From Candidatus Uhrbacteria bacterium (GTDB taxonomy: Bacteria; Patescibacteriota; Patescibacteriia; UBA9934; GWF2-40-263): a stretch of 64,000 bases of DNA. Below are positions 1-64,000 of this stretch, piece by piece. The position numbers were made by a program, and so were the translations under genes. Under the pieces are notes generated by a model. The model made no database searches, was not told where the DNA came from, and saw only the letters and a program-made list of their open reading frames with translations. The stretch is from assembly GCA_016844925.1 (NCBI GenBank), contig JAERTI010000018.1, forward strand, positions 1,221 to 65,220. Direction: 5' to 3'. Position 1 is the first letter of the stretch; each line of letters starts with the position of its first letter.

Positions 1-27
1 CGAGGGTTAATCGTCGTCGTCGGGTCA

Positions 28-2127
28 TCATACTTGGAGCGAGTCACGTAACTTATCTGCCTCCGCCTTTCCCTCCGCTTCCCCCGCAAGAAGTGCTGCT
101 GCGGCATCTTGTGCCGCCACCTCTTGTTCAGCCTCTCTCTGCGCTTCTTGTGCATCGGCTTCTACATCAAACACCTGTTCTTCTTCTACCACCTCCTCCT
201 GCTCAGCCCGTGCCTGCTGCTCTCGCTGCGCGCGCTCTGCCGCAAACTCTTTCTCTTCTTCCTCTTGCTCGAGAAGCTGTGCCGGGTTGGTTGTCACAAT
301 ACGGTCCTCTGTATAAGAAGCCACAATCTTAATGGCGGCATGCTTTGATCCAGCAAAGAAGATCCCCTCACCCACACCAGACTCCAGAAGAAGATACTTT
401 TCGCCGTCGGTAAGATGGAATGTTTTTTGAATGTTATCTGCAGCGCTCGGCGACTGTTTGAGCAATATCTGCATTGCCGAGTTGGTCACAATGGCCTGAC
501 CGTAGGCAGAGCGCAAAAAGTCGTTCACGTCCTGCGTAATGGTCGTCACACCCATGAAGTACTTTCGCGCACGTTTTACAAGTGCGAAGATAAACTTCGC
601 GGAGTCCTCTTGTTGCATCAGCCACCACGCCTCATCCACCACGAGAATACGCTTCTTGCGAATCGATCTCGTCACATTCCAAATGTAGTTGATGATGGAG
701 TAGATGGCGACCGGGCGTAGCTCATCTTCAAGATCACGCACAGAGAACACCACAAGCTGGTTACTCATCTCTACATTCGTCGGCTGGTTCAAGAGCCCGG
801 CGAACGTTCCATCGATATACTTATGCAGTCGCGCAACAAGCTCCGCAGAGCCCTCCATGCCCTCAAGTACATCCTCAAAGTCTGTCAGTGTTGGCGGATC
901 AATCTCATCAAGTTTCAACAAGTCTGGCGTAATATCCTTCTTCGCATAAGTCTCAATGAGTGCACGGTCAAGAAGCGAATCTTCCTCTGGAGTAAAACCA
1001 AGCTTCCCACCTTCACCAATAGGCTGACCGATCATGATGCGCAACAGTCCTTTGAGGGTAATAACAGCGGAGCGAATAATATCTTCCACCTTTGTCCCCT
1101 CTCCCACCGCACGCGGAAGATCAAACGGATTCACCTTCGCCTCCGAGGCGAGCGAAACATTAATGAACGTTCCTCCCACAGCATCGGAAAGATCTTTATA
1201 CTCATACTCCGGATCGATCACGATCACGTCCGTTCCCATCATGAGCGACCGAAGAATCTCGAGTTTGATCGCGTAAGATTTTCCTGCACCAGAGGTTGCA
1301 AACACCACCGAGTTGGCATTTTGTAGAGAGAATCGATCAAAGAGAATCAAGGAGTTGTTGTGACGGTTGATGCCGTACAAAATACCGTTATCCGAAGTCA
1401 GATCAGAAGAAATAAACGGGAACGAAGCCGCAATCGGCGACGTGTTCATGTTGTAGTTGATCATGAGTTCGTCATTTCCAAGCGGCACCGTGGAGTTGAA
1501 CCCCTGCTCTGCCTGGTAGAACCCAGCCTTGGTGTAAATCAACTTCGAGCCAAAGAGCGCCTCCACCTCATCGGTATACCGGCTCAGCTCCTGCTCATCT
1601 TTGGCGTAAATCGTAATGTAAAACGAGAACTGGAAGAAATGTTCAATCCCCTGTGTGAGCGCATCTCGCAACCCTTCGATGTCACGCAACGCTGTCTCAG
1701 CAATCGGGTCTCGTGGAGCCCCCTTCTCTGCATCAGATAGAATCTTCGCTTCAAAAATACCCACCTTCTTCTGAAGCTGCTTCAACACCACGTTCGCCTT
1801 AAGGGGGTAGAAAAACATGGCTACATCAAACGTCTTGTTCAAGTTGATGAGCGGCGTGGACCACCCAAGACCGATGTGACGAGGGTACGTAATGATAAAC
1901 AGCGTCCGCACATACATTCCTGACAGCTTGAGATACGTTGGCTTCACCTCAAAACTCGCCGGCGAAATCACGTCCTTCACGGTTACGACTCCACGGCGAT
2001 AAATCCGCTCTTCCTCCAAGATCTCCTTCTCCTTCTTTGCCTTCACTACCTCCTGTTTCTCTGGCTTTTTCTTCTCCGGAGCCTTGGTCGGCATTGCTTG
2101 TTTAATTGTCCCAATATCAATAGCCAT
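28..2127 (-). CDS. VirB4/TrbE/CagE-like type IV secretion ATPase (Gram-positive PrgJ/TcpF-like) with an acidic E/A/Q-rich C-terminal tail
   Basis: Walker A GAGKS and Walker B VVDEAW are present. The N-terminal domain pattern PTYLKLSGMYVRTLFIITYP matches conjugative VirB4. Length is 699 aa with a K/E-rich N-terminal linker. Confidence 0.8.
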   Translation of the reverse strand: MAIDIGTIKQAMPTKAPEKKKPEKQEVVKAKKEKEILEEERIYRRGVVTVKDVISPASFEVKPTYLKLSGMYVRTLFIITYPRHIGLGWSTPLINLNKTFDVAMFFYPLKANVVLKQLQKKVGIFEAKILSDAEKGAPRDPIAETALRDIEGLRDALTQGIEHFFQFSFYITIYAKDEQELSRYTDEVEALFGSKLIYTKAGFYQAEQGFNSTVPLGNDELMINYNMNTSPIAASFPFISSDLTSDNGILYGINRHNNSLILFDRFSLQNANSVVFATSGAGKSYAIKLEILRSLMMGTDVIVIDPEYEYKDLSDAVGGTFINVSLASEAKVNPFDLPRAVGEGTKVEDIIRSAVITLKGLLRIMIGQPIGEGGKLGFTPEEDSLLDRALIETYAKKDITPDLLKLDEIDPPTLTDFEDVLEGMEGSAELVARLHKYIDGTFAGLLNQPTNVEMSNQLVVFSVRDLEDELRPVAIYSIINYIWNVTRSIRKKRILVVDEAWWLMQQEDSAKFIFALVKRARKYFMGVTTITQDVNDFLRSAYGQAIVTNSAMQILLKQSPSAADNIQKTFHLTDGEKYLLLESGVGEGIFFAGSKHAAIKIVASYTEDRIVTTNPAQLLEQEEEEKEFAAERAQREQQARAEQEEVVEEEQVFDVEADAQEAQREAEQEVAAQDAAAALLAGEAEGKAEADKLRDSLQV

Positions 2128-2132
2128 ACCTC

Positions 2133-2831
2133 TTATCCTGTGACGTGTGTCTCTTCTTCAAACTGAATCTTATTAATATCTGAAAGCCCCTCAGCCGCAA
2201 ACACATCTGGGTTATACACATTGTAATAAAGCTCGATGAGACTCTCTGTATCAAGCCGAGCGCTCTCAAGGCCCATGGAGTTAAGCTGTCCCTGAGCAAT
2301 ATCCACACGCCGCCCAAGTTGCTCGATGCGATCTGCCAACTGCTTCTTGTTCAACTTTGCCGCCGCCGCAGGTGAGAGCGCCTCAGAAAGACGTGTCCAG
2401 AAGTTCTTCTTTTTATTTGTCAGCGGGTCATACGGAATCACCAGATAGAACATCTTTTGCATGATTTGCCCAAGCTCAACAAGCTCACCCACAAAGTTTC
2501 GGTAGTCGGCAATCTGTGAACGCAGCAGATCATTTTGAATCGTTCTCTCCTGTTCCCTTAGACGGCTCATATACCCGTCAATGTTCATGCGCCTGGACTG
2601 AATCACGACCTGCACCGGGTACTCAAGACTATTCAAAAATGTCATGTACGCCTGAATAATCGCCTCCTGCTCCTCACTCGATTTCAGAGCAAAGTTAATA
2701 CTCGCAACAAGAAGTACCGCGCGCACGGTTCCATCTTTGAGGAGCACCATGTCATCACGAATCTCCGCGATGTCGAGATACTTCACCGTAGAGGGTCCTG
2801 GTTTTGGTTTTGCGAGTTTCTTTGATTGCAT
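2133..2831 (-). CDS. hypothetical T4SS-associated protein; its N-terminal segment resembles the first module of Gram-positive VirB4 proteins
   Basis: 232 aa. The motif YLDIAEIRDDMVLLKDGTVRAVLLVASINFALKSSEEQ resembles the extreme N-terminus of Gram-positive VirB4 proteins such as TcpF. The ORF ends 5 nt before the VirB4 start, in a different frame. Confidence 0.4.
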   Translation of the reverse strand: MQSKKLAKPKPGPSTVKYLDIAEIRDDMVLLKDGTVRAVLLVASINFALKSSEEQEAIIQAYMTFLNSLEYPVQVVIQSRRMNIDGYMSRLREQERTIQNDLLRSQIADYRNFVGELVELGQIMQKMFYLVIPYDPLTNKKKNFWTRLSEALSPAAAAKLNKKQLADRIEQLGRRVDIAQGQLNSMGLESARLDTESLIELYYNVYNPDVFAAEGLSDINKIQFEEETHVTG

Positions 2832-2833
2832 AC

Positions 2834-3265
2834 CTATTCTTCAGGCTGATAGACACCACCTGTATTCACCACAAGGGTGAGCTCTTGCAAACGTGATGTC
2901 GCTGAAAATTCTTTTCGCTTGAATACATCCGATGGTGGTGGTGGTTCACGCTTCATCAATTCCTTCAGCTCACTATCGGTATAGACCTTATTCCACACAC
3001 GAAGCTTTGGTTTCTTTGCGGTCTGGAGAACATTCAGCGCAAAATAGTGAAAGTTGGCTCCGTTGATTTTCACAAACGCCACGATGCCCGCAATGACAAT
3101 GACCGGGACAGCCGTCAACAAAAATGTCACGAATGAAAGAAGTTTAAACAGAACAAAGTCGACCAGAATCGCAAACATCAGAATCAAAAACTGTCGTGCC
3201 GTGACAGGCCCAAAAATCTTGTCTTCTGCATCAATAAATTGTGGCACGACAAATTGATCTGGCAT
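2834..3265 (-). CDS. small two-TM membrane protein (VirB3/TcpE-like candidate)
   Basis: 143 aa with two hydrophobic helices (FLILMFAILVDFVLFKLL and LLTAVPVIVIAGIVAFV). It sits immediately upstream of the VirB4-like genes, as VirB3-like proteins usually do. Confidence 0.4.
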   Translation of the reverse strand: MPDQFVVPQFIDAEDKIFGPVTARQFLILMFAILVDFVLFKLLSFVTFLLTAVPVIVIAGIVAFVKINGANFHYFALNVLQTAKKPKLRVWNKVYTDSELKELMKREPPPPSDVFKRKEFSATSRLQELTLVVNTGGVYQPEE

Positions 3266-3277
3266 ACGTCTATTCTA

Positions 3278-5026
3278 TCAGAATCTCAGCTCCGCGTTCA
3301 CATGCATAATGGCCGCGAGCTCTTCATCAGAGAGTGTCTCCTCCCCTGCCATTCGATGCTGCTCAAGAACCTGTGTCACAGGCACACCCGCCAGCACGGC
3401 TTCACGCGTAAGATCAACGTACATCTTGTGCAAAGGAGACGTGCGCCAGGCATCGATGGCAGCAATCTTCTCTGCATGTCCCTGCTGGTCTTCAATGAGA
3501 TCCACTTTATCTTTCAATTTTGTGGCGGCCTGATTTGGATCTGATGAAAGCCTTCGGAAGTCTGTAAGGTCAAGTGTCTGCAACTCATCAACTGGACCAC
3601 TGAGACGCTTTTCAAACGTAATCTCCTTCATTGATGGCGTGCCATGAGGTTTAGGCACCGGAGCTTTCGCGCTCTCAATAGCCGCCTTCACTCGACCCGC
3701 GTCAATCTTCCCTTCACGCTCTCGCATTTCATGATGAGCGCTCACAGCCGCACTTGTTCTAGATACTGGAGGTGCTGTTGGAGCTACACCTGCCACAGGA
3801 GCCTTCCCCGTAAGATCTGCGTAGCGCTTTGCCAGGTGTTGCTGTTGCTTCTTAGCCTGCTCCGTTTTTTTCTCACGCCGAGCAATGCGCTCCTGCACAT
3901 GTTCCTGCTTACGCACAGCCATCTTCCCCTCATGACTACGCTCGTAGGCCTGCACATCTGCCTCAAGCGCTTCCATAATGTCAGCAAGACGACGCCCTTT
4001 CACACCCAATCCACCTTTATCCACCGCACGCTCAAGTGTCACCATAGCTCCACGCGCATCGCGCACACCGCGCACGCGCGACTCCACAATCTTCTTACAT
4101 CGACCCTCCAAAAGCGGATCATCAAACTTAAACGGATCCTTCTGACAAATCTTTGCCACAATCGCCTCAGGGGTCACAAGCTCAGAAGTCTGAACCACAT
4201 GCGACTGCTCTTTGGCGATCTGTTCAACTTCTTTTTTGTCTTCTTCAAGAGACGCCTCAGGGGAAACTTCCTTTACAACCTTAGTCTGTAAAGGAGCTGG
4301 TGGTTCTTTTGGTGTCTCCACAGGCTTCGGTGCCACCTTCTCCGCGGGCACCACAGGCTCAGCTTGAGCCAACTCTGCAACAACCAATCTTTGCGGAACA
4401 CGGAACGCCTGCATCTGCTCATCAGCATCAATGGTCGACAGAAGAATTTCTGCGCCATTCTCTGTGAGTCCCAGCCCATCAATTTTTACAGAATGCGTAA
4501 GCCGTTCTTTTGTCTGATTGCGCTGCGTGTGCCCCGAAAGATATTCAATCAGAATGGTTTCCAATCTACGGGCTATGCGTGCCTGTGTGATATCAGGAAC
4601 AGACGCCACATAATTCTTCACATAGCTCTCAAGCGTCTCCTCTTCCTTTTCCTCCTTCTCTTCAACCTTCTTCTCTACTTCACCAGCAGATAGCTCAACC
4701 TCCCAAGAAGCTGCCAACTCCTGCAAGTTAAACGGAAGGTGAGTTTGAATCTTTACAAGTATCTCCGTCACAATTCCCGATACAAGCCCCTCTATCGACG
4801 TCGGCTGAATTCCAATGGCTTCCAGTCCCTTCAAAAATCCATCTGGATCTACATCTTGCTCCACCAGGGAAAAGACTAACCCGCTAATCTTAGGAACGTA
4901 CGCATCGTCAATCCCCAAACTCTCAGCCAACTGCTCATAGGTCTCAAACGCATCTGCACTCCACAAATAATCACTCGCCTCCTTAGGTAGTGTGTTTTGG
5001 ATTACCTTTTGCGCAGTTGGTTCCAT
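3278..5026 (-). CDS. hypothetical soluble protein with acidic and coiled-coil segments, inside the T4SS-like cluster
   Basis: 582 aa ORF with no transmembrane segment. It has KEE-rich and K/E/Q-rich stretches and is tightly packed between the VirB6-like and VirB3-like genes. Confidence 0.4.
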   Translation of the reverse strand: MEPTAQKVIQNTLPKEASDYLWSADAFETYEQLAESLGIDDAYVPKISGLVFSLVEQDVDPDGFLKGLEAIGIQPTSIEGLVSGIVTEILVKIQTHLPFNLQELAASWEVELSAGEVEKKVEEKEEKEEETLESYVKNYVASVPDITQARIARRLETILIEYLSGHTQRNQTKERLTHSVKIDGLGLTENGAEILLSTIDADEQMQAFRVPQRLVVAELAQAEPVVPAEKVAPKPVETPKEPPAPLQTKVVKEVSPEASLEEDKKEVEQIAKEQSHVVQTSELVTPEAIVAKICQKDPFKFDDPLLEGRCKKIVESRVRGVRDARGAMVTLERAVDKGGLGVKGRRLADIMEALEADVQAYERSHEGKMAVRKQEHVQERIARREKKTEQAKKQQQHLAKRYADLTGKAPVAGVAPTAPPVSRTSAAVSAHHEMREREGKIDAGRVKAAIESAKAPVPKPHGTPSMKEITFEKRLSGPVDELQTLDLTDFRRLSSDPNQAATKLKDKVDLIEDQQGHAEKIAAIDAWRTSPLHKMYVDLTREAVLAGVPVTQVLEQHRMAGEETLSDEELAAIMHVNAELRF

Positions 5027-5031
5027 GTCTA

Positions 5032-7980
5032 TTACAAGCTCATTTTGTCTCTCGCTGTCGTGATCTCACTCAGATGGGTCTGTAGGGCCGCGATGCGCTG
5101 GTTCAACTCCTTTACCTCTTCCACTTCTTCTGGATTGAACTCCTTCAGCTCCGCTGCCTTGGCTTCAATTTGCGCTTTCAATTTCACGACAACCTCATCT
5201 TTCTCTACGGCCCTCTTCCTCGCATCCGGCATGACAGATTGACTCTTGGCAGCGTTCAGCTGAGCCAGAAGCGCATTTGCTTTCTCCTCTGCTTCATCCA
5301 CCCACTTCTTCGGCGTACCTGGTTGAGTTTTTACATGATCCGCCTGTTGCCGTGCTCTTACATACTCCGCGCGAATGCTTTCCGTCTTATCAAGCAGATC
5401 TTTATCAATCTTGACGCGCGCCTGCTCCAAACTCTCTGTGAGTTTTCGCAATGAATCCTCAATGCCTGATCGACGCCCTGACACCAACTCATCACGTGCC
5501 TTGGTGCGCTCAGAAAGTTCTTGGTTCTTAATACTCTGCTGTGTGCTCAAGTGCTCTGCTGCCTGCTGACGCTGCCCCTCTGAGGCAAGATTCATCTTCG
5601 CTCCATAAGCGTCACCGCTCTGACCTTCATCAAGTAAGTCCATTGGCGGCGGCACACGACCCTCTGCAACCTCCTGCAGTGCATTCAAACGCTTAAGCAT
5701 CTTGGCGTTTCCACGACCACCTGCGGTGACCCTACCCTTCTTTGTATCGAACTCGGCCCGTAGACCATTCATGTGCTGGAGCAAGTCGAGACGGTCTGCA
5801 TCACTTGTTCCCTCGGCGGTATAGCGACTTGCCAATGAGGAGATGAGCGACTCTGCGCGCTTCGTGTCACCATCAGCCATAGCAAGATCGATTCCCTGAC
5901 GGATAGACATCGTTGACCCCGTTGAACCAAGTTCACTAACATCTGCCAGGCGCAAATCATCTTTTGACATGGTCGCGAACCGATCTCCTGGCTTGAGTCC
6001 AATGGCAGCGGCTTTCTTGTTTCCTTCACGTCCCTGAACAAGCGCATCGTAGGCGGAAAGTGGCTTCTTATCATCGCCCAAATGTGTCGACTGAATTTTC
6101 TTCAAGTGCTCGCGCACCTCTGGATTCTGGAGCGCTGCATCGGAGAGACCCTTCACATCCCCATAAGAATCAATCGAATCAAGACCTGCTCCGGAATAAT
6201 GAACATTTGCCTTTTCAAAACTCTTCACCGCGCCCATCTTGGCCGAATCATGACCAAACATCTTCTTGTACTTGTCGCCATACTGCTCATGCATCTTCTT
6301 CACGCGGTCCTGTCCAAGATCCTTCTGCATCTGGCTGTCTCCAAGCATCTCCTCATAAAGGGCTGTTGCCTGTGCCTCACCCGAAACGGATGACGGAGGT
6401 GAATCCAAGAAACGCTTTGCCATGTCGGTCTTGCGCTGACGTGTCATGTCTTTGAGCTTTCCTTTCTGCTCTTCTACACCCTGACCAGCACTCTGAGAAA
6501 GAATATCGGCCTTCTTACGCTCGCGATCCGCACGCCATCGTCCAATGGCCCCGGAACCACGACCTTCTGCTCTCTTGCGGAGGCGCTCTGCCTGACTCAA
6601 GCGGTCCATCTTCGTCTTGGCAGCAACATCTCGAGCAAACTTACTTCCCGGTGCACCCGCAACCCCGGCCTTCGCCAAACCTGCAGCTCCCATAGCTCCA
6701 CGAGCCGTAAGGGCAGCTCCCGTACCAGCAAGTTTAAGGCCCGCTCCTGCTGCTGCAGGTGCTGCTGCCACCATGGTCCGAGGAGACTTAGCCACTCTTG
6801 TAATAAGCCCCTTCGCTGGATCGAGTGCATATTTTTGCATGATTCCACCAGCCTTCTTTGAACCTGCACACACTTGCGCGGCCGCATCAAAACTCGCGAA
6901 CATCAAAATACAACCAATCAGAAAGCTCATGAAGTTATCAAGCTGGAGCGCCTGAGAGTAGAAGTCCGCACTGTTGGAGCCAGACGAAACATCAAACCCA
7001 GACTTCTCCGCAATATTCCCTGCCGCCGCAACCGCTAATGTGAGCCACAAAAAGAATGTGAGTACAGGACCAATGGCTACCAGACACTTAAACTCCGCCC
7101 ACCAATTTTTGTAAAAATCAGAACTAATCACCCCCTCGGCCCCCTTCATAAACCACGCCATCGGAGCCAAAACAACCAACACCCAAAGTCCCACAATCCT
7201 GAAAAGCAAAATTGCTACCAGGAAGAAAAGGATTACCAGCACTCCAATGACCATAACCACCGAAAGAACACCGGCTGCAAGAAAGTCGAATGCCTCCAGG
7301 GCCCGACCTTCATCGATCACGGAAGAATTATTTGAAATGGCGTAGAGCTGATTCAGACCAAACAACTGAATAATGTTCCCTGCCGCAATCTCTCGCAGAG
7401 CGTTGGCAAAGGTCAGCATAATTACCTGACCAAAGTCGATCATGATGCCGCAGAGTGTTTTGGAGAAGTTAATCACCAACGCCATGATCATGAGTTGTGG
7501 CACCTGCTGCTGCCACTTGAAACGTGAGTGCCCAAAGATGGTTCCAAACGCGATGATAATAAGCACCACCACAAAGAACATGTTCACCGTGTCACGCACA
7601 ATCGCCCACCCTGCACTCACCACGTGATTGTTTGTAAATTCGTTGTACGTCATCACCGGCACCATCACATCAATAAGGAGCACAATGGCTGATGTTAAAA
7701 TTGCCGCTAACTGAAATGCCCCCTCAGCCATCAGGTTCATGATATTGTCGAACTCAAACTCTTGTGCGTACGCCGGTCGCGCCGCTACCAAAGAAAGAGC
7801 CGTCAAAACCAAAACACTCCGCCCACGGTGAAGCTGACGTGTCGGAACACCCCTACCACGCTGTCTCAGGGCGTCACGAAACTCGCGTAAACGAGAAAAA
7901 AATCGCCACATAAGTACCAAAATTATAGCATAGCGATAGTAAATGCGGGCGATGAAATGGGGATAATATAAATACCGCAT
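5032..7980 (-). CDS. VirB6/TrbL-like polytopic membrane protein with a long C-terminal Ala/Gly/Lys-rich and coiled-coil extension; the true start is probably the internal Met near 7911
   Basis: There are six or more hydrophobic helices in the first roughly 380 aa after a signal-like segment ending AYAQE. A long charged low-complexity tail follows, as in TcpH/Orf15-type VirB6 proteins. The first 23 codons overlap a terminator-like hairpin. Confidence 0.55.
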   Translation of the reverse strand: MRYLYYPHFIARIYYRYAIILVLMWRFFSRLREFRDALRQRGRGVPTRQLHRGRSVLVLTALSLVAARPAYAQEFEFDNIMNLMAEGAFQLAAILTSAIVLLIDVMVPVMTYNEFTNNHVVSAGWAIVRDTVNMFFVVVLIIIAFGTIFGHSRFKWQQQVPQLMIMALVINFSKTLCGIMIDFGQVIMLTFANALREIAAGNIIQLFGLNQLYAISNNSSVIDEGRALEAFDFLAAGVLSVVMVIGVLVILFFLVAILLFRIVGLWVLVVLAPMAWFMKGAEGVISSDFYKNWWAEFKCLVAIGPVLTFFLWLTLAVAAAGNIAEKSGFDVSSGSNSADFYSQALQLDNFMSFLIGCILMFASFDAAAQVCAGSKKAGGIMQKYALDPAKGLITRVAKSPRTMVAAAPAAAGAGLKLAGTGAALTARGAMGAAGLAKAGVAGAPGSKFARDVAAKTKMDRLSQAERLRKRAEGRGSGAIGRWRADRERKKADILSQSAGQGVEEQKGKLKDMTRQRKTDMAKRFLDSPPSSVSGEAQATALYEEMLGDSQMQKDLGQDRVKKMHEQYGDKYKKMFGHDSAKMGAVKSFEKANVHYSGAGLDSIDSYGDVKGLSDAALQNPEVREHLKKIQSTHLGDDKKPLSAYDALVQGREGNKKAAAIGLKPGDRFATMSKDDLRLADVSELGSTGSTMSIRQGIDLAMADGDTKRAESLISSLASRYTAEGTSDADRLDLLQHMNGLRAEFDTKKGRVTAGGRGNAKMLKRLNALQEVAEGRVPPPMDLLDEGQSGDAYGAKMNLASEGQRQQAAEHLSTQQSIKNQELSERTKARDELVSGRRSGIEDSLRKLTESLEQARVKIDKDLLDKTESIRAEYVRARQQADHVKTQPGTPKKWVDEAEEKANALLAQLNAAKSQSVMPDARKRAVEKDEVVVKLKAQIEAKAAELKEFNPEEVEEVKELNQRIAALQTHLSEITTARDKMSL

Positions 7981-8013
7981 GGGCGTTACGAGCGAGCTCG
8001 TGTTCCCATGCGG
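7975..8013 (-). terminator. GC-rich hairpin (9-bp stem CCGCATGGG/CCCATGCGG with a nested palindrome) followed on the minus strand by UAUUUAUAUUAU; candidate intrinsic terminator of the M23 peptidase gene
   Basis: The inverted repeat is read directly from the sequence, with an A/T-rich tract on the minus-strand 3' side. Confidence 0.45.
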
Positions 8014-8126
8014 TTCGTGAAAGGGCTAGCCTCCCATGAGTTCCTCCTAACGGGGCATAGCCCCTGTGCAAATGCGCGGCTTGCGCGGCTCTGCAGAAGA
8101 GACTCAGAGGGCGGCTCTCCTGCGTA

Positions 8127-10061
8127 TCACAGCTGGCTGTTGGACGTGTATCCGTTACCAGCACTCTCAAGGCCCGTCGTCGGGTCCCAACTCACCGAGA
8201 GGAGCCACTCTTCCCAGCTCGTCCCGTTGTCCTGCAGGTCGCACAAGTCCGACCCGCCGTAGCAGAAGCTTGCCCCCTGCCACCAGTACCAGTTGCTCAT
8301 GTCGCTCTCCGGCGCTCCTCCATCGGTTCCCACACTGGAGACCAGCGTGAGGTCGACGGTGCAGTCACCGTAGAAGTCAGAGAAGTCGATCTGGTAGTAG
8401 CCGTCGGACGAGTACACCAGGTCGGAGGTGGTGAGGGCGCCGCCGAAGCATCCTCCATTTCCGTAGACGAACGCCGGCAGACCACTGAGCATCGTGGAAA
8501 TCCAGAGGTCGTCCGCCATGGCGAGCGTCTCAGGCGCGCCATCTTCATCCACGTCGAGGATGCAGACGTCGTCACCACCACAATCCGTCGCGGTCGAGAT
8601 CGCCTCTTCCTCTTCTTCCTCATCGACAGACTCGTCTTCTTCCTCTTCCGGGATAGACTCTTCCTCTTCCACCTCATCGTCATCGTCGTCATCGACGCCG
8701 CCCGTGCTCCCAGAGCCCAGGTCCATGCCGCCACCACAGGTGGTCACGGCATCCATGTCGATGCAGCCGACGTCGGCGGTGCAGCTGCCCGTGTCGTGCA
8801 GCAAGCTCACCGCGCCGTCCTCCACTTCCATCACCGTGCGAGAGGCGAACCCCATCATGAGGTACACATCCCAACTGATGATGGGCAGCGCGTCGTCGCC
8901 GTCGATGGCGTAGACGTCCGAGGTGGCGTACTCACTCACGAGCGTGCCCGAGCGGAACCCAGCGTAGCCACCCCTCTCGGGCCAGTCCATGATGTACTCG
9001 CCCAATCCCCCGCTAGTCGGAGGCGGATCGCTGACGGTGTAAGACAACCCCCAGGACTGCAGCACCGAGAACCAGGCCGTCTGACGAACCTGCTGCCGGT
9101 ACCGATCCGAGTCACTCTCGGCGCCCACGACCAGCCAGAGATCGCCCTGCTCGTCGTAGACCGCATCGATCAGCGTCTGCTCCGTGAAGGACGAGGCGTC
9201 GCCGTAGCAACCCAGCTCCTCATCGGAGATGAGGACAACCTCATCGAAGTCGTAGCCCAGCGACCAGAACACGCTTTCGTCCTGGATCCATCGCAGGTCA
9301 CCCTCGTCCAGGACGTAGGTACGCGCGTTGTTCGGCGTCTTGACGAGCGTCCCATCGGGATGCCACATCGTCACCGGCAGCGCGGACTCGTAGAAGCTCC
9401 CCTGCACAGGATCACCTTCGGACGTAAGTCCACAGATGAAGTCCGAGGAACCGATGATCTGAGGCTCGCCGTACACCGTGGCGTCGGCAGCCCAGTAGTT
9501 CACCTCGACGGACGTACCATTGGTGGCATCGAGTGCCGCATTCCCCTCGTGGAGCCCCACATGGACATGATCGCCCGAGCAGTTGCCCGTGCACCCCTCG
9601 TAGCCGATGAGCTGGCCGACCACGACTTCCTGACCGTCCTGGATGAAGATGTCGTCCAGGTGTGCCACCACCGCGTAGCGTCCGTCACCGACGTCGATGT
9701 TGACGTGGTAACCGAAGCCACTGGTCGCAGAGTTCATGTGCACATAGGCCACACCACCGATGGGTGCGTAAATCTCGTCATCGACGTTGTTGTCCGTGTC
9801 CAGGTCGATGTCGTAGCGCGTCGAGTCCGAGCTGTGCGAGTGGGAACCATCGACTCCCTGCGTGCACAGACTCTCCGTCCCCACCGGGAACGGAAGCTGA
9901 AGCACGATGCCGTCGCCGCCCTGGTCGGACGAACTGCTCGCATCCTCTGCCAAGGACGGAAACAGCTCGTGGGGCGTGCAGCCCGTCATGGAGACCATTG
10001 CCATCACACTGATGAGCAGCACGCTGAAGTTGAAGTTGCTCTCGAAACGATTGAAGGACAT
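8127..10061 (-). CDS. M23/LytM-family metallopeptidase lipoprotein; GC-rich gene
   Basis: A signal peptide with lipobox-like MTGC is present. The M23 motifs are YHVNIDVGDGRYAVVAHL and GDHVHVGLHEGN. There is a poly-D/E acidic linker. The upstream sequence GGAGGGG is a candidate RBS (spacing to the ATG 10059-10061 not verified). Composition is about 59-65% GC against about 48% in the flanks. Confidence 0.75.
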   Translation of the reverse strand: MSFNRFESNFNFSVLLISVMAMVSMTGCTPHELFPSLAEDASSSSDQGGDGIVLQLPFPVGTESLCTQGVDGSHSHSSDSTRYDIDLDTDNNVDDEIYAPIGGVAYVHMNSATSGFGYHVNIDVGDGRYAVVAHLDDIFIQDGQEVVVGQLIGYEGCTGNCSGDHVHVGLHEGNAALDATNGTSVEVNYWAADATVYGEPQIIGSSDFICGLTSEGDPVQGSFYESALPVTMWHPDGTLVKTPNNARTYVLDEGDLRWIQDESVFWSLGYDFDEVVLISDEELGCYGDASSFTEQTLIDAVYDEQGDLWLVVGAESDSDRYRQQVRQTAWFSVLQSWGLSYTVSDPPPTSGGLGEYIMDWPERGGYAGFRSGTLVSEYATSDVYAIDGDDALPIISWDVYLMMGFASRTVMEVEDGAVSLLHDTGSCTADVGCIDMDAVTTCGGGMDLGSGSTGGVDDDDDDEVEEEESIPEEEEDESVDEEEEEEAISTATDCGGDDVCILDVDEDGAPETLAMADDLWISTMLSGLPAFVYGNGGCFGGALTTSDLVYSSDGYYQIDFSDFYGDCTVDLTLVSSVGTDGGAPESDMSNWYWWQGASFCYGGSDLCDLQDNGTSWEEWLLSVSWDPTTGLESAGNGYTSNSQL

Positions 10062-10498
10062 GGCGCCCCTCCCTTTCCATGTGGTTGGACGGGTTGGGTG
10101 CCATGACGGTCAACCTTCCCGGCCGGCACACCAGGCCTGGCATGCCGCGCCGTGACCGTTGACCGGTACGGTTCGATACATGAATGCGCCCCCCACTTCA
10201 CCCTCATGTATCGGATCGTGATCGAGCAAGCCGCATCGACGAGCTATAGTGTGTGGTCGTCGAGTCTGTGCCCGACAACTTCTTTCACACTGCATCTCGT
10301 CCGAGGAAGCCTGCGTTGATCTATTTCCAGAACACCAAACATTTCCCGGAGGGTCAAACGATTTTTCGCTAAAATACGGGCTATTTTTGTAAAGGTTGAT
10401 CCGACATGACAGATAAGTGAATCAAAAACACCCTGGAATCCCAAGGCGTTTTTCTGTTCGGATTATGGCGAAAAGCTTTGTGTGGGTAACACGGCTGT

Positions 10499-11761
10499 TT
10501 ACCCGCGTTTTTCAATGCGATCTTTTCCAACGTACCCACGGAGAACTTCTGGAACAACAATGGATCCGTCGGCCTGCTGATAATTCTCCATGATGGCGAT
10601 AAGCGTGCGACCGATGGCAAAGGCCGTTCCGTTGAGTGCGTGTGCGAATACATTCCCTCCCTCGCGACGAATGCGTGTATTGAGTCGACGTGTTTGATAG
10701 TCGGTTGTATTGGAAGTAGAGCTAGTCTCTCGATACGCTCCCTGTCCTGGCATCCAGGTCTCAATGTCGTACGTGCGTGCAGAAGGACTTCCTGTATCTC
10801 CTGAAGCTAGGCGCACCACTTGGTGTGGCAAGTTCAGGCCCTGCATCATTTTTTCCTCGATGGAAAGAATCAACTCGTGCTCTTCATCAGAGTGCTCTGG
10901 GGTGGTGAATGAGAACATTTCAACCTTATCGAACTGGTGCACTCGCAAGATACCTCGCGTGTCCTTTCCATAAGAACCCGCCTCACGCCGGTAACACGGA
11001 GAGAACCCAAGGTAGCGCAATGGAAGCTTGCTCTCATCAAGAATCTGTTTCATGTGCATGGGTCCGATTGACTGCTCGGATGTTCCGATGAGCACCATGT
11101 CGTCATTCTTCAAATGATAGATCTCTTCCTCTCCCCCGCGCTCAAGGTATCCCATGGCCCCCATGGCCTGCGTGCTCACAATGTGAGGTGGAATGACGGG
11201 AACAAATCCCTCGGCCATGGCCGTCTGCATCGCGTACTGCACCAGAGCAAACTCCAGGAGCACGGCATCCCCCTTAAGGTACACAAAACGCGCACCGGAA
11301 ACCTCGGCCGCACTGGACATGTCGATGATGTCGAGTGCTTCACCCAAGTCGAGATGATCTTTTGGTTCAAAATCAAACGTGGTTGGCTCACCAAACTTCC
11401 GCAGTACCTCATTAGCAGACTCATCGGGTCCGATAGGTACATCTTCTCGCAAAAAGTTTGGATAGCGGCGCAACTCTTTTCCAAGCGCTTGCTCAACTTC
11501 AGATAGCTTGGCCTCAGCTTCCTTCACCTTTGCCTTCAGCTCCTTTCCCTCAGCAATAAGAGCTTCTCTATTGTCTCCCGCCTTAGGGATCTGTGAGGCG
11601 ATTTCATTTCCACGCGTGCGGAGCGTTTGAACTGTTTCAATAGCCTTAAGACGCTCACCATGAAGCTCTGTGGCAACGGAAATATCGATATCTTTATTCC
11701 GATTTTTGATGTTTTGTGCCACGAGCTCAGGCTCGTCAAGAATTCGCTTGATATCAATCAT
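10499..11761 (-). CDS. serS: seryl-tRNA synthetase; the ORF-track start at 11860 is probably too far upstream and the likely start is MIDIKRILDE
   Basis: Full-length class II aaRS similarity: an N-terminal coiled-coil, then the motifs GFSPCYRREAGS and RVHQFDKVEMF, and TSNTTDYQTRRLNTR. Confidence 0.9.
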   Translation of the reverse strand: MIDIKRILDEPELVAQNIKNRNKDIDISVATELHGERLKAIETVQTLRTRGNEIASQIPKAGDNREALIAEGKELKAKVKEAEAKLSEVEQALGKELRRYPNFLREDVPIGPDESANEVLRKFGEPTTFDFEPKDHLDLGEALDIIDMSSAAEVSGARFVYLKGDAVLLEFALVQYAMQTAMAEGFVPVIPPHIVSTQAMGAMGYLERGGEEEIYHLKNDDMVLIGTSEQSIGPMHMKQILDESKLPLRYLGFSPCYRREAGSYGKDTRGILRVHQFDKVEMFSFTTPEHSDEEHELILSIEEKMMQGLNLPHQVVRLASGDTGSPSARTYDIETWMPGQGAYRETSSTSNTTDYQTRRLNTRIRREGGNVFAHALNGTAFAIGRTLIAIMENYQQADGSIVVPEVLRGYVGKDRIEKRG

Positions 11762-11787
11762 ACGGCTGATAGTTTGCCTGAAACCGC

Positions 11788-11820
11788 CCAAAATGAAAAG
11801 ACGAGGTGTAAAACCTCGTC
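11788..11820 (-). terminator. intrinsic terminator after the Ser/Thr kinase gene
   Basis: Stem GACGAGGT/ACCTCGTC with loop GTAAA, followed on the minus strand by TTTTCATTTT. Confidence 0.5.
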
Positions 11821-11841
11821 GTCGTAGCGTAGGCCGTGTGC

Positions 11842-13746
11842 CTACTTGATCCCCGTACATCGCCCGAAGCGGATGTTACAGGTGATCTTCACCGGTGTGC
11901 CTTGGGCGACCGTGATGGTGCCCTCTTGGGGGGTATCTCGACCCTCCATGGTCACCAAGGCGCTGTAGACGCCCGGTGGCACATTGACCGACTGGCCGCC
12001 ACGCGTGAGCATGTACGTTCCACCCGGACCACTGAGCTTCACCGTGGCAACGGTTCCGCCCGGCAGCGTCAGTTTCACATCGACCCCAGTGGAGGCAAGC
12101 GACTCAACCACCTCGGGTTCGACTTCAGCCACCACCGGCTCCTCGACCTCACCACGAGACTCGGGAACCACTTCGGGCTCGCGAACCTCGGTTGGTGCAG
12201 GAAGCTCGAGCACTGGGTCAGGGGTGACCTCTAGGGTCGGTTCGACCTTCAACGTCACCTCGGGCGGATCGGACGTGGGCGGGACCAGCGGCTCAGTGAC
12301 CACCTCGACGATCTCCGTCGTCTCATCCGCAGGTGGCGTTTCCACCACCTCTGATGTGGACATCGTAGAGATGACCCAGAGGAACCCTCCCCCGAGCAGT
12401 GTCATGACCACGACCATCAGTGCGATCGCTCGCACGGGTCGCCGACGATCCTCACGCTCCTGCTCCTCTCGGAGCCGTCGCGCTTGCTCGGTCTCGAGCA
12501 CCCCCTCATGGAAGGTGCCCATGGGCAGGGCACCGTCGGCCCGCGTGGCATCACCCACGACCTCCGAATCCCAGGGATTCAAGGTCACACCGGCCGCCTG
12601 TTGCCTGATCGGCCCGGGAGGCAAGTGTGGCACCCCGCTGACATGCGAGGACAGACCATCCTGTGCGGAAACCGCATCGGGCATCGCGCGCGTTGGCGAC
12701 GGACCATCGTCCGGGTGCGGAGCAATGGTCATGCCACCGCGATGAGCGGCGACATCCGACGGTGACACCTCCGATCCCACCGCTACGCTGGGCAGCTCAT
12801 GAATCGACTGTGTCTCCTGAAGCTTGCGCGCAAGCAGAACCTTGGGAGCGGTTCCCAGCCCCGGCAAGTCTTCCGGGTCTTCGGGCAGAGACGCCATCTG
12901 ATGATCGAGCTCGTCGATCATCTCCTGCGCGCTCTGGTAGCGCGTGTCCGGATCCTTGGCCGTGGCCATGAGAATCACGCACTCGAGCTCGCCAGGAATC
13001 CCTTCCAGAAGGGCCTCGTCGGCCTCGCGCTGGAAGTAGAAGTCGTTGCCGCTGCGTGGGTACTCCCCTCGCAACAGGCACCAGAGCATGACCCCCACGG
13101 CGTGGATGTCCGCTCGATGATCCGCTGAGGATGCATCGATCTTCTGCTCAGGCGACATGAACGCAAGCGTTCCCATCGCCGTCCCCTCGCGCGTCAGGTG
13201 GGCCGTTCCCTCCTGCAGCTTGGCGATGCCGTAGTCGGCCACCTTGACCTGACCGCGCTTGGTGAAGAGCACGTTCTCGGGCTTGATGTCGCGGTGATAC
13301 ACCGGCGAGGAGTTCCCATCGGGATCCACGAAGGTGTGACCGAAGGCGAGCGCGCGCAGCACATCGATGGTCACGCGAGTCGCCTGGCGCGGACTGAGCG
13401 CCCCGAAGGCCTCCATGTGATCCTTGATGGTTCCGCCTGAGCAGTACTCCATCAAGATGTACGGCATGCCGTTCACCGTGTCGACGTCGTAGACGAGCAG
13501 AACGTTCGGGCTTCGCAACATCTCCATGACGCGCGCTTCCCGAATGAACCGCTCCCGCATGACCGTCGACCGCAGGTACGGACCATGCACGAGCTTCATC
13601 GCCCTGAGGGTCCGAAGCTCCTTGTGACGCACGAGCGCCACATAGCCAACTCCACCCGCCCCAAGAATCTTGACGACCTCGAAGCGCTGGAGCGGAGCGA
13701 TCATGCGCTGCAGTTCTTCTACAGCAGCCTGTTCGTCAATGTCCAT
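11842..13746 (-). CDS. Hanks-type Ser/Thr protein kinase (PknB-like) with one transmembrane helix and an extracellular PEVV/E-rich repeat domain; GC-rich
   Basis: G-loop GAGGVGYV, AMK lysine, catalytic loop HRDIKPENVLF, DYG and SPEQ motifs. A TM helix lies in VRAIALMVVVMTLLGGGFLWVI, followed by PE/VV repeats. The likely start is MDIDEQ. Confidence 0.85.
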   Translation of the reverse strand: MDIDEQAAVEELQRMIAPLQRFEVVKILGAGGVGYVALVRHKELRTLRAMKLVHGPYLRSTVMRERFIREARVMEMLRSPNVLLVYDVDTVNGMPYILMEYCSGGTIKDHMEAFGALSPRQATRVTIDVLRALAFGHTFVDPDGNSSPVYHRDIKPENVLFTKRGQVKVADYGIAKLQEGTAHLTREGTAMGTLAFMSPEQKIDASSADHRADIHAVGVMLWCLLRGEYPRSGNDFYFQREADEALLEGIPGELECVILMATAKDPDTRYQSAQEMIDELDHQMASLPEDPEDLPGLGTAPKVLLARKLQETQSIHELPSVAVGSEVSPSDVAAHRGGMTIAPHPDDGPSPTRAMPDAVSAQDGLSSHVSGVPHLPPGPIRQQAAGVTLNPWDSEVVGDATRADGALPMGTFHEGVLETEQARRLREEQEREDRRRPVRAIALMVVVMTLLGGGFLWVISTMSTSEVVETPPADETTEIVEVVTEPLVPPTSDPPEVTLKVEPTLEVTPDPVLELPAPTEVREPEVVPESRGEVEEPVVAEVEPEVVESLASTGVDVKLTLPGGTVATVKLSGPGGTYMLTRGGQSVNVPPGVYSALVTMEGRDTPQEGTITVAQGTPVKITCNIRFGRCTGIK

Positions 13747-14683
13747 GCCCGTCGTCCTCCTCTGATGGGGTGGTGAACTCGACGGTCGGCTTGCCCGTAC
13801 CGTCACGACCGAAACGCACATGCATCCCGATCCCGACACCGGCCAGGGCCAACCCTGCCGAGCCCGAGACGACAGCCGCCGTCCCGAATCCGTTGGTGTT
13901 CCGCTCGTAGCGAGCGAGATCCGCGTCCGGTGTGGACGGATCCTCGTACTGCGCCTTCTGGCTCATGGCGATGCCGTAGAAAACACCACTGGTGAGTACC
14001 GTGACTCCCGCCACGGCATACCACGGACGCGGGTCCTTCAAAACCACCGTCCGAGAGACACCCAGATCCTCAGCCGTGAGGCCATGGGGGTTCTTCTCGT
14101 CTGCGTGCCAATGCGGCAGCGCTTCACCGGGTTCGATGTAGCGCGTCTCCAGCCAGAGATCACCAGGCCCGTAGACCTGAACGATCACCGGCGTCTCACT
14201 GAACCGAGGCGCGTTGCGCACCCCCGAGACCATGACGTAGCCACCCACCGGTGGGTAGACCGGCTCGGCCTCGCCATCGGGCACATGCGCCGCCTCCTCG
14301 TACAGAGCGATGAGCGGGTGCCCAGCGTCGATGATGTCCTCGGGGAACTTGTACCCCGGGTCCAGACGGAGGCTGGCATGCAGCTCCGCGACCACGCGAG
14401 CATCGTTCCCGTTGATGAACGCCTCGAGCGCCATCAACCGATGGAAGCTCGCCGCCCCTTGGCGGGTCAGCTTCTCGCTCAGGCACGGAAGAATCTCCGT
14501 GCGCGCCAGGCTCGACTGCGTCAGCAGTGCATCGGCGTCCAGTTCCCCGAACGCCGCGACCCCGACCTCGACCGTTTCCACGAGCTGCTCGCTCGTCGTG
14601 GGCTCCTCACAGGCAGCAATGGCCGCCCGCGGAACCAGTAGGCTCAGCAGGGCAACCCCGCAGCAGATGATCAGCTTCATCAC
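13736..14683 (-). CDS. secreted or membrane-anchored hypothetical protein, co-transcribed upstream of the kinase; GC-rich
   Basis: N-terminal signal peptide MMKLIICCGVALLSLLVPRAAIAACEE. Hydrophobic segments lie near the C-terminus. It overlaps the kinase start by about 11 nt. Confidence 0.5.
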   Translation of the reverse strand: MMKLIICCGVALLSLLVPRAAIAACEEPTTSEQLVETVEVGVAAFGELDADALLTQSSLARTEILPCLSEKLTRQGAASFHRLMALEAFINGNDARVVAELHASLRLDPGYKFPEDIIDAGHPLIALYEEAAHVPDGEAEPVYPPVGGYVMVSGVRNAPRFSETPVIVQVYGPGDLWLETRYIEPGEALPHWHADEKNPHGLTAEDLGVSRTVVLKDPRPWYAVAGVTVLTSGVFYGIAMSQKAQYEDPSTPDADLARYERNTNGFGTAAVVSGSAGLALAGVGIGMHVRFGRDGTGKPTVEFTTPSEEDDGHGH

Positions 14684-14854
14684 GTCCTCGCATTCGTGGT
14701 AGGAAGGTTTTCTCGTAAAGAGCGGCGTCCGACCGGAGCCGAACGAGGCCGTTTTTTAGCACTTTGAGGCCACGAGGTCAATATAACACTCATGACCCAC
14801 AGAAATCGAAATTCTCATTTTTATCCACATTTTCACCAATCAAAAAACCATTCT

Positions 14855-14919
14855 TTTGACTAATTTTTGACACGTTTGACCATGCAGCTATTGACAAAAC
14901 GCCGAAAACTCCGTCTAAT
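14855..14919 (+). promoter_or_regulatory. four TTGAC direct repeats followed by a sigma70-like promoter (-35 TTGACA 14891-14896, 17-nt spacer, -10 TCTAAT 14914-14919) in the divergent intergenic region upstream of the lipoprotein gene
   Basis: Motifs read directly from the sequence. The region is AT-rich and sits between two GC-rich divergent transcription units. Confidence 0.35.
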
Positions 14920-15092
14920 GTCTATAGATAGCTCTTTGCAACCGGCCAAACTCATGGCCTTGGCTGCAGGCACAAGGGAGGAATTTTTTATTCCCTTGTG
15001 CCTGCGGCCGAAAGGCCAAAGCCCGCGGTGGGCTAGCAGGATCAACTTCCCGCACTCCACACACGTGGAGACGGGGCAGAAAGGAGTCAGAG

Positions 15093-15794
15093 ATGACCCG
15101 CTACCTGAGCCTGCTCGCGCTGGCCCTGCCCCTCGCCTTCGTGGCGGGGTGCGTGGACGGCACCGGCGAGAACCCCGACGACTGTGTCGACGGCGACTGC
15201 AGCGACACCAACGACTGCACCGACGGCGACTGCGTGGAGAACGGAGAGTTCCTCGCCCGCCTGCACCTGCTGGCGCCCAACGGCGACCACGCGGACTACA
15301 TGGCCGACGCCCCCGACGATCTCGTCTTCATCGGTGACTTCAAGATCGGCACCGAGACCCACGAGAACACCAGCGAGTGCTGGCACGAGGCCCACGCCCC
15401 GGAGAACGACCTCTTCGTCTCCTTCTCCGGCGACGGCTTCAGCTGCGCCCTGCAGTACGTGGACATCGTCTCGGGCGACAACGGCTACGACGTCGACGTC
15501 CTCTGGGACGGCGTCGCCCCGTGGATCGACGAAGACGGCGGCCCCACCTGCGCCCTCGACCCGGACGGTGAGTACACCGGCCACGATGTGCGAACCTCGC
15601 ACAACGATGACGGAGAGGTCGTCATCCACATCGACACGGGACAGACCGCTCCGATCGTCGGCAACGAGTTCTACTTCGAAGAGGACGGCGTCCTGCTCGA
15701 AGGCTGGGTCGCGTGGGATCTCTCGGAGATCTACTACCACGAGATCACTGCCGCCGGCAACGAGCGGGAGCAGACCATCTACCTGGAGGACTAA
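15093..15794 (+). CDS. acidic Cys/Asp-rich lipoprotein; GC-rich
   Basis: Signal peptide with lipobox LAFVAGC. RBS AGGAG lies 8 nt upstream. N-terminal DCxDGDC repeats. Confidence 0.6.
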   Translation: MTRYLSLLALALPLAFVAGCVDGTGENPDDCVDGDCSDTNDCTDGDCVENGEFLARLHLLAPNGDHADYMADAPDDLVFIGDFKIGTETHENTSECWHEAHAPENDLFVSFSGDGFSCALQYVDIVSGDNGYDVDVLWDGVAPWIDEDGGPTCALDPDGEYTGHDVRTSHNDDGEVVIHIDTGQTAPIVGNEFYFEEDGVLLEGWVAWDLSEIYYHEITAAGNEREQTIYLED

Positions 15795-15836
15795 CCCTCC
15801 TCCGCCCAGTCATAAGCTGGGCTATTTATTTTGAAT

Positions 15837-15870
15837 CAAAAAAAGGACAGGTTCACCCTGTCCTTTTTTT
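15837..15870. terminator. bidirectional intrinsic terminator shared by the plus-strand lipoprotein gene and the minus-strand giant gene
   Basis: A-run, then stem GGACAGG/CCTGTCC, then TTTTTTT. The stop codon of the giant gene lies in the T-run. Confidence 0.6.
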
Positions 15871-18800
15871 ACTCTGGAGTCACGCTAATGTATCCATCCC
15901 AGTTTATCCATGGGTTAGATAAGTTACCGTAGTCGAATTCAGCTTCACAACTTCCAGATCCACCCCCCGGACAACCGTCGATATTACACTCATCAACCTC
16001 GGTTATTCCATCACTCAATACTCCCGTGAAACATTCGGTGCCTGTATCTGTTTCCTCACTGTCACAGTACCCAGTACACCAACCCCAGTTATCCATCACG
16101 TGAATACGTGGCTGGAAGACACAAGCTTCGTTTTCAACACATGGTGAGTTTACCAGCCGACCATCATCTTCAAAGTTACAAACCCTTCCCGCTATCTGCA
16201 AGTCATTCAATCGACCCTGCGTACACACGTAGTCATGTGTGAAGGTCACATAACTTGAGGAACAAGCATCGGCACTGTTGCCAAACTCATCGTTTGCAGC
16301 CGTTCCATCCTGACACTCATCCTGATTGGAAATCGGATTGATTCCACGATAGTTCTTGTAGAAGTTATCATCAGCTGTGGAACCACTCTGTGACCCAGTA
16401 CCCCAGGCAACATCTCCCGTGATACTCGTAAAGTCATCACCCCAGTCCACCACCATACGTCGAATTGGCATGTGGTTTGTATCTGCGTACGCGTAGAAGC
16501 TCACTGGCGCACGGTAGCTGCCCTCAGCCGAGATCTCACCACCTGTAAGCTCATCAACCGTGAAGGAATCCTCAGCCCCCTCAAAACACTCTGAGCCGTT
16601 ACAGTCTCCAATAGCAGCAATATGTGGAGCCTCACCATCGGTATCATAGAGATTGTTCCAAATCCAATCTCCGTACCCCTCATCATCCAACTCATCTATG
16701 CCAAGGAGTTCCCAACTACCAAACGGCTCGTTATCAAACGCCCCATCAAGACCGCCAGTGCTTATGTCGGCAGCACCGTCGTACCCATCGTCACTGAAAA
16801 CAGCAAGCCCGTAGATTCTTCCAAAAATCTGTGACAATCGACTGATAGCATCCTCTTCATCTTCTGACTCAATAAACGAATATTCAGGGGCCTCTCCTTC
16901 TGCCAGACATGTCGCACCAGTAAGCTGACCATCCGAGGTTGCAAAGCGCACTTGGCAGTAGTTCAGCACACAATGTGCGTCTGTGTAACAAGCTCCATCG
17001 TTTATCTCATCGCCATCCGAATCACCACCACCGTCGTATTCTCCTCCATCACATGTGCTCACACAATCATTCCCTGATCCGCAATAATCATGATCACCAT
17101 TACTGTCATAATCATACAAATCGCAAGTGTTACCACTGTTAGAACCACCATCACAAACACCCTCTAAATCCTCTCCTCCGCAAGTAATTTCCCTGTCATT
17201 ATCATTATCCCAGTTACACTCACTTGGGTCTGTAGAACCGTAATCATCATTGTCATAACACAAACAATCTTCACCGTCTTTACACCAATCACTAAACACG
17301 GTCCCGCTCACCTGAATCGAAACTTCGTAGAACGCTCGGGCATGCGCACCGCTTGATGAGCTGATTGAATAGTCCGTGGGACATGAGTCACCAACATCCG
17401 CTGGCGCTGGCTCCTGCGAATAATCGTCCATCTCACACATCACAGCTTCATGTGGGAATGGATCAACGTATGCCGCCAAATTTTGATAATCATCTGCTTT
17501 TCCGAACTGTGCATACTCCGTTGTGTTGGAATAGCTGAAATCTGTACCCGTTGGTGTGATGGTGTAACGATCCGAACCCGTTGCCCAAAGCCTATCCGTA
17601 TAAGCTGCGTTATACGTCTTGAACGGCAAGAAATCATTATCTTCCAAAGTTTTCGTTGACACTTGTGCCAAGGAAGTACAAACAGCCCGAGGTCGGAAAT
17701 CAAAGACTAACTCATAATACCCTTTTTCGTTTGTCCCTCCTGTTTGATAACGCTCTTCTAACTCTGCAATATTTGCACGTGGAGAGTAAAACTCGTCTGC
17801 ATTTCCTCCATCAGCAACACTTAACACTCCACGAGTGAAACAGTCATTATAATAACTCCAAGCTGTTCCGAAGTCAGTGGAGTTCATGACATATACACGC
17901 GCGCTTGTCTCGTAGTCCGTTCCGATAGACCAATGGTCACCAACATTATTAATAGCATACGAGTAGGCCGTTTCCGCACCGCCATAGTTCAAATCGATAT
18001 CAAGCGCCACGTCCGGCGTCAGACACCTCTCATCTGTATGACCATCTGTTGTATTTGTCTTATAAGACAACTTCGGAACACAGAAGAATGGACAATCATC
18101 TTCTGCAGAAGCTGTACATCTATTGTCCCAAGACTGATCTCCACAACCTGTCATGACGCCAAAGTACCCATCAGGACACCAGGCAGCAGCGATACAGTCA
18201 TCTTCCCCACTACCCACAGACGTGTTTGAAGCCTCATCTTTAAAACTCTCAAAGTCGCTATCGTTACAGTTCAAGTCCTGAACCTCCGCACACCCAATAC
18301 CTGTCGTTCCAACGCCGTACCCCATCGCAATATCCGCGCAGTAGTACGTGTCCTGCGGTGCATACCCCGCACTCGTGTACTTCGCATACAGGTCCGTCGC
18401 ACCGGTCAACTGATCAACCGGTAGCCATGAGAGACAAGCCTGATCCTCTGTGTCGGATGATCCAAGGGTCTGAATAGAGGTATCGCGCTCAATACAATAT
18501 CCGTGCCAACCGCTCATGGTGGAGATCTGTGTTGCAAACTCGCAGGTTCCCGCCTTATCGGCCGTGCTACAGTCATCGTCGTTAATACAGGCAATGCCGC
18601 TGAAGTTACCCCCTGTACAGACTCCCAATGGCACCTCATCGTCCTCCCCTTGAGGGAAGCTACTGCCAGATGGGTGATACTGATAGGCTGCTCCGCTACC
18701 GTACTCAACCTTGTCATAGGAACACAGACAATCGGTTGGATTTCCATCGTTATCCAAGGCACAAACCGTAGCATCCTGGAATCCACTGAGGTACGTGTAT

Positions 18801-21800
18801 GGCAGTGACGACTGATCCAAGTTGCTGGTTCCCTGTGGTAATTCAAAGGCCGTGGAGCTAGGCATCTCTCCATCGTCGTCGATATTTCCATCGCTATACT
18901 TCACCCAGTCATACACCACATCCACTGGGAATGGTGAATCAATCTCAGGATACCCACGGCAGGACTGCTCGCGAGCATTATCTACATTCAACGCATCAGC
19001 CAATCCATTGGCATCACGGTCTGTGATATCTGTAAGACAGCTATTATTAAAGCAGGTTCCCACTACAGATGTTGAAGCTGGGACACACTCCTGCTGTGTA
19101 CCACAAGCCTCTTCCCCGTCGCCATCCTCATCATCAGTGGCAACACACGCCTCGCGATTATCTACATCACTTGTGAGCACATCTACACAGACGTACTGTC
19201 GCGGATCACAGATAGGCGTTGAAACAACGCCACCAGCCGTTACACCAATACAGTCGGTATGCGTTGTGCCGTCGGCCTCATAAAGATCTGGGTTACAAGA
19301 ACAGTCTCCTGAGGTACAGGTATCACCCGTTGCCTGACAGTATCCAACCACACAGGCTTCATCAGAACAGTCGTCATTGTCTGAGCAGGAGACGCCATCA
19401 CCGCCACAGAATCCAACACGACACTCTCCCCCGTTTCCAACACCTCCGCGGTCAATCTCGCCATCGCCGTCATCATCAATCGGCTCAGTTGAGTCACAGG
19501 CACCCGCGTTGTAAACCAAGCGGTAGTCTGTATCAGTAGTATTTGCACAATCGTAATGACAGTACCCAGTTCCACTCTCACAAACACCGTCACCATTCTC
19601 ATCAACACAGTCACAACCACCGTAATCTGCATCAATACACTCTAGGTCAGTGTTACAGGAAGTAACCGTTGTTGAAGACTCATCAACTTCACAGTCCGTG
19701 AACGCATTACACGCTGACGGCAAGTAATTATCGTTCAAAATAATATTCCCTGCCGTAGACTGACAGTAAGATGCTGCTTCAATGTTGAACTGGTTATAGT
19801 GCTCAATCGGTAACTGGTTTGGGATCGTATTTCCAGAGAGTTCAGTACCATTCCAGGTCACGTCGCGGCTTGCATAATCGCCGATCGTCAAGATTTCCAC
19901 ATCACGACTCTCCCAAGCAGTACAAATCGCTTCATCACCTTGAACCTTTCCAGCGACACACAAATCGATGGAATCACAGATGCGATCGTACTGACTGGTC
20001 TGAGAGTTCCAGCTCGTCTTAGAGCTATCACAGGCGAGCCATGCGCTACAGGTGCGATCACGATTCACTTTCAGCACTTCATTCACATCGTTAGAAAGAC
20101 GATAGGTCTCCATGGCGTCCATGCCATAAGTGGCACCGTCGAGTGAGGCGTTATCAAACACTGTCTCACCAACTTCCCACACGTTCGAACAGACACCAGA
20201 AGCCTCTTCCCCATCATCTGTGGTGATGATTGGGCAATCTGTATCACCCAAACAAGAACGCTCAAGATACGTATCTGAGAATCCTGTACGGTCGTACGCT
20301 TGCGCAGAACCTGTGTCGATACTGTCGCCACTTTCTAACTCATAGACACAGCGGCGCATACATAGATCTACCGTGTCCTCCTGACTAGAGCCCAAACCGT
20401 CTTCTACTCCATAGAACTCTGCGTCTGCCTCGGAAATACTGAACACAGCAGACCCTTCAACAGCACAGGTAATTGGGTCTACAAGTGAGTTCGGTGACTC
20501 GCCATAGAAGGTATCGGCATGAACAGATGTTACATAACTAACACTAGCGTTGTGTGAAAGATCTGAATTGGTGGTGTTGTAAAACAAACCACAACCCATC
20601 TTCTGACTCACCTGACCTTCACATTTTTGTGTATCTGAGAGTGTTTCCTCATCAAGAAGCTCATCGTTTGTGAAGTAATAACTGGTTCCATAGGAGTAGA
20701 CACCATTGGTATCCACCACATCGACAAACTCGGTACACATGTCATAAGCAGGCTCACACTGCGCTACCCATCCATCATAATCATCGTCACCGTTCTGCCA
20801 GACCTTGAACGTGTCTCCACCTTCAATGACAAAACTGTCGGCATTCACATCAAATACCCCATCACCATCATCATCGTTCCAATAACATGGTTCGTCTGTT
20901 CCGGTACGGAACCAACCATCGTAAGACTGATTATCTAGCGCAACACTTGTCTTGTACTCACAAGACTTATCAAGCGGATCTTTAAAGTAGAAGTTTCCGC
21001 TCTCATTAGAACTCCACTCCTCACAGAACAACGCCTGGTGGTCACAGAGGATGTTGTCGTAACTGGCTGGCAAATCAATATAATACTCGCTCTCAAATCC
21101 GGTCACCTCTGTCTGGACCTGATTATAGGTTGGGTTTCCTACCTCCGTACAACCCATAGCAGAAGAGAGGCACTCAACATCATTACTTAGCACTAAGTAC
21201 ACTGGAGTATCCCCCTTAACAATACGTGTCTCAGGTCCATAGACGATTCCAAAACCGCTCTCGATTGGGAGTGGTAGCTCGAATGTTTGCTCAGCATTAA
21301 ACGTACAATAAGACGTTCCCGCTGTAATGGTACAAAGTGTCTCACCCTCATACTCACAGTCCGTGTTAGACGTCACTACTTCCCCGTCCGTGAGATCATC
21401 TGAAGCATCCGCCGTGTAGACACAACGAGCATTAAAGACTTGTGCGTACTCGCTCTCTGAGTTGTGTGTATTGTAGAGCCCCTCACAACCAATCACCTCT
21501 TCATTACAAATGTTTGTAAACTGGTACAAGTCAGCGTCATTTCCATTGTGATCGGTGTACGCCTCACAACCAAGGTAGAACTGATCCGAGTCAGCGCCGG
21601 CTGGTGTCTGGTCACACGTGGACGGCACAACCCAGGAATCCTTAATAACCGTCACGTTCTCCTCGGTCTGCTTAAGGGTGATGTTATCGATGTAGAACTC
21701 GTCACTGCTGTCAGTGGTAAATCGAAGGATGGCGTTCTCATCGAAATCATCAAACTCGCTCGTGTCGAGCGGCCCGAGACTATAAAGCTGCCAGGAACCA

Positions 21801-24800
21801 GAAAGCGTGACGGGGTCAGCACCAGAAGTCTCCGCAAGAGGATCATTCATGTCATGCTCGTCTCCTGCTCCACCCTCTTCAATAAAATTCACCGTCAGTT
21901 CACCAGAACCCTTTGCCCAAAAATCAACAATGAACGTCTTGCCCCCTACCAACTCATCGGTCAGAGGTCCGCAACTTTCTTCACCATCGGAAATAATACA
22001 ACTCTCGTCCGCTGTTCCATCGCTGTCGACATCGTTCTCCACATAACAACCAGAATCTTCCACAGTTCCACCGACGCTTGTACAGGTGGTGTCGTCATCA
22101 GCATCGTAGGTCGCTGATGTATCTGTGCTGTCGAGATAAATCTGAACAATGTCGAACCCAGCGGTTCCTGTGGTATTTGTAACAGACAGCGAGTGGCCAT
22201 CTGTGGCAACGGATTCGTTAGAAATAGCCAGAGACTGCGTACCGCTTGTATCGGCAATCACGAAATCCTCGTATGTACCACCCTCAAAGGTCTCATCCAA
22301 AATGTCGGTCGCATTACGCCCAGAACCACCCGTGTACTCACGACATCCGCTCTGACCAGCTGGACACTCAACAGACTCTTCGGCAAGCACGTAATATCGG
22401 CAGAATCCCTGCGCTGTCCAGTACCCACCAGAGTCCTCACAGTCCGTCTCATTGGAGTCGTCCATGCGGTATGGCGTACAGGCATTGTCAACAGAAATGG
22501 TTGTCGAGTGCAGACGATAGTGCGCATTACCCTCTGAATCGAAGTACTCACGACAATCTGGATTCTCAAAAATGTCGTCGTGCTCATCACAGTCGTCATT
22601 ACTCCACACATCCTGATTCATCAACGCATTGCGATCATTACACACCACCTCATCCTCGGCCGTCATGGAAACGTGTACACACGGCGCGTTCTCTGGATCT
22701 GTTTCCTGGAACCCGGAACCTGTTGATGAGAGATCAAATGTGTCTCTGGATCCTGTGTAATTCGACTGCAGCAAGTACCACGTATTCAACTGGTACCCCT
22801 CGTTATCTGACCCCTCCCACGTAAAGAAGGTAGCTGGCGTGTTGTTCGCCGCAGTGCCATCGGCAATCGTCTCAGTCAGACAAGAACGTGTGTCAGTAAA
22901 GTATTCTGTCTGCTCTCCCCCTTCTGCCACAGCACCAAGAGAGGTAAAGGCATCACAACCAACATACTGTTCACTACAGGTAGCAGCGCTATCAGCAATA
23001 AAGTAAAGCGGGAAGGATTCTGCTTCACGGTCCGTAGCCTCCTGCTTATAGGTTGTGTAACCAACACACTCAGATGGACACTCATCAAGCTCAGAAATAA
23101 TCGCTGGGACAGATGGATCACCATCCTCTGGAGTATAGAGACTACAGCCAACCTCCTGAGCACTACAGACCTGAGCATAATCATCACACCCTGCCGGATC
23201 ATCAGCCCCACCGGTACAACCCAAGTAATCTGGGGCAACTTTGTAATAAACAACACTCGTCGACGTGCTGTAACCCTCTGTATAAGTATTTACATCTTCA
23301 CCCAGCTCGAGCTGAACGCCATCAAGAGCAATACCACCAGTAACGATAGCTATGTGCACATAAGATGTGTCTTCCGGAATAGTTACCGTACAATCATGCC
23401 TTGCCCAATCACCACCAGAAAGCTCGTCACTTGTTGGGTCAAATGTCATCAAATACGCACTTCCAAACGTACCGCAGTAATCATTACTTGTATCGTATGA
23501 AAGCCCTGAAACAGAAAGAGAATTCCCATCTTCATCGTAGGAGACAAGTGACATGAATCCCCCAGTCGAAGTTGATCCACTCAACTTGACACTCACACTG
23601 AACGTATAAAAATTACCCGGAGCTACATCGATAAACTGCTTAAAGACGTCTCCACTTCCATCAAAGCTATACGAGCCGTATTGGGCATCTCCCTCAAGAA
23701 TCGCTCCAGTAGCAACGACATCAAACAACCAATCATCAGGAAGGTCATCACCATCTACATCCTCCTCAAAACTCGCGTTCTTAACCGTGTTTAAGGTTAG
23801 CGTGTCTGAAAACTCAATTAACTGCGTACAACCACCATCTGTATCCGCACATTCCTCCGCATCATGTGTGAGGTAAATACGATCCTCATACGCATAGGAG
23901 TCGTAACTATAGCTTTCGCCAGAATCGGAAGTGTAGGAGTAACTTGCACGTGCTTCAACATCACCAGACGTATTCTGGTATGCCCAGTCGTCATCTCGAT
24001 CCGCTGTTTCATAGACCTCCCCTCCTGGGAGCCAGGCGTATTCATCATCGGACGTATCATCAGCTGTCCCCGCGTCATCATAAAGTTTCTGTGTGCGGTA
24101 CCAGCGACAGCCAGCATTGTCCTGACCACAGACACTGTAGTCCACTGTATTTACCAGGTAGTCGACAGCATCTCCAGTTTCTGTGTTGCTAAAGGACAAA
24201 CAAGAAGCGTACTCGGCCGGACACTCGCTTCCACGGAAACGCCAGACATTCTCTTCTTCTACACAGTAACCATACCCATCAGTACAGTTCCCGTCGTTAT
24301 CTTCACCAATACAACTCGGTGCGTCTGCACAATACGTCAGACGACCAGCTGTTTGAGTACCGATTCGAATCTCTCCGTTCACTACGGCACGACACTGACT
24401 ATCTGGATACTTGAGCACCCAGTTCGGATCAATCAAATGACACCATTGCGTACCCGAACCTTCAGGGCCAATATCACCATCTTCTGTACACGTATCGAAA
24501 CCATCAATCACATCCTGCAGCGTGGCGTCGCCATCGCCATTTCGAAGTGCTGCGAGCTCCCAACCAATAGGTATCACGCGCGCCTTACGCAACTTCACCA
24601 AGTTTCCATAACAAAAACCGTAAGTATAGCAATAGGGGTCTTGGTTTGAGGCCTGCTCATCAGGTCCAATCAAGAGCCAATCTCCGTTAATCAACCCTTC
24701 ATCGATCGCCTCTTGCAGGGTAATAGCTGCCCCCGACCCTCCACGGGACACAGCCGCGAGGAAGTTAGCATCCATGACACAATTGTTGATTCCCCTGTTT

Positions 24801-26005
24801 GTCACCCCTTCGGCAATACAGACAACAAACTCAGAAAGGGCATTGTATTCAATCGTACGAATAGGATTTGTTGCAAGAACATCCGCAAATCGCTCTTGTG
24901 CTGCCTCACGTCCTCCAGTACTCACACCCTCTACATCAAATGGGTCAAACTCGTAACCATCCTCCTCAAACAAACCTGTATAGACACGATTCATTAACGT
25001 TGAGAGTAGTGTGTTTGTAAACGTAGAAGCGGTCGTCAAAGCCAGTCCCCCAATCATCTCCTTCGCATTCACCAAATCACCAACATTAATCTTTGACTGG
25101 TCACCATCAACTTTCGCCAACTCATCTTCAAAATCTTTCTGCAACGTCTCACTTGGCGTTTTAACGTTTCCAGTAATGAATCCGGTTACGTTTTTATAGG
25201 TACTCTCATTACGCTGTAAAAACTGAAGCAACTTCTGCTCGTGAACCTTTTGGTTAATCGCAATGTTAATACGCAAAGAAGCAGAGAGTTCATTTTTTCC
25301 AGGCTTCAAAGACTCAGCAAACTTAGAAAGAATAGCCTCTTGGCGTGCCTCCGGCGACCCAATGGTGGCAAACGAGTCAGAAATAAACCCTTCCCAATTA
25401 GCTCCAACCTCCAGAATGTCACACTTAGGTTCCTCTGGTTGATACTTCTGCTTAATACCGATGGCCAGTGCCAAATCGAGAATAGGCTTGTTTGCCCCAG
25501 GATCACAAAGATTAAACTCAACACCCAATTCCTCAGAAGAAAGTTCAGAAAGAATACCAACCGCCTCTCCCGCAACCTCCAGTCCGAGTTGTGCGAAAGC
25601 ATCGGCCGGCTCTGTTTTATAGAAAAGAGATTCCTGTCCAACACCACCGGAAGCAATCGCTACAGCAGCCTCATAAGCCAAACGATTCAAGACAAACTGA
25701 GAAAGGTTCAAAAGCGCTTGAATCAATGCGATGCGGAACACGGGCGACACCATTTTTTCACCCACTGTTTTAAGGTTGTTCTTCAACCCTTCAGGGGGAC
25801 ATACCGCTGCACCAGGAGACGTTGCCACACACGCACCAACCGCCGAACCAGCTGCCGCCTCACCACCAGCAAAAATCTGTTCAACGTCCTGAGCAAGCAC
25901 CTGCTGGTGAGAAGCAAACAAACCTACGGAAACCAGTCCTAGTACAAAAACGGCTGCCAGCGCAGAGGAAATAATTCGCTTCGTTTTTTGATTGCTGTTC
26001 AACAT
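15869..26005 (-). CDS. giant (3378 aa) secreted Cys-rich and Asp-rich extracellular protein with thrombospondin-type-3-like calcium-binding motifs
   Basis: Uninterrupted 10.1 kb ORF. N-terminal signal/anchor ALAAVFVLGLVSVGLFA. There are hundreds of Cys residues. DxDxDG-type motifs include DDDGDGEIDRGG and DSDGDEINDG. No recognisable catalytic domain was found. Confidence 0.8.
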   Translation of the reverse strand: MLNSNQKTKRIISSALAAVFVLGLVSVGLFASHQQVLAQDVEQIFAGGEAAAGSAVGACVATSPGAAVCPPEGLKNNLKTVGEKMVSPVFRIALIQALLNLSQFVLNRLAYEAAVAIASGGVGQESLFYKTEPADAFAQLGLEVAGEAVGILSELSSEELGVEFNLCDPGANKPILDLALAIGIKQKYQPEEPKCDILEVGANWEGFISDSFATIGSPEARQEAILSKFAESLKPGKNELSASLRINIAINQKVHEQKLLQFLQRNESTYKNVTGFITGNVKTPSETLQKDFEDELAKVDGDQSKINVGDLVNAKEMIGGLALTTASTFTNTLLSTLMNRVYTGLFEEDGYEFDPFDVEGVSTGGREAAQERFADVLATNPIRTIEYNALSEFVVCIAEGVTNRGINNCVMDANFLAAVSRGGSGAAITLQEAIDEGLINGDWLLIGPDEQASNQDPYCYTYGFCYGNLVKLRKARVIPIGWELAALRNGDGDATLQDVIDGFDTCTEDGDIGPEGSGTQWCHLIDPNWVLKYPDSQCRAVVNGEIRIGTQTAGRLTYCADAPSCIGEDNDGNCTDGYGYCVEEENVWRFRGSECPAEYASCLSFSNTETGDAVDYLVNTVDYSVCGQDNAGCRWYRTQKLYDDAGTADDTSDDEYAWLPGGEVYETADRDDDWAYQNTSGDVEARASYSYTSDSGESYSYDSYAYEDRIYLTHDAEECADTDGGCTQLIEFSDTLTLNTVKNASFEEDVDGDDLPDDWLFDVVATGAILEGDAQYGSYSFDGSGDVFKQFIDVAPGNFYTFSVSVKLSGSTSTGGFMSLVSYDEDGNSLSVSGLSYDTSNDYCGTFGSAYLMTFDPTSDELSGGDWARHDCTVTIPEDTSYVHIAIVTGGIALDGVQLELGEDVNTYTEGYSTSTSVVYYKVAPDYLGCTGGADDPAGCDDYAQVCSAQEVGCSLYTPEDGDPSVPAIISELDECPSECVGYTTYKQEATDREAESFPLYFIADSAATCSEQYVGCDAFTSLGAVAEGGEQTEYFTDTRSCLTETIADGTAANNTPATFFTWEGSDNEGYQLNTWYLLQSNYTGSRDTFDLSSTGSGFQETDPENAPCVHVSMTAEDEVVCNDRNALMNQDVWSNDDCDEHDDIFENPDCREYFDSEGNAHYRLHSTTISVDNACTPYRMDDSNETDCEDSGGYWTAQGFCRYYVLAEESVECPAGQSGCREYTGGSGRNATDILDETFEGGTYEDFVIADTSGTQSLAISNESVATDGHSLSVTNTTGTAGFDIVQIYLDSTDTSATYDADDDTTCTSVGGTVEDSGCYVENDVDSDGTADESCIISDGEESCGPLTDELVGGKTFIVDFWAKGSGELTVNFIEEGGAGDEHDMNDPLAETSGADPVTLSGSWQLYSLGPLDTSEFDDFDENAILRFTTDSSDEFYIDNITLKQTEENVTVIKDSWVVPSTCDQTPAGADSDQFYLGCEAYTDHNGNDADLYQFTNICNEEVIGCEGLYNTHNSESEYAQVFNARCVYTADASDDLTDGEVVTSNTDCEYEGETLCTITAGTSYCTFNAEQTFELPLPIESGFGIVYGPETRIVKGDTPVYLVLSNDVECLSSAMGCTEVGNPTYNQVQTEVTGFESEYYIDLPASYDNILCDHQALFCEEWSSNESGNFYFKDPLDKSCEYKTSVALDNQSYDGWFRTGTDEPCYWNDDDGDGVFDVNADSFVIEGGDTFKVWQNGDDDYDGWVAQCEPAYDMCTEFVDVVDTNGVYSYGTSYYFTNDELLDEETLSDTQKCEGQVSQKMGCGLFYNTTNSDLSHNASVSYVTSVHADTFYGESPNSLVDPITCAVEGSAVFSISEADAEFYGVEDGLGSSQEDTVDLCMRRCVYELESGDSIDTGSAQAYDRTGFSDTYLERSCLGDTDCPIITTDDGEEASGVCSNVWEVGETVFDNASLDGATYGMDAMETYRLSNDVNEVLKVNRDRTCSAWLACDSSKTSWNSQTSQYDRICDSIDLCVAGKVQGDEAICTAWESRDVEILTIGDYASRDVTWNGTELSGNTIPNQLPIEHYNQFNIEAASYCQSTAGNIILNDNYLPSACNAFTDCEVDESSTTVTSCNTDLECIDADYGGCDCVDENGDGVCESGTGYCHYDCANTTDTDYRLVYNAGACDSTEPIDDDGDGEIDRGGVGNGGECRVGFCGGDGVSCSDNDDCSDEACVVGYCQATGDTCTSGDCSCNPDLYEADGTTHTDCIGVTAGGVVSTPICDPRQYVCVDVLTSDVDNREACVATDDEDGDGEEACGTQQECVPASTSVVGTCFNNSCLTDITDRDANGLADALNVDNAREQSCRGYPEIDSPFPVDVVYDWVKYSDGNIDDDGEMPSSTAFELPQGTSNLDQSSLPYTYLSGFQDATVCALDNDGNPTDCLCSYDKVEYGSGAAYQYHPSGSSFPQGEDDEVPLGVCTGGNFSGIACINDDDCSTADKAGTCEFATQISTMSGWHGYCIERDTSIQTLGSSDTEDQACLSWLPVDQLTGATDLYAKYTSAGYAPQDTYYCADIAMGYGVGTTGIGCAEVQDLNCNDSDFESFKDEASNTSVGSGEDDCIAAAWCPDGYFGVMTGCGDQSWDNRCTASAEDDCPFFCVPKLSYKTNTTDGHTDERCLTPDVALDIDLNYGGAETAYSYAINNVGDHWSIGTDYETSARVYVMNSTDFGTAWSYYNDCFTRGVLSVADGGNADEFYSPRANIAELEERYQTGGTNEKGYYELVFDFRPRAVCTSLAQVSTKTLEDNDFLPFKTYNAAYTDRLWATGSDRYTITPTGTDFSYSNTTEYAQFGKADDYQNLAAYVDPFPHEAVMCEMDDYSQEPAPADVGDSCPTDYSISSSSGAHARAFYEVSIQVSGTVFSDWCKDGEDCLCYDNDDYGSTDPSECNWDNDNDREITCGGEDLEGVCDGGSNSGNTCDLYDYDSNGDHDYCGSGNDCVSTCDGGEYDGGGDSDGDEINDGACYTDAHCVLNYCQVRFATSDGQLTGATCLAEGEAPEYSFIESEDEEDAISRLSQIFGRIYGLAVFSDDGYDGAADISTGGLDGAFDNEPFGSWELLGIDELDDEGYGDWIWNNLYDTDGEAPHIAAIGDCNGSECFEGAEDSFTVDELTGGEISAEGSYRAPVSFYAYADTNHMPIRRMVVDWGDDFTSITGDVAWGTGSQSGSTADDNFYKNYRGINPISNQDECQDGTAANDEFGNSADACSSSYVTFTHDYVCTQGRLNDLQIAGRVCNFEDDGRLVNSPCVENEACVFQPRIHVMDNWGWCTGYCDSEETDTGTECFTGVLSDGITEVDECNIDGCPGGGSGSCEAEFDYGNLSNPWINWDGYISVTPE

Positions 26006-26008
26006 GGT

Positions 26009-26731
26009 TTATTCCGTTGACTGATCAACTTGCCCCCCCTCAGTTTCACTCACAACAAGATCATCAAACGCTCCTGTTTCTGACGACTCATCAACTACGG
26101 TATTGAAGAAGTCCACAAGCGTATCGTCATCAATGGCATTAAGTTCCCCCTCTTCCATTCCAGCCTCAATCAGCGCACTACGAATCTCTTCAATGGTTGC
26201 CTGCTTGAAAAAGTTCTCAATATCTTCTGCGCTATTAAACTGAATCTCTCCTGAGCTAAGAACTTCGTCATCTGTCACTCCATCAATGAGCCCGGCGGCC
26301 GCGTTGTCACCAGCGCTGACAACTTCAGAATCATCTCCGCCCCCATCACAATCACCATCCACCGGACAGTTTGGATTGTTTCCAGAAAAAACTTCTGACT
26401 TATCGTCGTATCCATCTGAATCAGAATCTTCTAAGTAGGGAGAAGTTTTGTAAACGTACAGCTCGTCATAATCAACCAAACCATCACCATCAGTATCCTT
26501 CGTCTTTGACTCCTCGAGCTCTCGGGCCTCACGCTCTGAGGAGGTTAAAAATTCTTCGCCGGTATAAAGATCGGCAATCTGTTGCTGGATGGGTCGATCC
26601 AGGTTTGCTCCAAACGACATGAAGCCGAGTACAACACCGCCAAACCCTAAAAACATCAAAAGGCCAAAAGCAACCTTTTGCTCCGGGCTTAGCACCACGG
26701 GCGGGCGATGTTTCACTCGTTGGGTGGCCAT
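26009..26731 (-). CDS. single-pass membrane protein with thrombospondin-type-3-like Ca-binding repeats; probable partner of the giant protein
   Basis: TM segment VAFGLLMFLGFGGVVLGFMSF. Motifs DTDGDGLVDYDE, DSDSDGYDD and CPVDGDCDGGGDD. Only 3 nt separate it from the giant gene start. Confidence 0.55.
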   Translation of the reverse strand: MATQRVKHRPPVVLSPEQKVAFGLLMFLGFGGVVLGFMSFGANLDRPIQQQIADLYTGEEFLTSSEREARELEESKTKDTDGDGLVDYDELYVYKTSPYLEDSDSDGYDDKSEVFSGNNPNCPVDGDCDGGGDDSEVVSAGDNAAAGLIDGVTDDEVLSSGEIQFNSAEDIENFFKQATIEEIRSALIEAGMEEGELNAIDDDTLVDFFNTVVDESSETGAFDDLVVSETEGGQVDQSTE

Positions 26732-26780
26732 AATCTTCTGAATTATTATAGCAAAACACCCAGGGAAACCCTAGGTGCTT

Positions 26781-27533
26781 TTACATTCTCTTGCTCAAAT
26801 TGTGGGTAAGTTCTTTCCAGTTATCGATCGTCAGGTCCTGCGCTCGGATCTTTGGGTCAAGACCCATCCCCTCAAGGACCTCTTTTGTCCCTGGACCAAT
26901 ATTTTTCTGGAGTTGTTTTCGACGAGAAGAAAAGCCCCTCTTGGCCACGGCAATCACGCTCTCAAGCGAGACGTTCTCCTTATTTTCTCGATATAAATCC
27001 AGTTGAATCACTGCTGAATCCACTTTGGGAATAGGGCGGAACGCTCCAGCTGGAACCTTGAACACTTTTTTGCACTGAGCATACAGCTGACACATCACTG
27101 ACAGCACACTCATAGCACCAGGGCCCGCCACGATTCTGTCAGCCACTTCTTTTTGAACAAGTAAAATCATCCTCGTGGGTGGATGCTCATGCGTCAGATA
27201 GCGCCGAAGAATGTCTGAGGTAATACTGTAGGGAATATTCGCCACAAGTTTATAGTCCCCTTCCGGAGGTGTTGTAACCAATGCATCCCCATGTACCACC
27301 TTCACGTGATCGCCAAACTGCTCCTTAAGGGGCTCTATCAACGAATCATCTGCCTCCACCGCCACAACCTTGGCCCCAGCCTCAACAAGCGCTTTTGTAA
27401 GCAGCCCCGTACCAGGACCGATCTCAAATACCGTCTCGCCTGATTGAATACCTGCGGCCGCGACAATTTTCTGCACAGCCGTCTCATCCACGAGCCAATT
27501 CTGGGAGTAGGATTTTTTTGCCTTAGGAAGCAT
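26781..27533 (-). CDS. rsmA: 16S rRNA (adenine1518/1519-N6)-dimethyltransferase
   Basis: KsgA motifs SQNWL, EIGPGTGLLT and VVAVEADDSL. Confidence 0.9.
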   Translation of the reverse strand: MLPKAKKSYSQNWLVDETAVQKIVAAAGIQSGETVFEIGPGTGLLTKALVEAGAKVVAVEADDSLIEPLKEQFGDHVKVVHGDALVTTPPEGDYKLVANIPYSITSDILRRYLTHEHPPTRMILLVQKEVADRIVAGPGAMSVLSVMCQLYAQCKKVFKVPAGAFRPIPKVDSAVIQLDLYRENKENVSLESVIAVAKRGFSSRRKQLQKNIGPGTKEVLEGMGLDPKIRAQDLTIDNWKELTHNLSKRM

Positions 27534-27535
27534 AG

Positions 27536-28156
27536 CTAAATCTCGATTGATCCCTGTCTCAATACCTCCGGATACCCATAATCATCCACGGCAACAATCG
27601 TTGACGGAAGCTCGGGTTCAAGTTCTCCCCCATCTAGATAGAAATCCGGACCCTCATCGAGCTGACCGCGAACACAGGCTGCTGAGTAACACACCTCCTC
27701 CCCAGAACGGTTTGCGCTCGTTGAAACAATTGGCGCTCCCAATCCCTCGGACAGGGCCTTGGCAACCGGATGTGACGTCACTCGAACTGCCACCGTTCCA
27801 CCCCTCACAACACCAGAAGACAACTCCCCCATCTCAGGAAGTACGAGTGTAAGTGGGCCCGGCCAGTGCTTCGATGCCAAACGTTCCAATCCACGAGGGA
27901 TTCCTGCGACAGCCTCGACCATCTCTCGTGAAGCCGCAAGGATCGGGAACGACTTTTCCTCCGGACGCCCTTTAAGCACCGCAACTTTTTGCACCGCTTC
28001 CTCATTGCGCGCGTCAGCAGCTAATCCATAGGCCGTCTCCGTAGGAAACACAACAACACCTCCTTGACGGAGGACCTGAACCGCTTCATCAATGTGCTGC
28101 TCTGAAATGTTCACACTATTTTTTCTGATACCACTTAATCGTCTTCTTGAGCCCAT
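27536..28156 (-). CDS. tsaC: L-threonylcarbamoyladenylate synthase (Sua5/YrdC family)
   Basis: YrdC-like motifs VVFPTETAYGLAADA, KGRPEEKSFPIL and SANRSGEE. Confidence 0.85.
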   Translation of the reverse strand: MGSRRRLSGIRKNSVNISEQHIDEAVQVLRQGGVVVFPTETAYGLAADARNEEAVQKVAVLKGRPEEKSFPILAASREMVEAVAGIPRGLERLASKHWPGPLTLVLPEMGELSSGVVRGGTVAVRVTSHPVAKALSEGLGAPIVSTSANRSGEEVCYSAACVRGQLDEGPDFYLDGGELEPELPSTIVAVDDYGYPEVLRQGSIEI

Positions 28157-29045
28157 CCTCTAACTTCACCTTCGGCTCCCACCCAAGAAACTTCTGTGCC
28201 TTCTTGTAACTCAACGCCGATCGCATAACTTCCCCAGGACAGGAAGGCACGTGACGCTCAGGAAGCTGATAACCAATGATCTTTTTCATCTTTCGAAAGA
28301 TCGTATTAATACTTGTCTGCTTTGCGGTCCCGATGTTGAACTCCCCCACAACAGAACGATTCATAGCAGCCATATTTGCACGCACCACATCGTCGACATA
28401 GACAAAGTCACGTGTTTGCTTCCCAGTACCCGTAATCATCGTCGGTGCGCCTTTAAGCATCTGCTCAGCAAAAATTGAAATCACACCAGCCTCTCCCTTA
28501 GCATTCTGACGAGGGCCGTACACGTTCGCATAACGCAGCGCTACATACGGCATGCCGTGCACGTGATAGGCATAATTGAAATACATCTCCGCACTACGCT
28601 TTGAAATACCGTACGGAGAAATAGGTCCCGGAGGCGTCTTCTCAGAATACGGAATACGCGCACCCTCTGGATACATGGGTCCGCCCGTTGAGGTATACAC
28701 CACTTTCTTCACCCCGAGCTTTCCACACTCATGCGCGATCGTCAGGCTACCCATGACATTAATGCGCGCATCTCCTGGCGGATCTTCAACGGAGCAGCGG
28801 AGGTTCACCTGGGCCGCCAGATGGAACACAATGTCCGGCTTGATCCGCTTGAGATACTTGGGGAACTGCGGATTCAAAATCGACATTTTAGTAAAATGCG
28901 CATTGGGGTTGAGGTTCTTCTTATTCCCCGTAGACAAATCGTCTACGACATACACTTTAATCCGACGGCGAATAAGCGCATCGACAATATGCGAGCCGAT
29001 AAACCCGGCCCCGCCTGTGACTAATGCTGTTTTATATTTAGGCAT
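28116..29045 (-). CDS. NAD-dependent epimerase/dehydratase (extended SDR, GalE/UXS-like); the likely start is MPKYKTALV
   Basis: Rossmann motif TGGAGFIGS and catalytic YGISK (YxxxK). Confidence 0.8.
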   Translation of the reverse strand: MPKYKTALVTGGAGFIGSHIVDALIRRRIKVYVVDDLSTGNKKNLNPNAHFTKMSILNPQFPKYLKRIKPDIVFHLAAQVNLRCSVEDPPGDARINVMGSLTIAHECGKLGVKKVVYTSTGGPMYPEGARIPYSEKTPPGPISPYGISKRSAEMYFNYAYHVHGMPYVALRYANVYGPRQNAKGEAGVISIFAEQMLKGAPTMITGTGKQTRDFVYVDDVVRANMAAMNRSVVGEFNIGTAKQTSINTIFRKMKKIIGYQLPERHVPSCPGEVMRSALSYKKAQKFLGWEPKVKLEDGLKKTIKWYQKK

Positions 29046-29055
29046 AAATATGAGC

Positions 29056-30172
29056 CTACTCGTTATTAGCCTTTTCAAATCGATCTGACTCCTCAAGCCG
29101 CTGACGCAGATACGCTTCCATAAGCGGCTCGAGCTCTCCATCGAGAACAGCTTGTGTATCTGATGTCTCAAAATTTGACCGATGATCTTTCACCATCTTG
29201 TACGGATGCAATACGTACGACCGGATCTGATTCCCCCACTCAGCACTTTGATAATCCCCCCGTAGCGCCTGCTTCTGATCTGCCTGCGCCTGCTCCTGCA
29301 ATTGCTTGAGCTTCGACTTCAGAATCTTCATGGCCGTCTCTTTATTCTGCTGCTGTGACCGTTCGTTCTGACACGAAACGGAAATCTTTGTCGGAATATG
29401 CACGATGCGCACGGCACTATACGTGGTGTTTACACTCTGCCCGCCTTTACCGGAAGACATAAAGGTATCGATACGCAAATCCTTTGGATCGATCTCTATC
29501 TCTTCCACCTGAGCAATCTCCGGAATCACCTCCACAAGGGCAAACGTCGTATGACGCATCTTCTCGGCATCAAACGGCGAAATGCGCACCAGTCGATGTA
29601 CGCCATGCTCACTCTGCAGATACCCATACGCCCAACGTCCATCAACACGAACTGTCACACTCTTGAGTCCCACATCCTGTGCACGCGACTCATCCAAGAC
29701 GGTCACGTCCCAGTCCTTGTCTTCGGCAAAACGTAGAAACATGCGCAAGAGCATCTGCGTCCAGTCCTGCGCCTCTGTCCCTCCGGAACCAGCGTGGATT
29801 GAGAGAATAGCTGGATCTTTGTCGTACTCCCCAGAAAAAAGCGTGGCGAACTCCATCTTTGAAAACTGTTTCTCTTTCACGGAGAGCTTTTCTTGAATAT
29901 CATCATGAAGACTCTCATCTTCTAATTCTGCCAACTCAAGAAGTTCTCCAATCGATGCTTGAAATGTCTCCCAGGTCTCGAGCTCACTGCGCAACCCAGC
30001 CGCTTGCTTACTCACGCGCTTGGCACGATCTTGATCACTCCAGAAGTCTGGCGCAGCCATATCTGCCTCAAGCGTCTTCACCTGTGTCTGTACGGTATCG
30101 AGGTCAAAGTAACCTCCAGGCTTCGCTGACTTTGGCCTGGAGGGCTTGGATTTGATGAATCAATTCTTTCAT
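29056..30172 (-). CDS. prfB: peptide chain release factor 2, expressed through a programmed +1 ribosomal frameshift (22 codons in frame 0, then CUU UGA C, then 349 codons)
   Basis: The 0-frame peptide is MKELIHQIQALQAKVSEAWRLL (ATG at 30172-30170). An SD-like GGAGG precedes CTTTGAC at 30109-30103. The +1 frame then continues as DLDTVQTQVKTLEADMAAPDFW into an RF2 body with the SPF and GGQ motifs. Confidence 0.9.
30101..30120 (-). promoter_or_regulatory. prfB autoregulatory +1 frameshift cassette (internal SD GGAGG, slippery CUU, in-frame UGA, then C)
   Basis: The minus strand reads CCTGGAGGTTACTTTGACCT. Confidence 0.85.
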
Positions 30173-30175
30173 ACC

Positions 30176-30505
30176 TTAGAGCTTCAGGTTCTTTGCGTAC
30201 TTCCCTAGCACGGGCATGTCCCACATCTTTCCCTGCAAGGCGTTTACCATGCCAAGGATAATCAGAATAACGAGAGCCAGCGAACCCAGAGCCCACACAA
30301 CCTGACCGAGCACAGGCACAATATTCCCAACCCAGAGCACGACCCACGCCAAGAGAAGGACAAGCCCCTGCTTACCATGATGCTGCGCAAAGGCGCTTTC
30401 TTTCTTGAGCAAAAGCGGCACAAGACACAAAATCCCGAGATAACCAATGGCCGCAATAAGGCGATCGTCGGGGAGATCTACCTGCGGAGGAAGTTGTTCA
30501 TTCAT
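30176..30505 (-). CDS. small three-to-four-helix membrane protein (DUF4870-like guess)
   Basis: 109 aa with hydrophobic helices. It ends 4 nt before the prfB start. Confidence 0.4.
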   Translation of the reverse strand: MNEQLPPQVDLPDDRLIAAIGYLGILCLVPLLLKKESAFAQHHGKQGLVLLLAWVVLWVGNIVPVLGQVVWALGSLALVILIILGMVNALQGKMWDMPVLGKYAKNLKL

Positions 30506-30580
30506 ACGAGGGGTATGGTAGCAGATTGATGATAGGCCTCAAAGCAAAACAAGGGCTCGATGCCCTTGTTTTGCTTACCT

Positions 30581-32510
<1,930 letters not shown>

Positions 32511-32604
32511 AATGCGTACACACGTTAATAGTTTGAAAAACGACGTTAGCACTCTCACCAGAGGATTGCTAACGTCGCTATTTTTATCGAATTACCTAAT
32601 TCAG

Positions 32605-32844
32605 TCAAGACTCCATTTCTGACTCCGGTGGAAACTCCTGAAGGAGCGCCAAAGCCTCATCTGGTGACTCCATCTGTGCTTGCTCTGCAAGTGCACGAAT
32701 ATGCCCCTCCAGCTCCCTGACAAATTTTTCATCATCAAGAAAATATCCCACCACATCCACCTTGGGCCCACTGTGTACCTTCACTTCTTTCACCAACTCT
32801 TTTGTAATACCCTGCTCTCTCCAAAAATCCTGTCGTTTGTGCAT
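32605..32844 (-). CDS. small hypothetical protein (79 aa)
   Basis: An ORF in operon orientation between the kinase-like gene and groES. No recognisable motif. Confidence 0.3.
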   Translation of the reverse strand: MHKRQDFWREQGITKELVKEVKVHSGPKVDVVGYFLDDEKFVRELEGHIRALAEQAQMESPDEALALLQEFPPESEMES

Positions 32845-32891
32845 GTCATCATGTGGTCGTACAAAATCATAAAGCCATTGAACAAACTCTC

Positions 32892-34160
32892 TTAGCGCCC
32901 CGTCGATGCCACGGTTCTTAAACTCAGCATCGGCATATTCTTTCCGAAACAGATGCGGTGCATAAAAAATTCCCCTTTCGCAATCATATAAAAGACACGG
33001 CGAATAGAACCTTGAGCATCCTTGGGTTTAAACAACCCCAGCAGCTCACCCACACTCACAACCAATGCCCAGTAATCTCGAAGTCGTAAATCAACATCAT
33101 GGCTAGATAATACCTCAGATAATAAGTATCGGGGGGTTCCAGAAAGAGATCGGTCCGCCTCAGCTCGAACAATACCCTTTCGCTCAGCAAGCCCCATATC
33201 AATAACACGCGAAAGGGTCTCTTCGCCATCAACATCGTTTAAAATAATGTTCCCCGGCTTCACATCTTCGTGAACCCAGCCCTTTGCATGCATCTTTCTT
33301 AAGCCGGTAAGAATCGCTCTTGTTGCAAGAGCGATTTTGTACGCTTCTTTCGGATCATCATAACCATCAACCCCTCTCTCACGTTTTTCGGCAAGAACAT
33401 CGCTTGCAGTTCTTCCCTCATGACGCTCCATGATCATCGCTATCCAAACTGTCCCATCCTCTTTGCGAATTGTTTCTGAACCAACAAAATCTCCTGTAGA
33501 CAACGCAGCTGAAATTTCATTATGAAGCATGGTCTTTCGAATCGAAGCTCCCTGACCTTCCCTGTATGTCATAAACTTCACCACACGCCTACGATCCGTT
33601 GGTCCTAAATGAAACACGTCATAAACCTGACCATATGTTCCGCCACCCAAATACTCTCCAACCTCCCATCTTAAACCACAAGCATAAACATAATCTGAGG
33701 CGGCAGGATCCCCATCCTCGTCTACAAACTCGGTCAGATACTCTTCTTTCTCTCGGTGTTCCACCTTCCCATATTCTGGCATGAGATACACCTCTTCCAG
33801 CAACATTTTATTAAACCACTCTTTTTGTGGGCCCTCTGCCTCCAAAGTGCTATCTGCAACAATTCGCTTAACCCACTCCTGATCCGTCAATCCTGTGATG
33901 CGACCTTGTTCACGCACAGACTTGATATGAAGATCCCGTTCAAGTGCCTCCGCATCAGAGGACAACAAATCCTCCTCATCAAAAGATAAGTCTTGATCAC
34001 TAAGTTCAAGCGAACCAAATGTTTTATTTGAAAGGAACGTTTCATTTGTAGACAATCTCCCTCGACGAAACTCTGATCTCATACAAACTATTCCTGCGCC
34101 CATCTGACATAACACCCAAACACCAACGCTGCGAGCGCGAGTCCGGGCCAGAGGGACCAA
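32892..34160 (-). CDS. divergent eukaryotic-like protein kinase domain protein (soluble; possibly atypical or pseudokinase); start uncertain
   Basis: G-loop GGGTYGQVYDV, VVKF lysine, catalytic loop VHEDVKPGNIIL, DMG in place of DFG, and GTPRYLLSEV. Confidence 0.55.
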   Translation of the reverse strand: MVPLARTRARSVGVWVLCQMGAGIVCMRSEFRRGRLSTNETFLSNKTFGSLELSDQDLSFDEEDLLSSDAEALERDLHIKSVREQGRITGLTDQEWVKRIVADSTLEAEGPQKEWFNKMLLEEVYLMPEYGKVEHREKEEYLTEFVDEDGDPAASDYVYACGLRWEVGEYLGGGTYGQVYDVFHLGPTDRRRVVKFMTYREGQGASIRKTMLHNEISAALSTGDFVGSETIRKEDGTVWIAMIMERHEGRTASDVLAEKRERGVDGYDDPKEAYKIALATRAILTGLRKMHAKGWVHEDVKPGNIILNDVDGEETLSRVIDMGLAERKGIVRAEADRSLSGTPRYLLSEVLSSHDVDLRLRDYWALVVSVGELLGLFKPKDAQGSIRRVFYMIAKGEFFMHRICFGKNMPMLSLRTVASTGR

Positions 34161-35353
34161 AGGTAATGATCAAAAAATGAAATGACTAACACTAGTGTAC
34201 CAAGCGAGAGGGCTAACATGCCACCGGGTGAACGCCAGACGTGATGCACAATGACGTCCATGCGATACACCCACACGAGAAACAACAAGAACCCAACCAC
34301 CCCAAGCTCAGCCAGCAGAAGCAAAGGCGTATTGTGAATCGGTTGGTATGACCAAACGGGATGACCAGGGTCCTGAGCTGCGAGCGTGAATGTATAACCA
34401 GCCGGCCCCACCCCGAGCAGCGGTGCTTCTAAAAAGACATCGTCCCAGGTGCTGTACTGACTTACGCGCTCTTCTATGGAAATTGCCTCGACGGGTAGTG
34501 AAGGTGTAAACCGTGCGATCACTTGAGGCCAAAAAGTAACGAGTGCCACCAGAACAGAAGCTAGTCCCACCGTCATGATAGGTATGACCCTTCGGGGAGG
34601 AATGCGTCGAGTCCAAAACATCAAAGCAAGTAACACCAGTAACCCGACCGTTAATCCGAGCCATGCTGAGCGTGAAAAGGTGATCACGAGTGTTGCCCCA
34701 AGAACTCCTGCGACAACAAGACAAAACATCATCTCCTTACGTGATCGAGCAAATCGTGTTAGCCAAACCAGCATTACAACACCAGCAGCAAGGTATCCCC
34801 CAAAAATATTTGGATGAGGGAACGTTCCATATCCACGCAACGTGCGCCCAGCCGCCGTCTCAACCACAGCCACACCGGCGGTCTGCGCGTCTTTTGCCGC
34901 CATGCCAAGGAGTGTGGAATCTGGAGAACTCCCCTGTATCACTTGCCCCCAAGCAATAGACACCGGAACAATCAGCCCCATTAAGAATGCCTGGAGAACA
35001 CGCCGCACACTCGTTCGTTGATCTGTGATGATAAGAAAGAACCCCCCTGCAGCCATGACATGCAGCAACAAGAACCACCCAACTCGATCGATGGCACTAA
35101 ATCCAAGCGAGAAAAATGCCACAGCCATAAGATAGTAAAGCGCCTGGTGCACCCGAGCGACCGGCAATTGAACCTGTGGCCGACCCCGCAGAAGTGCCAC
35201 GAGGATAATGAGTGCTTCAGTGAAATACAAAGCAAATACGCCGTACTGTGAAGGATCCCCTCCCATCAGGGCGCGATCAAAAATTACTTGTGTCTGCCAT
35301 GGCAATAAAAAAACAGCAATGAGAAGCAATGTGCTGGCAAGACGATCTCTCAT
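34088..35353 (-). CDS. O-antigen ligase / Wzy_C-family polytopic membrane protein
   Basis: Roughly 10-12 TM helices. The conserved periplasmic loop TFSRSAWLGLTVGLLVLL follows the Wzy_C pattern. Confidence 0.7.
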   Translation of the reverse strand: MRDRLASTLLLIAVFLLPWQTQVIFDRALMGGDPSQYGVFALYFTEALIILVALLRGRPQVQLPVARVHQALYYLMAVAFFSLGFSAIDRVGWFLLLHVMAAGGFFLIITDQRTSVRRVLQAFLMGLIVPVSIAWGQVIQGSSPDSTLLGMAAKDAQTAGVAVVETAAGRTLRGYGTFPHPNIFGGYLAAGVVMLVWLTRFARSRKEMMFCLVVAGVLGATLVITFSRSAWLGLTVGLLVLLALMFWTRRIPPRRVIPIMTVGLASVLVALVTFWPQVIARFTPSLPVEAISIEERVSQYSTWDDVFLEAPLLGVGPAGYTFTLAAQDPGHPVWSYQPIHNTPLLLLAELGVVGFLLFLVWVYRMDVIVHHVWRSPGGMLALSLGTLVLVISFFDHYLWSLWPGLALAALVFGCYVRWAQE

Positions 35354-36309
35354 AAATGATGGGCTGTAAGTTGCTCAAAACGATCTCGAAACTGTTCTCG
35401 GCGGTCATTGGCATGGAACTTCAACATGTGATCGGTCACCACCACCCGTGTATCCTGATTCGCCAGCTCTTTCAGTCGTACCGGGAGCCGACGTCGTTGC
35501 AAAGAACGAAAGACGGGCTCAAGCAGTCGAGGTTGCCTCACGGGAGCAGGGAGCGATGCGGGTATGTGTCGGTGATGATCTGCACGAGCAAACGCATTCG
35601 GAAGCAATGCTTCGACCCAACGATTCTCTAAGTGGAGCTGGCTCAAGAAGCTCTCCTGATCCATCACGGGCACAAGAGACTTCAGCCAGTACGCCATGTA
35701 CACATCTCTTTCTAGACATACGGATTCCAATTGCAGTGCGTCTCTCGTCGCGAAGAAGCTTAAGCAAAACGGATCGCGTCGACCCGTATGCGGGCGACGA
35801 CCAGAAAGAGCAAAAGGTAAGACTGACCAAAATCGTGACGACCAAATACATCCAGGGTCTGTTACAAGGAACAAATCAATGTCACTCTCCTCATTGGTCC
35901 CCCACCACGCGAGCGTATTCCCCGCTGCCACAGCCCGCACCCCCGGAAGCAGGCGAAACACATGCGCCCACCGTCGAAGCGTCTTAAACTTCCGTTCAGC
36001 ATCTTGAAATCGTTTTTGTCGTTGCTTGATCTGATCTTCAATAAATGCCGACCCCTTAAGGGCATACATCCCTTGCGATCGTTGAATCTTCTTATCAAGA
36101 TATTCACTCTGAGAAAGAACCCGTTGCACCTGCCCCAACTCGTACTTTCCCTCTGGTTGCAAGAGCCACTTGTGAATCTCAAAAGCCGTCACCGGATGCT
36201 GCGTGAGCGAAAACCAAATAAGCGTCCTCACCACCGCCCGCTCCAAATCCGTAGGCATACTCATACCCCCGCATCTTATCGACCTAACCGCCCCCTGTCC
36301 TGTGGACAA
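35350..36309 (-). CDS. hypothetical protein with an N-terminal winged-helix-like segment and a minimal nucleotidyltransferase-fold motif
   Basis: 319 aa. The motif GNTLAWWGTNEESDIDLFLVTD fits the pattern G, 12 residues, then DxD. ATGA overlap with the O-antigen-ligase gene start suggests translational coupling. Confidence 0.35.
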   Translation of the reverse strand: MSTGQGAVRSIRCGGMSMPTDLERAVVRTLIWFSLTQHPVTAFEIHKWLLQPEGKYELGQVQRVLSQSEYLDKKIQRSQGMYALKGSAFIEDQIKQRQKRFQDAERKFKTLRRWAHVFRLLPGVRAVAAGNTLAWWGTNEESDIDLFLVTDPGCIWSSRFWSVLPFALSGRRPHTGRRDPFCLSFFATRDALQLESVCLERDVYMAYWLKSLVPVMDQESFLSQLHLENRWVEALLPNAFARADHHRHIPASLPAPVRQPRLLEPVFRSLQRRRLPVRLKELANQDTRVVVTDHMLKFHANDRREQFRDRFEQLTAHHL

Positions 36310-36350
36310 AAAAATAGACCCTTCAAGTGGTCTATTTTCCTTTCTCGTTG

Positions 36351-37106
36351 TTATTCCGCTGTAGCTTCTCCCTCTTCCTTCTTGTCTCCTCGCATCCGAG
36401 AAAACACAAACTGTTGCTGTAGGATGCTCACAATATTCACCGTCACCCAGTAGAGCGTCAATCCCGCAGGCAATGACGCACCAATCACGATCGTAATCAC
36501 TGGCATGAACATGAGCATCGATTTGTTCATAGAAGCCAGCATCGTCTCATCCTTGGCACCGCCTTTCCCAGCCACCTGCTTAGGAGGTCGCTTGGAAATA
36601 AGCATGCGTGTCTGCATGAACTGGAAGTATCCAGCCAAGACCGCGAGATAGATACTCACCTGAGACAGATCAATGGCCCCGAGGAAGACATGATTAATAC
36701 TTCCTGGGTTTGGCACAAATCCGTAAAGCATGTCGAGTGTCTCAGCGCCGAATCCACCAAGCAGCACACGATACAGCGCGATCAGAATCGGTAGCTGAAT
36801 CAAGACAGGTAGACATGATGAAAGCGGATTCACCTGCTCCTTCTGATACAGCTCCATCATGGCCTTAGCAAGTTCTTCTCGGTCCTCACCATGCTCCTCC
36901 TTAAGCTCTTCAATCTTTGGCTGGAGCGTCTGCAGCGCCTTTTGTGAACGCAGCGACTTACTCATGAGCGGCCAGAGCGCCACCTTGATTAAAATCGTAA
37001 GAGCAATGATGGCAAATCCAATGTCTGCACCCGGGATCACTCCATACAGGAAGATCAACAGGTTAAAGATTGGCTCAATCAAGATCGTTCGAAAAAATTC
37101 TCCCAT
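36351..37106 (-). CDS. yidC: membrane protein insertase YidC (short, monoderm-type)
   Basis: YidC/Oxa1 core motifs: GFAIIALTILIKVALWPL, QPKIEELKEEH and NPLSSCLPVLIQLPILIALY. Confidence 0.85.
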   Translation of the reverse strand: MGEFFRTILIEPIFNLLIFLYGVIPGADIGFAIIALTILIKVALWPLMSKSLRSQKALQTLQPKIEELKEEHGEDREELAKAMMELYQKEQVNPLSSCLPVLIQLPILIALYRVLLGGFGAETLDMLYGFVPNPGSINHVFLGAIDLSQVSIYLAVLAGYFQFMQTRMLISKRPPKQVAGKGGAKDETMLASMNKSMLMFMPVITIVIGASLPAGLTLYWVTVNIVSILQQQFVFSRMRGDKKEEGEATAE

Positions 37107-37108
37107 AA

Positions 37109-38626
37109 TTATTCCTCCGTTTCTTCAGTCTCTTCAGATGAATCTTCCTTGGGTGTCTCTTCTGTCTCTGTTGTCTCTGTGACAGGAGTCTCTTCAGCCT
37201 CCGGCTCAGCCGCAGCAACCTCTTCGTCAGTCTCCTCGACAGCAACCTCTTCAGCTGGTGTCTCTTCGGTCACCTCTTCCGCAGTCTCCTTAGCAGCCTC
37301 CTCTTCAGCCGGAGCTTCTGCTGGAGCCTCCTCGACAACCTCTTCAACTGAAACTTCTTCTGCAGGAGCCTCGGCTGCCACCTCTTCACCTGCAGCAGGC
37401 ACCTCCTCAGCGGAAGCATCCTCTCCTTCAGCCGGAGCAGCTTTTTCTTCGCCCTCCTCTTTTCCTTCTTCGGAAATATTAATCTTCCAGCCTGTAAGTC
37501 GAGCCGCGAGTCGGACATTCTGCCCCCCCTTACCAATGGCCAGTGACAACTGATCTTCTTCAACCTTTACAAAGGCAGCTCGCTCCTCTTCCTTCAACTC
37601 AACGGATGTAATCTTGGCTGGTGAAAGAGCGTTGATAATGAAGGTCTCTGCATCATCGCTCCACTCCACAATATCCACCTTTTCTCCACCAAGTTCTCCA
37701 ATAATCGTCTGAATACGGGAACCACGCTGACCAATACAAGCACCGATTGGATCGATGTGGTCATCACTTGTAGAAACCGCAACCTTTGAACGAGAGCCGG
37801 CTTCACGAGCAATCTCTTTGAGCTCTACCAGTCCCTCTTGGATCTCAGGAATCTCAAACTCAAATAACTTGCGGACCATTTCCTCAGAAGTTCGAGAAAG
37901 AAGAATCTCCGGACCCTTAGTGGTAAGACCCACTTCACGAACAAACACCTTGATACGATCACCTGGGTTATAACGCTCGTTTGGATTCTGATCTTCTGGG
38001 CGCATCACACCTGTCGTGCGTCCCATATCTACCAAAACAATGCGGCCCTCGCGACGCTGAACAGTACCCGTAAGAATCTGTCCTTCATGTTCCTTAAACT
38101 CTGAGAACACCACTTCACGCTCAGCCTCACGCAGCTTCTGCGTGATGACCTGTTTGGCGGTCATGGCAGCCATGCGACCAAACTCATCTGGCTCTGGAAG
38201 CTCTGTGCGAATAATGTCATCAATCTTACTTCCCATCTTCAGGACCTGTGCCTGAGAAATCATGATGTCCGTCTTGGGGTTAAATCGTGGCCCCATGTCA
38301 TCCTCAATCGTGATCGCCGGGATCTGCTCACCCTTTGCGCGAGCCTCCTTGATCTGCTCAGCCAGAGCCTCGGCGCGCTCCTTGCGCTCCTCCTCGAGCT
38401 TCTCGAGCTCCTCAAGATCCACATCCTCAACAACAGTTTTCACATCAAAGACCTTTGACTCTGCCGTAGCGGGATCAAATTCAACTTCAATGTTCTGATT
38501 CTTATCACCGAAATCCTTTCGGTAAGCGGCTGCGAGTGCTGACTGGATCGCATCGATCACAGACTCAAACGCGAGGCCTTTTTCCTCACAAATTTGCCGA
38601 ATGGCTTGTTCAATGGGAGATGCCAT
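37109..38626 (-). CDS. nusA: transcription termination/antitermination factor NusA with an acidic E/A/T-rich C-terminal tail
   Basis: NusA N-terminal domain, S1 domain and tandem KH domains (GACIGQRGSRIQ and IGKGGQNVRLAARLTGW). The last roughly 110 aa are low-complexity E/A/T. Confidence 0.9.
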   Translation of the reverse strand: MASPIEQAIRQICEEKGLAFESVIDAIQSALAAAYRKDFGDKNQNIEVEFDPATAESKVFDVKTVVEDVDLEELEKLEEERKERAEALAEQIKEARAKGEQIPAITIEDDMGPRFNPKTDIMISQAQVLKMGSKIDDIIRTELPEPDEFGRMAAMTAKQVITQKLREAEREVVFSEFKEHEGQILTGTVQRREGRIVLVDMGRTTGVMRPEDQNPNERYNPGDRIKVFVREVGLTTKGPEILLSRTSEEMVRKLFEFEIPEIQEGLVELKEIAREAGSRSKVAVSTSDDHIDPIGACIGQRGSRIQTIIGELGGEKVDIVEWSDDAETFIINALSPAKITSVELKEEERAAFVKVEEDQLSLAIGKGGQNVRLAARLTGWKINISEEGKEEGEEKAAPAEGEDASAEEVPAAGEEVAAEAPAEEVSVEEVVEEAPAEAPAEEEAAKETAEEVTEETPAEEVAVEETDEEVAAAEPEAEETPVTETTETEETPKEDSSEETEETEE

Positions 38627-38727
38627 AATAGGTGCTTTTAAAGCTTTAACTCCTAGCCGATAGCGATTAACTAGCAGCTACTTAACAAAGAGACCCGTCA
38701 TAATAGACAGGTCTTAACGCGTCCAAG

Positions 38728-39174
38728 CTACCAAAATTTCTCCGGAATGTCAATGTCCTCAATGTGCGTCACTGTTGGAGGGGATGTCTCATATTCAACG
38801 GAAATAACATCAATACGCCAAGGTGATTCTTCCAAATGCTTTTGTGCCAAATACGCCTCACCCACCCGCACCAAATGCCCAATCTTCTCCTGTGTCACCG
38901 CCTCTTCTGGATAGCCATAATTACTACTGGCGCGCGCCTTCACCTCAACAAAAACAACCTCGTTGCCGTCCTGGCATACGAGGTCGATTTCTCCGAATGA
39001 TTTTGTAAATTGACGTGCGAGTACGCGGTACCCCTTCTCCTGCAAATACGTAGCCGCCACAGCCTCTGCAGTATTCCCCAGCTGCTTGCGCGGATCCAAC
39101 ATACTAGCGACGCTTTTTCTTTCGACGTTTCTTGCTCTTTGGAAGATAGGCACCCGCTGCTCTTCGGCTTGCAC
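38728..39174 (-). CDS. YraN/UPF0102-family endonuclease-like protein; the true start is probably internal
   Basis: GEIDLV and VVFVEVKAR motifs typical of UPF0102. Confidence 0.65.
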   Translation of the reverse strand: MQAEEQRVPIFQRARNVERKSVASMLDPRKQLGNTAEAVAATYLQEKGYRVLARQFTKSFGEIDLVCQDGNEVVFVEVKARASSNYGYPEEAVTQEKIGHLVRVGEAYLAQKHLEESPWRIDVISVEYETSPPTVTHIEDIDIPEKFW

Positions 39175-39532
39175 TTCGTGCCTTCATGGCAGGAACATCT
39201 TGGCGAACATATCGAACAATGTAGTACGCCCACACCCCAACGATGATCGCCCATACCGGGTACCAGAATCGCGCTCCAAAGAAATGTGCACGCTCATAAC
39301 TAAAGAAGTACAGAAGAATGCCGAGGAGCCCCATGGTGATCAGCAACGTTGAAATCCGTCCGCCAATCTCACGCTTGAAACGATCCTGTTCTTTGCGATC
39401 AGTCACAATACGTCCCACAATCCCGAGGACAAAACACAGAACAAACAAGACAAACAGAATAGTCCCGAGCGTGCCAGTCACCTCAGGTGGCTGTGTGGTG
39501 AACCAATAGGATGGTTGAAAGAAAGTCATCAT
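39104..39532 (-). CDS. hypothetical membrane protein with a basic C-terminal tail
   Basis: 142 aa with about four hydrophobic helices, ending KSKKRRKKKRR. Confidence 0.4.
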   Translation of the reverse strand: MMTFFQPSYWFTTQPPEVTGTLGTILFVLFVLCFVLGIVGRIVTDRKEQDRFKREIGGRISTLLITMGLLGILLYFFSYERAHFFGARFWYPVWAIIVGVWAYYIVRYVRQDVPAMKARSASRRAAGAYLPKSKKRRKKKRR

Positions 39533-39563
39533 ATGAATGAGAGCCTACCAAAGACCGCTACGG

Positions 39564-39833
39564 CTAGCAATGGGTAAGCAAACAGGCGATCGAGCCAAGC
39601 CAGCTGCTAATCACATTGGTGGCAATAGCGGCGCCAATGAACACAAAGGCAATGCCTAAAAGCTTATAAAAAAAGTACGAACCACCAGTGCCGAACTTAT
39701 CTTCTGCAAAGGGCACACGCCCAAACCAGGAGACAACTACCTCGGTTTTACGGACCATAAGGTACCCAACAACCATCACAGCTAGACCAAGGGGAATGCG
39801 TAAAAAGATAGACATATACAGACAGTCTAACAC
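39564..39833 (-). CDS. small hypothetical membrane protein
   Basis: 89 aa with two hydrophobic helices. Confidence 0.3.
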   Translation of the reverse strand: MLDCLYMSIFLRIPLGLAVMVVGYLMVRKTEVVVSWFGRVPFAEDKFGTGGSYFFYKLLGIAFVFIGAAIATNVISSWLGSIACLLTHC

Positions 39834-39880
39834 GCCCTCTTGCCAAGATGCGAGAATACCGTTAGCATACTGATCGCTTA

Positions 39881-39957
39881 GGGCGTTTAGCTCAGTTGGT
39901 TAGAGCGACTCGTTTACACCGAGTAGGCCGGGGGTTCGAATCCCTCAACGCCCACCA
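39881..39957 (+). tRNA. tRNA-Val (anticodon TAC)
   Basis: GGGCGTTTAGCTCAGTTGG, then anticodon loop TTTACAC, then GGTTCGAATCC and CCA. Cloverleaf features were read by eye. Confidence 0.9.
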
Positions 39958-39960
39958 AAA

Positions 39961-39990
39961 AACACCAGCAGTTTCGCTGGTGTTTTTTGT
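39961..39990. terminator. intrinsic terminator after tRNA-Val; also downstream of the convergent minus-strand membrane-protein gene
   Basis: 9-bp stem AACACCAGC/GCTGGTGTT followed by TTTTTGTTG. Confidence 0.7.
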
Positions 39991-39999
39991 TGTGTATAG

Positions 40000-41808
40000 C
40001 TACTTAATCGTCAGTAGCATCAACCCCATGAATGTGTGAATCTCTGCCTCACCGTCATCAACCTCTCCAAAGAGACTTTCAATAGAAAGCAGAAGCTTCA
40101 CTTGATCATTCTCCACCGTGACGATCGTATCTTCCCGAGCAAACTCTTCTCGGTCAAACCCTTTCGCTTGATCAACTTTCTCTGAAAAATCGATCGTCGC
40201 CAGAAGCTCATCACCTCTGGCAAGTTCAAGTGCCAGCTTCGACTCATCAAGCTTTATCTGATATTCCTGCTCGTCGATCATGAACTCCGTCTTTACCCCA
40301 AATTCCCCATGGGCGACATCAATCATGTAGCCATATCCCTCCACCGGGAGCACAGCGCTATCAAATGGTGCCAGGAACATGGCGAACGTCTCGTACCCCT
40401 CCTCATAAGGCTCAAACCGTCTACCATAAAAATATTCTTCCTCAACACCAAACTTCTCTGTAATAACTATTTCTGCTCGGTCCCAGTTATTTCCACCTAG
40501 CTCATCAAGATCCTCTCCCCCAAACCACGGCTCGATGCCATCGAGACCATGATGCCTACTCAGGTACCGTACGATCTCATTAATCTGTAAGACATCCTCT
40601 CTCGAGAGCTCAGCACTTGCCTGCACATACAGCCCATCTTGTAACAAACCATTTTCTACCAAGATGCCTTCGAGCCTATGAATCTGAGAACGCTCGGCAA
40701 CTTCGAAGGCTCCCCATGGCCCTACAGATGTCACCACAGCGATCAAGAAAATCGTAGCAGGAATCAAGCGGATATCTTTCACGCGACGTAGCAAGAAGTA
40801 AATCGCGATGGCCATGAGCCAAAATCCGAAGATGAGTACGAAGTAACGATTCTCCGTGATGCCGTAGTCACGAATGCGGAACGAAAGCGCCCAAAAGAGC
40901 ATGCCCGTCTGTGGAATCATGGCGACAAAAAGCCCCGTACCAAAATGCCGCACCCAATTCACTTTTTCTCGAAGCGGGTACAGCGCGAGATATGTCAGCA
41001 CCCCAAGGAACGAGAAGCCAAGAATCATCCACGCAAGCTGCCCCTCTGGCCAAGTCGTTGTGATCAGGATCCGCGCGGTGTAGGCGTAAAGAATCAGGAA
41101 GTACAACGTCACCAACGGAACAAGAACAAACTGCGAGAACAATCGAACTTCCTTAGGGTACGGCTGTTTTGTATCAAGTGCGTGTGGTTTCTTGGGAAGT
41201 CGACTCAAGAAAAACAGTGGTGAAAAAATGCCGACGAGCACGAACCAAATCTCTACATAACGTTCTTCATCAATTCTAATTTCAAACAAGAAATCTACTG
41301 ACGCAAGTGCAATCGATAACCCAGCTTGCAGTGCACCCGCCCAGATACCCGTGAGGACCAACGCAAACACCAACCCACGATTGTACTGCCAGAATCTGTG
41401 AATGGCAGCAGCACCATGTTGATACGCAAACGGAATAAACGTCACCAGCAAGACGAACCCTATCGCCCACATCGTGTGACGAATATAGAACTCACTCACA
41501 CCAACCCCTGGGTCTGGAAGCAAGAAATAATACCCAAGAAGAAACGCGGCAATCACCCCATGAATTACCCAGTGATATTTCTGAGAAAATTTCATCGCCC
41601 CAGAGAACAACACGGCTCCCACAAACAATGGAGCCGCAAAGGTCATCGTGAGCATGAGGTTCACGTAAGGCTCAGGATCATCAATGTGAATAAAGACGAT
41701 GCCAAGGACTGTCCCAACGAGACAGGCCAACATCGCAAAAGGGAAACGCTGAATAACCTGCCATGCCCCCTTTAAAATGGCTTGAATTGAGAGAAGTTTC
41801 ATATACAT
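40000..41808 (-). CDS. large polytopic membrane protein with a C-terminal soluble domain (DUF4153-like guess)
   Basis: 602 aa with at least 10 hydrophobic helices in the first roughly 370 aa. Confidence 0.45.
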   Translation of the reverse strand: MYMKLLSIQAILKGAWQVIQRFPFAMLACLVGTVLGIVFIHIDDPEPYVNLMLTMTFAAPLFVGAVLFSGAMKFSQKYHWVIHGVIAAFLLGYYFLLPDPGVGVSEFYIRHTMWAIGFVLLVTFIPFAYQHGAAAIHRFWQYNRGLVFALVLTGIWAGALQAGLSIALASVDFLFEIRIDEERYVEIWFVLVGIFSPLFFLSRLPKKPHALDTKQPYPKEVRLFSQFVLVPLVTLYFLILYAYTARILITTTWPEGQLAWMILGFSFLGVLTYLALYPLREKVNWVRHFGTGLFVAMIPQTGMLFWALSFRIRDYGITENRYFVLIFGFWLMAIAIYFLLRRVKDIRLIPATIFLIAVVTSVGPWGAFEVAERSQIHRLEGILVENGLLQDGLYVQASAELSREDVLQINEIVRYLSRHHGLDGIEPWFGGEDLDELGGNNWDRAEIVITEKFGVEEEYFYGRRFEPYEEGYETFAMFLAPFDSAVLPVEGYGYMIDVAHGEFGVKTEFMIDEQEYQIKLDESKLALELARGDELLATIDFSEKVDQAKGFDREEFAREDTIVTVENDQVKLLLSIESLFGEVDDGEAEIHTFMGLMLLTIK

Positions 41809-41853
41809 AAAGCCTAGCGTAGTTAAGCAAAAGAAAAAAGCGCTTGCGTAGCG

Positions 41854-42249
41854 CTAGTCCTGGTGGAACCCAGGATCCGTGGTGACCAGCTCCACCCCGG
41901 GGTGAACCGGCGTGCAGTCGGGCGCCTCGTGGAAGAACGAAGTGACGGAGTGGCCCCAGTGGGTCTCACCGATGGTCCGATGCGAGTCCCTGGCCCAGTC
42001 AATGGATGCCACGGAGAGCTCGAAGGCGATGTGCCCCGGCCCCGTACCGATGAAGTAGGAGATGAAGGACCTGGTGCCCTTGCCCACCTGCAGGCGCGGG
42101 CCCGCGCCATGTTCATCGTAGTCGGGGTCCTCGACGGTGATCTCCCACACATCCAGACCCATCTCTTCCCAGTGAGCCCTGATGGCACCCCACTGCTCCC
42201 GCTGCGAAGGCAGCCCCACGTGATGCAGTCCAAGGATCGCGTTCTTCAT
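41854..42249 (-). CDS. VOC-family (glyoxalase/bleomycin-resistance-fold) protein; GC-rich
   Basis: Motifs ILGLHHVGLPS and GHIAFELS are typical of vicinal-oxygen-chelate domains. Composition is visibly GC-rich compared with its neighbours. Confidence 0.65.
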   Translation of the reverse strand: MKNAILGLHHVGLPSQREQWGAIRAHWEEMGLDVWEITVEDPDYDEHGAGPRLQVGKGTRSFISYFIGTGPGHIAFELSVASIDWARDSHRTIGETHWGHSVTSFFHEAPDCTPVHPGVELVTTDPGFHQD

Positions 42250-42342
42250 GCTCGTACCTCCAGTAGGTGACGAACGTCAGGCTACGTCCTCGCTCCACGC
42301 CCGTCAAGCACCTGGCTCGAGTCTCCCGTTTCTCTAAAAGAA

Positions 42343-42371
42343 AATAATCTCAGCAAGAAGCTGAGATTATT
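42343..42371 (-). terminator. perfect 12-bp inverted repeat (AATAATCTCAGC / GCTGAGATTATT) immediately 3' of tRNA-Leu; candidate terminator and island boundary
   Basis: Read directly from the sequence. A T-rich tract follows on the minus strand. Confidence 0.5.
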
Positions 42372-42374
42372 TTC

Positions 42375-42462
42375 TGGTGCACGGGAGAGGACTCGAACCT
42401 CCACGCCCTTTACGAGCACCAGCCCCTCAAGCTGGCGTGTCTACCAATTCCACCACCCGTGC
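42375..42462 (-). tRNA. tRNA-Leu (anticodon GAG), long variable arm, CCA encoded
   Basis: 7-bp acceptor stem GCACGGG/CCCGTGC, anticodon loop TTGAGGG, T-arm GGTTCGAGTCC. Confidence 0.9.
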
Positions 42463-42515
42463 GTTTGTTGTACCGCGAAGATCATAGCTGATCCTCGTAA
42501 AATGTTCAACCCTTT

Positions 42516-43256
42516 TTAAAAGACCCGTGATTTCCCTGTGATGACCTTGAGGGTCATAGGCTCAATACCGATATCAAACCGTGTAGAGGTCATCTCCTCG
42601 CCGTCGACGAACAGTGAGATCGGCTCATCGGAACGAATCGCCAGAGAGCTCATAGGAAACACACTTTCTTTAAGCTTAACACGACCAAACACGCCCCAAC
42701 CTGTTTTCACAGCAGCGCGGATAATCGCCTCAAACTTCCCATCACGCGGATCTGTTACGTCAGCTAGATTCCGAATCTCCAACGCGGCCTTTCGCGCCGT
42801 TGGAAAAATTCGGTACTTCCCTTCGCACGTGAGCTCGGCACGAAACTCTGGCATAGAGAGTCCTGTCACAAACCTGCGACCATTTACCGTCCCAATATCG
42901 ATCGTCTCAATGCGCCGCGCACTGAGCACGTCGCAGGCAGCAACCCCCTGTGGGATTCCCATCATCCTAGCGAGGTCATTGTTTGGTCCGATTGGAATAA
43001 TTCCCAACGCCACATCTGGCGCATCTGCTACCACGTCGATCACTTTTCGAACAGTCTCATCATTCCCCAGCACCACGACCGTCGACACTCCACGCGCGAT
43101 CTCATCACGAATCATCTCTTCAGCATTACGAAACAAAGCCAACCGAGAGACCTTCCCGGCCAACCCCAGGTCCGTTAAACGATTCTCAATATTCAGGAGC
43201 TCACGCTCGAATCGTTTGTTTTCCTGGATGAACTCATCGTAGAGATAGCAATACAT
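42516..43256 (-). CDS. diacylglycerol-kinase-catalytic-domain (YegS/DgkA-like) lipid kinase
   Basis: VVVLGNDETV (a GGDGT-like motif) and LGIIPIGPNNDLAR (the PlGTgNdfAR-like motif). Confidence 0.65.
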   Translation of the reverse strand: MYCYLYDEFIQENKRFERELLNIENRLTDLGLAGKVSRLALFRNAEEMIRDEIARGVSTVVVLGNDETVRKVIDVVADAPDVALGIIPIGPNNDLARMMGIPQGVAACDVLSARRIETIDIGTVNGRRFVTGLSMPEFRAELTCEGKYRIFPTARKAALEIRNLADVTDPRDGKFEAIIRAAVKTGWGVFGRVKLKESVFPMSSLAIRSDEPISLFVDGEEMTSTRFDIGIEPMTLKVITGKSRVF

Positions 43257-43258
43257 GA

Positions 43259-43678
43259 TTATTCTTCCTCCTCGATTTCCTCAGGCTCAACTTCCTCAAC
43301 TTGTGCGACTGACCCCATGGAGAGCCTTCCGTTAATCTGCGCGCCAGCCGCAACAGAGATCCGTCCGGTGGCAATATCTCCCTTCACCTGTGAGGTCGAG
43401 AGTAGCTCGAGCATCTGATCGACAACAAGATTCCCATGCACCTCTCCGGCGATCACGGCGTTCTGTGCGTGGACGTCTGCCTTAATGCGAGCTGTCTCGC
43501 CGATCCGAAGTGACTTTGCGGTCTCTACAGACCCCGCCACCTCACCATCGATAATGACATCTCCGTTTGAATGAAAATCCCCCTCAACTTTTACCCCCTG
43601 AGCGATGATCGTCTCACCCCCGTTTGTACTTGGCATAGGGCCTGTCTTTTTATCCTTAAACATATTCTTGGATTCCAT
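43259..43678 (-). CDS. bactofilin-family cytoskeletal protein
   Basis: Beta-helical repeat pattern GDVIIDGEVAG..., IGETARIKADVHA..., VIAGEVHGNLV. Confidence 0.75.
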   Translation of the reverse strand: MESKNMFKDKKTGPMPSTNGGETIIAQGVKVEGDFHSNGDVIIDGEVAGSVETAKSLRIGETARIKADVHAQNAVIAGEVHGNLVVDQMLELLSTSQVKGDIATGRISVAAGAQINGRLSMGSVAQVEEVEPEEIEEEE

Positions 43679-43695
43679 TTGATCTTACACGAGCA

Positions 43696-45405
43696 TTACA
43701 TTTCATCAACGACATCCATCCCCAGGATACCCAGTCCCCCCTTCAGCACTTGAGCAACAGATGTGATCAAGCCCAAACGCTCAGAAAGCGCCTCTCCTTC
43801 AGCCTTCAGCACGGGCACATTCGCATAGAATTCTGAGAACGTCTTTGCGAGGTCAAACAGATACTGAGCCAACACGGATGGCTGCATGCGCCCCGTTGCC
43901 TGGAACAAAACCTCCGGATAGTTGGCGAGCATCATAACGAGTGCATGGCTATGAGCATCTGTCAGCGTCTTGGCGCTCAAAGATGACTTTGCCTTCCCTG
44001 CCTTAGCCAACATGCTTTGAATACGGGCATACGTATAGAGGAGATATGGACCGGTATAGCCCTCAAATGAGAGCGCTTCATCAAAGTCGAACACGATCTT
44101 CTTTCCAATATCCTGTTTGAGCATGCCAAATCGCATCGCTCCGAAAGCCACAGCTCGAGTCACGGAGACGATCTGCTTCTCCTTCCAATCGCTGTGGCGT
44201 GATCGTGTTTCCGCGTGAGCGGATGTCAGTAGCTCGTCTCGTACTTTCTCATAACGAATCACGTTTCCCTTTCGAGACCCCATGACCCCATCTGAAAGTG
44301 TCACGAACTCATACGAGAGGTGCTCGAGTTCACGATCGAACCCCATGCGCTTGAGTGTTTCAAACAACTGTCGCAGGGCATGTGCCTGTCGCTCGTCGAC
44401 GACATACACGGATCGTGCCGGGTGATAGTCATCCTCTTTTTTGTAGGCGAGCCCAAGGTCCTTCGCGTTGTAGAGAAGTGTTCCGTCCGATTTGATCAAC
44501 AGATTCACTCCCAGATCAACGTCATTCAAATCGACAATCCACGCCCCCTCAGATTCAACAACAAGACCATCTTTAATCATGCCATCGATAATCTTTTTTG
44601 TTTTTCCAATAACCTCACTCTCGAAATACCAATGATCAAGCGTCAGGCCTAGCTCGCTGTACACCTTCTCCAAGTAATCGATCGACCACTTTCGCGTGGT
44701 TTTCCAGAGAGATAATTCATCAGATTTTTTCTGCCCTTCAAGAACTTGGAACACTTCAGAAACCTGCGTCTTGAGTGTCTCATTCTCCTCAAGAGCCTTA
44801 TTCGCTTCAACATAAACATCTCTCAGAAAAGCGATCCGTGCATCCCCTTCAGCAAGTGGCTCATCCTTATGAAACGTCTTCATGGCCCAGATCGACTTGG
44901 CCACATGTGTTCCAAGGTCGTTGATGTAGGCCACAGGAATCACGTCGTAACCGGACGCTTTCAAGAGGTTGGTTACTGCCTGGCCGACAAACAAATTTCG
45001 TAGGTGACCAATATGCACATCCTTGTGCGTGTTGAGATTCGCAAACTCAACCATCACGCGCTTCTCGTGGCCAACGGTACTGTGGCCATACTCATCACCG
45101 CGCACACCAATCTCTTCAAGAACGGCTCCGGCAAAAGACGTCTCAAGATCAAAGTTCACGTACGGCCCCACAGCCTTCACGCTTCCAATAAACTCTTTCG
45201 GTCCGATCTTCACCGCGATCTCTCTGGCGATCTCCGCCGGGTTGCGCTTGAGCTTCTTTGAAAGCTCAAAACACGGATAGGCAATGTCTCCCATCTTTGG
45301 GTCTGGTGGTGTCTCAAGCTCCTCCATTGAAGGGGCGAACCCTTTAGGCCCTGCCTGCTTCAACTCTCGAAGCACCTGCTGCTTTACTTTCTGAATCGTA
45401 TACAT
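43696..45405 (-). CDS. argS: arginyl-tRNA synthetase
   Basis: HIGH-class motif HIGHLRN. Overall 569 aa ArgRS architecture with a DALR-type anticodon-binding C-terminus. Confidence 0.9.
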   Translation of the reverse strand: MYTIQKVKQQVLRELKQAGPKGFAPSMEELETPPDPKMGDIAYPCFELSKKLKRNPAEIAREIAVKIGPKEFIGSVKAVGPYVNFDLETSFAGAVLEEIGVRGDEYGHSTVGHEKRVMVEFANLNTHKDVHIGHLRNLFVGQAVTNLLKASGYDVIPVAYINDLGTHVAKSIWAMKTFHKDEPLAEGDARIAFLRDVYVEANKALEENETLKTQVSEVFQVLEGQKKSDELSLWKTTRKWSIDYLEKVYSELGLTLDHWYFESEVIGKTKKIIDGMIKDGLVVESEGAWIVDLNDVDLGVNLLIKSDGTLLYNAKDLGLAYKKEDDYHPARSVYVVDERQAHALRQLFETLKRMGFDRELEHLSYEFVTLSDGVMGSRKGNVIRYEKVRDELLTSAHAETRSRHSDWKEKQIVSVTRAVAFGAMRFGMLKQDIGKKIVFDFDEALSFEGYTGPYLLYTYARIQSMLAKAGKAKSSLSAKTLTDAHSHALVMMLANYPEVLFQATGRMQPSVLAQYLFDLAKTFSEFYANVPVLKAEGEALSERLGLITSVAQVLKGGLGILGMDVVDEM

Positions 45406-45407
45406 AC

Positions 45408-46463
45408 CTATTTATCTAGATGTACATCCATTTGCGGATACGGAATACCAATCCCCTGCGTATCAAATGCCTCCTTAAGGGCCTTAATAAATTCGTGCTT
45501 TACCAAGAACTGATCAAGATACTTTGCCACGTTCATGAACACTTTCAATTCAATCGAAGAATCATCAAAGGCCCCGTAACGCACGAACACCTCCTTTGAC
45601 CCCTTGGCATCCAACTTCGACAACACATCATTTGCCACCTGCAGTGCCGTCGCCTCTGCCTTTTCTAGATCGGCATCATAGCTGACCCCCACAGTCACTT
45701 TCAGAGAAAACTCCTGCCCTGGCATGTAGGTATTGGTGATAACCATCTCTGCCAACTTTTTGTTTGGGATGATCACAAGTGTGCCTTCAAACGTTTCGAT
45801 ACGTGTTGAGCGCATGGAGATGTCTTTAACGAATCCCTCTGTACCGTCTTCAAGCCGGATAAAGTCACCTGGACGCACAGGCTTATCAATCGCCAGACCC
45901 ACAGCTGAAAAAAGTCCGGAGAGCGTATTCTGAAGGGCGAGCGCTACAGCAACACCAGCGATTCCAAGTCCAGCAATGAGAGCACTGATATCTACGCCAA
46001 CCTGATTGAGAATGAACGTCAGAGCCACGCCCCAAATAAGGAGGGTGATGATGGTATTGAGAAAACCAAACGTCCCGTGTTCCATCCCACCAGGACCATC
46101 CTCCCGCGCCTGAATCTCGTGCCAGTTGATGATGCCTCGTACAAGACGGTCAACGGCGTACGCTGCCCACGCAATCAACAAGATGGGAATCAGCTCAGCG
46201 AATCCAAACCCATCATAAGCAAGATCTGGAAACAAGTACCTCAAGGCAACAACAATTCCGACAAGCTGAAACCCGATGTGGACCGGCCGTGCAAGCAGCT
46301 GCATGATGGTGTCATCAAGCGTCGACTGCGTCAGAGACGTGAGTTTTTTTGAACGCTTGAGAATAGCCATCAGAGCCAGTGACACAAACCAAGCGCCAAT
46401 TAAGATGCCGGCTGCGATGATCAACTGAATAGGGTCTGGAAAGGCCGTGGGAAGATTCAACAT
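45408..46463 (-). CDS. mechanosensitive ion channel (MscS family)
   Basis: MscS pore helix ALALQNTLSGLFSAVGLAIDKPVRPGDFI and the beta-domain FVKDISMRSTRIETFEGTLVIIPN. Confidence 0.85.
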   Translation of the reverse strand: MLNLPTAFPDPIQLIIAAGILIGAWFVSLALMAILKRSKKLTSLTQSTLDDTIMQLLARPVHIGFQLVGIVVALRYLFPDLAYDGFGFAELIPILLIAWAAYAVDRLVRGIINWHEIQAREDGPGGMEHGTFGFLNTIITLLIWGVALTFILNQVGVDISALIAGLGIAGVAVALALQNTLSGLFSAVGLAIDKPVRPGDFIRLEDGTEGFVKDISMRSTRIETFEGTLVIIPNKKLAEMVITNTYMPGQEFSLKVTVGVSYDADLEKAEATALQVANDVLSKLDAKGSKEVFVRYGAFDDSSIELKVFMNVAKYLDQFLVKHEFIKALKEAFDTQGIGIPYPQMDVHLDK

Positions 46464-46467
46464 ACGA

Positions 46468-49140
46468 TTAAGCTAATTGCTCATTGATAACGGCGAGCTT
46501 GGCCTGAGCCTCGCTCAAATTTGTTCGCATTGTTTCAACAACCTGCTCTGGCGCCTTAGAGGTAAATGCCTCGTTCGCGAGCTTCTTCTCAAGCGAGGCG
46601 ATGTACCCCTGCGTCTCATCTCGCTCCTTCGTGAGCTTTCCTTTCTCTGCTTCCTTGTCGACAAGCCCCTCAAGAGAAATATGAACCTGCATGGATCCAA
46701 CAACGGCTGTTGCCACATCCCCTTCTGGCTTGGCGCCAAAGGTCAGTGACTCCACGCGACCGAGACTGCGAATCACATCTTCCTGGCCAGCGAGAACATC
46801 TGCATCTGAAAGCACAACGTTGACCAAAACCTTTGGTACAACATTGTACTGAGATCGAATATTTCGAATAGCTACGACTGTTTCCTGCAACTGCACAAAC
46901 GCTGTCTCTGCCTCTGCATCGACATGACGCTCCTTCGCCATCGGCCACTCATGCACAATCAACATCCCTTCAGGATCAATCTGCTTCCAAATCTGTTCAG
47001 TGACAAACGGCATGAATGGGTGCCAGTACGTAAGCAGGCGCTCGAGGATATACATCAGTATTCCCTGCGTCGACTTGCCCCCCTGCACCTTAGCAATCTC
47101 CACGTACCAGTCAGCAAACTCACTCCAGGTGAAATTGCGAAGTTTTTCTCCAGCCTGAGAGAACTCATAGGCCTCGAGGTGATCCGTCACTTCACTCTGC
47201 AGTACGTGGAATCGAGAAAGAATCCAGCGATCTGCCAGCGTTTGCGGATCCAGGTCTGCTTCTGCCACATGACCAACCGTCTCTACTTGCCCCAGGACAA
47301 AGCGTGAAATGTTCCAAAGTTTGTTTGTGAAGTTTCGGTATCCCGCCACCTTCGCCTCAGAGAGCTTCGAGTCGTTTCCTGGCGTGGAACCAATCACAAG
47401 CGAGAGTCGTGTTGCATCGGCGCCGTACTTGTCGATCATCTTGAGCGGATCAATCACATTGCCGAGGGACTTACTCATCTTGCGTCCCGTTTCATCTCGA
47501 ACAAGTCCATGAAGGTACACGTTCTCAAACGGTACTTCTCCAAGCACGTACGTAGTCATGAGAATCATGCGCGCGACCCAGAAAAACAAAATGTCATAGC
47601 CTGTCTCAAGAACAGTTGTTGGCTGGAACGTACGCAAGTCTGCCGTCTCATCGGGCCAGCCGAGCGTAGAGAACGTCCAGAGCCCAGAGCTAAACCACGT
47701 GTCGAGCGTGTCAGGATCTCGCTCCCAACCTTCACCTTCCGGTGCCTCAACGCCAACATACGTCTCCTCTCCCCGGTACCACACGGGCACCTGGTGACCG
47801 AACCAAATCTGACGGGAGATGTTCCAGTCGCGGAGATTGTCGATCCAGTGGAAGTACGTTTTGTCGAATCGCTCAGGAATAATCTTTACCTGCTTCGAGC
47901 GTACAGCATGCTGCATGAGCCCCTTAAGGGTCACCTGCTGTCCGTCTTCGATGCCTTCCATAGGCGCATGTTGGCTCGCTCGGAACGCAAATTCCTTGTT
48001 TACGTCGATAAACCACTGCACCTTAGGGAGCGGCTCCACAGCTGTGTCACAGCGGTAGCACACTGAAAGGTTGTGTACGTAATCCTCATCAATCTTGTCG
48101 ACCAATCCTTTCTCTGCCAGACGCGCCACAATCTCTTCACGTGCTTGATTGGCATTCTTCCCTGCGAACGAACCTGTCGCCTCTGTGAGATTTCCATCCT
48201 CATCGATAATACGATGTACCTCATAGCCATACTTCTTCGCCAAATCAAAGTCGACGAGTGAGTGCGCTGGGGTAATCGTCATGGCACCAGAACCCATCTC
48301 CATATCAGCCACCTCATCGGCCACCATGGTCGCCTTCACCGTGCCCTCGATCCATTCAACCTCAAACTCCTTACCGACAAGATCCTTGTATCGGTCGTCC
48401 TCTGGATGAACCACGATGACTTTGTCGAGGAACTTTGTCTCAGGACGGGCAGTACCAATAACAACCGGACCATATTTGAAATAATAAAACTTACTCTTCT
48501 CCTCACGGTACTCCACTTCATCATCAGCGAGCGTGGACTTACAACGCGGGCACCAGTTCACGATGCGATCACCACGATAGATAAGACCGTCGTCGTACAT
48601 CATCTTAAAGACGGTGTTCACCGCGCGGTTACGTGCACTATCGAGGGTGTAGGCCTCACGGGACCAGTCCATCGATGCCCCCATGCGCTTGGCCTGGTTC
48701 ACGATGATGTCATGACTCTCCTGAGCGAACTGCTCCACACGCTCCAAAAACTTCTCTCGACCAAGCTCGCGTCGCGGATCTTCCATCCCCTCCTTCATGA
48801 GCAGCTTCTCCACCTTGGTCTGTGTCGCAATGGCCGCATGGTCTGTTCCCGGGAGCCAGAGCGTCTTGCGCCAGCGCATGCGGTTAAAACGCGTCATAAT
48901 GTCCTCAATCGCCAACATCACGGCATGCCCCATATGAAGGGTTCCTGTCACGTTCGGTGGCGGGAGCACAATTGAGAAGGTTTCTTCTCTTTCACCAGGC
49001 AAATTGTCTGGATTAAAAAACCCGCTGCTTTCCCAGCTGGCATAAATCGCATCTTCGTATTGGCCCGACTCGTAAGCCTTGGGCATGTCTTGTTTATCCA
49101 TAGATGAACTCAGTTTAGGGAAAAACCCTTTGTTTTGCAA
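46468..49140 (-). CDS. valS: valyl-tRNA synthetase
   Basis: PPPNVTGTLHMGHA (HIGH) and KMSKS motifs. Editing and anticodon domains plus the C-terminal coiled coil are present (890 aa). Confidence 0.95.
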   Translation of the reverse strand: MQNKGFFPKLSSSMDKQDMPKAYESGQYEDAIYASWESSGFFNPDNLPGEREETFSIVLPPPNVTGTLHMGHAVMLAIEDIMTRFNRMRWRKTLWLPGTDHAAIATQTKVEKLLMKEGMEDPRRELGREKFLERVEQFAQESHDIIVNQAKRMGASMDWSREAYTLDSARNRAVNTVFKMMYDDGLIYRGDRIVNWCPRCKSTLADDEVEYREEKSKFYYFKYGPVVIGTARPETKFLDKVIVVHPEDDRYKDLVGKEFEVEWIEGTVKATMVADEVADMEMGSGAMTITPAHSLVDFDLAKKYGYEVHRIIDEDGNLTEATGSFAGKNANQAREEIVARLAEKGLVDKIDEDYVHNLSVCYRCDTAVEPLPKVQWFIDVNKEFAFRASQHAPMEGIEDGQQVTLKGLMQHAVRSKQVKIIPERFDKTYFHWIDNLRDWNISRQIWFGHQVPVWYRGEETYVGVEAPEGEGWERDPDTLDTWFSSGLWTFSTLGWPDETADLRTFQPTTVLETGYDILFFWVARMILMTTYVLGEVPFENVYLHGLVRDETGRKMSKSLGNVIDPLKMIDKYGADATRLSLVIGSTPGNDSKLSEAKVAGYRNFTNKLWNISRFVLGQVETVGHVAEADLDPQTLADRWILSRFHVLQSEVTDHLEAYEFSQAGEKLRNFTWSEFADWYVEIAKVQGGKSTQGILMYILERLLTYWHPFMPFVTEQIWKQIDPEGMLIVHEWPMAKERHVDAEAETAFVQLQETVVAIRNIRSQYNVVPKVLVNVVLSDADVLAGQEDVIRSLGRVESLTFGAKPEGDVATAVVGSMQVHISLEGLVDKEAEKGKLTKERDETQGYIASLEKKLANEAFTSKAPEQVVETMRTNLSEAQAKLAVINEQLA

Positions 49141-49223
49141 CCGAAGCGCCCTCAGGTAAGATCCCTCTTAGAGGTTGACGAAACGGGCATTTTCCCTGAA
49201 TATGCGCCTCTTGTTCTTTCCAG

Positions 49224-49275
49224 CGTGGCCACAAACCTTAGGACATTGATATGATCTGGGGTTTGTGGCCACACA
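49224..49275 (+). promoter_or_regulatory. two copies of the palindrome GTGGCCAC (extended TGTGGCCACA) about 39 nt apart, just upstream of the RBS of the FG-GAP lipoprotein gene; candidate operator pair
   Basis: cGTGGCCACAAAcc at 49224-49237 and tTGTGGCCACACAAcc at 49263-49278. The RBS GGAGGG precedes the ATG at 49295. Confidence 0.35.
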
Positions 49276-49294
49276 ACCTACCTGGAGGGACACC

Positions 49295-51646
49295 ATGAAG
49301 CGGACACACTTGGCAGGCCTGACACTGATCGCCCTGCTGGCGAGCGGATGCGACAAGATCTCTCCGTTCGTCAGTGACGAGCTGCGAGAGAGCGTGTGCG
49401 ATCGCGATGGCGACAACCTGCTTCGGCAGAGCGCCTACTGCGGCGGCACGGACTGTGACGACAGCGATGCGAGCATTCTCAGCGCGCCTGGGTGGTACCT
49501 GGACGTCGATCGAGACACCTACGGTGCCGGCGAGATCGAGTACCACTGCGAGCAGCCCGAGGGCTACGTGAATCGAAACAGTGACTGCGATGACACCGAG
49601 GCTCTAGTGAGCCCGGAAGGCATCGAGTCCTGCAACGACGTCGACGACGACTGCGACGGCCAGATTGACGAGGAGAACATCCTCACCTGGTGGCTGGACG
49701 CAGACAGCGATGGCTACGGCAACCCCGAAGCGCCCCTGGTCATCTGCGACCAGCCCGCAGGCTACGTCGACAACGACGAAGACTGCGACGACACCACGGA
49801 CGCCATCAGTCCGGACGACGAGGAGGTCTGTGACGACGGGATCGACCAGAACTGTGATGATCTGGTGGACAACGCCACGGAGTCCCTGCTCTGGTACATG
49901 GATGCCGACATGGATGGCTTCGGCGACGAAGACGTCTGGCTCTATTCCTGCGAGGACACCGTCGACGGATACGTTCTGGACAACCAGGACTGCGACGACT
50001 CCAACTTGGATGTCCACCCGGACGCCAGTGAAGCGTGCGCCGACGGCATCGACAACGACTGCGACGGCGAGATCGACACGGACGCGGTAGACACCGACTG
50101 GTTCCACGATGCGGACGGCGATGGCTACGGCAACCCAGACGACACGCTCAGCGACTGCGCGCCCCCTTCGGGATACGTTGGTAACGACCAGGACTGCGAG
50201 GACTCCCTCGCGGACGTGAATCCTGAGGGCGTGGAAGTCTGCAACGACTGGCTCGACAACGACTGCGACGGAACACCTGGCGATTGTGATCCTCTCGGGG
50301 AAATCAGCAGCACAGATGCTGAAATCTCCCTCACGGGAGACGTGGCCTATGACACCTTCGGTTCAGCGACCTGTTCGCTGGATTTCGACGGAGACGGCGT
50401 TCAGGACCTGGTCGTGGGCGCAGAGGGTGTGGACACGGGCGGCTCGTCCTCTGGGACGGTGTACGTGTTCCTGGGAACCGTGACAACGGGACTGACGGCA
50501 ACAGACGCCGACATCACGATCAACGGCCCCAGCGACAACGCGCTCATGGGCTCAAGACTCGTGTGCGCCCCTGACATGACCGGTGACGGCATCGACGATC
50601 TGATCATCGCTGCCCCCGGAGACAACAGGGTCTACATCCTTGAGGGAGACCCCTCCCTCACAGGTGAGTCCGATGTCACGGACATCGCCACCTACACCCT
50701 GACCGGCAGTGGCCAGTTTGGCTCCTCGATCTCGAGTGTCGATGACTTCGACGGGGACACTCTGGCAGACATGCTCATTGGGGCTCCTGAGAATGACACC
50801 TCTGGCACAGACGTTGGGGCTGTCTACTTCATCCTCACCGCGGACCTCACGGCAGGTGAACAGAGTGCAAGCGACACCGCTTACGCCACGTTTCTCGGTG
50901 ACACGGCCTCCGACACCCTCGGAGAATCCGTCGTAGCCCTGAGCGATGTCGATGGCGATGGACTTGCCGACTTCCTGCTGGGAGCACCCGGCAGTGATCT
51001 TGGTGGGGCAGATGCTGGAGCAGGCCACCTCGTGCTGAGCACAGGCCTTTCCTCCGGCTCTCAGAGCATCGGCGGTGTTGCAGACGCTACCTTTACCGGA
51101 GAGTCTGATGATGACGCCCTGGGCTCCGCTGTCTTCGACGCAGGAGATACCGACGGTGACGGCCTCAGTGACCTGGGACTCTCTGCTCCGTACTCAGACA
51201 CGGGCACCAACAACGCTGGGTCGATCTACCTGATCTCCAGCACAACACTCGCCAGTGGCGTCCAGGACGTTGCCGGCGCCAGTGCCACGCAGCTCACAGG
51301 CGTGGGCAGCGACGACCGCGTTGGCTCTGGGACATTCGGCGCCCCAGGCGATCTCAACGGCGATGGCTACTCAGACATCCTCGTTGGAGCGCAGCTCAAT
51401 GACTCGGTCAGTACGAGCACCGGCTCCGCCTACCTCTTCTACGGCCCTGCCACAAGCGGGACCGTGAGCCTGGCGGACGCAGACCTGATCGTACGCGGTC
51501 AGAGCAGCTACGGAGAGCTTGGTAACGCCGTTGCCTTCTCTCCGGACGTCAACGGCGATGGCTACGACGAACTCCTGCTGGGAGCCCAGTACGAAGGGGG
51601 CTCAAGTACGGGGGGCGTACGCGTCTTCTACGGCGGGGGCTACTAG
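49295..51646 (+). CDS. lipoprotein with N-terminal tandem Cys-rich 'putative metal-binding' repeats (myxobacterial type) and seven FG-GAP/integrin-alpha-like propeller repeats; GC-rich
   Basis: Lipobox LLASGC. Repeats of the type DxDxDGYG...DCDD...CDGxDNDCDG. FG-GAP motifs include DFDGDGVQDLVVGA, DVDGDGLADFLLGAPGSD and DLNGDGYSDILVGA. Composition is about 61% GC. Confidence 0.75.
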   Translation: MKRTHLAGLTLIALLASGCDKISPFVSDELRESVCDRDGDNLLRQSAYCGGTDCDDSDASILSAPGWYLDVDRDTYGAGEIEYHCEQPEGYVNRNSDCDDTEALVSPEGIESCNDVDDDCDGQIDEENILTWWLDADSDGYGNPEAPLVICDQPAGYVDNDEDCDDTTDAISPDDEEVCDDGIDQNCDDLVDNATESLLWYMDADMDGFGDEDVWLYSCEDTVDGYVLDNQDCDDSNLDVHPDASEACADGIDNDCDGEIDTDAVDTDWFHDADGDGYGNPDDTLSDCAPPSGYVGNDQDCEDSLADVNPEGVEVCNDWLDNDCDGTPGDCDPLGEISSTDAEISLTGDVAYDTFGSATCSLDFDGDGVQDLVVGAEGVDTGGSSSGTVYVFLGTVTTGLTATDADITINGPSDNALMGSRLVCAPDMTGDGIDDLIIAAPGDNRVYILEGDPSLTGESDVTDIATYTLTGSGQFGSSISSVDDFDGDTLADMLIGAPENDTSGTDVGAVYFILTADLTAGEQSASDTAYATFLGDTASDTLGESVVALSDVDGDGLADFLLGAPGSDLGGADAGAGHLVLSTGLSSGSQSIGGVADATFTGESDDDALGSAVFDAGDTDGDGLSDLGLSAPYSDTGTNNAGSIYLISSTTLASGVQDVAGASATQLTGVGSDDRVGSGTFGAPGDLNGDGYSDILVGAQLNDSVSTSTGSAYLFYGPATSGTVSLADADLIVRGQSSYGELGNAVAFSPDVNGDGYDELLLGAQYEGGSSTGGVRVFYGGGY

Positions 51647-51653
51647 CCTCACG

Positions 51654-51681
51654 CAGACCACCAAACGGTGGTCTTTTTTTG
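51654..51681 (+). terminator. intrinsic terminator of the FG-GAP lipoprotein gene
   Basis: Stem AGACCACC/GGTGGTCT with loop AAAC, followed by TTTTTTT. Confidence 0.6.
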
Positions 51682-51764
51682 TGGGTAAATGCCCCCTTGA
51701 CGCTTCCTAAGATTCCTTGTAGTTTAGCCCCTTACCCATGCTTGTTGTCGGTAAGTAACACATA

Positions 51765-52910
51765 TTGAATAGCATGGCCCTGAAGGAATCCCAACAACTA
51801 CTTGAAGCCATTAAGCGGAGCTCTCGCCCGCTTATTTGTGTACCTTCAGGTGGAGGTGCCGATGCGTATGCTACCGCCATGGGGCTCTCAAAAGTCTTAA
51901 AGAAACTTGAGAAGAAACCCGCGATTGTGGCTGCCGACGGCAAGACCCCCCAGAATCTCCACTTCCTCGAGGGGCACGATGAGATTGAGCCGCGCCTAGA
52001 GAACCTCCGACAGTTTGTGATCGAACTTGATGCAACGAAAACCAAAATCGAAGAGCTCTCCTACGAACACAAAGACGACAAGCTCTTTGTCTACCTCTCT
52101 CCCAAAAAAGGCTTCTGGGATGACAAAGACATTCGAACGAGCGCGAGCGGCTATCGCTTTGACCTGATCATCTGCATCGGCTCACCTGACTACGAATCCT
52201 GCGCGCAGCTGTATACGGAAAACACCGATTTCTTCTATCGCACACCGGTCATCAACATCGACCACTCCCCTGACAACGAACACTACGGACAGATCAACTT
52301 GGTAGATCTGACAGCCAGCGCGTGTGGAGAGGTTTGTCACGACCTGATCGAGTCTATTGAACCTGGGCTCATGGATGAAGAAGTTGCCACGGCCTTTCTT
52401 ACCGGCATGATTTCAAAAACGAAATCATTCAAGACCAAGGGAGTGACCCCCAAGACCCTTCAGACCGCCAGCAAACTTATTGCCAAGGGAGCGAAGCGAG
52501 ATGAAATCGTGGGACGACTCTACCGTACCCGATCCGTCCCAACACTCCGTCTGTGGGGACGTGCGCTCGCACGCCTCAAGGTGGACGAGCAGGCAGGAAT
52601 GGTCTGGACCATGCTATCTCAACAAGACTTCATGCATGCAGGCGCAACGGAAGATGGGCTCACAGATGTTATTGATGAGCTGATCGCCTCCTCACCCGAG
52701 GCTCGCGTCGTTGTCCTTATCTATGAGATGGCAGACCGCAATATCTGCGCCATCATACGCACAGAGCGCCCCTTGGACGCCATCGCGCTCACGCGTGGGT
52801 TTAGCTCCTCAGGAACACGCGAGGAAGTTCGTCTCTGCTTCAGCAAGAAAACGGTCGTAGAGGTAGAGAGAGACCTCATTCAAAAAATCAAAACACAGAT
52901 AACAAAATAG
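51765..52910 (+). CDS. DHH/DHHA1-family phosphoesterase-like protein (NrnA-like fold; catalytic motifs look partly degenerate)
   Basis: NIDHSPDNEHYG resembles DHH motif III. The N-terminal motif-I region reads GGGADAYATAMGL, with Ala where Asp is expected. Confidence 0.45.
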   Translation: MNSMALKESQQLLEAIKRSSRPLICVPSGGGADAYATAMGLSKVLKKLEKKPAIVAADGKTPQNLHFLEGHDEIEPRLENLRQFVIELDATKTKIEELSYEHKDDKLFVYLSPKKGFWDDKDIRTSASGYRFDLIICIGSPDYESCAQLYTENTDFFYRTPVINIDHSPDNEHYGQINLVDLTASACGEVCHDLIESIEPGLMDEEVATAFLTGMISKTKSFKTKGVTPKTLQTASKLIAKGAKRDEIVGRLYRTRSVPTLRLWGRALARLKVDEQAGMVWTMLSQQDFMHAGATEDGLTDVIDELIASSPEARVVVLIYEMADRNICAIIRTERPLDAIALTRGFSSSGTREEVRLCFSKKTVVEVERDLIQKIKTQITK

Positions 52911-52937
52911 ACGGGAACAAGTCCCGTCTATTTTTTT
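52908..52937. terminator. bidirectional terminator between the convergent DHH-like and TPR-membrane-protein genes
   Basis: 9-bp stem TAGACGGGA/TCCCGTCTA followed by TTTTTTT. Confidence 0.6.
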
Positions 52938-52940
52938 CTT

Positions 52941-55487
52941 TTATTCTGTCACCTCTTCCTCAACAACTTCCTCTGCCACCTCTTCCTCAGCAGCAGCTTC
53001 GTCAGTTACTGCATCTTCGTCAGCGGCAGCCTCCCCTGCAGACTCCTCAACAATCTCTCCCTCATCTACAGATGTTGCTGTCCCCTGCCCTTCTTGAATT
53101 GGCTCAGGAATGGAGGTGGTCAATTCTCCGTTGAGCATGCGCTGCAAGCGAACCTTCGCCACCTCGTTGTCCGGATTGAGCTGTACAACACGGCGCACAA
53201 GGTCGATAGCCGCTTCCTGCTGACCAGCAATCTCATACATCGATGAGAGGTACCAGAGCGCGTTAGAGTAATCAGGGTTCAACTCGACAATACGTGCCAA
53301 CTCACCTGCTGCTGCCTCGTACTCTCCAAGGCGGATCAAGAGTTGAGAGAGTTGGAAGGCAAGACCTGTGTCAGCTGGATTGTTGTTGCGTAGAGCAACC
53401 AATCGTGCCAATGCCTGATCCAGACGCCCCTGACGCTCATAGGTTGCCGCCAGGTAATAGTGTGCTGGAAGGTAATCTGACTTGAACTGAATAGCCGTGG
53501 TGAACGCCTGCTCAGCTGTTGCCAAGAGGTTAGCCTCCTGCTGCGCGGCTGCTTCAGCGGTCTCTGGATCTTCTGCGCTTCGCAGGGCGCGAGCACGCTC
53601 AGCAACCGTCAGATAGACACGACCAAGGTTTGTTCGATGAACAGGGTTAATCCCCTCAAGGGTGATGGCATTGATGAATGCTTGAGCAGCCAAATCTTCA
53701 GCTCCCTGAGCAAAACTCATCAAGTCACGATAAAGGGATCCTTGTACGACCCAGTTGGAGACGTAGTTTGGTTCAATGTTGGTTGCCTTATTTGATGCCT
53801 CGATAGCCAAGGTCACAATCTCGACAACACTCTGTGTTTGTTCTGTGGAAAGTTCCCCAGCGTCAGCAAGAGCAATGGTCTCGCGTGCCTGACGCAAGTA
53901 GGCGGAACTCAGGTTACGGTTGTAGGCGTCTGAGAATCCGTTCAGCTTCACTGCTTTATTCAACTCAGCAATCACGTCCTCAATGGAAGCATCCTCAGAC
54001 TGATCCAACTCAACAGCGTTTGCAAAAGCTACTTCTGCTGCATAGCGAGAGCCTGTGATGAAGAGCGAACCGAGCACAGCTACAGCCACGACCACAAACG
54101 CGAATGATGTAGCGAGACCAAGCTTTGGTGAGCGAGCAAAGTCACTCTTCCAAATCTTGAGCATTACCTGAGAGGCCAAGAGGCCAGAGAATCCCCAGAG
54201 CATGAATTGCATCGTCATGTTGGATGAGTAGAGCACGTGACTTGCAAGCAGTACGGCCCACCCAATAAACATGACGTAGGTCATCTTCCATTCCTCGTGA
54301 TCACGCTCCAAGATGAGGCGACTAAGAGCCTTTACAGCAACCCAGCCCATCAAGACCAACCAAAGGACGGTTCCAACAAGTCCCAAACTTCCAATCATGG
54401 TCATGAGAGAACTCTTGGCGCGATCAAAACGAAGTGTCCAGAAAGCTGATGCATTTACTTCTGTTGGCTTGTAGGCCAAGTAGTCATACATCCATGTACC
54501 AGGACCAGAACCAAAGAGGAGCTGCCCTGTGCTTACATTCAAGGTGTCCTTTGTCACATCCCAGCTAGTTCCATAACTTGGAGACACGACAACGGGAAGA
54601 CTTAAGTTCAACGGACTACTGAGGAACAGGAGCAAAACACTAACAAGCAGCACGACAAGCGGGAGTGCGAACCGACGTGGGTTCGGAAACTCTTGCGATT
54701 GGATGAACACGAATACCCCCAGAAGAACGACACCAAAGATGTTGATGACCCAGAAAAGACCGAAGTCAACGGCGATAAGCGCCAAGAGGGTTACGAGGGT
54801 TACGAACACGATAAGACCACGCATGACCATCCCAAGTGTTCCCACGGGAATCACACGGTCACGCCCCTTGTGAGAGACAAGCCACATAGCCATTCCAGTG
54901 AACATCATTGTGGTCATGAATGTAATGAATCCATTGATCGTTCCTACAGTATTGAATCCACGAGACTGAGCGAAATCAAACGGCAGATGCAGGAGATCAA
55001 ACATTCCCAGCAACGTAATCAATCCGGTAATCGCTGAGGAGAGAAGTAGTGCGAACAGAATATTCCTCTGCACGATTGTTGAGCTGAATCCATTCATGAG
55101 CACGTAGAACAACAGTACAAACATCGCTGTTGAGAGGAAGCTCATGTACTCCTGTGAAGCCTGTCCTACCCATGTCTGGTACCCAGCAATAGAAAGGAAA
55201 GATGAAACGAGTACGGCTACAAAAAACAGGCCTGGCACAATATTCAACCATCCTGACTTAAATGTAAGCCTCTTGCTCATCACCATTTGCCCAAGCCAAG
55301 CCACAAGCCCGACTGTGGTCAAGATAACCAAGAGCATTTGTTTATTCACCTCCAGTACGTTGGTTGTCCATGGAAGAAAGAAAAGTGGGACCAGGAAAAA
55401 GAGAAGGTAAGTTGCCCACCGGGTTACCATGGAAAACACATTCTGTGCCTCCTTTGCTCGGCGTGTTGCTGTCGAAGCCGTTGGCAT
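52941..55487 (-). CDS. polytopic membrane protein (O-antigen-ligase/Wzy_C-like N-terminal half) with a C-terminal TPR domain and an acidic E/A/V tail
   Basis: About 12 hydrophobic helices in the first 450 aa. Multiple TPR-like 34-residue repeats (AYLRQ..., GRVYLT..., YYLAATYERQGRLDQA..., WYLSSMYEIAGQ...). The C-terminal tail is EEEVAEEVVEEEVTE. Confidence 0.55.
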   Translation of the reverse strand: MPTASTATRRAKEAQNVFSMVTRWATYLLFFLVPLFFLPWTTNVLEVNKQMLLVILTTVGLVAWLGQMVMSKRLTFKSGWLNIVPGLFFVAVLVSSFLSIAGYQTWVGQASQEYMSFLSTAMFVLLFYVLMNGFSSTIVQRNILFALLLSSAITGLITLLGMFDLLHLPFDFAQSRGFNTVGTINGFITFMTTMMFTGMAMWLVSHKGRDRVIPVGTLGMVMRGLIVFVTLVTLLALIAVDFGLFWVINIFGVVLLGVFVFIQSQEFPNPRRFALPLVVLLVSVLLLFLSSPLNLSLPVVVSPSYGTSWDVTKDTLNVSTGQLLFGSGPGTWMYDYLAYKPTEVNASAFWTLRFDRAKSSLMTMIGSLGLVGTVLWLVLMGWVAVKALSRLILERDHEEWKMTYVMFIGWAVLLASHVLYSSNMTMQFMLWGFSGLLASQVMLKIWKSDFARSPKLGLATSFAFVVVAVAVLGSLFITGSRYAAEVAFANAVELDQSEDASIEDVIAELNKAVKLNGFSDAYNRNLSSAYLRQARETIALADAGELSTEQTQSVVEIVTLAIEASNKATNIEPNYVSNWVVQGSLYRDLMSFAQGAEDLAAQAFINAITLEGINPVHRTNLGRVYLTVAERARALRSAEDPETAEAAAQQEANLLATAEQAFTTAIQFKSDYLPAHYYLAATYERQGRLDQALARLVALRNNNPADTGLAFQLSQLLIRLGEYEAAAGELARIVELNPDYSNALWYLSSMYEIAGQQEAAIDLVRRVVQLNPDNEVAKVRLQRMLNGELTTSIPEPIQEGQGTATSVDEGEIVEESAGEAAADEDAVTDEAAAEEEVAEEVVEEEVTE

Positions 55488-55502
55488 AAATCTGTGATTC
55501 AG

Positions 55503-55976
55503 TTAGTTACTAGACTTATATTGATTAATGGCTTGAACGACTTTGGAGTCGTCCTTCATATTTTCGATGAAGAGAATATGGTCGGGATTGATCAACATCT
55601 TATCGGTTGGTCCATGTGCCTCATTCCCCAGTTTTGTCAGAGCGAGGTTGGACGTTTGTTGAATCGTAGCCATTCCGGATTGTAGGTAGAAGACCTCTGT
55701 CAGTGTATAGAAATCATCATCGCTTCGATCGAGTGCTCCGAAATACACCTGACCATTATCCATAAACACGGCTTGATACTCATCCGCCTGAGACTCAGCA
55801 ACTCGCGAGTCACTATCGCCGTAGTAGTACCAAGCACCTCCCAAAACAGCCAAGAGGATCAGTACTCCTATCCAGATCCATCCCTGATGTTTTTTCTTTG
55901 CTCCCCCACTTTTAGGCCTCCCGATTGGTCCGCGATTCATTTTTGAATCAATTGCCATAGAACAGAAATCACCCAA
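55503..55976 (-). CDS. hypothetical N-terminally membrane-anchored protein
   Basis: One TM helix WIWIGVLILLAVLGGAWYYY. There are three alternative Met starts. Confidence 0.4.
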   Translation of the reverse strand: MGDFCSMAIDSKMNRGPIGRPKSGGAKKKHQGWIWIGVLILLAVLGGAWYYYGDSDSRVAESQADEYQAVFMDNGQVYFGALDRSDDDFYTLTEVFYLQSGMATIQQTSNLALTKLGNEAHGPTDKMLINPDHILFIENMKDDSKVVQAINQYKSSN

Positions 55977-56073
55977 GATTAACGATGCTCATATTACCGC
56001 ATGGGTAAGGGAGTGACAAGTCAGATAAAGACAAGTTTTACACAGTTTTTCTCCCAAAAAATAAGGGGAAACC

Positions 56074-56107
56074 AAAAGGCGAGACCCTTGCGAGTCTCGC
56101 CTTTTTT
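56074..56107. terminator. intrinsic terminator downstream of the giant repetitive gene
   Basis: Stem GGCGAGAC/GTCTCGCC flanked by an A-run and TTTTTT. Confidence 0.55.
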
Positions 56108-56122
56108 CTCGCTGTTTTGAGC

Positions 56123-59100
56123 TTAGACAGCTGGCTCTTCAGCCGGTGTCTCTGGGGCAGCCTCAGGAGCAGTCTCCTCAGCCGCTGGCTCTTCAGCCAC
56201 GACCTCCTCGACTACTTCCTCAACTGTCTCTTCGACCACTGTCTCTTCCACAACCTCTTCAACTGTCTCTTCGACTACTGGCTCTTCAGCCGGTGTCTCT
56301 GGGGCAGTTTCTTCAGTTGTTTCTTCGGCAGCTGGCTCTTCAGCAACCTCTTCTACAACCTCTTCGACCGTCTCTTCAACTACTGGCTCTTCAGCCGGTG
56401 TCTCTGAGGCAGTCTCTTCAGTTGTTTCTTCGGCAGCTGGCTCTTCCGTAGCAGCCTCCTCTGCGGCAGCTTCTGCTGCAGCTTCTGCGATGACAGCAGC
56501 ACCAGCCTCAGCGGCTACGTCGCTTGTCACCGTCACCTCAACCTCTTCCTCTGTTCCGTCTGAGATGGTGATCACAGCCTCTTCGACACCCACGGAAATC
56601 CAGTTGAGTTCGATGTCAAAGGCGGTTGTTGAACCAGCGGAGTGATTGATGGTGAATCCTGTTGTGTCCTCATCGCTTACCCAGAGACGTCCTGGGATGT
56701 ACTCATCGGTACGTACGGAGAAGGTCACGATTGGGAGGAACTGATACTCATTCTCGAAGTTCACGCGTACCTCTGTGGCACCAGCGGCGAGTCGTGCTCG
56801 ACCAGCCATGTCTCGTGAACCGTACAAGTGCTCAGCGACTGTCACAGATCCTTCGAAAGCGTCACTTACGACACTAACCGTTGCTGCGGACTCTGTCACT
56901 GTTCCTGATGAGAGGAGATCACCTGTACTTGTTCCACCTTGAATGTTTGAACCGTTGTTACGTGAGACCAATCCCTGAACGATTCCTGAACCAGAGCTCA
57001 GTGGGGTCAGGGCGATGGCAACCGTTGGGTCACCAGCGTTTGCCTTCATACCTTCACCGGCGGTGGAGGAAGAAGTGATGTAGTCACCTACGGCGATCGC
57101 ACCGTTCTCATTGTTTACACGTACTGGAACCTGTCCAATGAAGGCAATTGGCGCGAATGCCTCAGCCTGATTCTTGAGGACAGAGTTACCAAGGACACCT
57201 GGAGCGGATGAAACGATTCCCATCAATCCTGCTTCTGCAGATGTGCTGGATCGTACAACAGCGTTTGTCCTTGAAGTGTCTACAGAGACCAACTCACCTG
57301 CTCGCAGATCACCTGATCCATCAAGCATGTACTCAGCGTAGTCAGCTCCGGCGACGGTCGTATTTTGTGCAAATACGTCTCCATCCTTGTTGACGGCGAA
57401 GAGGTCTTCGTCACCAGATCCATCAGCCTCTGCAATCAACATAACGAGTCCAGTTGTTCCACCGTCGATCTCGTTTCCTGTTCGCTCATCAATGTTTCCA
57501 GGTCCGAAGATAGTCGCGTACGTATCTGTTCCATCATCGGTCTCAATCATGACGATCTCACCGTTTCCATCAGCATCAATCTTTATACCCTGGTGAGGTG
57601 TTGATGCTACGTCAGAGAATGCGTCATCTAGGTAAGTGATGTGCGCACCAGTTCCAGAAGGAGCACCTGCACCGAATGTAATATGCTGCTCTGTTCCAGT
57701 TGCGTCGTACATCATTCCGACACCGAAGTCCCAGTTGTGATCATCTGTATCCAAGAGGATACCAATGTCGTAACCAGCGGACTCTGTGGTCGTGTTATCA
57801 AGGATAAGTCCAACCACCAGAGATGATGCATTGTCCGTACCAAGACCGTCAGTCTCAATCTTCAAACCAGCGGATTTCTCACCAGCTCCGAGAGCTGTTC
57901 CAACGTCTGCGTCAATGTAGAGACCAGCGGCATCAGTCGAGTTGTTGTCGAAGTCGATCTGCATTCCGTGAGTGGTCTTGTCGACAGTTCCTGCGTCCAC
58001 ACCAACCCATGCATCAGCAGCACTTGCTGTTAAGTTGATAGCAGCCACTGCTGCCTCACCACCTGTCAGGTTAAGGGTTGATGTATGAGCGCTGACACTA
58101 ATGTCCTCTCCAGAACTACCCGTAGCAGCAATGTCGATACCACCAGCAGATGCTTCGATGACCAATGCCTCAAGGTTATTCAATGAAGAACCAATAGTTA
58201 CAGGCCCCGTTGAAAGCATGTCGTAACCCGTTACTCCGACATCGATATCAAGTGAGTTTGCATCGATATCTACAATCTGACCTGTTCCGTTCAAAGCAAG
58301 TGTTCCACCAGTTGATGTTGCTGTGATACCAGCAGCACCAGTGAGTGACAGTGTTCCAGATGTCGTCGTGAAGTTTGACGGACCTGCAGCGTCAAGGGAG
58401 ATAGCTCCGACAGCGTCCATGATAATTCCACCGTTTGAAGCGTCAATGTCGAGTCCACCACCGTCAGCTGTTGCGTTCAATACGAGCGCGTTTGCTGCAG
58501 CTTGTGTAGTTGTGAAGTTAATCTGACCGTTCGTGTCTACATCGAGAGACGTTCCATCAATGTCTACTGTCTGACCACTTGCGTTGAGCAAGAGCGTTCC
58601 AGCAGTAGAGTTTACGGTCACACCTGCACCTTCGAGGGTAAGTGATCCACCATTCGTTGTCAGGTTAGATGCACCAATACCGTCGATGGAGATGGCTCCC
58701 AGGGAGTCCATAGCGATACCACCGTTTGAAGCATCAATGTCGATTCCCGCGTTGTCAGCTGTTGCGTTCAATACGATCGCTGTTCCAGATGTTGACGTGG
58801 TTGTCATGTTGATCTGACCTGTTGTGTCCACATCGAATGTTGCTGCGTCTAAGTCAACCGTCTGACCAGAGCCTGAAATTCCGATGGTTCCGCCGGAGGA
58901 TTCCAGAGTCAGTCCAGCATTACCAGCGAGAGTCAAGGTATTGGTAGATGAGAAGTTAGAAGCAGATTGCGCATCAATAGAGATGGCACCGTTTGTTGCA
59001 AGCAGGTCGATTCCTCCGTTGGAAGCATCGATGTCGATTCCCGCGTTGTCGCTTGTTGCGTTCAATACGATCGCTGTTCCAGATGACTGAACACTTGTCA

Positions 59101-62100
59101 GGTTGATCTGACCACTTGTGTCCACATCAAATGTTGTTGCATTCAAGTCAACAGTTTGTCCTGTTCCATCAATCAACGTTGTACCACTGGTAGATGTCAA
59201 TGTAAGTCCATTTGTACCAGATAGAGACAAGGTGTCTGTGGAAGAGAAGTTGGAAGCTGTTGCAGCGTCGAGAGAGATACCAGCAATCGCTGAGTCAATT
59301 GTGACGGCTGTTGAAGCATCGAGGTCGAGTGCTGCGTCTGCGGCGTTCAAGGTAAGAGCACCAGCAGATGTTGTGAAGTTTGAAGCTCCTGCAGCATCCA
59401 GGGAGATTCCAGCGGAAGCGTCCCAAGTACCTGCTGCAGAGTTGATGTCGACCGCACCGGTTGTGGTTACGTCGATCTCAGCAGCGTTTCCAGCAATGTT
59501 TACTCCACCGTTACCGTCGATCGTAAGTGCTCCGGATGAAGTAGTGAAGTTTGAAGCCTCAGCGGAGTCGAGGGAAATGGTTCCCGTTGCATCCAATGTG
59601 AGGTCATCATCTGTTGAGACAGTGAAGTCACCTGCGGTGGCCCCTCGTGCCGTGAAGGCGAAGGCTCCAGCGGAAGTGTCGAATGTACCGCTTGTTACGT
59701 CGAGATCAAGCGTACCTGCATCCATGTTCAGTGTGTTTCCGGTAGTGTCGATCGTCAGCTCACCACCCGTTGAATCAACGGTTACTCCGCCTGCACCCGT
59801 AAGGGTCAAGACGCCAGATGAAGTGGTGAAGTTTGAAGCTCCTGCTGCATCGAGAGAGATTCCTGCGGTAGCAGCATCAAGCGTGAGAGACGTTGATGAA
59901 TCTAGATCAAGAGCACCATCTGCAGCGTTCAAGACCAAGTTTCCAGCAGATGTTGTGAAGTTTGAAGCTCCTGCTGCGTCGAGGGAGATTCCAGCGGAAG
60001 CGTCCCATGTACCAGCAGCGGTATTCATGTCGAGTGCACCAGTTGTAGTGATGTCCACCTCAGCAGCGTTACCAGCAATGTTTACTCCACCTGCACCGTC
60101 GAGCGTGAGAGCTCCTGCGGCTGTGGTGAAGTTAGAAGCGGTAGCACCGTCGATGGAGATACCTGCGACAGCTGAGTCAATCGTTACGTCTGTTGAAGCG
60201 TCGAGGTCGAGAGCTGCGTCTGTAGCACTCAAGGTGAGCGCACCAACACTTGTTGTGAATCCAGATGCTCCTGCTGCTGTGAGGTTGATTCCTGCGGAAG
60301 CGTCCCAAGTACCAGCGGCGGAGTTTACGTCGACAGCACCAGTTGTAGTGATGTCCACCTCAGCAGCGTTACCAGCAATGTTTACTCCACCTGCACCGTT
60401 GAGCGTGAGAGCTCCTGCGGAGGTGGTGAAGTTTGAAGCGGTAGCGGAGTCGAGTGAGATGGCTCCGACAGAGTCGATAGCAATTCCACCGTTTGAAGCG
60501 TCGATGTCGATACCACCTGCATCAGCTGTTGCATCGAGGACGAGCGCTGTAGCTGCGCCGTTAGATGACTGCAAGGTGATGTTTGAAGCAGACTGAATGT
60601 CAATCGTGCTTGCTGTGTCATCGAAGTCGAATGTCAGAGCACGTGAGTTCTCACCCATCGTAATCTGATTGTCTGTTGTGTTGAGAATCTCAGCGTCGTT
60701 CGTCATTCGGATTTCAGCGAGACTTGCTGTACCTCCAGTGAAATCAAGACCGTAGTCGAAGGTTCCACCGAGCACTGTGAAGGCAGACTCTGTGTCGTCT
60801 CCCGTACCAGCACCCATAGTTACAGCGTAACCGTAGAGGTTCTCATCGTTTGTTGTTGAGTCGACTCCTGTGTAGTCGACATGCATTCCGATGACTCCAC
60901 CACCTGCTGCTGCAAGTGTGGCTGCGTTCAAGTAGTCAACGGAGATCAATGTTCCAGAAGTGTTTGAAGCGTCGATGTCGAGGAATGACGCAGAGGTCAT
61001 GTTTGATCCGTCGAAATCGATAGCGTCAATGTTTGTTGCTGGGGCCAAGTCGATTGAGTCAACAGCGAATACGCCGTTTACTTCGAGGTCACCAGCGACA
61101 CCCAGGTCATTGTCACCGTCAGCAACGGTGTAGGTTCCTGTACCAATATCTGTAAGTGCACCGTCGATCTGTACTTCTGTTGCAGCGTCGAGATCGAGTG
61201 TTGTTGCATTGAGATCAACCGTCTGTCCAGTTCCATCGAGGAGGAGTGTTCCTCCAGTTGAGGTAACCGTTACTCCACCTGCACCTGAGAGCGTGAGAGC
61301 TCCAGCTGCTGTAGTGAAGTTAGAGGCTGTTGCAGCGTCGAGTGAGATTCCAGCGACAGCAGCGTCAATGGTGACATCTGTCGAAGCGTCGAGATCGAGT
61401 GCTGCGTCTGCGGCGTTCAAGGTAAGAGCACCAGCAGATGTTGTGAAGTTTGAAGCTCCTGCAGCATCCAGGGAGATTCCAGCGGAAGCGTCCCATGTAC
61501 CGGCAGCGGTATTCATGTCGAGTGCACCGGTTGTGGTGATGTCTACCTCAGCAGCGTTACCAGCGATGTTTACTCCACCGTTACCGTCGAGAGTCAAAGC
61601 TCCTGCGGAGGTGGTGAAGTTTGAAGCGGCTGCACCATCGATAGAGATACCTGCGACAGCTGAGTCAATCGTTACGTCTGTTGAAGCGTCGAGGTCGAGA
61701 GCTGCGTCTGTAGCGCTCAGTGTGAGAGCACCAACACTTGTTGTGAATCCAGATGCTCCTGCTGCTGTGAGGTTGATTCCTGCGGAAGCGTCCCAAGTAC
61801 CAGCGGCGGAGTTTACGTCGACAGCACCAGTTGTAGTGATATCTACCTCAGCAGCGTTACCAGCTACGTTCACTCCACCTGCACCGTCGAGCGTGAGAGC
61901 TCCTGCGGAAGTGGTGAAGTTTGAAGCGGCTGCACCGTCTACTGATACACCACCGACAACAGAGTCAATGGTTACTGAGCTTGAACCATCGAGGTCCAGA
62001 CTTGCATCCTGTGCGTTCAGTGAAAGGTTGCCAGCGGATGTGTTGAAGTTTGAAGCTCCTGCGGCATCAAGGGAGATTCCAGCGGAAGCGTCCCAAGTAC

Positions 62101-64000
62101 CTGCTGCAGAGTTGATGTCGACCGCACCGGTTGTGGTTACGTCGATCTCAGCAGCGTTTCCAGCAATGTTTACTCCACCGTTACCGTCGAGCGTAAGCGC
62201 TCCTGCGGCTGTGGTGAAGTTGGAAGCTGTTGCAGCGTCGAGTGAAATTCCAGCGACCGCAGAGTCAATGGTGACATCTGTTGAAGCGTCGAGGTCGAGA
62301 GCTGCGTCTGTGGCGTTCAAAGTGAGCGCACCAGATGTTGTTGTGAAGTTTGAAGCTCCTGCGGCATCGATTGAGATACCGGCTGAAGCGTCCCAAGTAC
62401 CAGCACCTGAGTTGATATCGACTGCACCGGTTGTGGTGATGTCAATCTCAGCAGCGTTACCCTGGATGTTTACTCCAGCGGCACCGTCAAAGGTGAGGGC
62501 TCCACCTGAAGTGGTGAAGTTGGAAGCCTCAGCGGAGTCGAGGGAAATGGTTCCCGTTGCGTCCAATGTGAGGTCGTCGTCTGTAGAGACCGTGAAGTCA
62601 CCTGCCGTTGCTCCTCGCAATACGAGGGCCATGGATCCGCTTGCCGTGTCGAAAGTGACGTTGCTTGTCACGTCCACATCAAGGTTGGCTGCGTTGAAGT
62701 CCATGAGACCACCAGCGTTCAAGTCAATCTCACCTGCTCCATCGGAAGCGATAAGGTTGATGGCTGTGGCTGCTGCCTGAGATGATGTCAGGTTTACAGA
62801 ACCTGTTGTATCGAGATCATATCCACCTGTACCAGCATCTACATTGAGTCCGCCAGCTGTTCCAGATGCGTTGAACCAGAGAGATCCAGCTGTGCTCAAG
62901 CCAGAGTTGAGGGTGATACCACCAACGTCGGAAAGCACCTCAATGGAGTCCTGTCCGGTTCCCTGGTCTGCGTGGATGTCGATGCTCTCAGACGTTCCAC
63001 CGTTTGCGTGGAGGTAAATGGCCTGTCCAGCATCCTCTGTTGAGGTCAGGTTAATGGATGAACTTGCTGTGATGTCGATGTCCTCCCCTGCTGCCGCACC
63101 TGAGGCAGTAATGTCGATTCCACCGTCATCAGAGAGAACGTTTACTGAGTCAGCAGAACCTTCTGTTGAAGTGAGGTTCACTGCTGTGTTTGAAAGAAGG
63201 TCTAGATCTTCTCCGGCTGCCGCTCCGGCAACAGTAATGTCGATTCCACCAGCGCTTGTTGTAAGCGTGAGGGCGTCATTTCCTGTACCTGTTGAAATGA
63301 TGTCGAGAGAAGAGTCGAATGCACCTGCCACAGAAATCGTGAGGTCATCACCATTGGCTGTAGAGGTGAGGGTCATGTTGGAATCTGCGCCGATTGCGTC
63401 GATCGAAATGGAACCGCCGTCCGTTGTATCGATCTGAACACCACCTGTACCAGCGTCAATCTGAAGGTCTGTTGTGTCTCCACCGTGTCCAATACTGATG
63501 GAGTCAGCTGCTGTGGTGTCTGTCGCAATTGAGATGGTATCTGTCGCAACACCTGTACCAATGTTGATGGTGCGGTTTGCGTTAAAAGTACCAATGTTCA
63601 ATACACCACCTGAAGTTTGGTTGTTGATGGTGATGTTACCGTTGTCAGATGTCAGGTTGACGTCCTTGTTGGTTCCGTCAGCCGTGATGGAAACGTCTCC
63701 ACCAGCTGTCTGCAAGTCAAGGTCACCAGAATCCTGAACGTTCACCGCGAATCCTGTTGAGTTTCGTGTTGTCAGACTGATGGATCCAGCGTCCGCTGAG
63801 AGAATACCTGTTGTGTTGTTGGTAGCGTCGTAAGCATCAATGGTGATACCTGCGCCGGCTGTGCTATCAGCATCCAAAAGAATGGAGTCAGCGGCAGCTT
63901 CATTACCTACCAAATTCACAGATGCAGCGGAGGCAGTAAACGTGAGGTCACCAGCTGCTGTTGTAAATGTGGAAGCTGTTGCAGCTGTCAGGTCAATTCC
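56123..64000 (-). CDS. giant (>2598 aa; 5' end lies beyond the window) highly repetitive Ala/Gly/Thr/Ser/Asp-rich surface protein (beta-helix/fibre-like repeats) with a C-terminal acidic P/A/E/T tandem tail
   Basis: Continuous ORF open to the window edge. Roughly 55-aa units such as AGASNFTTSAGALTLDGAGGVNIAGNAAEVDITTTGAVDVNSAAGTWDASAGI recur dozens of times. A C-terminal unique domain is followed by (PAEE/TEET/VEEV)n. Confidence 0.8.
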   Translation of the reverse strand, partial: GIDLTAATASTFTTAAGDLTFTASAASVNLVGNEAAADSILLDADSTAGAGITIDAYDATNNTTGILSADAGSISLTTRNSTGFAVNVQDSGDLDLQTAGGDVSITADGTNKDVNLTSDNGNITINNQTSGGVLNIGTFNANRTINIGTGVATDTISIATDTTAADSISIGHGGDTTDLQIDAGTGGVQIDTTDGGSISIDAIGADSNMTLTSTANGDDLTISVAGAFDSSLDIISTGTGNDALTLTTSAGGIDITVAGAAAGEDLDLLSNTAVNLTSTEGSADSVNVLSDDGGIDITASGAAAGEDIDITASSSINLTSTEDAGQAIYLHANGGTSESIDIHADQGTGQDSIEVLSDVGGITLNSGLSTAGSLWFNASGTAGGLNVDAGTGGYDLDTTGSVNLTSSQAAATAINLIASDGAGEIDLNAGGLMDFNAANLDVDVTSNVTFDTASGSMALVLRGATAGDFTVSTDDDLTLDATGTISLDSAEASNFTTSGGALTFDGAAGVNIQGNAAEIDITTTGAVDINSGAGTWDASAGISIDAAGASNFTTTSGALTLNATDAALDLDASTDVTIDSAVAGISLDAATASNFTTAAGALTLDGNGGVNIAGNAAEIDVTTTGAVDINSAAGTWDASAGISLDAAGASNFNTSAGNLSLNAQDASLDLDGSSSVTIDSVVGGVSVDGAAASNFTTSAGALTLDGAGGVNVAGNAAEVDITTTGAVDVNSAAGTWDASAGINLTAAGASGFTTSVGALTLSATDAALDLDASTDVTIDSAVAGISIDGAAASNFTTSAGALTLDGNGGVNIAGNAAEVDITTTGALDMNTAAGTWDASAGISLDAAGASNFTTSAGALTLNAADAALDLDASTDVTIDAAVAGISLDAATASNFTTAAGALTLSGAGGVTVTSTGGTLLLDGTGQTVDLNATTLDLDAATEVQIDGALTDIGTGTYTVADGDNDLGVAGDLEVNGVFAVDSIDLAPATNIDAIDFDGSNMTSASFLDIDASNTSGTLISVDYLNAATLAAAGGGVIGMHVDYTGVDSTTNDENLYGYAVTMGAGTGDDTESAFTVLGGTFDYGLDFTGGTASLAEIRMTNDAEILNTTDNQITMGENSRALTFDFDDTASTIDIQSASNITLQSSNGAATALVLDATADAGGIDIDASNGGIAIDSVGAISLDSATASNFTTSAGALTLNGAGGVNIAGNAAEVDITTTGAVDVNSAAGTWDASAGINLTAAGASGFTTSVGALTLSATDAALDLDASTDVTIDSAVAGISIDGATASNFTTAAGALTLDGAGGVNIAGNAAEVDITTTGALDMNTAAGTWDASAGISLDAAGASNFTTSAGNLVLNAADGALDLDSSTSLTLDAATAGISLDAAGASNFTTSSGVLTLTGAGGVTVDSTGGELTIDTTGNTLNMDAGTLDLDVTSGTFDTSAGAFAFTARGATAGDFTVSTDDDLTLDATGTISLDSAEASNFTTSSGALTIDGNGGVNIAGNAAEIDVTTTGAVDINSAAGTWDASAGISLDAAGASNFTTSAGALTLNAADAALDLDASTAVTIDSAIAGISLDAATASNFSSTDTLSLSGTNGLTLTSTSGTTLIDGTGQTVDLNATTFDVDTSGQINLTSVQSSGTAIVLNATSDNAGIDIDASNGGIDLLATNGAISIDAQSASNFSSTNTLTLAGNAGLTLESSGGTIGISGSGQTVDLDAATFDVDTTGQINMTTTSTSGTAIVLNATADNAGIDIDASNGGIAMDSLGAISIDGIGASNLTTNGGSLTLEGAGVTVNSTAGTLLLNASGQTVDIDGTSLDVDTNGQINFTTTQAAANALVLNATADGGGLDIDASNGGIIMDAVGAISLDAAGPSNFTTTSGTLSLTGAAGITATSTGGTLALNGTGQIVDIDANSLDIDVGVTGYDMLSTGPVTIGSSLNNLEALVIEASAGGIDIAATGSSGEDISVSAHTSTLNLTGGEAAVAAINLTASAADAWVGVDAGTVDKTTHGMQIDFDNNSTDAAGLYIDADVGTALGAGEKSAGLKIETDGLGTDNASSLVVGLILDNTTTESAGYDIGILLDTDDHNWDFGVGMMYDATGTEQHITFGAGAPSGTGAHITYLDDAFSDVASTPHQGIKIDADGNGEIVMIETDDGTDTYATIFGPGNIDERTGNEIDGGTTGLVMLIAEADGSGDEDLFAVNKDGDVFAQNTTVAGADYAEYMLDGSGDLRAGELVSVDTSRTNAVVRSSTSAEAGLMGIVSSAPGVLGNSVLKNQAEAFAPIAFIGQVPVRVNNENGAIAVGDYITSSSTAGEGMKANAGDPTVAIALTPLSSGSGIVQGLVSRNNGSNIQGGTSTGDLLSSGTVTESAATVSVVSDAFEGSVTVAEHLYGSRDMAGRARLAAGATEVRVNFENEYQFLPIVTFSVRTDEYIPGRLWVSDEDTTGFTINHSAGSTTAFDIELNWISVGVEEAVITISDGTEEEVEVTVTSDVAAEAGAAVIAEAAAEAAAEEAATEEPAAEETTEETASETPAEEPVVEETVEEVVEEVAEEPAAEETTEETAPETPAEEPVVEETVEEVVEETVVEETVEEVVEEVVAEEPAAEETAPEAAPETPAEEPAV
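56135..56460. repeat. three tandem copies of a roughly 110-140 nt unit encoding the acidic PAEE/TEET tail
   Basis: CTGGCTCTTCAGCCGGTGTCTCTGGGGCAG... recurs at about 56135, 56278 and 56386. Confidence 0.6.
57900..62700. repeat. long, near-identical intragenic duplications (roughly 330 nt periodicity plus blocks more than 120 nt identical about 1.5-2.7 kb apart) within the giant gene
   Basis: For example, 59401-59520 is identical to 62071-62190, and 59341-59400 is identical to 61411-61470. Confidence 0.6.

Follow-up and report, generated by a model that had tools for sequence, protein, structure and literature searches.

A probable core operon of a chromosomal Patescibacteria-type type IV secretion system in Candidatus Uhrbacteria

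[quoted passage not shown] Patescibacteria, which seem to depend on host cells for their living, account for a very large part of bacterial diversity, and their T4SS is the only one known to be essential for the growth of its owner, as reported for the epibiotic growth of Southlakia epibionticum (PMC10633639; PMC12857230). Gene identities, synteny, conservation and the housekeeping context make it very probable that the locus is the core operon of a chromosomally inherited Patescibacteria-type T4SS that descended from monoderm MPF_FATA conjugation machinery and is no longer mobile. It is not a new kind of system, since this kind was described in 2023 to 2025 (Wang 2023, Quinonero-Coronel 2025). 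Rather, it is a clean ABY1-type example with an operon extending from a VirB6-like gene past VirB4 to a VirB8-like gene and comF.

The five minus-strand ORFs of the cluster, all present exactly as the first-pass annotation had described them, encode products of 982, 582, 143, 232 and 699 aa in transcription order (Table 1). The gaps between them measure 5, 12, 2 and 5 nt, a spacing consistent with one tightly packed operon. A scan of positions 1 to 10600 for promoter and terminator consensus sequences returned a number of sites not above that of shuffled sequence. Dozens of genomes have homologues of each ORF in this order, so these are not chance ORFs, and the gene order as such is shared by about 50 Patescibacteria genomes; the source loci closest to ours are all from Patescibacteria, mostly Uhrbacteria. 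We find TrsD and PrgI/VirB3 in 50 of 50 loci each and the VirB6-like gene, at a conserved position upstream of virB3, in at least 22 of 31; a member of the 582-aa family separates these two genes, VirB6-like and virB3, in 41 of the 43 loci with room for it. Beyond VirB4, the order continues with a VirB8-like gene (at least 40 of 54 loci) and ComF (at least 27 of 47), the counts for VirB6-like, VirB8-like and ComF being lower bounds.

Table 1. Features of the T4SS-like locus and its upstream flank, in window coordinates.
Coordinates	Strand	Feature	Size	Basis
28..2127	-	VirB4 ATPase, CD1110 family, MPF_FATA type	699 aa	NF045971 above cutoff, Walker motifs
2133..2831	-	TrsD-like protein, stand-alone homologue of the N-terminal domain of VirB4	232 aa	NCBIfam, conserved separate gene
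2834..3265	-	PrgI/VirB3-like two-TM protein	143 aa	Pfam PF12666
3278..5026	-	Predicted cytoplasmic all-alpha four-domain protein, unannotated family	582 aa	No TM span, AF2 model
5032..7980	-	Extended VirB6-like polytopic membrane protein	982 aa	Hydropathy, conserved TM core, relatives' TrbL matches, fold ranking
7926..7934	-	Extended -10 promoter-like motif TGCTATAAT		Read from sequence; sequence match alone
8127..10061	-	M23 metallopeptidase with lipoprotein-type signal (..SMTGC)		Pfam Peptidase_M23, E 1.6e-13

The ATPase had been named VirB4 in the first pass, and its match to the CD1110 family model NF045971 lies above the cutoff (332.4 versus 325 bits) over profile positions 175 to 730. 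It also matches Pfam P-loop_TraG (E 7e-28), has intact Walker A (ATSGAGKS) and Walker B (ILVVDE, residue 494) motifs, no hydrophobic span and an acidic C-terminal tail. The first 175 or so profile positions are missing from this protein and are supplied by the 232-aa product, which exists as initially reported but had been left without a family. VirB4 models match the latter by their N-terminal part only (TIGR00929 positions 9-176, E 5.9e-6; Mbov_0397 VirB4 positions 104-236, E 6.3e-9), the TrsD/TraD model NF041427 matches with E 1.2e-5, a precomputed annotation assigns it to PF26593 (TraC-like), and hydropathy gives no hydrophobic span. By these profile matches the 232-aa protein is identified as TrsD, and VirB4 is in effect split. 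Two ORFs that cover one VirB4 profile and lie 5 nt apart could also be the pieces of a broken VirB4 pseudogene in a decaying cluster, a reading that we consider refuted by the conservation data and thus next to impossible: TrsD is a separate gene in all 50 loci with both genes intact (TrsD 40-85% and VirB4 58-89% identical), the Walker motifs are preserved, and the same split is found in a Pontibacillus cluster described below and in pGO1-type systems (TrsD; PMC12102498).

The 143-aa protein scores above the cutoff of the Pfam PrgI model (E 2.9e-9; 37.8 bits versus 27), so that its earlier designation as VirB3-like rests on a significant profile match, and one 54-residue hydrophobic block within residues 17-73 corresponds to the two TM helices expected from that designation. 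A CD1110 VirB4, PrgI and TrsD together support the first-pass view of a minimal Gram-positive-type T4SS cluster.

Could such a cluster have come with an integrated conjugative element or a plasmid from Gram-positives, similar to Tn916, pCW3 or other ICEs, and be its remnant or cargo? The CD1110 family of VirB4 is typical of Firmicutes ICEs, and among plasmids the nearest cluster of this layout (VirB3-TrsD-VirB4-M23) sits on a Pontibacillus megaplasmid, with a VirB4 of 37% identity. However, this reading is contradicted by conservation, synteny, composition and context, and we assign it only a very slight probability. VirB4 shares 58-89% identity with its counterparts in 57 Patescibacteria MAGs compared to 24-37% in Bacillota and Actinomycetota, and it is more conserved than the neighboring SerRS (76-78% versus 45-46% in the relatives L010, L012, L015 and L027). 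The GC content of the cluster (0.49-0.51) is the typical value of the window, and the same gene order with its flanks (SerRS, M23, ComF, RecG and RadA) recurs across Uhrbacteria. The other genes of the window have housekeeping functions (KsgA, Sua5, RF, GroEL, YidC, NusA, ArgRS, ValRS and SerRS): a Pfam and NCBIfam scan of its ORFs of at least 150 aa, excluding those inside longer ORFs, yielded housekeeping proteins or unknowns, and a relaxase, an integrase or a coupling protein was not among them across the 64 kb, in agreement with the first-pass annotation. In gene content, the flanks do not point to an integrated-element remnant. Relaxase and coupling protein genes were also absent from about 10 kb on each side of the locus in two relatives and from 1.3 kb of sequence beyond coordinate 1 (see below).

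The architecture had initially been likened both to chromosomal T4SSs of episymbionts and to Tn916/pCW3-type modules, and only the first of these parallels holds. A Tn916/pCW3-type (MPF_FA) module was rejected since the TcpF model NF052333, whose cutoff is 1100 bits, reaches 28.8 and covers residues 145-313 only, while the best family is CD1110. Family HMMs built for the 982-, 582-, 198- (VirB8-like, see below) and 143-aa proteins had no significant matches among the ORFs of L059 and L060, two ICE-like loci from Firmicutes, where the TrsD HMM gave one weak match (E 0.011) on the VirB4 N-terminus. The parallel with episymbionts is close: the T4SS clade of Patescibacteria has been described as sister to MPF_FATA, with TrsD as its most abundant component and without relaxases (PMC12102498). 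Like its members, including SEML1_0006-0019 of Southlakia epibionticum (PMC10633639), the Uhrbacteria locus is chromosomal, lacks a relaxase and combines an MPF_FATA-related VirB4 beside TrsD and PrgI/VirB3 with putative VirB6-like and VirB8-like partners. It also has the neighborhood of ABY1 loci, which carry comF, recG and radA (PMC12102498); here, comF follows on a public contig, while it is the relatives that show recG and radA. Different from Saccharibacteria T4SSs, no VirB2-like pilin array adjoins virB4, and we found no convincing pilin-like small ORF outside the large genes of the window. The analysis covered 64 kb plus 1.3 kb of this genome, and a coupling protein, relaxase or pilin array may lie elsewhere in it; VirD4-like genes are reported to be distant from virB4 in many Patescibacteria (PMC12102498).

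Compared to MPF_FATA systems such as pGO1 (TrsC-TrsD-TrsE), CTn2 (CD1110 VirB4) and pCF10 (PrgH-PrgI-PrgJ-PrgK-PrgL), the locus shares the CD1110 VirB4, the PrgI-type VirB3, a separate TrsD, putative analogues of VirB6 (polytopic) and VirB8 (NTF2-like) and a candidate cell-wall hydrolase, and like them it has no outer-membrane core components. Unlike these systems, it has in the window neither a relaxase or coupling protein nor an adhesin or oriT context, is not on a mobile element, carries an M23 lipoprotein instead of an SLT/CHAP VirB1, encodes the 582-aa protein in addition, and differs from the Firmicutes systems in its VirB4 (24-37% identity). The best plasmid-borne match, on the megaplasmid of Pontibacillus sp. 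ALD_SL1 (NZ_CP062975.1, around 351.8-361.4 kb), has the same order of a polytopic 779-aa protein, a VirB3-like 116-aa protein (E 1e-7), a TrsD-like protein (E 1.5e-44) and VirB4; a large M23 peptidase is encoded beside them. The Pontibacillus cluster differs by two Mbov_0395-type pilin-like genes upstream and by lacking a 582-aa homologue and a VirB8-like gene or ComF downstream, and its 779-aa protein has no detectable sequence similarity to the 982-aa protein.

The 982-aa protein has at least 6 hydrophobic spans between residues 83 and 372, a Sec-type signal sequence and, after the TM region, a 600-aa hydrophilic tail, made up of a linker rich in Ala and Gly and about 500 aa of mixed charge (K+R 17%, D+E 17%). 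The polytopic topology and the charged tail proposed in the first pass are thus present, whereas its VirB6/TrbL identity is suggested by relatives and folds. Neither Pfam nor NCBIfam matches the protein directly, and a profile of its N-terminal domain found nothing among PDB sequences. TrbL/VirB6 (PF04610) matches occur in 3 of 26 homologues, with a best E of 1.5e-5, and for the homologues P0052 and P0053 they amount to 22-23 bits, below the GA threshold of 25.9. When the AF2 model (pLDDT 76.6, pTM 0.68) was compared with 350,542 PDB chains by Foldseek, TrwI/VirB6 of R388 ranked first and second (8rtd_L, probability score 0.93 and E 0.03; 7o3v_G) and DotA third; E values were 0.03-0.15 for TrwI and up to 0.18 with DotA, none of them below 1e-3, at TM-scores of 0.24-0.37. 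The protein thus appears VirB6-like only indirectly, from the TrbL matches in relatives and the top-ranked VirB6 folds. Its family has a conserved TM core with the invariant motifs GW..RD..N.F, NFS, R..P, WW and GP..F. With its at least 5 TM helices and the large hydrophilic domain on their C-terminal side it resembles extended VirB6 proteins such as RvhB6 of Rickettsiales (PMC12857230), but its TM core is weakly similar to TrbL/VirB6 and its tail, without a Pfam match, is unrelated as far as tested. Since homologues begin there, the true start is probably Met24 (ATG at 7911), giving a product of 959 aa. The promoter-like motif TGCTATAAT lies 14 nt upstream of this ATG, within the nominal 982-aa ORF, and was not called by a consensus two-hexamer scan.

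It had been proposed that the cluster continues beyond coordinate 1, possibly with VirD4 or a pilin. A public contig (L001) with an identical locus runs 1.3 kb past this point, where it ends, and confirms the continuation, but the genes found there are a VirB8-like gene and then comF. The stop of VirB4 and the start of the VirB8-like gene overlap, and the VirB8-like gene shares 31 nt with comF. The 198-aa product of the VirB8-like gene has one TM helix (residues 3-35) and no VirB8 match by itself; however, its 70% identical homologue P0073 passes the GA threshold of Pfam VirB8 (PF04335; 25.1 versus 23.2 bits), and among 41 members of its family 5 match VirB8, 7 match NTF2_YvbJ and 6 match SnoaL_4. 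We regard it as VirB8-like on the basis of P0073 and these family matches. The ComF product matches TIGR00201 (E 1.5e-17) and GntX, with E values of 1e-16 to 1e-17, at 64 bits, which is below the curated cutoff of 233. In relatives, the VirB4-comF region is followed by RecG, RadA and fusions of pilin domains with cell-wall hydrolases, in which T4SS_pilin domains are joined to M15_4 or M23 peptidases beside DsbA, 5.5-7.7 kb from VirB4.

On the other side of the operon, the M23 gene is the immediate upstream neighbor of the VirB6-like gene in 11 of the 27 loci that have room for it, mainly in Uhrbacteria. This lipoprotein gene is probably part of the system, and we infer that its product is a candidate cell-wall hydrolase and functional analogue of VirB1. 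An M23 protein after VirB4 is seen in the Pontibacillus cluster, too.

In a machine assembled from these components, the VirB4 ATPase and its detached N-terminal domain TrsD would be anchored to the membrane by PrgI/VirB3, by comparison with R388 and Gram-positive T4SSs. The extended VirB6-like protein would form the membrane channel, the bitopic VirB8-like protein may serve as a scaffold of assembly, and the M23 lipoprotein would open the cell wall, while the 582-aa helical protein could act on the cytoplasmic side as an accessory particular to this lineage. By hydrolyzing ATP, VirB4 would drive assembly, in relatives probably also that of a VirB2-like pilus, and would move a macromolecule across the single membrane of the episymbiont at the site of contact with the host cell.

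Regarding the cargo, the lack of relaxase and coupling protein genes in the window and near the locus in two relatives, together with an operon that runs into comF and the RecG and RadA genes that follow in relatives, favors nucleic-acid traffic. Most likely this would be uptake as in ComB and Ced, which is the single most likely reading for an ABY1-type operon, though we put it at somewhat less than an even chance; export of proteins or effectors comes close behind. ComB of Helicobacter pylori and archaeal Ced are comparable by analogy, being T4SS-derived or powered by VirB4/HerA, devoid of relaxase and coupling protein and tied to ComF/ComEC-type factors, just as comF is part of the operon here. 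As the known T4SS-related DNA importers, ComB and Ced have no coupling proteins, and the same situation in the window and around the locus in relatives would fit an importer. Similarity to Ced is confined to the generic ATPase core, without a specific sequence relationship (CedB model 44 bits versus a cutoff of 700, CedD E 1e-3), and ComB differs as a diderm MPF_T system with VirB7/9/10.

In the specific version of this reading, which we hold to be possible though tentative, a nucleic-acid import device would take in host or environmental DNA or RNA and pass single strands on to ComF, RadA and RecG. The translational overlap of comF with the VirB8-like gene and the association with comF, recG and radA throughout ABY1 (PMC12102498) point in this direction, as does a 2026 preprint on a cultivated Patescibacterium that reports acquisition of host RNA and pili that may be those of a T4SS. 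On the other hand, the CedB match is far below cutoff, ComEC and ComEA are absent from the window ORFs, the ComF match is below its cutoff, and the adjacency of comF, recG and radA may be a neighborhood effect of a compact genome. Furthermore, deletion of comEC in S. epibionticum, a member of the Saccharibacteria, abolishes competence but leaves the cells viable while the T4SS is essential (PMC12857230), which weakens a simple DNA-uptake reading.

Export would instead concern effectors, hydrolases or pilin-hydrolase fusions and maybe a VirB2-like pilus directed toward the host, as proposed for Saccharibacteria, and we consider it possible and likewise tentative. Wang 2023 suggests protein export since coupling protein and relaxase are unrecognizable (PMC10633639), and both the T4SS_pilin-M15_4/M23 fusions beside DsbA in relatives and the M23 lipoprotein gene flanking the operon would agree with it. 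However, there is no pilin gene in the window, no candidate effector or secretion signal was found, and export leaves the operonic comF unexplained.

The sole under-described element of the locus is the family of the 582-aa protein, which is specific to Patescibacteria T4SS operons and is not named in the accessible parts of two accounts of these systems (PMC12102498, PMC10633639). As the first-pass annotation had it, the protein is soluble by hydropathy, with no hydrophobic span. Pfam has no match in any of 27 family members and NCBIfam has no direct match for the protein itself; its AF2 model (pLDDT 75) consists of helices throughout and finds no fold match in the PDB by Foldseek (best E 0.99). 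Residues 145-201 and 300-356 form an internal duplication (hhalign probability 93.9, E 1.5e-7), and a C-terminal domain from about residue 464 to 582 is strongly conserved. A helix-hairpin-helix in the duplicated module is a mere speculation read from a G-L-G hairpin motif, given that no such family was found in Pfam for the 27 members and no fold match was obtained. It is conceivable, but in our view unlikely, that the protein is a new core T4SS subunit with the duplicated modules, which look like helix-hairpin-helix, as a receptor for nucleic acids or other substrates that replaces the coupling protein, and that the machine, with ComF and RecG/RadA, imports host DNA or RNA. If true, the imported DNA or RNA would feed a cell unable to make nucleotides. 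With 3,534 representatives in public data (50% clustering, E<=1e-3) and neither a Pfam nor an NCBIfam model, this widespread component is a sensible target when asking what the machine transports.

Five tightly packed minus-strand genes at the edge of the window (intergenic gaps of 5, 12, 2, and 5 nt, in order from the 982-aa gene) have, on reading the ORFs of the window, exactly the positions and sizes that the first-pass annotation had assigned. They constitute the T4SS of Patescibacteria described by Quinonero-Coronel et al. 2025 (PMC12102498), in line with the earlier suggestion of a chromosomal T4SS-like system of episymbiotic reduced-genome bacteria. In that study, the Patescibacteria VirB4 clade is monophyletic and allied to MPF_FATA, TrsD is the most abundant accessory component together with PrgI-type VirB3, VirB6 is detectable only partly, and VirB8 detection is almost confined to the class ABY1. 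The same study reports loci with no relaxases and rarely coupling proteins nearby, as well as a neighborhood of comF, recG, and radA specific to ABY1 (PMC12102498). With the T4SS type itself already described, what remains new at the locus is the family of the 582-aa protein.

Coordinates of features at the T4SS locus and in a related locus (L005, from a close relative)
Feature	Position	Strand	Basis
Extended VirB6-like (likely), 982 aa nominal	5032-7980	-	hydropathy, TrbL matches in relatives, fold ranking
Extended -10-like motif TGCTATAAT	7926-7934	-	14 nt upstream of ATG 7911, within the nominal 982-aa ORF
582-aa protein	3278-5026	-	family without Pfam model
PrgI/VirB3-like, 143 aa	2834-3265	-	Pfam PrgI
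TrsD-type, 232 aa	2133-2831	-	VirB4 N-terminal part plus TrsD/TraD models
VirB4 ATPase, 699 aa	28-2127	-	NCBIfam CD1110 family
Two T4SS_pilin (VirB2-like) plus hydrolase fusions (Peptidase_M15_4 or Peptidase_M23)	L005 17660-18814, 18682-19812	-	domain content

The proposed VirB4 ATPase scores 332.4 bits against the curated cutoff of 325 for the NCBIfam model "VirB4-like conjugal transfer ATPase, CD1110 family," and both of its Walker motifs are intact (A, ATSGAGKS; B, ILVVDE). The match is confined to profile positions 175-730, and the missing N-terminal stretch is covered by the 232-aa protein (TIGR00929 positions 9-176, Mbov_0397 positions 104-236), which also matches the NCBIfam TrsD/TraD family and is identified by these profiles as a TrsD-type free-standing VirB4 N-terminal domain. 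We reject a reading of this split as a pseudogene: the separate TrsD gene is kept in 50/50 related loci with room for it, so the split is ancestral. The 143-aa protein reaches 37.8 bits with Pfam PrgI (cutoff 27) and has a single 54-residue hydrophobic block corresponding to two TM helices, confirming the predicted VirB3-like two-TM protein and marking it by sequence as the VirB3 equivalent.

The assignment of the 982-aa protein as VirB6/TrbL-like holds for its architecture, with at least 6 hydrophobic spans (residues 83-372, by hydropathy) followed by an Ala/Gly-rich linker and a mixed-charge tail of ~500 aa, while the protein itself has no direct profile match in Pfam or NCBIfam. TrbL/VirB6 is matched by 3 of its 26 homologues (best E 1.5e-5), and two proteins from relatives, P0052 and P0053, reach 22-23 bits where the gathering score is 25.9. 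For residues 24-418, an AlphaFold2 model (pLDDT 76.6, pTM 0.68) has R388 TrwI/VirB6 as its top two fold matches among 350,542 PDB chains (8rtd_L, prob 0.93, E 0.03; 7o3v_G) and DotA as the third, and no match reaches E 1e-3. Profile matches in relatives and the fold ranking thus make an extended VirB6-like protein likely but not proven. Because homologues align with a start at Met24 and the TGCTATAAT motif precedes the corresponding ATG, the product is probably 959 aa long and would carry a Sec-type signal (..ARPAYA/QE).

The 582-aa gene lies between virB6 and virB3 in nearly every locus, and its product was rightly called soluble, as hydropathy finds no hydrophobic span. No member of a set of 27 has a Pfam domain, nor does any NCBIfam model cover the family, which comprises 3,534 representatives (50% clustering) at E<=1e-3 and 1,422 at E<=1e-30. 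Structure prediction gives an all-helical protein with four confident domains and no PDB fold match in Foldseek. A helical module of ~57 aa with a conserved G-L-G hairpin (GGLG, invariant G341) is duplicated within the protein, at residues 145-201 and 300-356 (hhalign prob 93.9, E 1.5e-7). By eye, this module loosely resembles helix-hairpin-helix DNA-binding motifs, with no backing from Pfam or Foldseek. On account of the duplicated modules and a conserved C-terminal domain (about residues 464-582), we consider the protein a candidate lineage-specific cytoplasmic subunit; a role as nucleic-acid or substrate receptor is speculation.

The cluster does continue past coordinate 1, though with genes for a VirB8-like protein and ComF, and with neither the VirD4 nor the pilin anticipated there. 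On L001, a public contig that carries the identical locus and reaches 1.3 kb further, the stop of virB4 overlaps the start of the next gene, whose 198-aa product has a single N-terminal TM helix. A homologue 70% identical to this protein passes Pfam VirB8 (25.1 vs 23.2 bits), and among 41 family members VirB8 is matched by 5, NTF2_YvbJ by 7, and SnoaL_4 by 6. This gene overlaps by 31 nt that of a 229-aa ComF-family protein (TIGR00201 E 1.5e-17, GntX E 7.5e-16). In close relatives, ComF is followed in order by an HD protein, RecG, RadA, two T4SS_pilin fusion proteins, and DsbA; in L005, the fusions adjoin DsbA 5.5-7.7 kb beyond VirB4, after ComF, RecG, and RadA, with a similar arrangement in other relatives. 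RecG of L005 occupies two adjacent plus-strand ORFs, 14265-15572 and 15578-16309, which separate the wedge and DEAD domains from Helicase_C and RecG_dom3_C; it is a single gene of 678-683 aa in two other relatives, and the split may be a frameshift or assembly error.

A VirB4 search retrieved loci from Patescibacteria MAGs, 57 in all and 58-89% identical, of which the closest are labelled Candidatus Uhrbacteria, and only two Firmicutes loci (24-26%). By tblastn with single query sequences, and as lower bounds among loci that leave room for the gene, TrsD and PrgI are each present in 50/50, the 582-aa family in 41/43, VirB6-like in at least 22/31, VirB8-like in at least 40/54, ComF in at least 27/47, and M23 in 11/27. 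In four loci (L010, L012, L015, and L027), VirB4 is 76-78% identical vs 45-46% for the adjoining SerRS. As to an ICE or plasmid remnant, ORF annotation and a small-ORF pilin search found no relaxase, integrase, coupling protein, or pilin in the 64-kb window, as already noted for the first three, and the flanks are of housekeeping type (KsgA, Sua5/TsaC, release factor, GroEL, YidC, NusA, ArgRS, ValRS, SerRS). Together with conserved gene order and a cluster GC of 0.49-0.51, the window's typical value, this makes a remnant very improbable, and we reject it.

The suggested likeness to Tn916/pCW3 modules is not supported, since the TcpF model yields 29 bits where its cutoff is 1100. Among plasmid-borne clusters, the nearest sits on the Pontibacillus sp. 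ALD_SL1 megaplasmid (NZ_CP062975.1, 350-361 kb), whose VirB4, 37% identical, is the closest non-Patescibacteria relative in the collections searched. It shares the VirB3-TrsD-VirB4 order and an adjoining M23 peptidase but, unlike the window, encodes pilin-like proteins and no member of the 582-aa family. This T4SS-like cluster comprises two pilin-like proteins, a polytopic protein, VirB3, TrsD, VirB4, and a 1,050-aa M23 peptidase without relaxase; the plasmid, typed non-mobilizable, carries a complete set of flagellar genes next to it.

If R388 and Gram-positive T4SS models are projected onto what was observed (the genes present, their homologies and conservation, tight operon packing, and a chromosomal setting), PrgI/VirB3 would tether TrsD and VirB4 to the membrane, with the VirB6-like protein as the channel and the VirB8-like protein as a scaffold for assembly, and the M23 lipoprotein would remodel the cell wall, with ATP hydrolysis by VirB4 powering assembly and transfer at host contact. 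In reports on the Saccharibacterium Southlakia epibionticum, the T4SS genes, unlike comEC, are essential to epibiotic growth (PMC10633639; PMC12857230); a 2026 preprint on another cultivated member reports that it acquires host RNA and may bear T4SS pili where it meets its host. For this ABY1 type, we tentatively and narrowly rank traffic of nucleic acids (import of the ComB or Ced kind) first as a single reading, at somewhat below even chances, because no relaxase or coupling protein was found at the locus and the operon is linked to comF, then to RecG and RadA in relatives. Protein or pilus export follows close behind. Caution is called for, as comEC deletion is viable in Saccharibacteria and gene adjacency is a weak guide.

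The window further holds kinases, two tRNAs, and two giant minus-strand ORFs that may encode surface or host-interaction proteins: 15869-26005 (3,378 aa, no Pfam match at E 1e-3) and 56123-63919 (2,598 aa, Sarcoglycan_1-like and DUF2345-like repeats). Blocks of 60-64% GC (8001-10000, 12001-16000, and 50001-52000; otherwise 47-53%) correspond to the gene of the M23 lipoprotein, to a Ser/Thr kinase with two ORFs of unknown function, and to an FG-GAP/MopE-repeat protein; their recent transfer is not obvious since M23 and kinase are syntenic in other Uhrbacteria. Nearly all genes are on the minus strand, YidC and KsgA lie in the window, and GC skew stays negative over the first ~58 kb and is positive beyond, switching inside the 2,598-aa gene at a point (~58000) that could be a replication origin or terminus.

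Follow-up and report, generated by a model that had tools for sequence, protein, structure and literature searches.

A conserved gene pair in Uhrbacteria and related ultra-small bacteria encodes a small membrane protein and a giant cysteine-rich protein with two CBM-type modules

Layout of the locus and its transcription signals

The window analysed here, a stretch of 64,000 nucleotides, comes from a relative of Candidatus Uhrbacteria (Patescibacteria/CPR) and carries two adjacent genes on its reverse strand. The smaller, at 26009..26731(-), encodes a 240-aa single-pass (N-in) membrane protein, here called the anchor for brevity. The larger, at 15869..26005(-), is an uninterrupted, ATG-started frame for a giant protein of 3378 aa with 154 Cys residues and a net charge of -489. 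Only 3 nt separate the anchor stop from the giant start (TAA-acc-ATG, read from the sequence), and this gap is 1-7 nt in most related loci. Upstream of the pair we found rsmA/ksgA (TIGR00755, 228 bits) and a tsaC-type Sua5/YrdC gene (TIGR00057, 168 bits). A preliminary description of this DNA had given the same positions and lengths for the two frames, the same 3-nt spacing and the same location downstream of rsmA and tsaC, and all of these were borne out. The neighbours of the pair include prfA, tsaC, rsmA, groEL, yidC and nusA, while the downstream side varies, with a Ser/Thr kinase and serS in only 0-1 of 82 loci. We therefore rejected the idea that the pair belongs to the nearby VirB4/T4SS-like cluster. 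A functional tie to rsmA and tsaC was rejected as well, since a hairpin and a promoter motif of the pair's own intervene, and the pair persists without these two genes in one related locus (L083).

Just past the rsmA stop, a 9-bp hairpin, CACCTAGGG-TTT-CCCTGGGTG followed by TTTTG, was read from the sequence at 26757..26777(-). It forms a terminator-like boundary of the upstream operon, fails the T-run rule of the terminator scan, and has comparable counterparts preceding the -10 box in many related loci. An extended -10 motif, TGcTATAAT, follows at 26745..26753(-), 13 nt before the anchor ATG, and the consensus promoter scan passed no -35 box upstream of the anchor. These intergenic signals were not called by the consensus promoter and terminator scans; their support is the comparative count across related loci, in which 47 of 74 have the exact TGnTATAAT no more than 60 nt ahead of the anchor ATG, against 0.28% of background windows, with 6-19 nt from the end of the -10 motif to the ATG in most loci. 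At the other end, a GC-rich hairpin with a T-run at 15804..15822(+) lies between the giant stop and a convergent gene (15093..15794(+)), and likely ends both converging transcripts.

Conservation of the gene pair across related genomes

The small gene lies directly upstream of the giant, on the same strand, in all 78 giant-related loci that have upstream sequence. In the reverse test, the giant follows the small gene in 58 of the 60 loci found via the small protein (57 with the giant N-terminus immediately after the small gene, plus one more by profile). The pair is kept in a relative of about 21% identity whose neighbours are otherwise different, and was also found at a Kerfeldbacteria locus. 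Pairing is thus near-obligate in both directions, and the synteny check strongly supports the gene-pair claim of the preliminary description.

A relative was found in 242 species genomes, and each genome among 80 assemblies has one locus. Intact orthologs of 2984-3474 aa occur in 42 other genomes, each from a different species, confirming the open frame described earlier, and the orthologous frames of these 42 independent assemblies are 34-66% identical to the giant along its whole length. About 1404 clusters at 50% identity, mostly of 2700-3800 aa, share the N-terminal domain of the giant. Cluster look-up gave no name beyond 'hypothetical protein', Pfam was empty for the family, and literature searches found no description of it, in line with the earlier view that it is uncharacterised. 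Taken together, these results show that the two-gene unit is real and conserved across Uhrbacteria and related ultra-small bacteria.

Domain architecture of the anchor and the giant

The anchor begins with a basic tail followed by its one TM helix (aa 17-44, 26600..26683(-), hydropathy peak 2.24), and carries a conserved EQKVAFxLLxFLGxGG motif. Two bacterial TSP3 repeats with predicted Ca loops and a Cys pair (DTDGDGLVDYDELYVYKTSPYLEDSDSDGYDDKSEVFSGNNPNCPVDGDC) occupy aa 76-128 (26348..26506(-)). Both are tandem DxDxDGxxDxxE loops with conserved acidic ligands; D79, D81, D83, D87, Y88 and E90 in the first loop, D102, D104, D106, D110 and E113 in the second, and the pair C122 and C128 show no variation among 25 sequences. 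A third DxDxDG at aa 125 is unconserved. The match to Pfam TSP3_bac (PF18884) reached 14 bits (E 0.046), below the 25-bit gathering threshold, and orthologs have only 'faint' precomputed TSP3 matches. The NCBIfam MtsD TSP3 profile gave a weak match (E 3.8e-5), and the best PDB sequence match, also weak, aligned this segment with the TSP3 of Bap (E 0.012). These loops are predicted to bind Ca. Near the C-terminus, a conserved helical module (aa ~165-215, 26087..26239(-)) has the pattern IRxxLxxxGxxxxxLxxIxDExL, with R184, G191 and D202 invariant. It is doubled in the Kerfeldbacteria homolog, has no likeness in the PDB other than designed helical repeats, and may provide the docking surface for the giant. 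The single-pass protein with Ca-type repeats that had been described is therefore what we see: one TM helix and two invariant TSP3-type loops.

The giant starts with a Sec-type signal peptide (aa 1-38, 25892..26005(-)), composed of K/R residues, a 21-residue hydrophobic core and a predicted cleavage site between VLA and QD. In 41 of 42 sequences the core gives way to a small-x-A site and then to polar residues, although the region is otherwise unconserved; this argues for a cleaved Sec signal peptide and makes the earlier term 'signal-anchored' doubtful. We found neither a second hydrophobic segment nor an LPXTG-like motif in the giant. Its 154 Cys (4.6%) fall short of the 'hundreds of cysteines' reported before, and 116 of them reach a conservation of 90% or more. 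We counted 32 Cx5-6C pairs, where shuffles gave 13.7 +/- 3.5. The many Ca-binding motifs attributed to the giant were likewise not borne out. It has five copies of DxDxDG against 0.44 expected from shuffles, with any one site retained by just 2-9 of 42 orthologs; orthologs carry 0-6 copies, and Pfam TSP3 gave no match. Given that these sites are poorly kept and no TSP3 match was obtained, the giant cannot be said to share conserved repeats of the small protein's kind, and Ca-binding repeats shared by both proteins are unsupported as a basis for pairing them. The check on repeat architecture detected no tandem repeats: self-BLAST returned the identity match only, and profile-profile windows along the giant revealed no duplication except the CBM unit described below.

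Behind the signal peptide lies a long-helix N-terminal region (aa 39-385, 24851..25891(-)), with conservation of 0.36-0.57 and AF2 helices at pLDDT 35-55; an AF2 model of aa 1-639 from a 15-sequence alignment reached a pLDDT of 44.5, at which a fold search is meaningless. The most conserved core (aa 386-645, 24071..24850(-), conservation 0.58-0.75) consists of a small alpha/beta domain and a Cys-stapled beta region (NLVKLRKARVIPIGWELAA, WCHLIDPNWVLKYP). It is this core that defines the ~1400 clusters; AF2 gave pLDDT 80-92 for aa ~385-545, and the PDB fold search returned no match for it. A Cys-rich beta domain (aa 906-1234, 22304..23290(-)) has conservation of 0.5-0.71, with every Cys at least 90% conserved and pLDDT 80-92 at aa 985-1225. 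In the Cys-rich central region (aa 1448-2100, 19706..21664(-), conservation 0.36-0.69) nearly all Cys are conserved, and family searches gave no match. The next segment (aa 2101-2340, 18986..19705(-)) is variable and very Cys-dense, with 11 Cys per 100 aa, conservation of 0.19-0.44 and a gap fraction of up to 0.59. A conserved region (aa 2341-2900, 17306..18985(-)) contains a GWxGYCLERDTSIQ...LTWLPVDQL block and peaks at 0.69 at aa 2501-2550. It is followed by a lineage-specific Cys/Asp-rich insert (aa 2901-3050, 16856..17305(-), conservation 0.15-0.16, gap fraction ~0.6) and by the C-terminal domain (aa 3100-3378, 15872..16708(-), conservation 0.41-0.54), marked by VDWGD and FQPRxHVxDNWGWCTGxC. 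A database search with the C-terminal 279 aa found fragments of the giant family only. We rejected a polymorphic toxin, as the C-terminus is conserved rather than variable and has no toxin domain.

Between these regions the giant holds two paralogous CBM4/16/22-type jelly rolls. Module 1 (aa ~738-905, 23291..23794(-)) was identified by ortholog scores, a PDB profile search and Foldseek. The orthologous segments scored 37.4, 30.4, 27.4 and 25.9 bits against CBM_4_9 (PF02018, GA 25.9), and a 42-sequence giant profile matched it to CBM16 in the PDB. Foldseek aligned it with 2zew (CBM16) at E 1.7e-6, probability 1.00 and a target TM of 0.70, with further matches to the CBM4/16/22 structures 1gui, 4bj0 and 4xup. 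Of the two modules, only this one lay within the AF2 model (local pLDDT ~80-94). Module 2 (aa ~1235-1447, 21665..22303(-)) carries a variable, Cys-containing loop insert; it scored 18.5 bits (E 0.0027), and one ortholog (L067) 27.2 bits. The giant's own copies are thus below the Pfam threshold of 25.9 bits, module 1 giving no match at all. The giant profile matched module 2 to the CBM4 structure 1gui (E 0.008), and hhalign of aa 801-960 with aa 1361-1520 gave 94.9% probability. CBM_4_9 matches were obtained in 12 of 15 full-length orthologs (best E 3.3e-11). Conservation in the CBM segments (0.37-0.46) is lower than in the scaffold on either side (0.59-0.71). The same fold is matched by phage tail fibres, tailspikes and neck appendages with CenC-type CBMs, and four of the 15 orthologs matched the NCBIfam GTA head-spike fibre. 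The modules are predicted to bind glycans.

No enzymatic domain was found in the giant in Pfam or NCBIfam, and no catalytic family in the giant or the 15 orthologs in these databases at E values up to 1. A direct PDB search with the giant sequence gave no match. The 42-sequence profile matched nothing other than CBMs in the PDB, PHROGs gave no matches, and a 12-bit NCBIfam match to RNA-polymerase A'' was dismissed as noise. The remote-homology check therefore leaves the earlier statement that the giant has no enzymatic domain standing as regards Pfam and NCBIfam; the wider claim of no recognisable domain was incomplete, given the two CBM_4_9-type modules.

A possible surface complex and its alternatives

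The explanation that we favour, with a probability of roughly 45%, is that a constitutive operon supplies a surface complex of a monoderm-like Patescibacterium, with the anchor as tether for a giant attachment protein that binds glycans. The 240-aa protein would insert N-in through its TM helix and display the two TSP3 repeats, an acidic linker and the conserved helical module outside the membrane. The giant would be exported by Sec, lose its signal peptide, and have no membrane or wall anchor of its own. It would then fold as a non-repetitive chain of domains stapled by about 58 or more conserved disulfides, and stay on the surface through non-covalent, probably Ca-dependent, docking to the small protein. 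The two jelly rolls, which evolve faster than the scaffold, may bind a polysaccharide on the surface of a partner or host cell, so that the complex would be the cell's standing device for attachment and recognition. The disulfides are suggested by the conserved Cys, and the contact between anchor and giant and the identity of the target as another cell are likewise our inference. The role in adhesion or partner attachment proposed in the preliminary description is plausible, and the CBMs of phage receptor-binding type lend it new support.

Several known systems resemble parts of this arrangement. Large Cys-rich exported proteins of CPR Peribacteria have been proposed to give rigidity or mediate attachment, and form a multi-copy, strain-variable cluster of 20 proteins averaging ~1655 aa and 7.2% Cys (Anantharaman et al. 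2016, PMC4736985). By description, the giant falls in the same CPR class, with more than 1000 aa, a signal peptide, a Cys content (4.6%) well over what is usual in bacteria and no annotation; however, it is a single-copy, lineage-wide ortholog of ~3300 aa with a dedicated membrane partner and two CBMs. In Omnitrophota, dockerin-type giants of at least 30,000 aa are highly repetitive and carry TSP3/dockerin motifs within the giant; attachment to other cells has been suggested as their role (West-Roberts et al. 2023 preprint, 10.1101/2023.11.21.568195). Our pair shares with them an ultra-small bacterial source, an extracellular giant and a combination of TSP3/dockerin-type Ca motifs with CBMs, whereas here it is the separately encoded 240-aa membrane protein that carries the conserved TSP3 repeats, and the giant itself is non-repetitive. 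As in the cellulosomal dockerin-cohesin pair, a cell-bound partner with paired Ca loops may hold a large CBM-bearing secreted protein; this is a functional analogy only, and neither protein matched a dockerin or cohesin family. The adhesins Bap, LapA, SiiE and RTX are also very large, acidic, Ca-associated surface proteins, but they are built of tandem Ig-like repeats and mostly use type I secretion or sortase anchoring. The giant instead combines a Sec signal with a framework of conserved, putative disulfides; it lacks tandem repeats and an LPXTG motif, and matched no BIg, Cadherin, VCBS or RTX family. In phage receptor-binding proteins and the GTA head-spike fibre, the same CenC/CBM4-like jelly roll recognises cell-surface polysaccharide; the similarity is confined to the CBM module, with no PHROG match and no phage context.

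Host-specific adhesins are typically repetitive, variable and multi-copy, so the universal single copy, conserved length and housekeeping neighbourhood of the giant are unusual for the attachment reading. Moreover, the CBMs could target the cell's own wall polymers. The corresponding alternative is an S-layer-like coat or wall matrix, in which the CBMs bind the cell's own peptidoglycan or secondary wall glycans, and giant and anchor together form a strongly anionic, Ca-bridged outer layer serving envelope integrity rather than partner recognition. Occurrence once in every related genome sampled, conserved length and Cys framework, a strong-looking promoter motif, the position beside prfA, tsaC, rsmA, groEL, yidC and nusA, and the charge of -489 all fit such a coat, as does the occurrence of CBM16-type modules in S-layer-associated proteins, the top PDB match being annotated as an S-layer associated endoglucanase. 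Nevertheless, we consider it somewhat unlikely. SLH, CWB2 and other known wall-anchoring domains are absent from the giant and its 15 orthologs in Pfam and NCBIfam; as a rule, known S-layer proteins contain little Cys and are much smaller than the Cys-rich giant; and CBMs and several inserts outpace the scaffold, a pattern more in keeping with external ligands that change than with a self ligand that stays constant.

A bolder version of the attachment reading, which we regard as doubtful, takes the pair as a lineage-defining, maybe essential, organelle with which Uhrbacteria and relatives recognise their hosts, and the giant as its 370-kDa, disulfide-stapled 'cellular tail fibre'. Here a membrane stub would hold the giant by means of a TSP3/helical module for Ca-dependent docking, and the C-terminal helices of the anchor might bundle with the giant's low-confidence N-terminal helices. 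In analogy to phage receptor-binding proteins, host range would be determined by fast-evolving CBM faces together with variable Cys-rich inserts.

The long signal core (21 aa) raises a further point against the attachment complex, since the giant might stay anchored by it, as the preliminary description assumed, and a separate tether would then be unnecessary. The small protein would in that case be dedicated to helping the giant with export, folding or Ca loading, or would act as its signalling partner, and its close spacing and strict co-occurrence with the giant suit a chaperone-client pair equally well as a tether. This is improbable in the face of the small-x-A site and polar residues that directly follow the core in 41 of 42 orthologs, and of a small protein whose conserved parts are extracellular display modules with no known chaperone fold. 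Similarly, the ~2100 residues beyond the structural model (aa 1236-3378) could hide an enzyme. The pair would then be a secreted machine for glycan processing or nutrient scavenging, with a hidden domain that might, for example, degrade polysaccharide or cell wall, an activity also put forward for the Omnitrophota giants, with CBMs that direct it to the substrate, and with the small protein as tether or assembly factor; CBM4/16/22 modules are classically appended to glycoside hydrolases, and giant proteins of predatory nanobacteria have been implicated in cell-wall degradation (10.1101/2023.11.21.568195). Against this stand the searches above, with no catalytic family in the giant or its 15 orthologs, CBMs as the only PDB profile matches and none in PHROGs, and we consider this machine improbable. 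That the giant's long ORF arose by chance or through a chimeric mis-assembly, for which nothing was found, is already refuted by frames open for ~3000-3470 aa in 42 independent assemblies.

To our knowledge, Uhrbacteria and most other Patescibacteria are uncultured. The locus takes up ~11 kb of a very small genome; this investment, its retention once per genome in all relatives whose sequence permits a check, its own conserved promoter motif and the encoded giant of exported, glycan-binding type with a dedicated membrane partner place the pair among the most obvious candidates for the physical contact of these cells with what surrounds them. If the docking of giant to anchor is true, it would be a new non-covalent route of protein display on monoderm-like surfaces. 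Metaproteomics, antibody or lectin-style labelling and cryo-ET could be directed at the pair as a concrete target, expressed CBMs could identify the ligand and, through it, the host, and the conserved N-terminal domain of the giant, with its ~1400 clusters at 50% identity, is a convenient marker.

Gene pair and its expression signals

The gene for the giant protein (3378 aa) was found at 15869..26005(-), with an ATG start and no interruption, and the 240-aa membrane protein, here termed the anchor, is encoded on the same strand at 26009..26731(-), with three bases between the anchor stop and the giant start (TAA-acc-ATG). Upstream of the pair on this strand are rsmA/ksgA (26781..27533(-), TIGR00755, 228 bits), a Sua5/YrdC-type tsaC (27536..28156(-)), an NAD-dependent epimerase gene and then prfA, while groEL, a Wzy_C protein gene, yidC and nusA lie farther upstream. 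These ORFs and neighbours agree with the coordinates and gene order of the preliminary description. Its claim of an uninterrupted ORF also held, as the reading frame stays open over 2984-3474 aa in the 42 related loci whose contig spans the gene, and these orthologs are 34-66% identical to the window giant over the full length. Therefore, the giant ORF is a real gene under selection, and the comparable open frames exclude an artefact. In seven related loci (L002, L016, L023, L031, L040, L046 and L056), the frame is broken, with 778-1532 aa to the first stop and the contig continuing beyond it, and in L002 the pieces stand in tandem; these are either sequencing frameshifts or real pseudogenes.

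Of 82 related loci, 78 had an anchor homolog directly upstream of the giant in the same orientation, and the four exceptions are contigs ending before the anchor position, so that the synteny proposed as a check on the pair was observed in 78/78 informative loci. In the reverse direction, the small protein was used as the query against metagenome contigs, and among the 60 loci that extended 700 nt or more beyond the anchor, the giant N-terminus followed immediately in 57 and was recognized by profile in one more (58/60). In P0127, a giant relative of 3818 aa with ~21% identity overall, genes for HSP20, VanW and thioredoxin replace rsmA and tsaC as neighbours, and a 242-aa TSP3-like gene still lies 5 nt upstream. 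On a Kerfeldbacteria contig, the gene order is tsaC-MFS-rsmA-anchor homolog, and a colinear giant homolog comes next, broken into several ORFs and with fn3/Big_7 in its distal part. Taken together, the anchor and the giant are an independent, conserved two-gene unit, and the link of rsmA and tsaC to it is positional only. The pair is thus real, and more firmly so than the preliminary description could know, with several of its descriptive details overstated.

At this Kerfeldbacteria locus (L164, JACRFO010000022.1, 2876-14752), the C-terminal helical module of the anchor homolog is duplicated, and the giant homolog lacks the first carbohydrate-binding module and consists of ORFs of 1079, 784, 1412 and at least 398 aa with fn3/Big_7-type domains at the end. 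This split could reflect modular evolution of the distal part, or assembly frameshifts.

In the window, the rsmA stop is followed by a 9-bp hairpin with a T-run and then by an extended -10 element (TGcTATAAT) 13 nt before the anchor ATG. An exact TGnTATAAT occurred within 60 nt upstream of the anchor ATG in 47/74 related loci, usually 6-19 nt from it, compared with 0.28% of background windows. A generic consensus promoter and terminator scan of the window called neither the hairpin nor the -10 signal, and the promoter assignment therefore rests on the comparative count. The hairpin and T-run abutting TGnTATAAT, at 26745-26777 in the window and at the equivalent site in relatives, were conserved in 47/74 loci, an arrangement that would imply a 5' leader that is minimal or missing, with the terminator packed tightly against the promoter. 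In most loci, the giant ATG follows the anchor stop after 1-7 nt, which suggests that the two genes are translationally coupled. Another hairpin (15804..15822) lies between the downstream end of the giant and the convergent gene.

Architecture of the anchor and the giant

The anchor begins with a basic tail and one hydrophobic helix (aa 17-44), and a conserved stretch (DTDGDGLxDYDELYVYKTSPYLxDSDSDGxDDKxEVxSGNDPNCPxGKxC) leads through a variable acidic linker to a conserved helical module (IRxxLxxxGxxxxxLxxIxDExL). Across 25 sequences, both loops retained invariant acidic ligands and both cysteines were invariant; the third DxDxDG motif of the window anchor was not conserved. The stretch could be aligned to the TSP3 segment in the structure of the Bap adhesin (E 0.012) and to MtsD, a TSP3 cohesion protein. 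Its Pfam TSP3_bac score of 14 bits is below threshold, and we classify it as TSP3-like on the basis of its motif, without counting it as a family member that passes the threshold. The anchor is an N-in membrane protein that displays two Ca-loop repeats and a helical module.

The giant contains 154 Cys (4.6%), 11.1% Asp and 7.5% Glu with only 4.1% Lys+Arg, giving a net charge of -489. The "hundreds of cysteines" reported earlier were an overstatement, and so were the "many DxDxDG motifs": there are five, above the 0.44 expected from shuffles, each kept in only 2-9 of 42 orthologs, with 0-6 copies per ortholog. No TSP3 family match was obtained in the giant with Pfam. The search for conserved cysteine spacing was productive, with 116/154 Cys conserved at >= 90% across 42 species and 32 Cx5-6C pairs compared with 13.7 +/- 3.5 in shuffles, which fits a dense disulfide framework; the cysteines would probably form disulfides outside the cell. 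The N-terminus carries K/R residues, a hydrophobic core, a small-x-A site and polar residues in 41/42 sequences and is otherwise unconserved, and the signal peptide is probably cleaved (VLA|QD in the window giant). Beyond it there is no further hydrophobic segment and no LPXTG motif, so the mature giant would be soluble unless held by something. The giant is a Sec-exported protein in which a conserved cysteine framework is combined with two lectin-type modules, and it carries no anchor itself.

Self-BLAST revealed no tandem repeats in the giant, and profile-profile comparison of 160-residue windows identified a sole internal duplication (aa 801-960 and aa 1361-1520, 94.9% probability); a tandem-repeat adhesin was therefore rejected. 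The duplicated unit is a carbohydrate-binding module (CBM). A 42-sequence giant profile matched CBM4 (1gui, E 0.008) and CBM16 (2zew, E 0.1) in the PDB, and Pfam CBM_4_9 was matched by 12/15 orthologs (best E 3.3e-11). Excised ortholog segments reached the gathering threshold for module 1 (aa ~738-905) and module 2 (aa ~1235-1447), and the window giant's own copies were sub-threshold, module 2 at 18.5 bits and module 1 without a match. An NCBIfam GTA head-spike fibre model matched 4/15 orthologs.

The first of two AF2 models, covering aa 1-639 and built from 15 sequences, was of poor quality (pLDDT 44.5). The second (aa 36-1235, 40 sequences) had a mean pLDDT of 65.9 and was confident at aa ~385-545, ~635-945 and ~985-1225, with long helices of pLDDT 35-55 at aa 36-385. 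Foldseek against the PDB returned CBM16, CBM4, CBM22, CBM6, CBM61, CBM-like domains of phage tailspikes and Cry-toxin domains, the best match being 2zew (E 1.7e-6, probability 1.0, target TM 0.70), and among viral models the fold search matched tail fibres, tailspikes and neck appendages that carry CenC-type CBMs. Conservation peaked in a scaffold at aa 400-640, 900-1050, 1150-1250, 1450-1500, 1650-1850, 2500-2550 and 3150-3350; the two CBMs were less conserved than the scaffold (0.37-0.46), and the insert-rich aa 2100-2150, 2650-2700 and 2900-3050 were the least conserved.

Distribution and proposed role

The N-terminal 639 aa of the giant matched solely hypothetical proteins of Candidatus Uhrbacteria and other Patescibacteria, mostly fragments truncated at the ends of contigs. 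When one genome per species was scanned, a giant relative turned up in 242 species genomes; nearly all of the best 80 were MAGs of Uhrbacteria or Patescibacteria, and each assembly had a single locus. Used in an exhaustive profile search, the giant N-terminal domain yielded 1404 cluster representatives at 50% identity, 1147 of them at E <= 1e-30 and most 2700-3800 aa long. Sampled cluster members bore no name other than "hypothetical protein", and papers mentioning Uhrbacteria gave no description of the giant/anchor family, in agreement with the earlier view that it is uncharacterised.

We propose that the anchor would hold the giant at the cell surface, probably in a Ca-dependent manner, and that the CBMs would bind polysaccharide. 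Tentatively, the anchor C-terminal helices might pack with the N-terminal helices of the giant, whose low confidence in the monomer model would agree with folding upon binding. A life attached to other cells is presumed for Uhrbacteria-type organisms, and phages recognize cell surfaces with the CBM type found in the giant. For these reasons, and because evolution is faster in the CBMs and inserts than in the scaffold, we favour a permanent surface complex whose ligands would be glycans of partner or host cells, at a probability of about 0.45. The main rival is a structural coat binding the cell's own wall; the giant's conservation as a single copy throughout, its neighbourhood of housekeeping genes and its extremely negative charge would suit this reading. 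However, no known wall-anchoring module was found in the giant and its cysteine content is high, and we consider such a coat rather unlikely. That the small protein is chaperone-like and not a tether is improbable, and a hidden enzyme in the unmodelled part of the giant is the least probable of these readings.

Large, Cys-rich, exported and unannotated proteins with a proposed attachment role have been described in CPR Peribacteria (PMC4736985), and "dockerin-type" giants combining TSP3/dockerin repeats with carbohydrate-binding domains in Omnitrophota (10.1101/2023.11.21.568195). The giant/anchor family is of the same general kind and belongs among the giant surface proteins of ultra-small bacteria, with a well-defined, testable two-component architecture. 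Unlike those proteins, the giant is a single-copy ortholog across the whole lineage and is non-repetitive with a conserved putative disulfide framework, and the conserved Ca-repeat element resides on a separate, obligately paired membrane protein. The giant lacks defining features of repeat-type adhesins (tandem repeats, a T1SS/RTX signal and LPXTG) and of S-layer proteins (a known wall-anchoring module), and no recognisable dockerin or cohesin domains of the kind that define dockerin-cohesin pairs were found.

Other features of the window

The window has ~50% GC with compositional islands at 8001-10000 and 12001-16000. High GC3 was recorded for an M23 peptidase (8127..10061(-), 0.81), a Ser/Thr kinase (11842..13839(-), 0.76), an ORF at 13736..14683(-) (0.79) and the lipoprotein-like gene convergent with the giant (15093..15794(+), 0.93), compared with ~0.45 for the giant and anchor. 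The convergent gene also has a GC3 of 0.84-0.89 in four relatives (L003, L006, L011 and L015) with flanks of 45-55% GC, and its excess is thus a conserved oddity and not a one-off transfer.

A VirB4/TraG-type P-loop ATPase (28..2127(-)), three ORFs without family matches (2133..2831(-), 3278..5026(-) and 5032..7980(-)) and the M23 peptidase form a cluster (28-10061(-)) that may be a monoderm-type T4SS, a system described for Patescibacteria (PMC12102498). The cluster is not kept at a fixed position relative to the giant. Two Ser/Thr protein-kinase-domain genes, 32892-34160(-) and 11842-13839(-), lie less than 20 kb apart in a reduced genome, and one Ser/Thr kinase gene stands between Wzy_C and groEL, where it is absent in the relatives L001 and L002. 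A 793-aa protein at 49265-51646(+), in a 61% GC stretch, carries seven FG-GAP repeats and four MopE-type Cys-containing metal-binding motifs and is a further candidate surface protein. A second giant ORF (56123-63919(-), 2598 aa, GTG start) shows repeat-like matches to Sarcoglycan_1 and DUF2345 and has no sequence relation to the 3378-aa giant.
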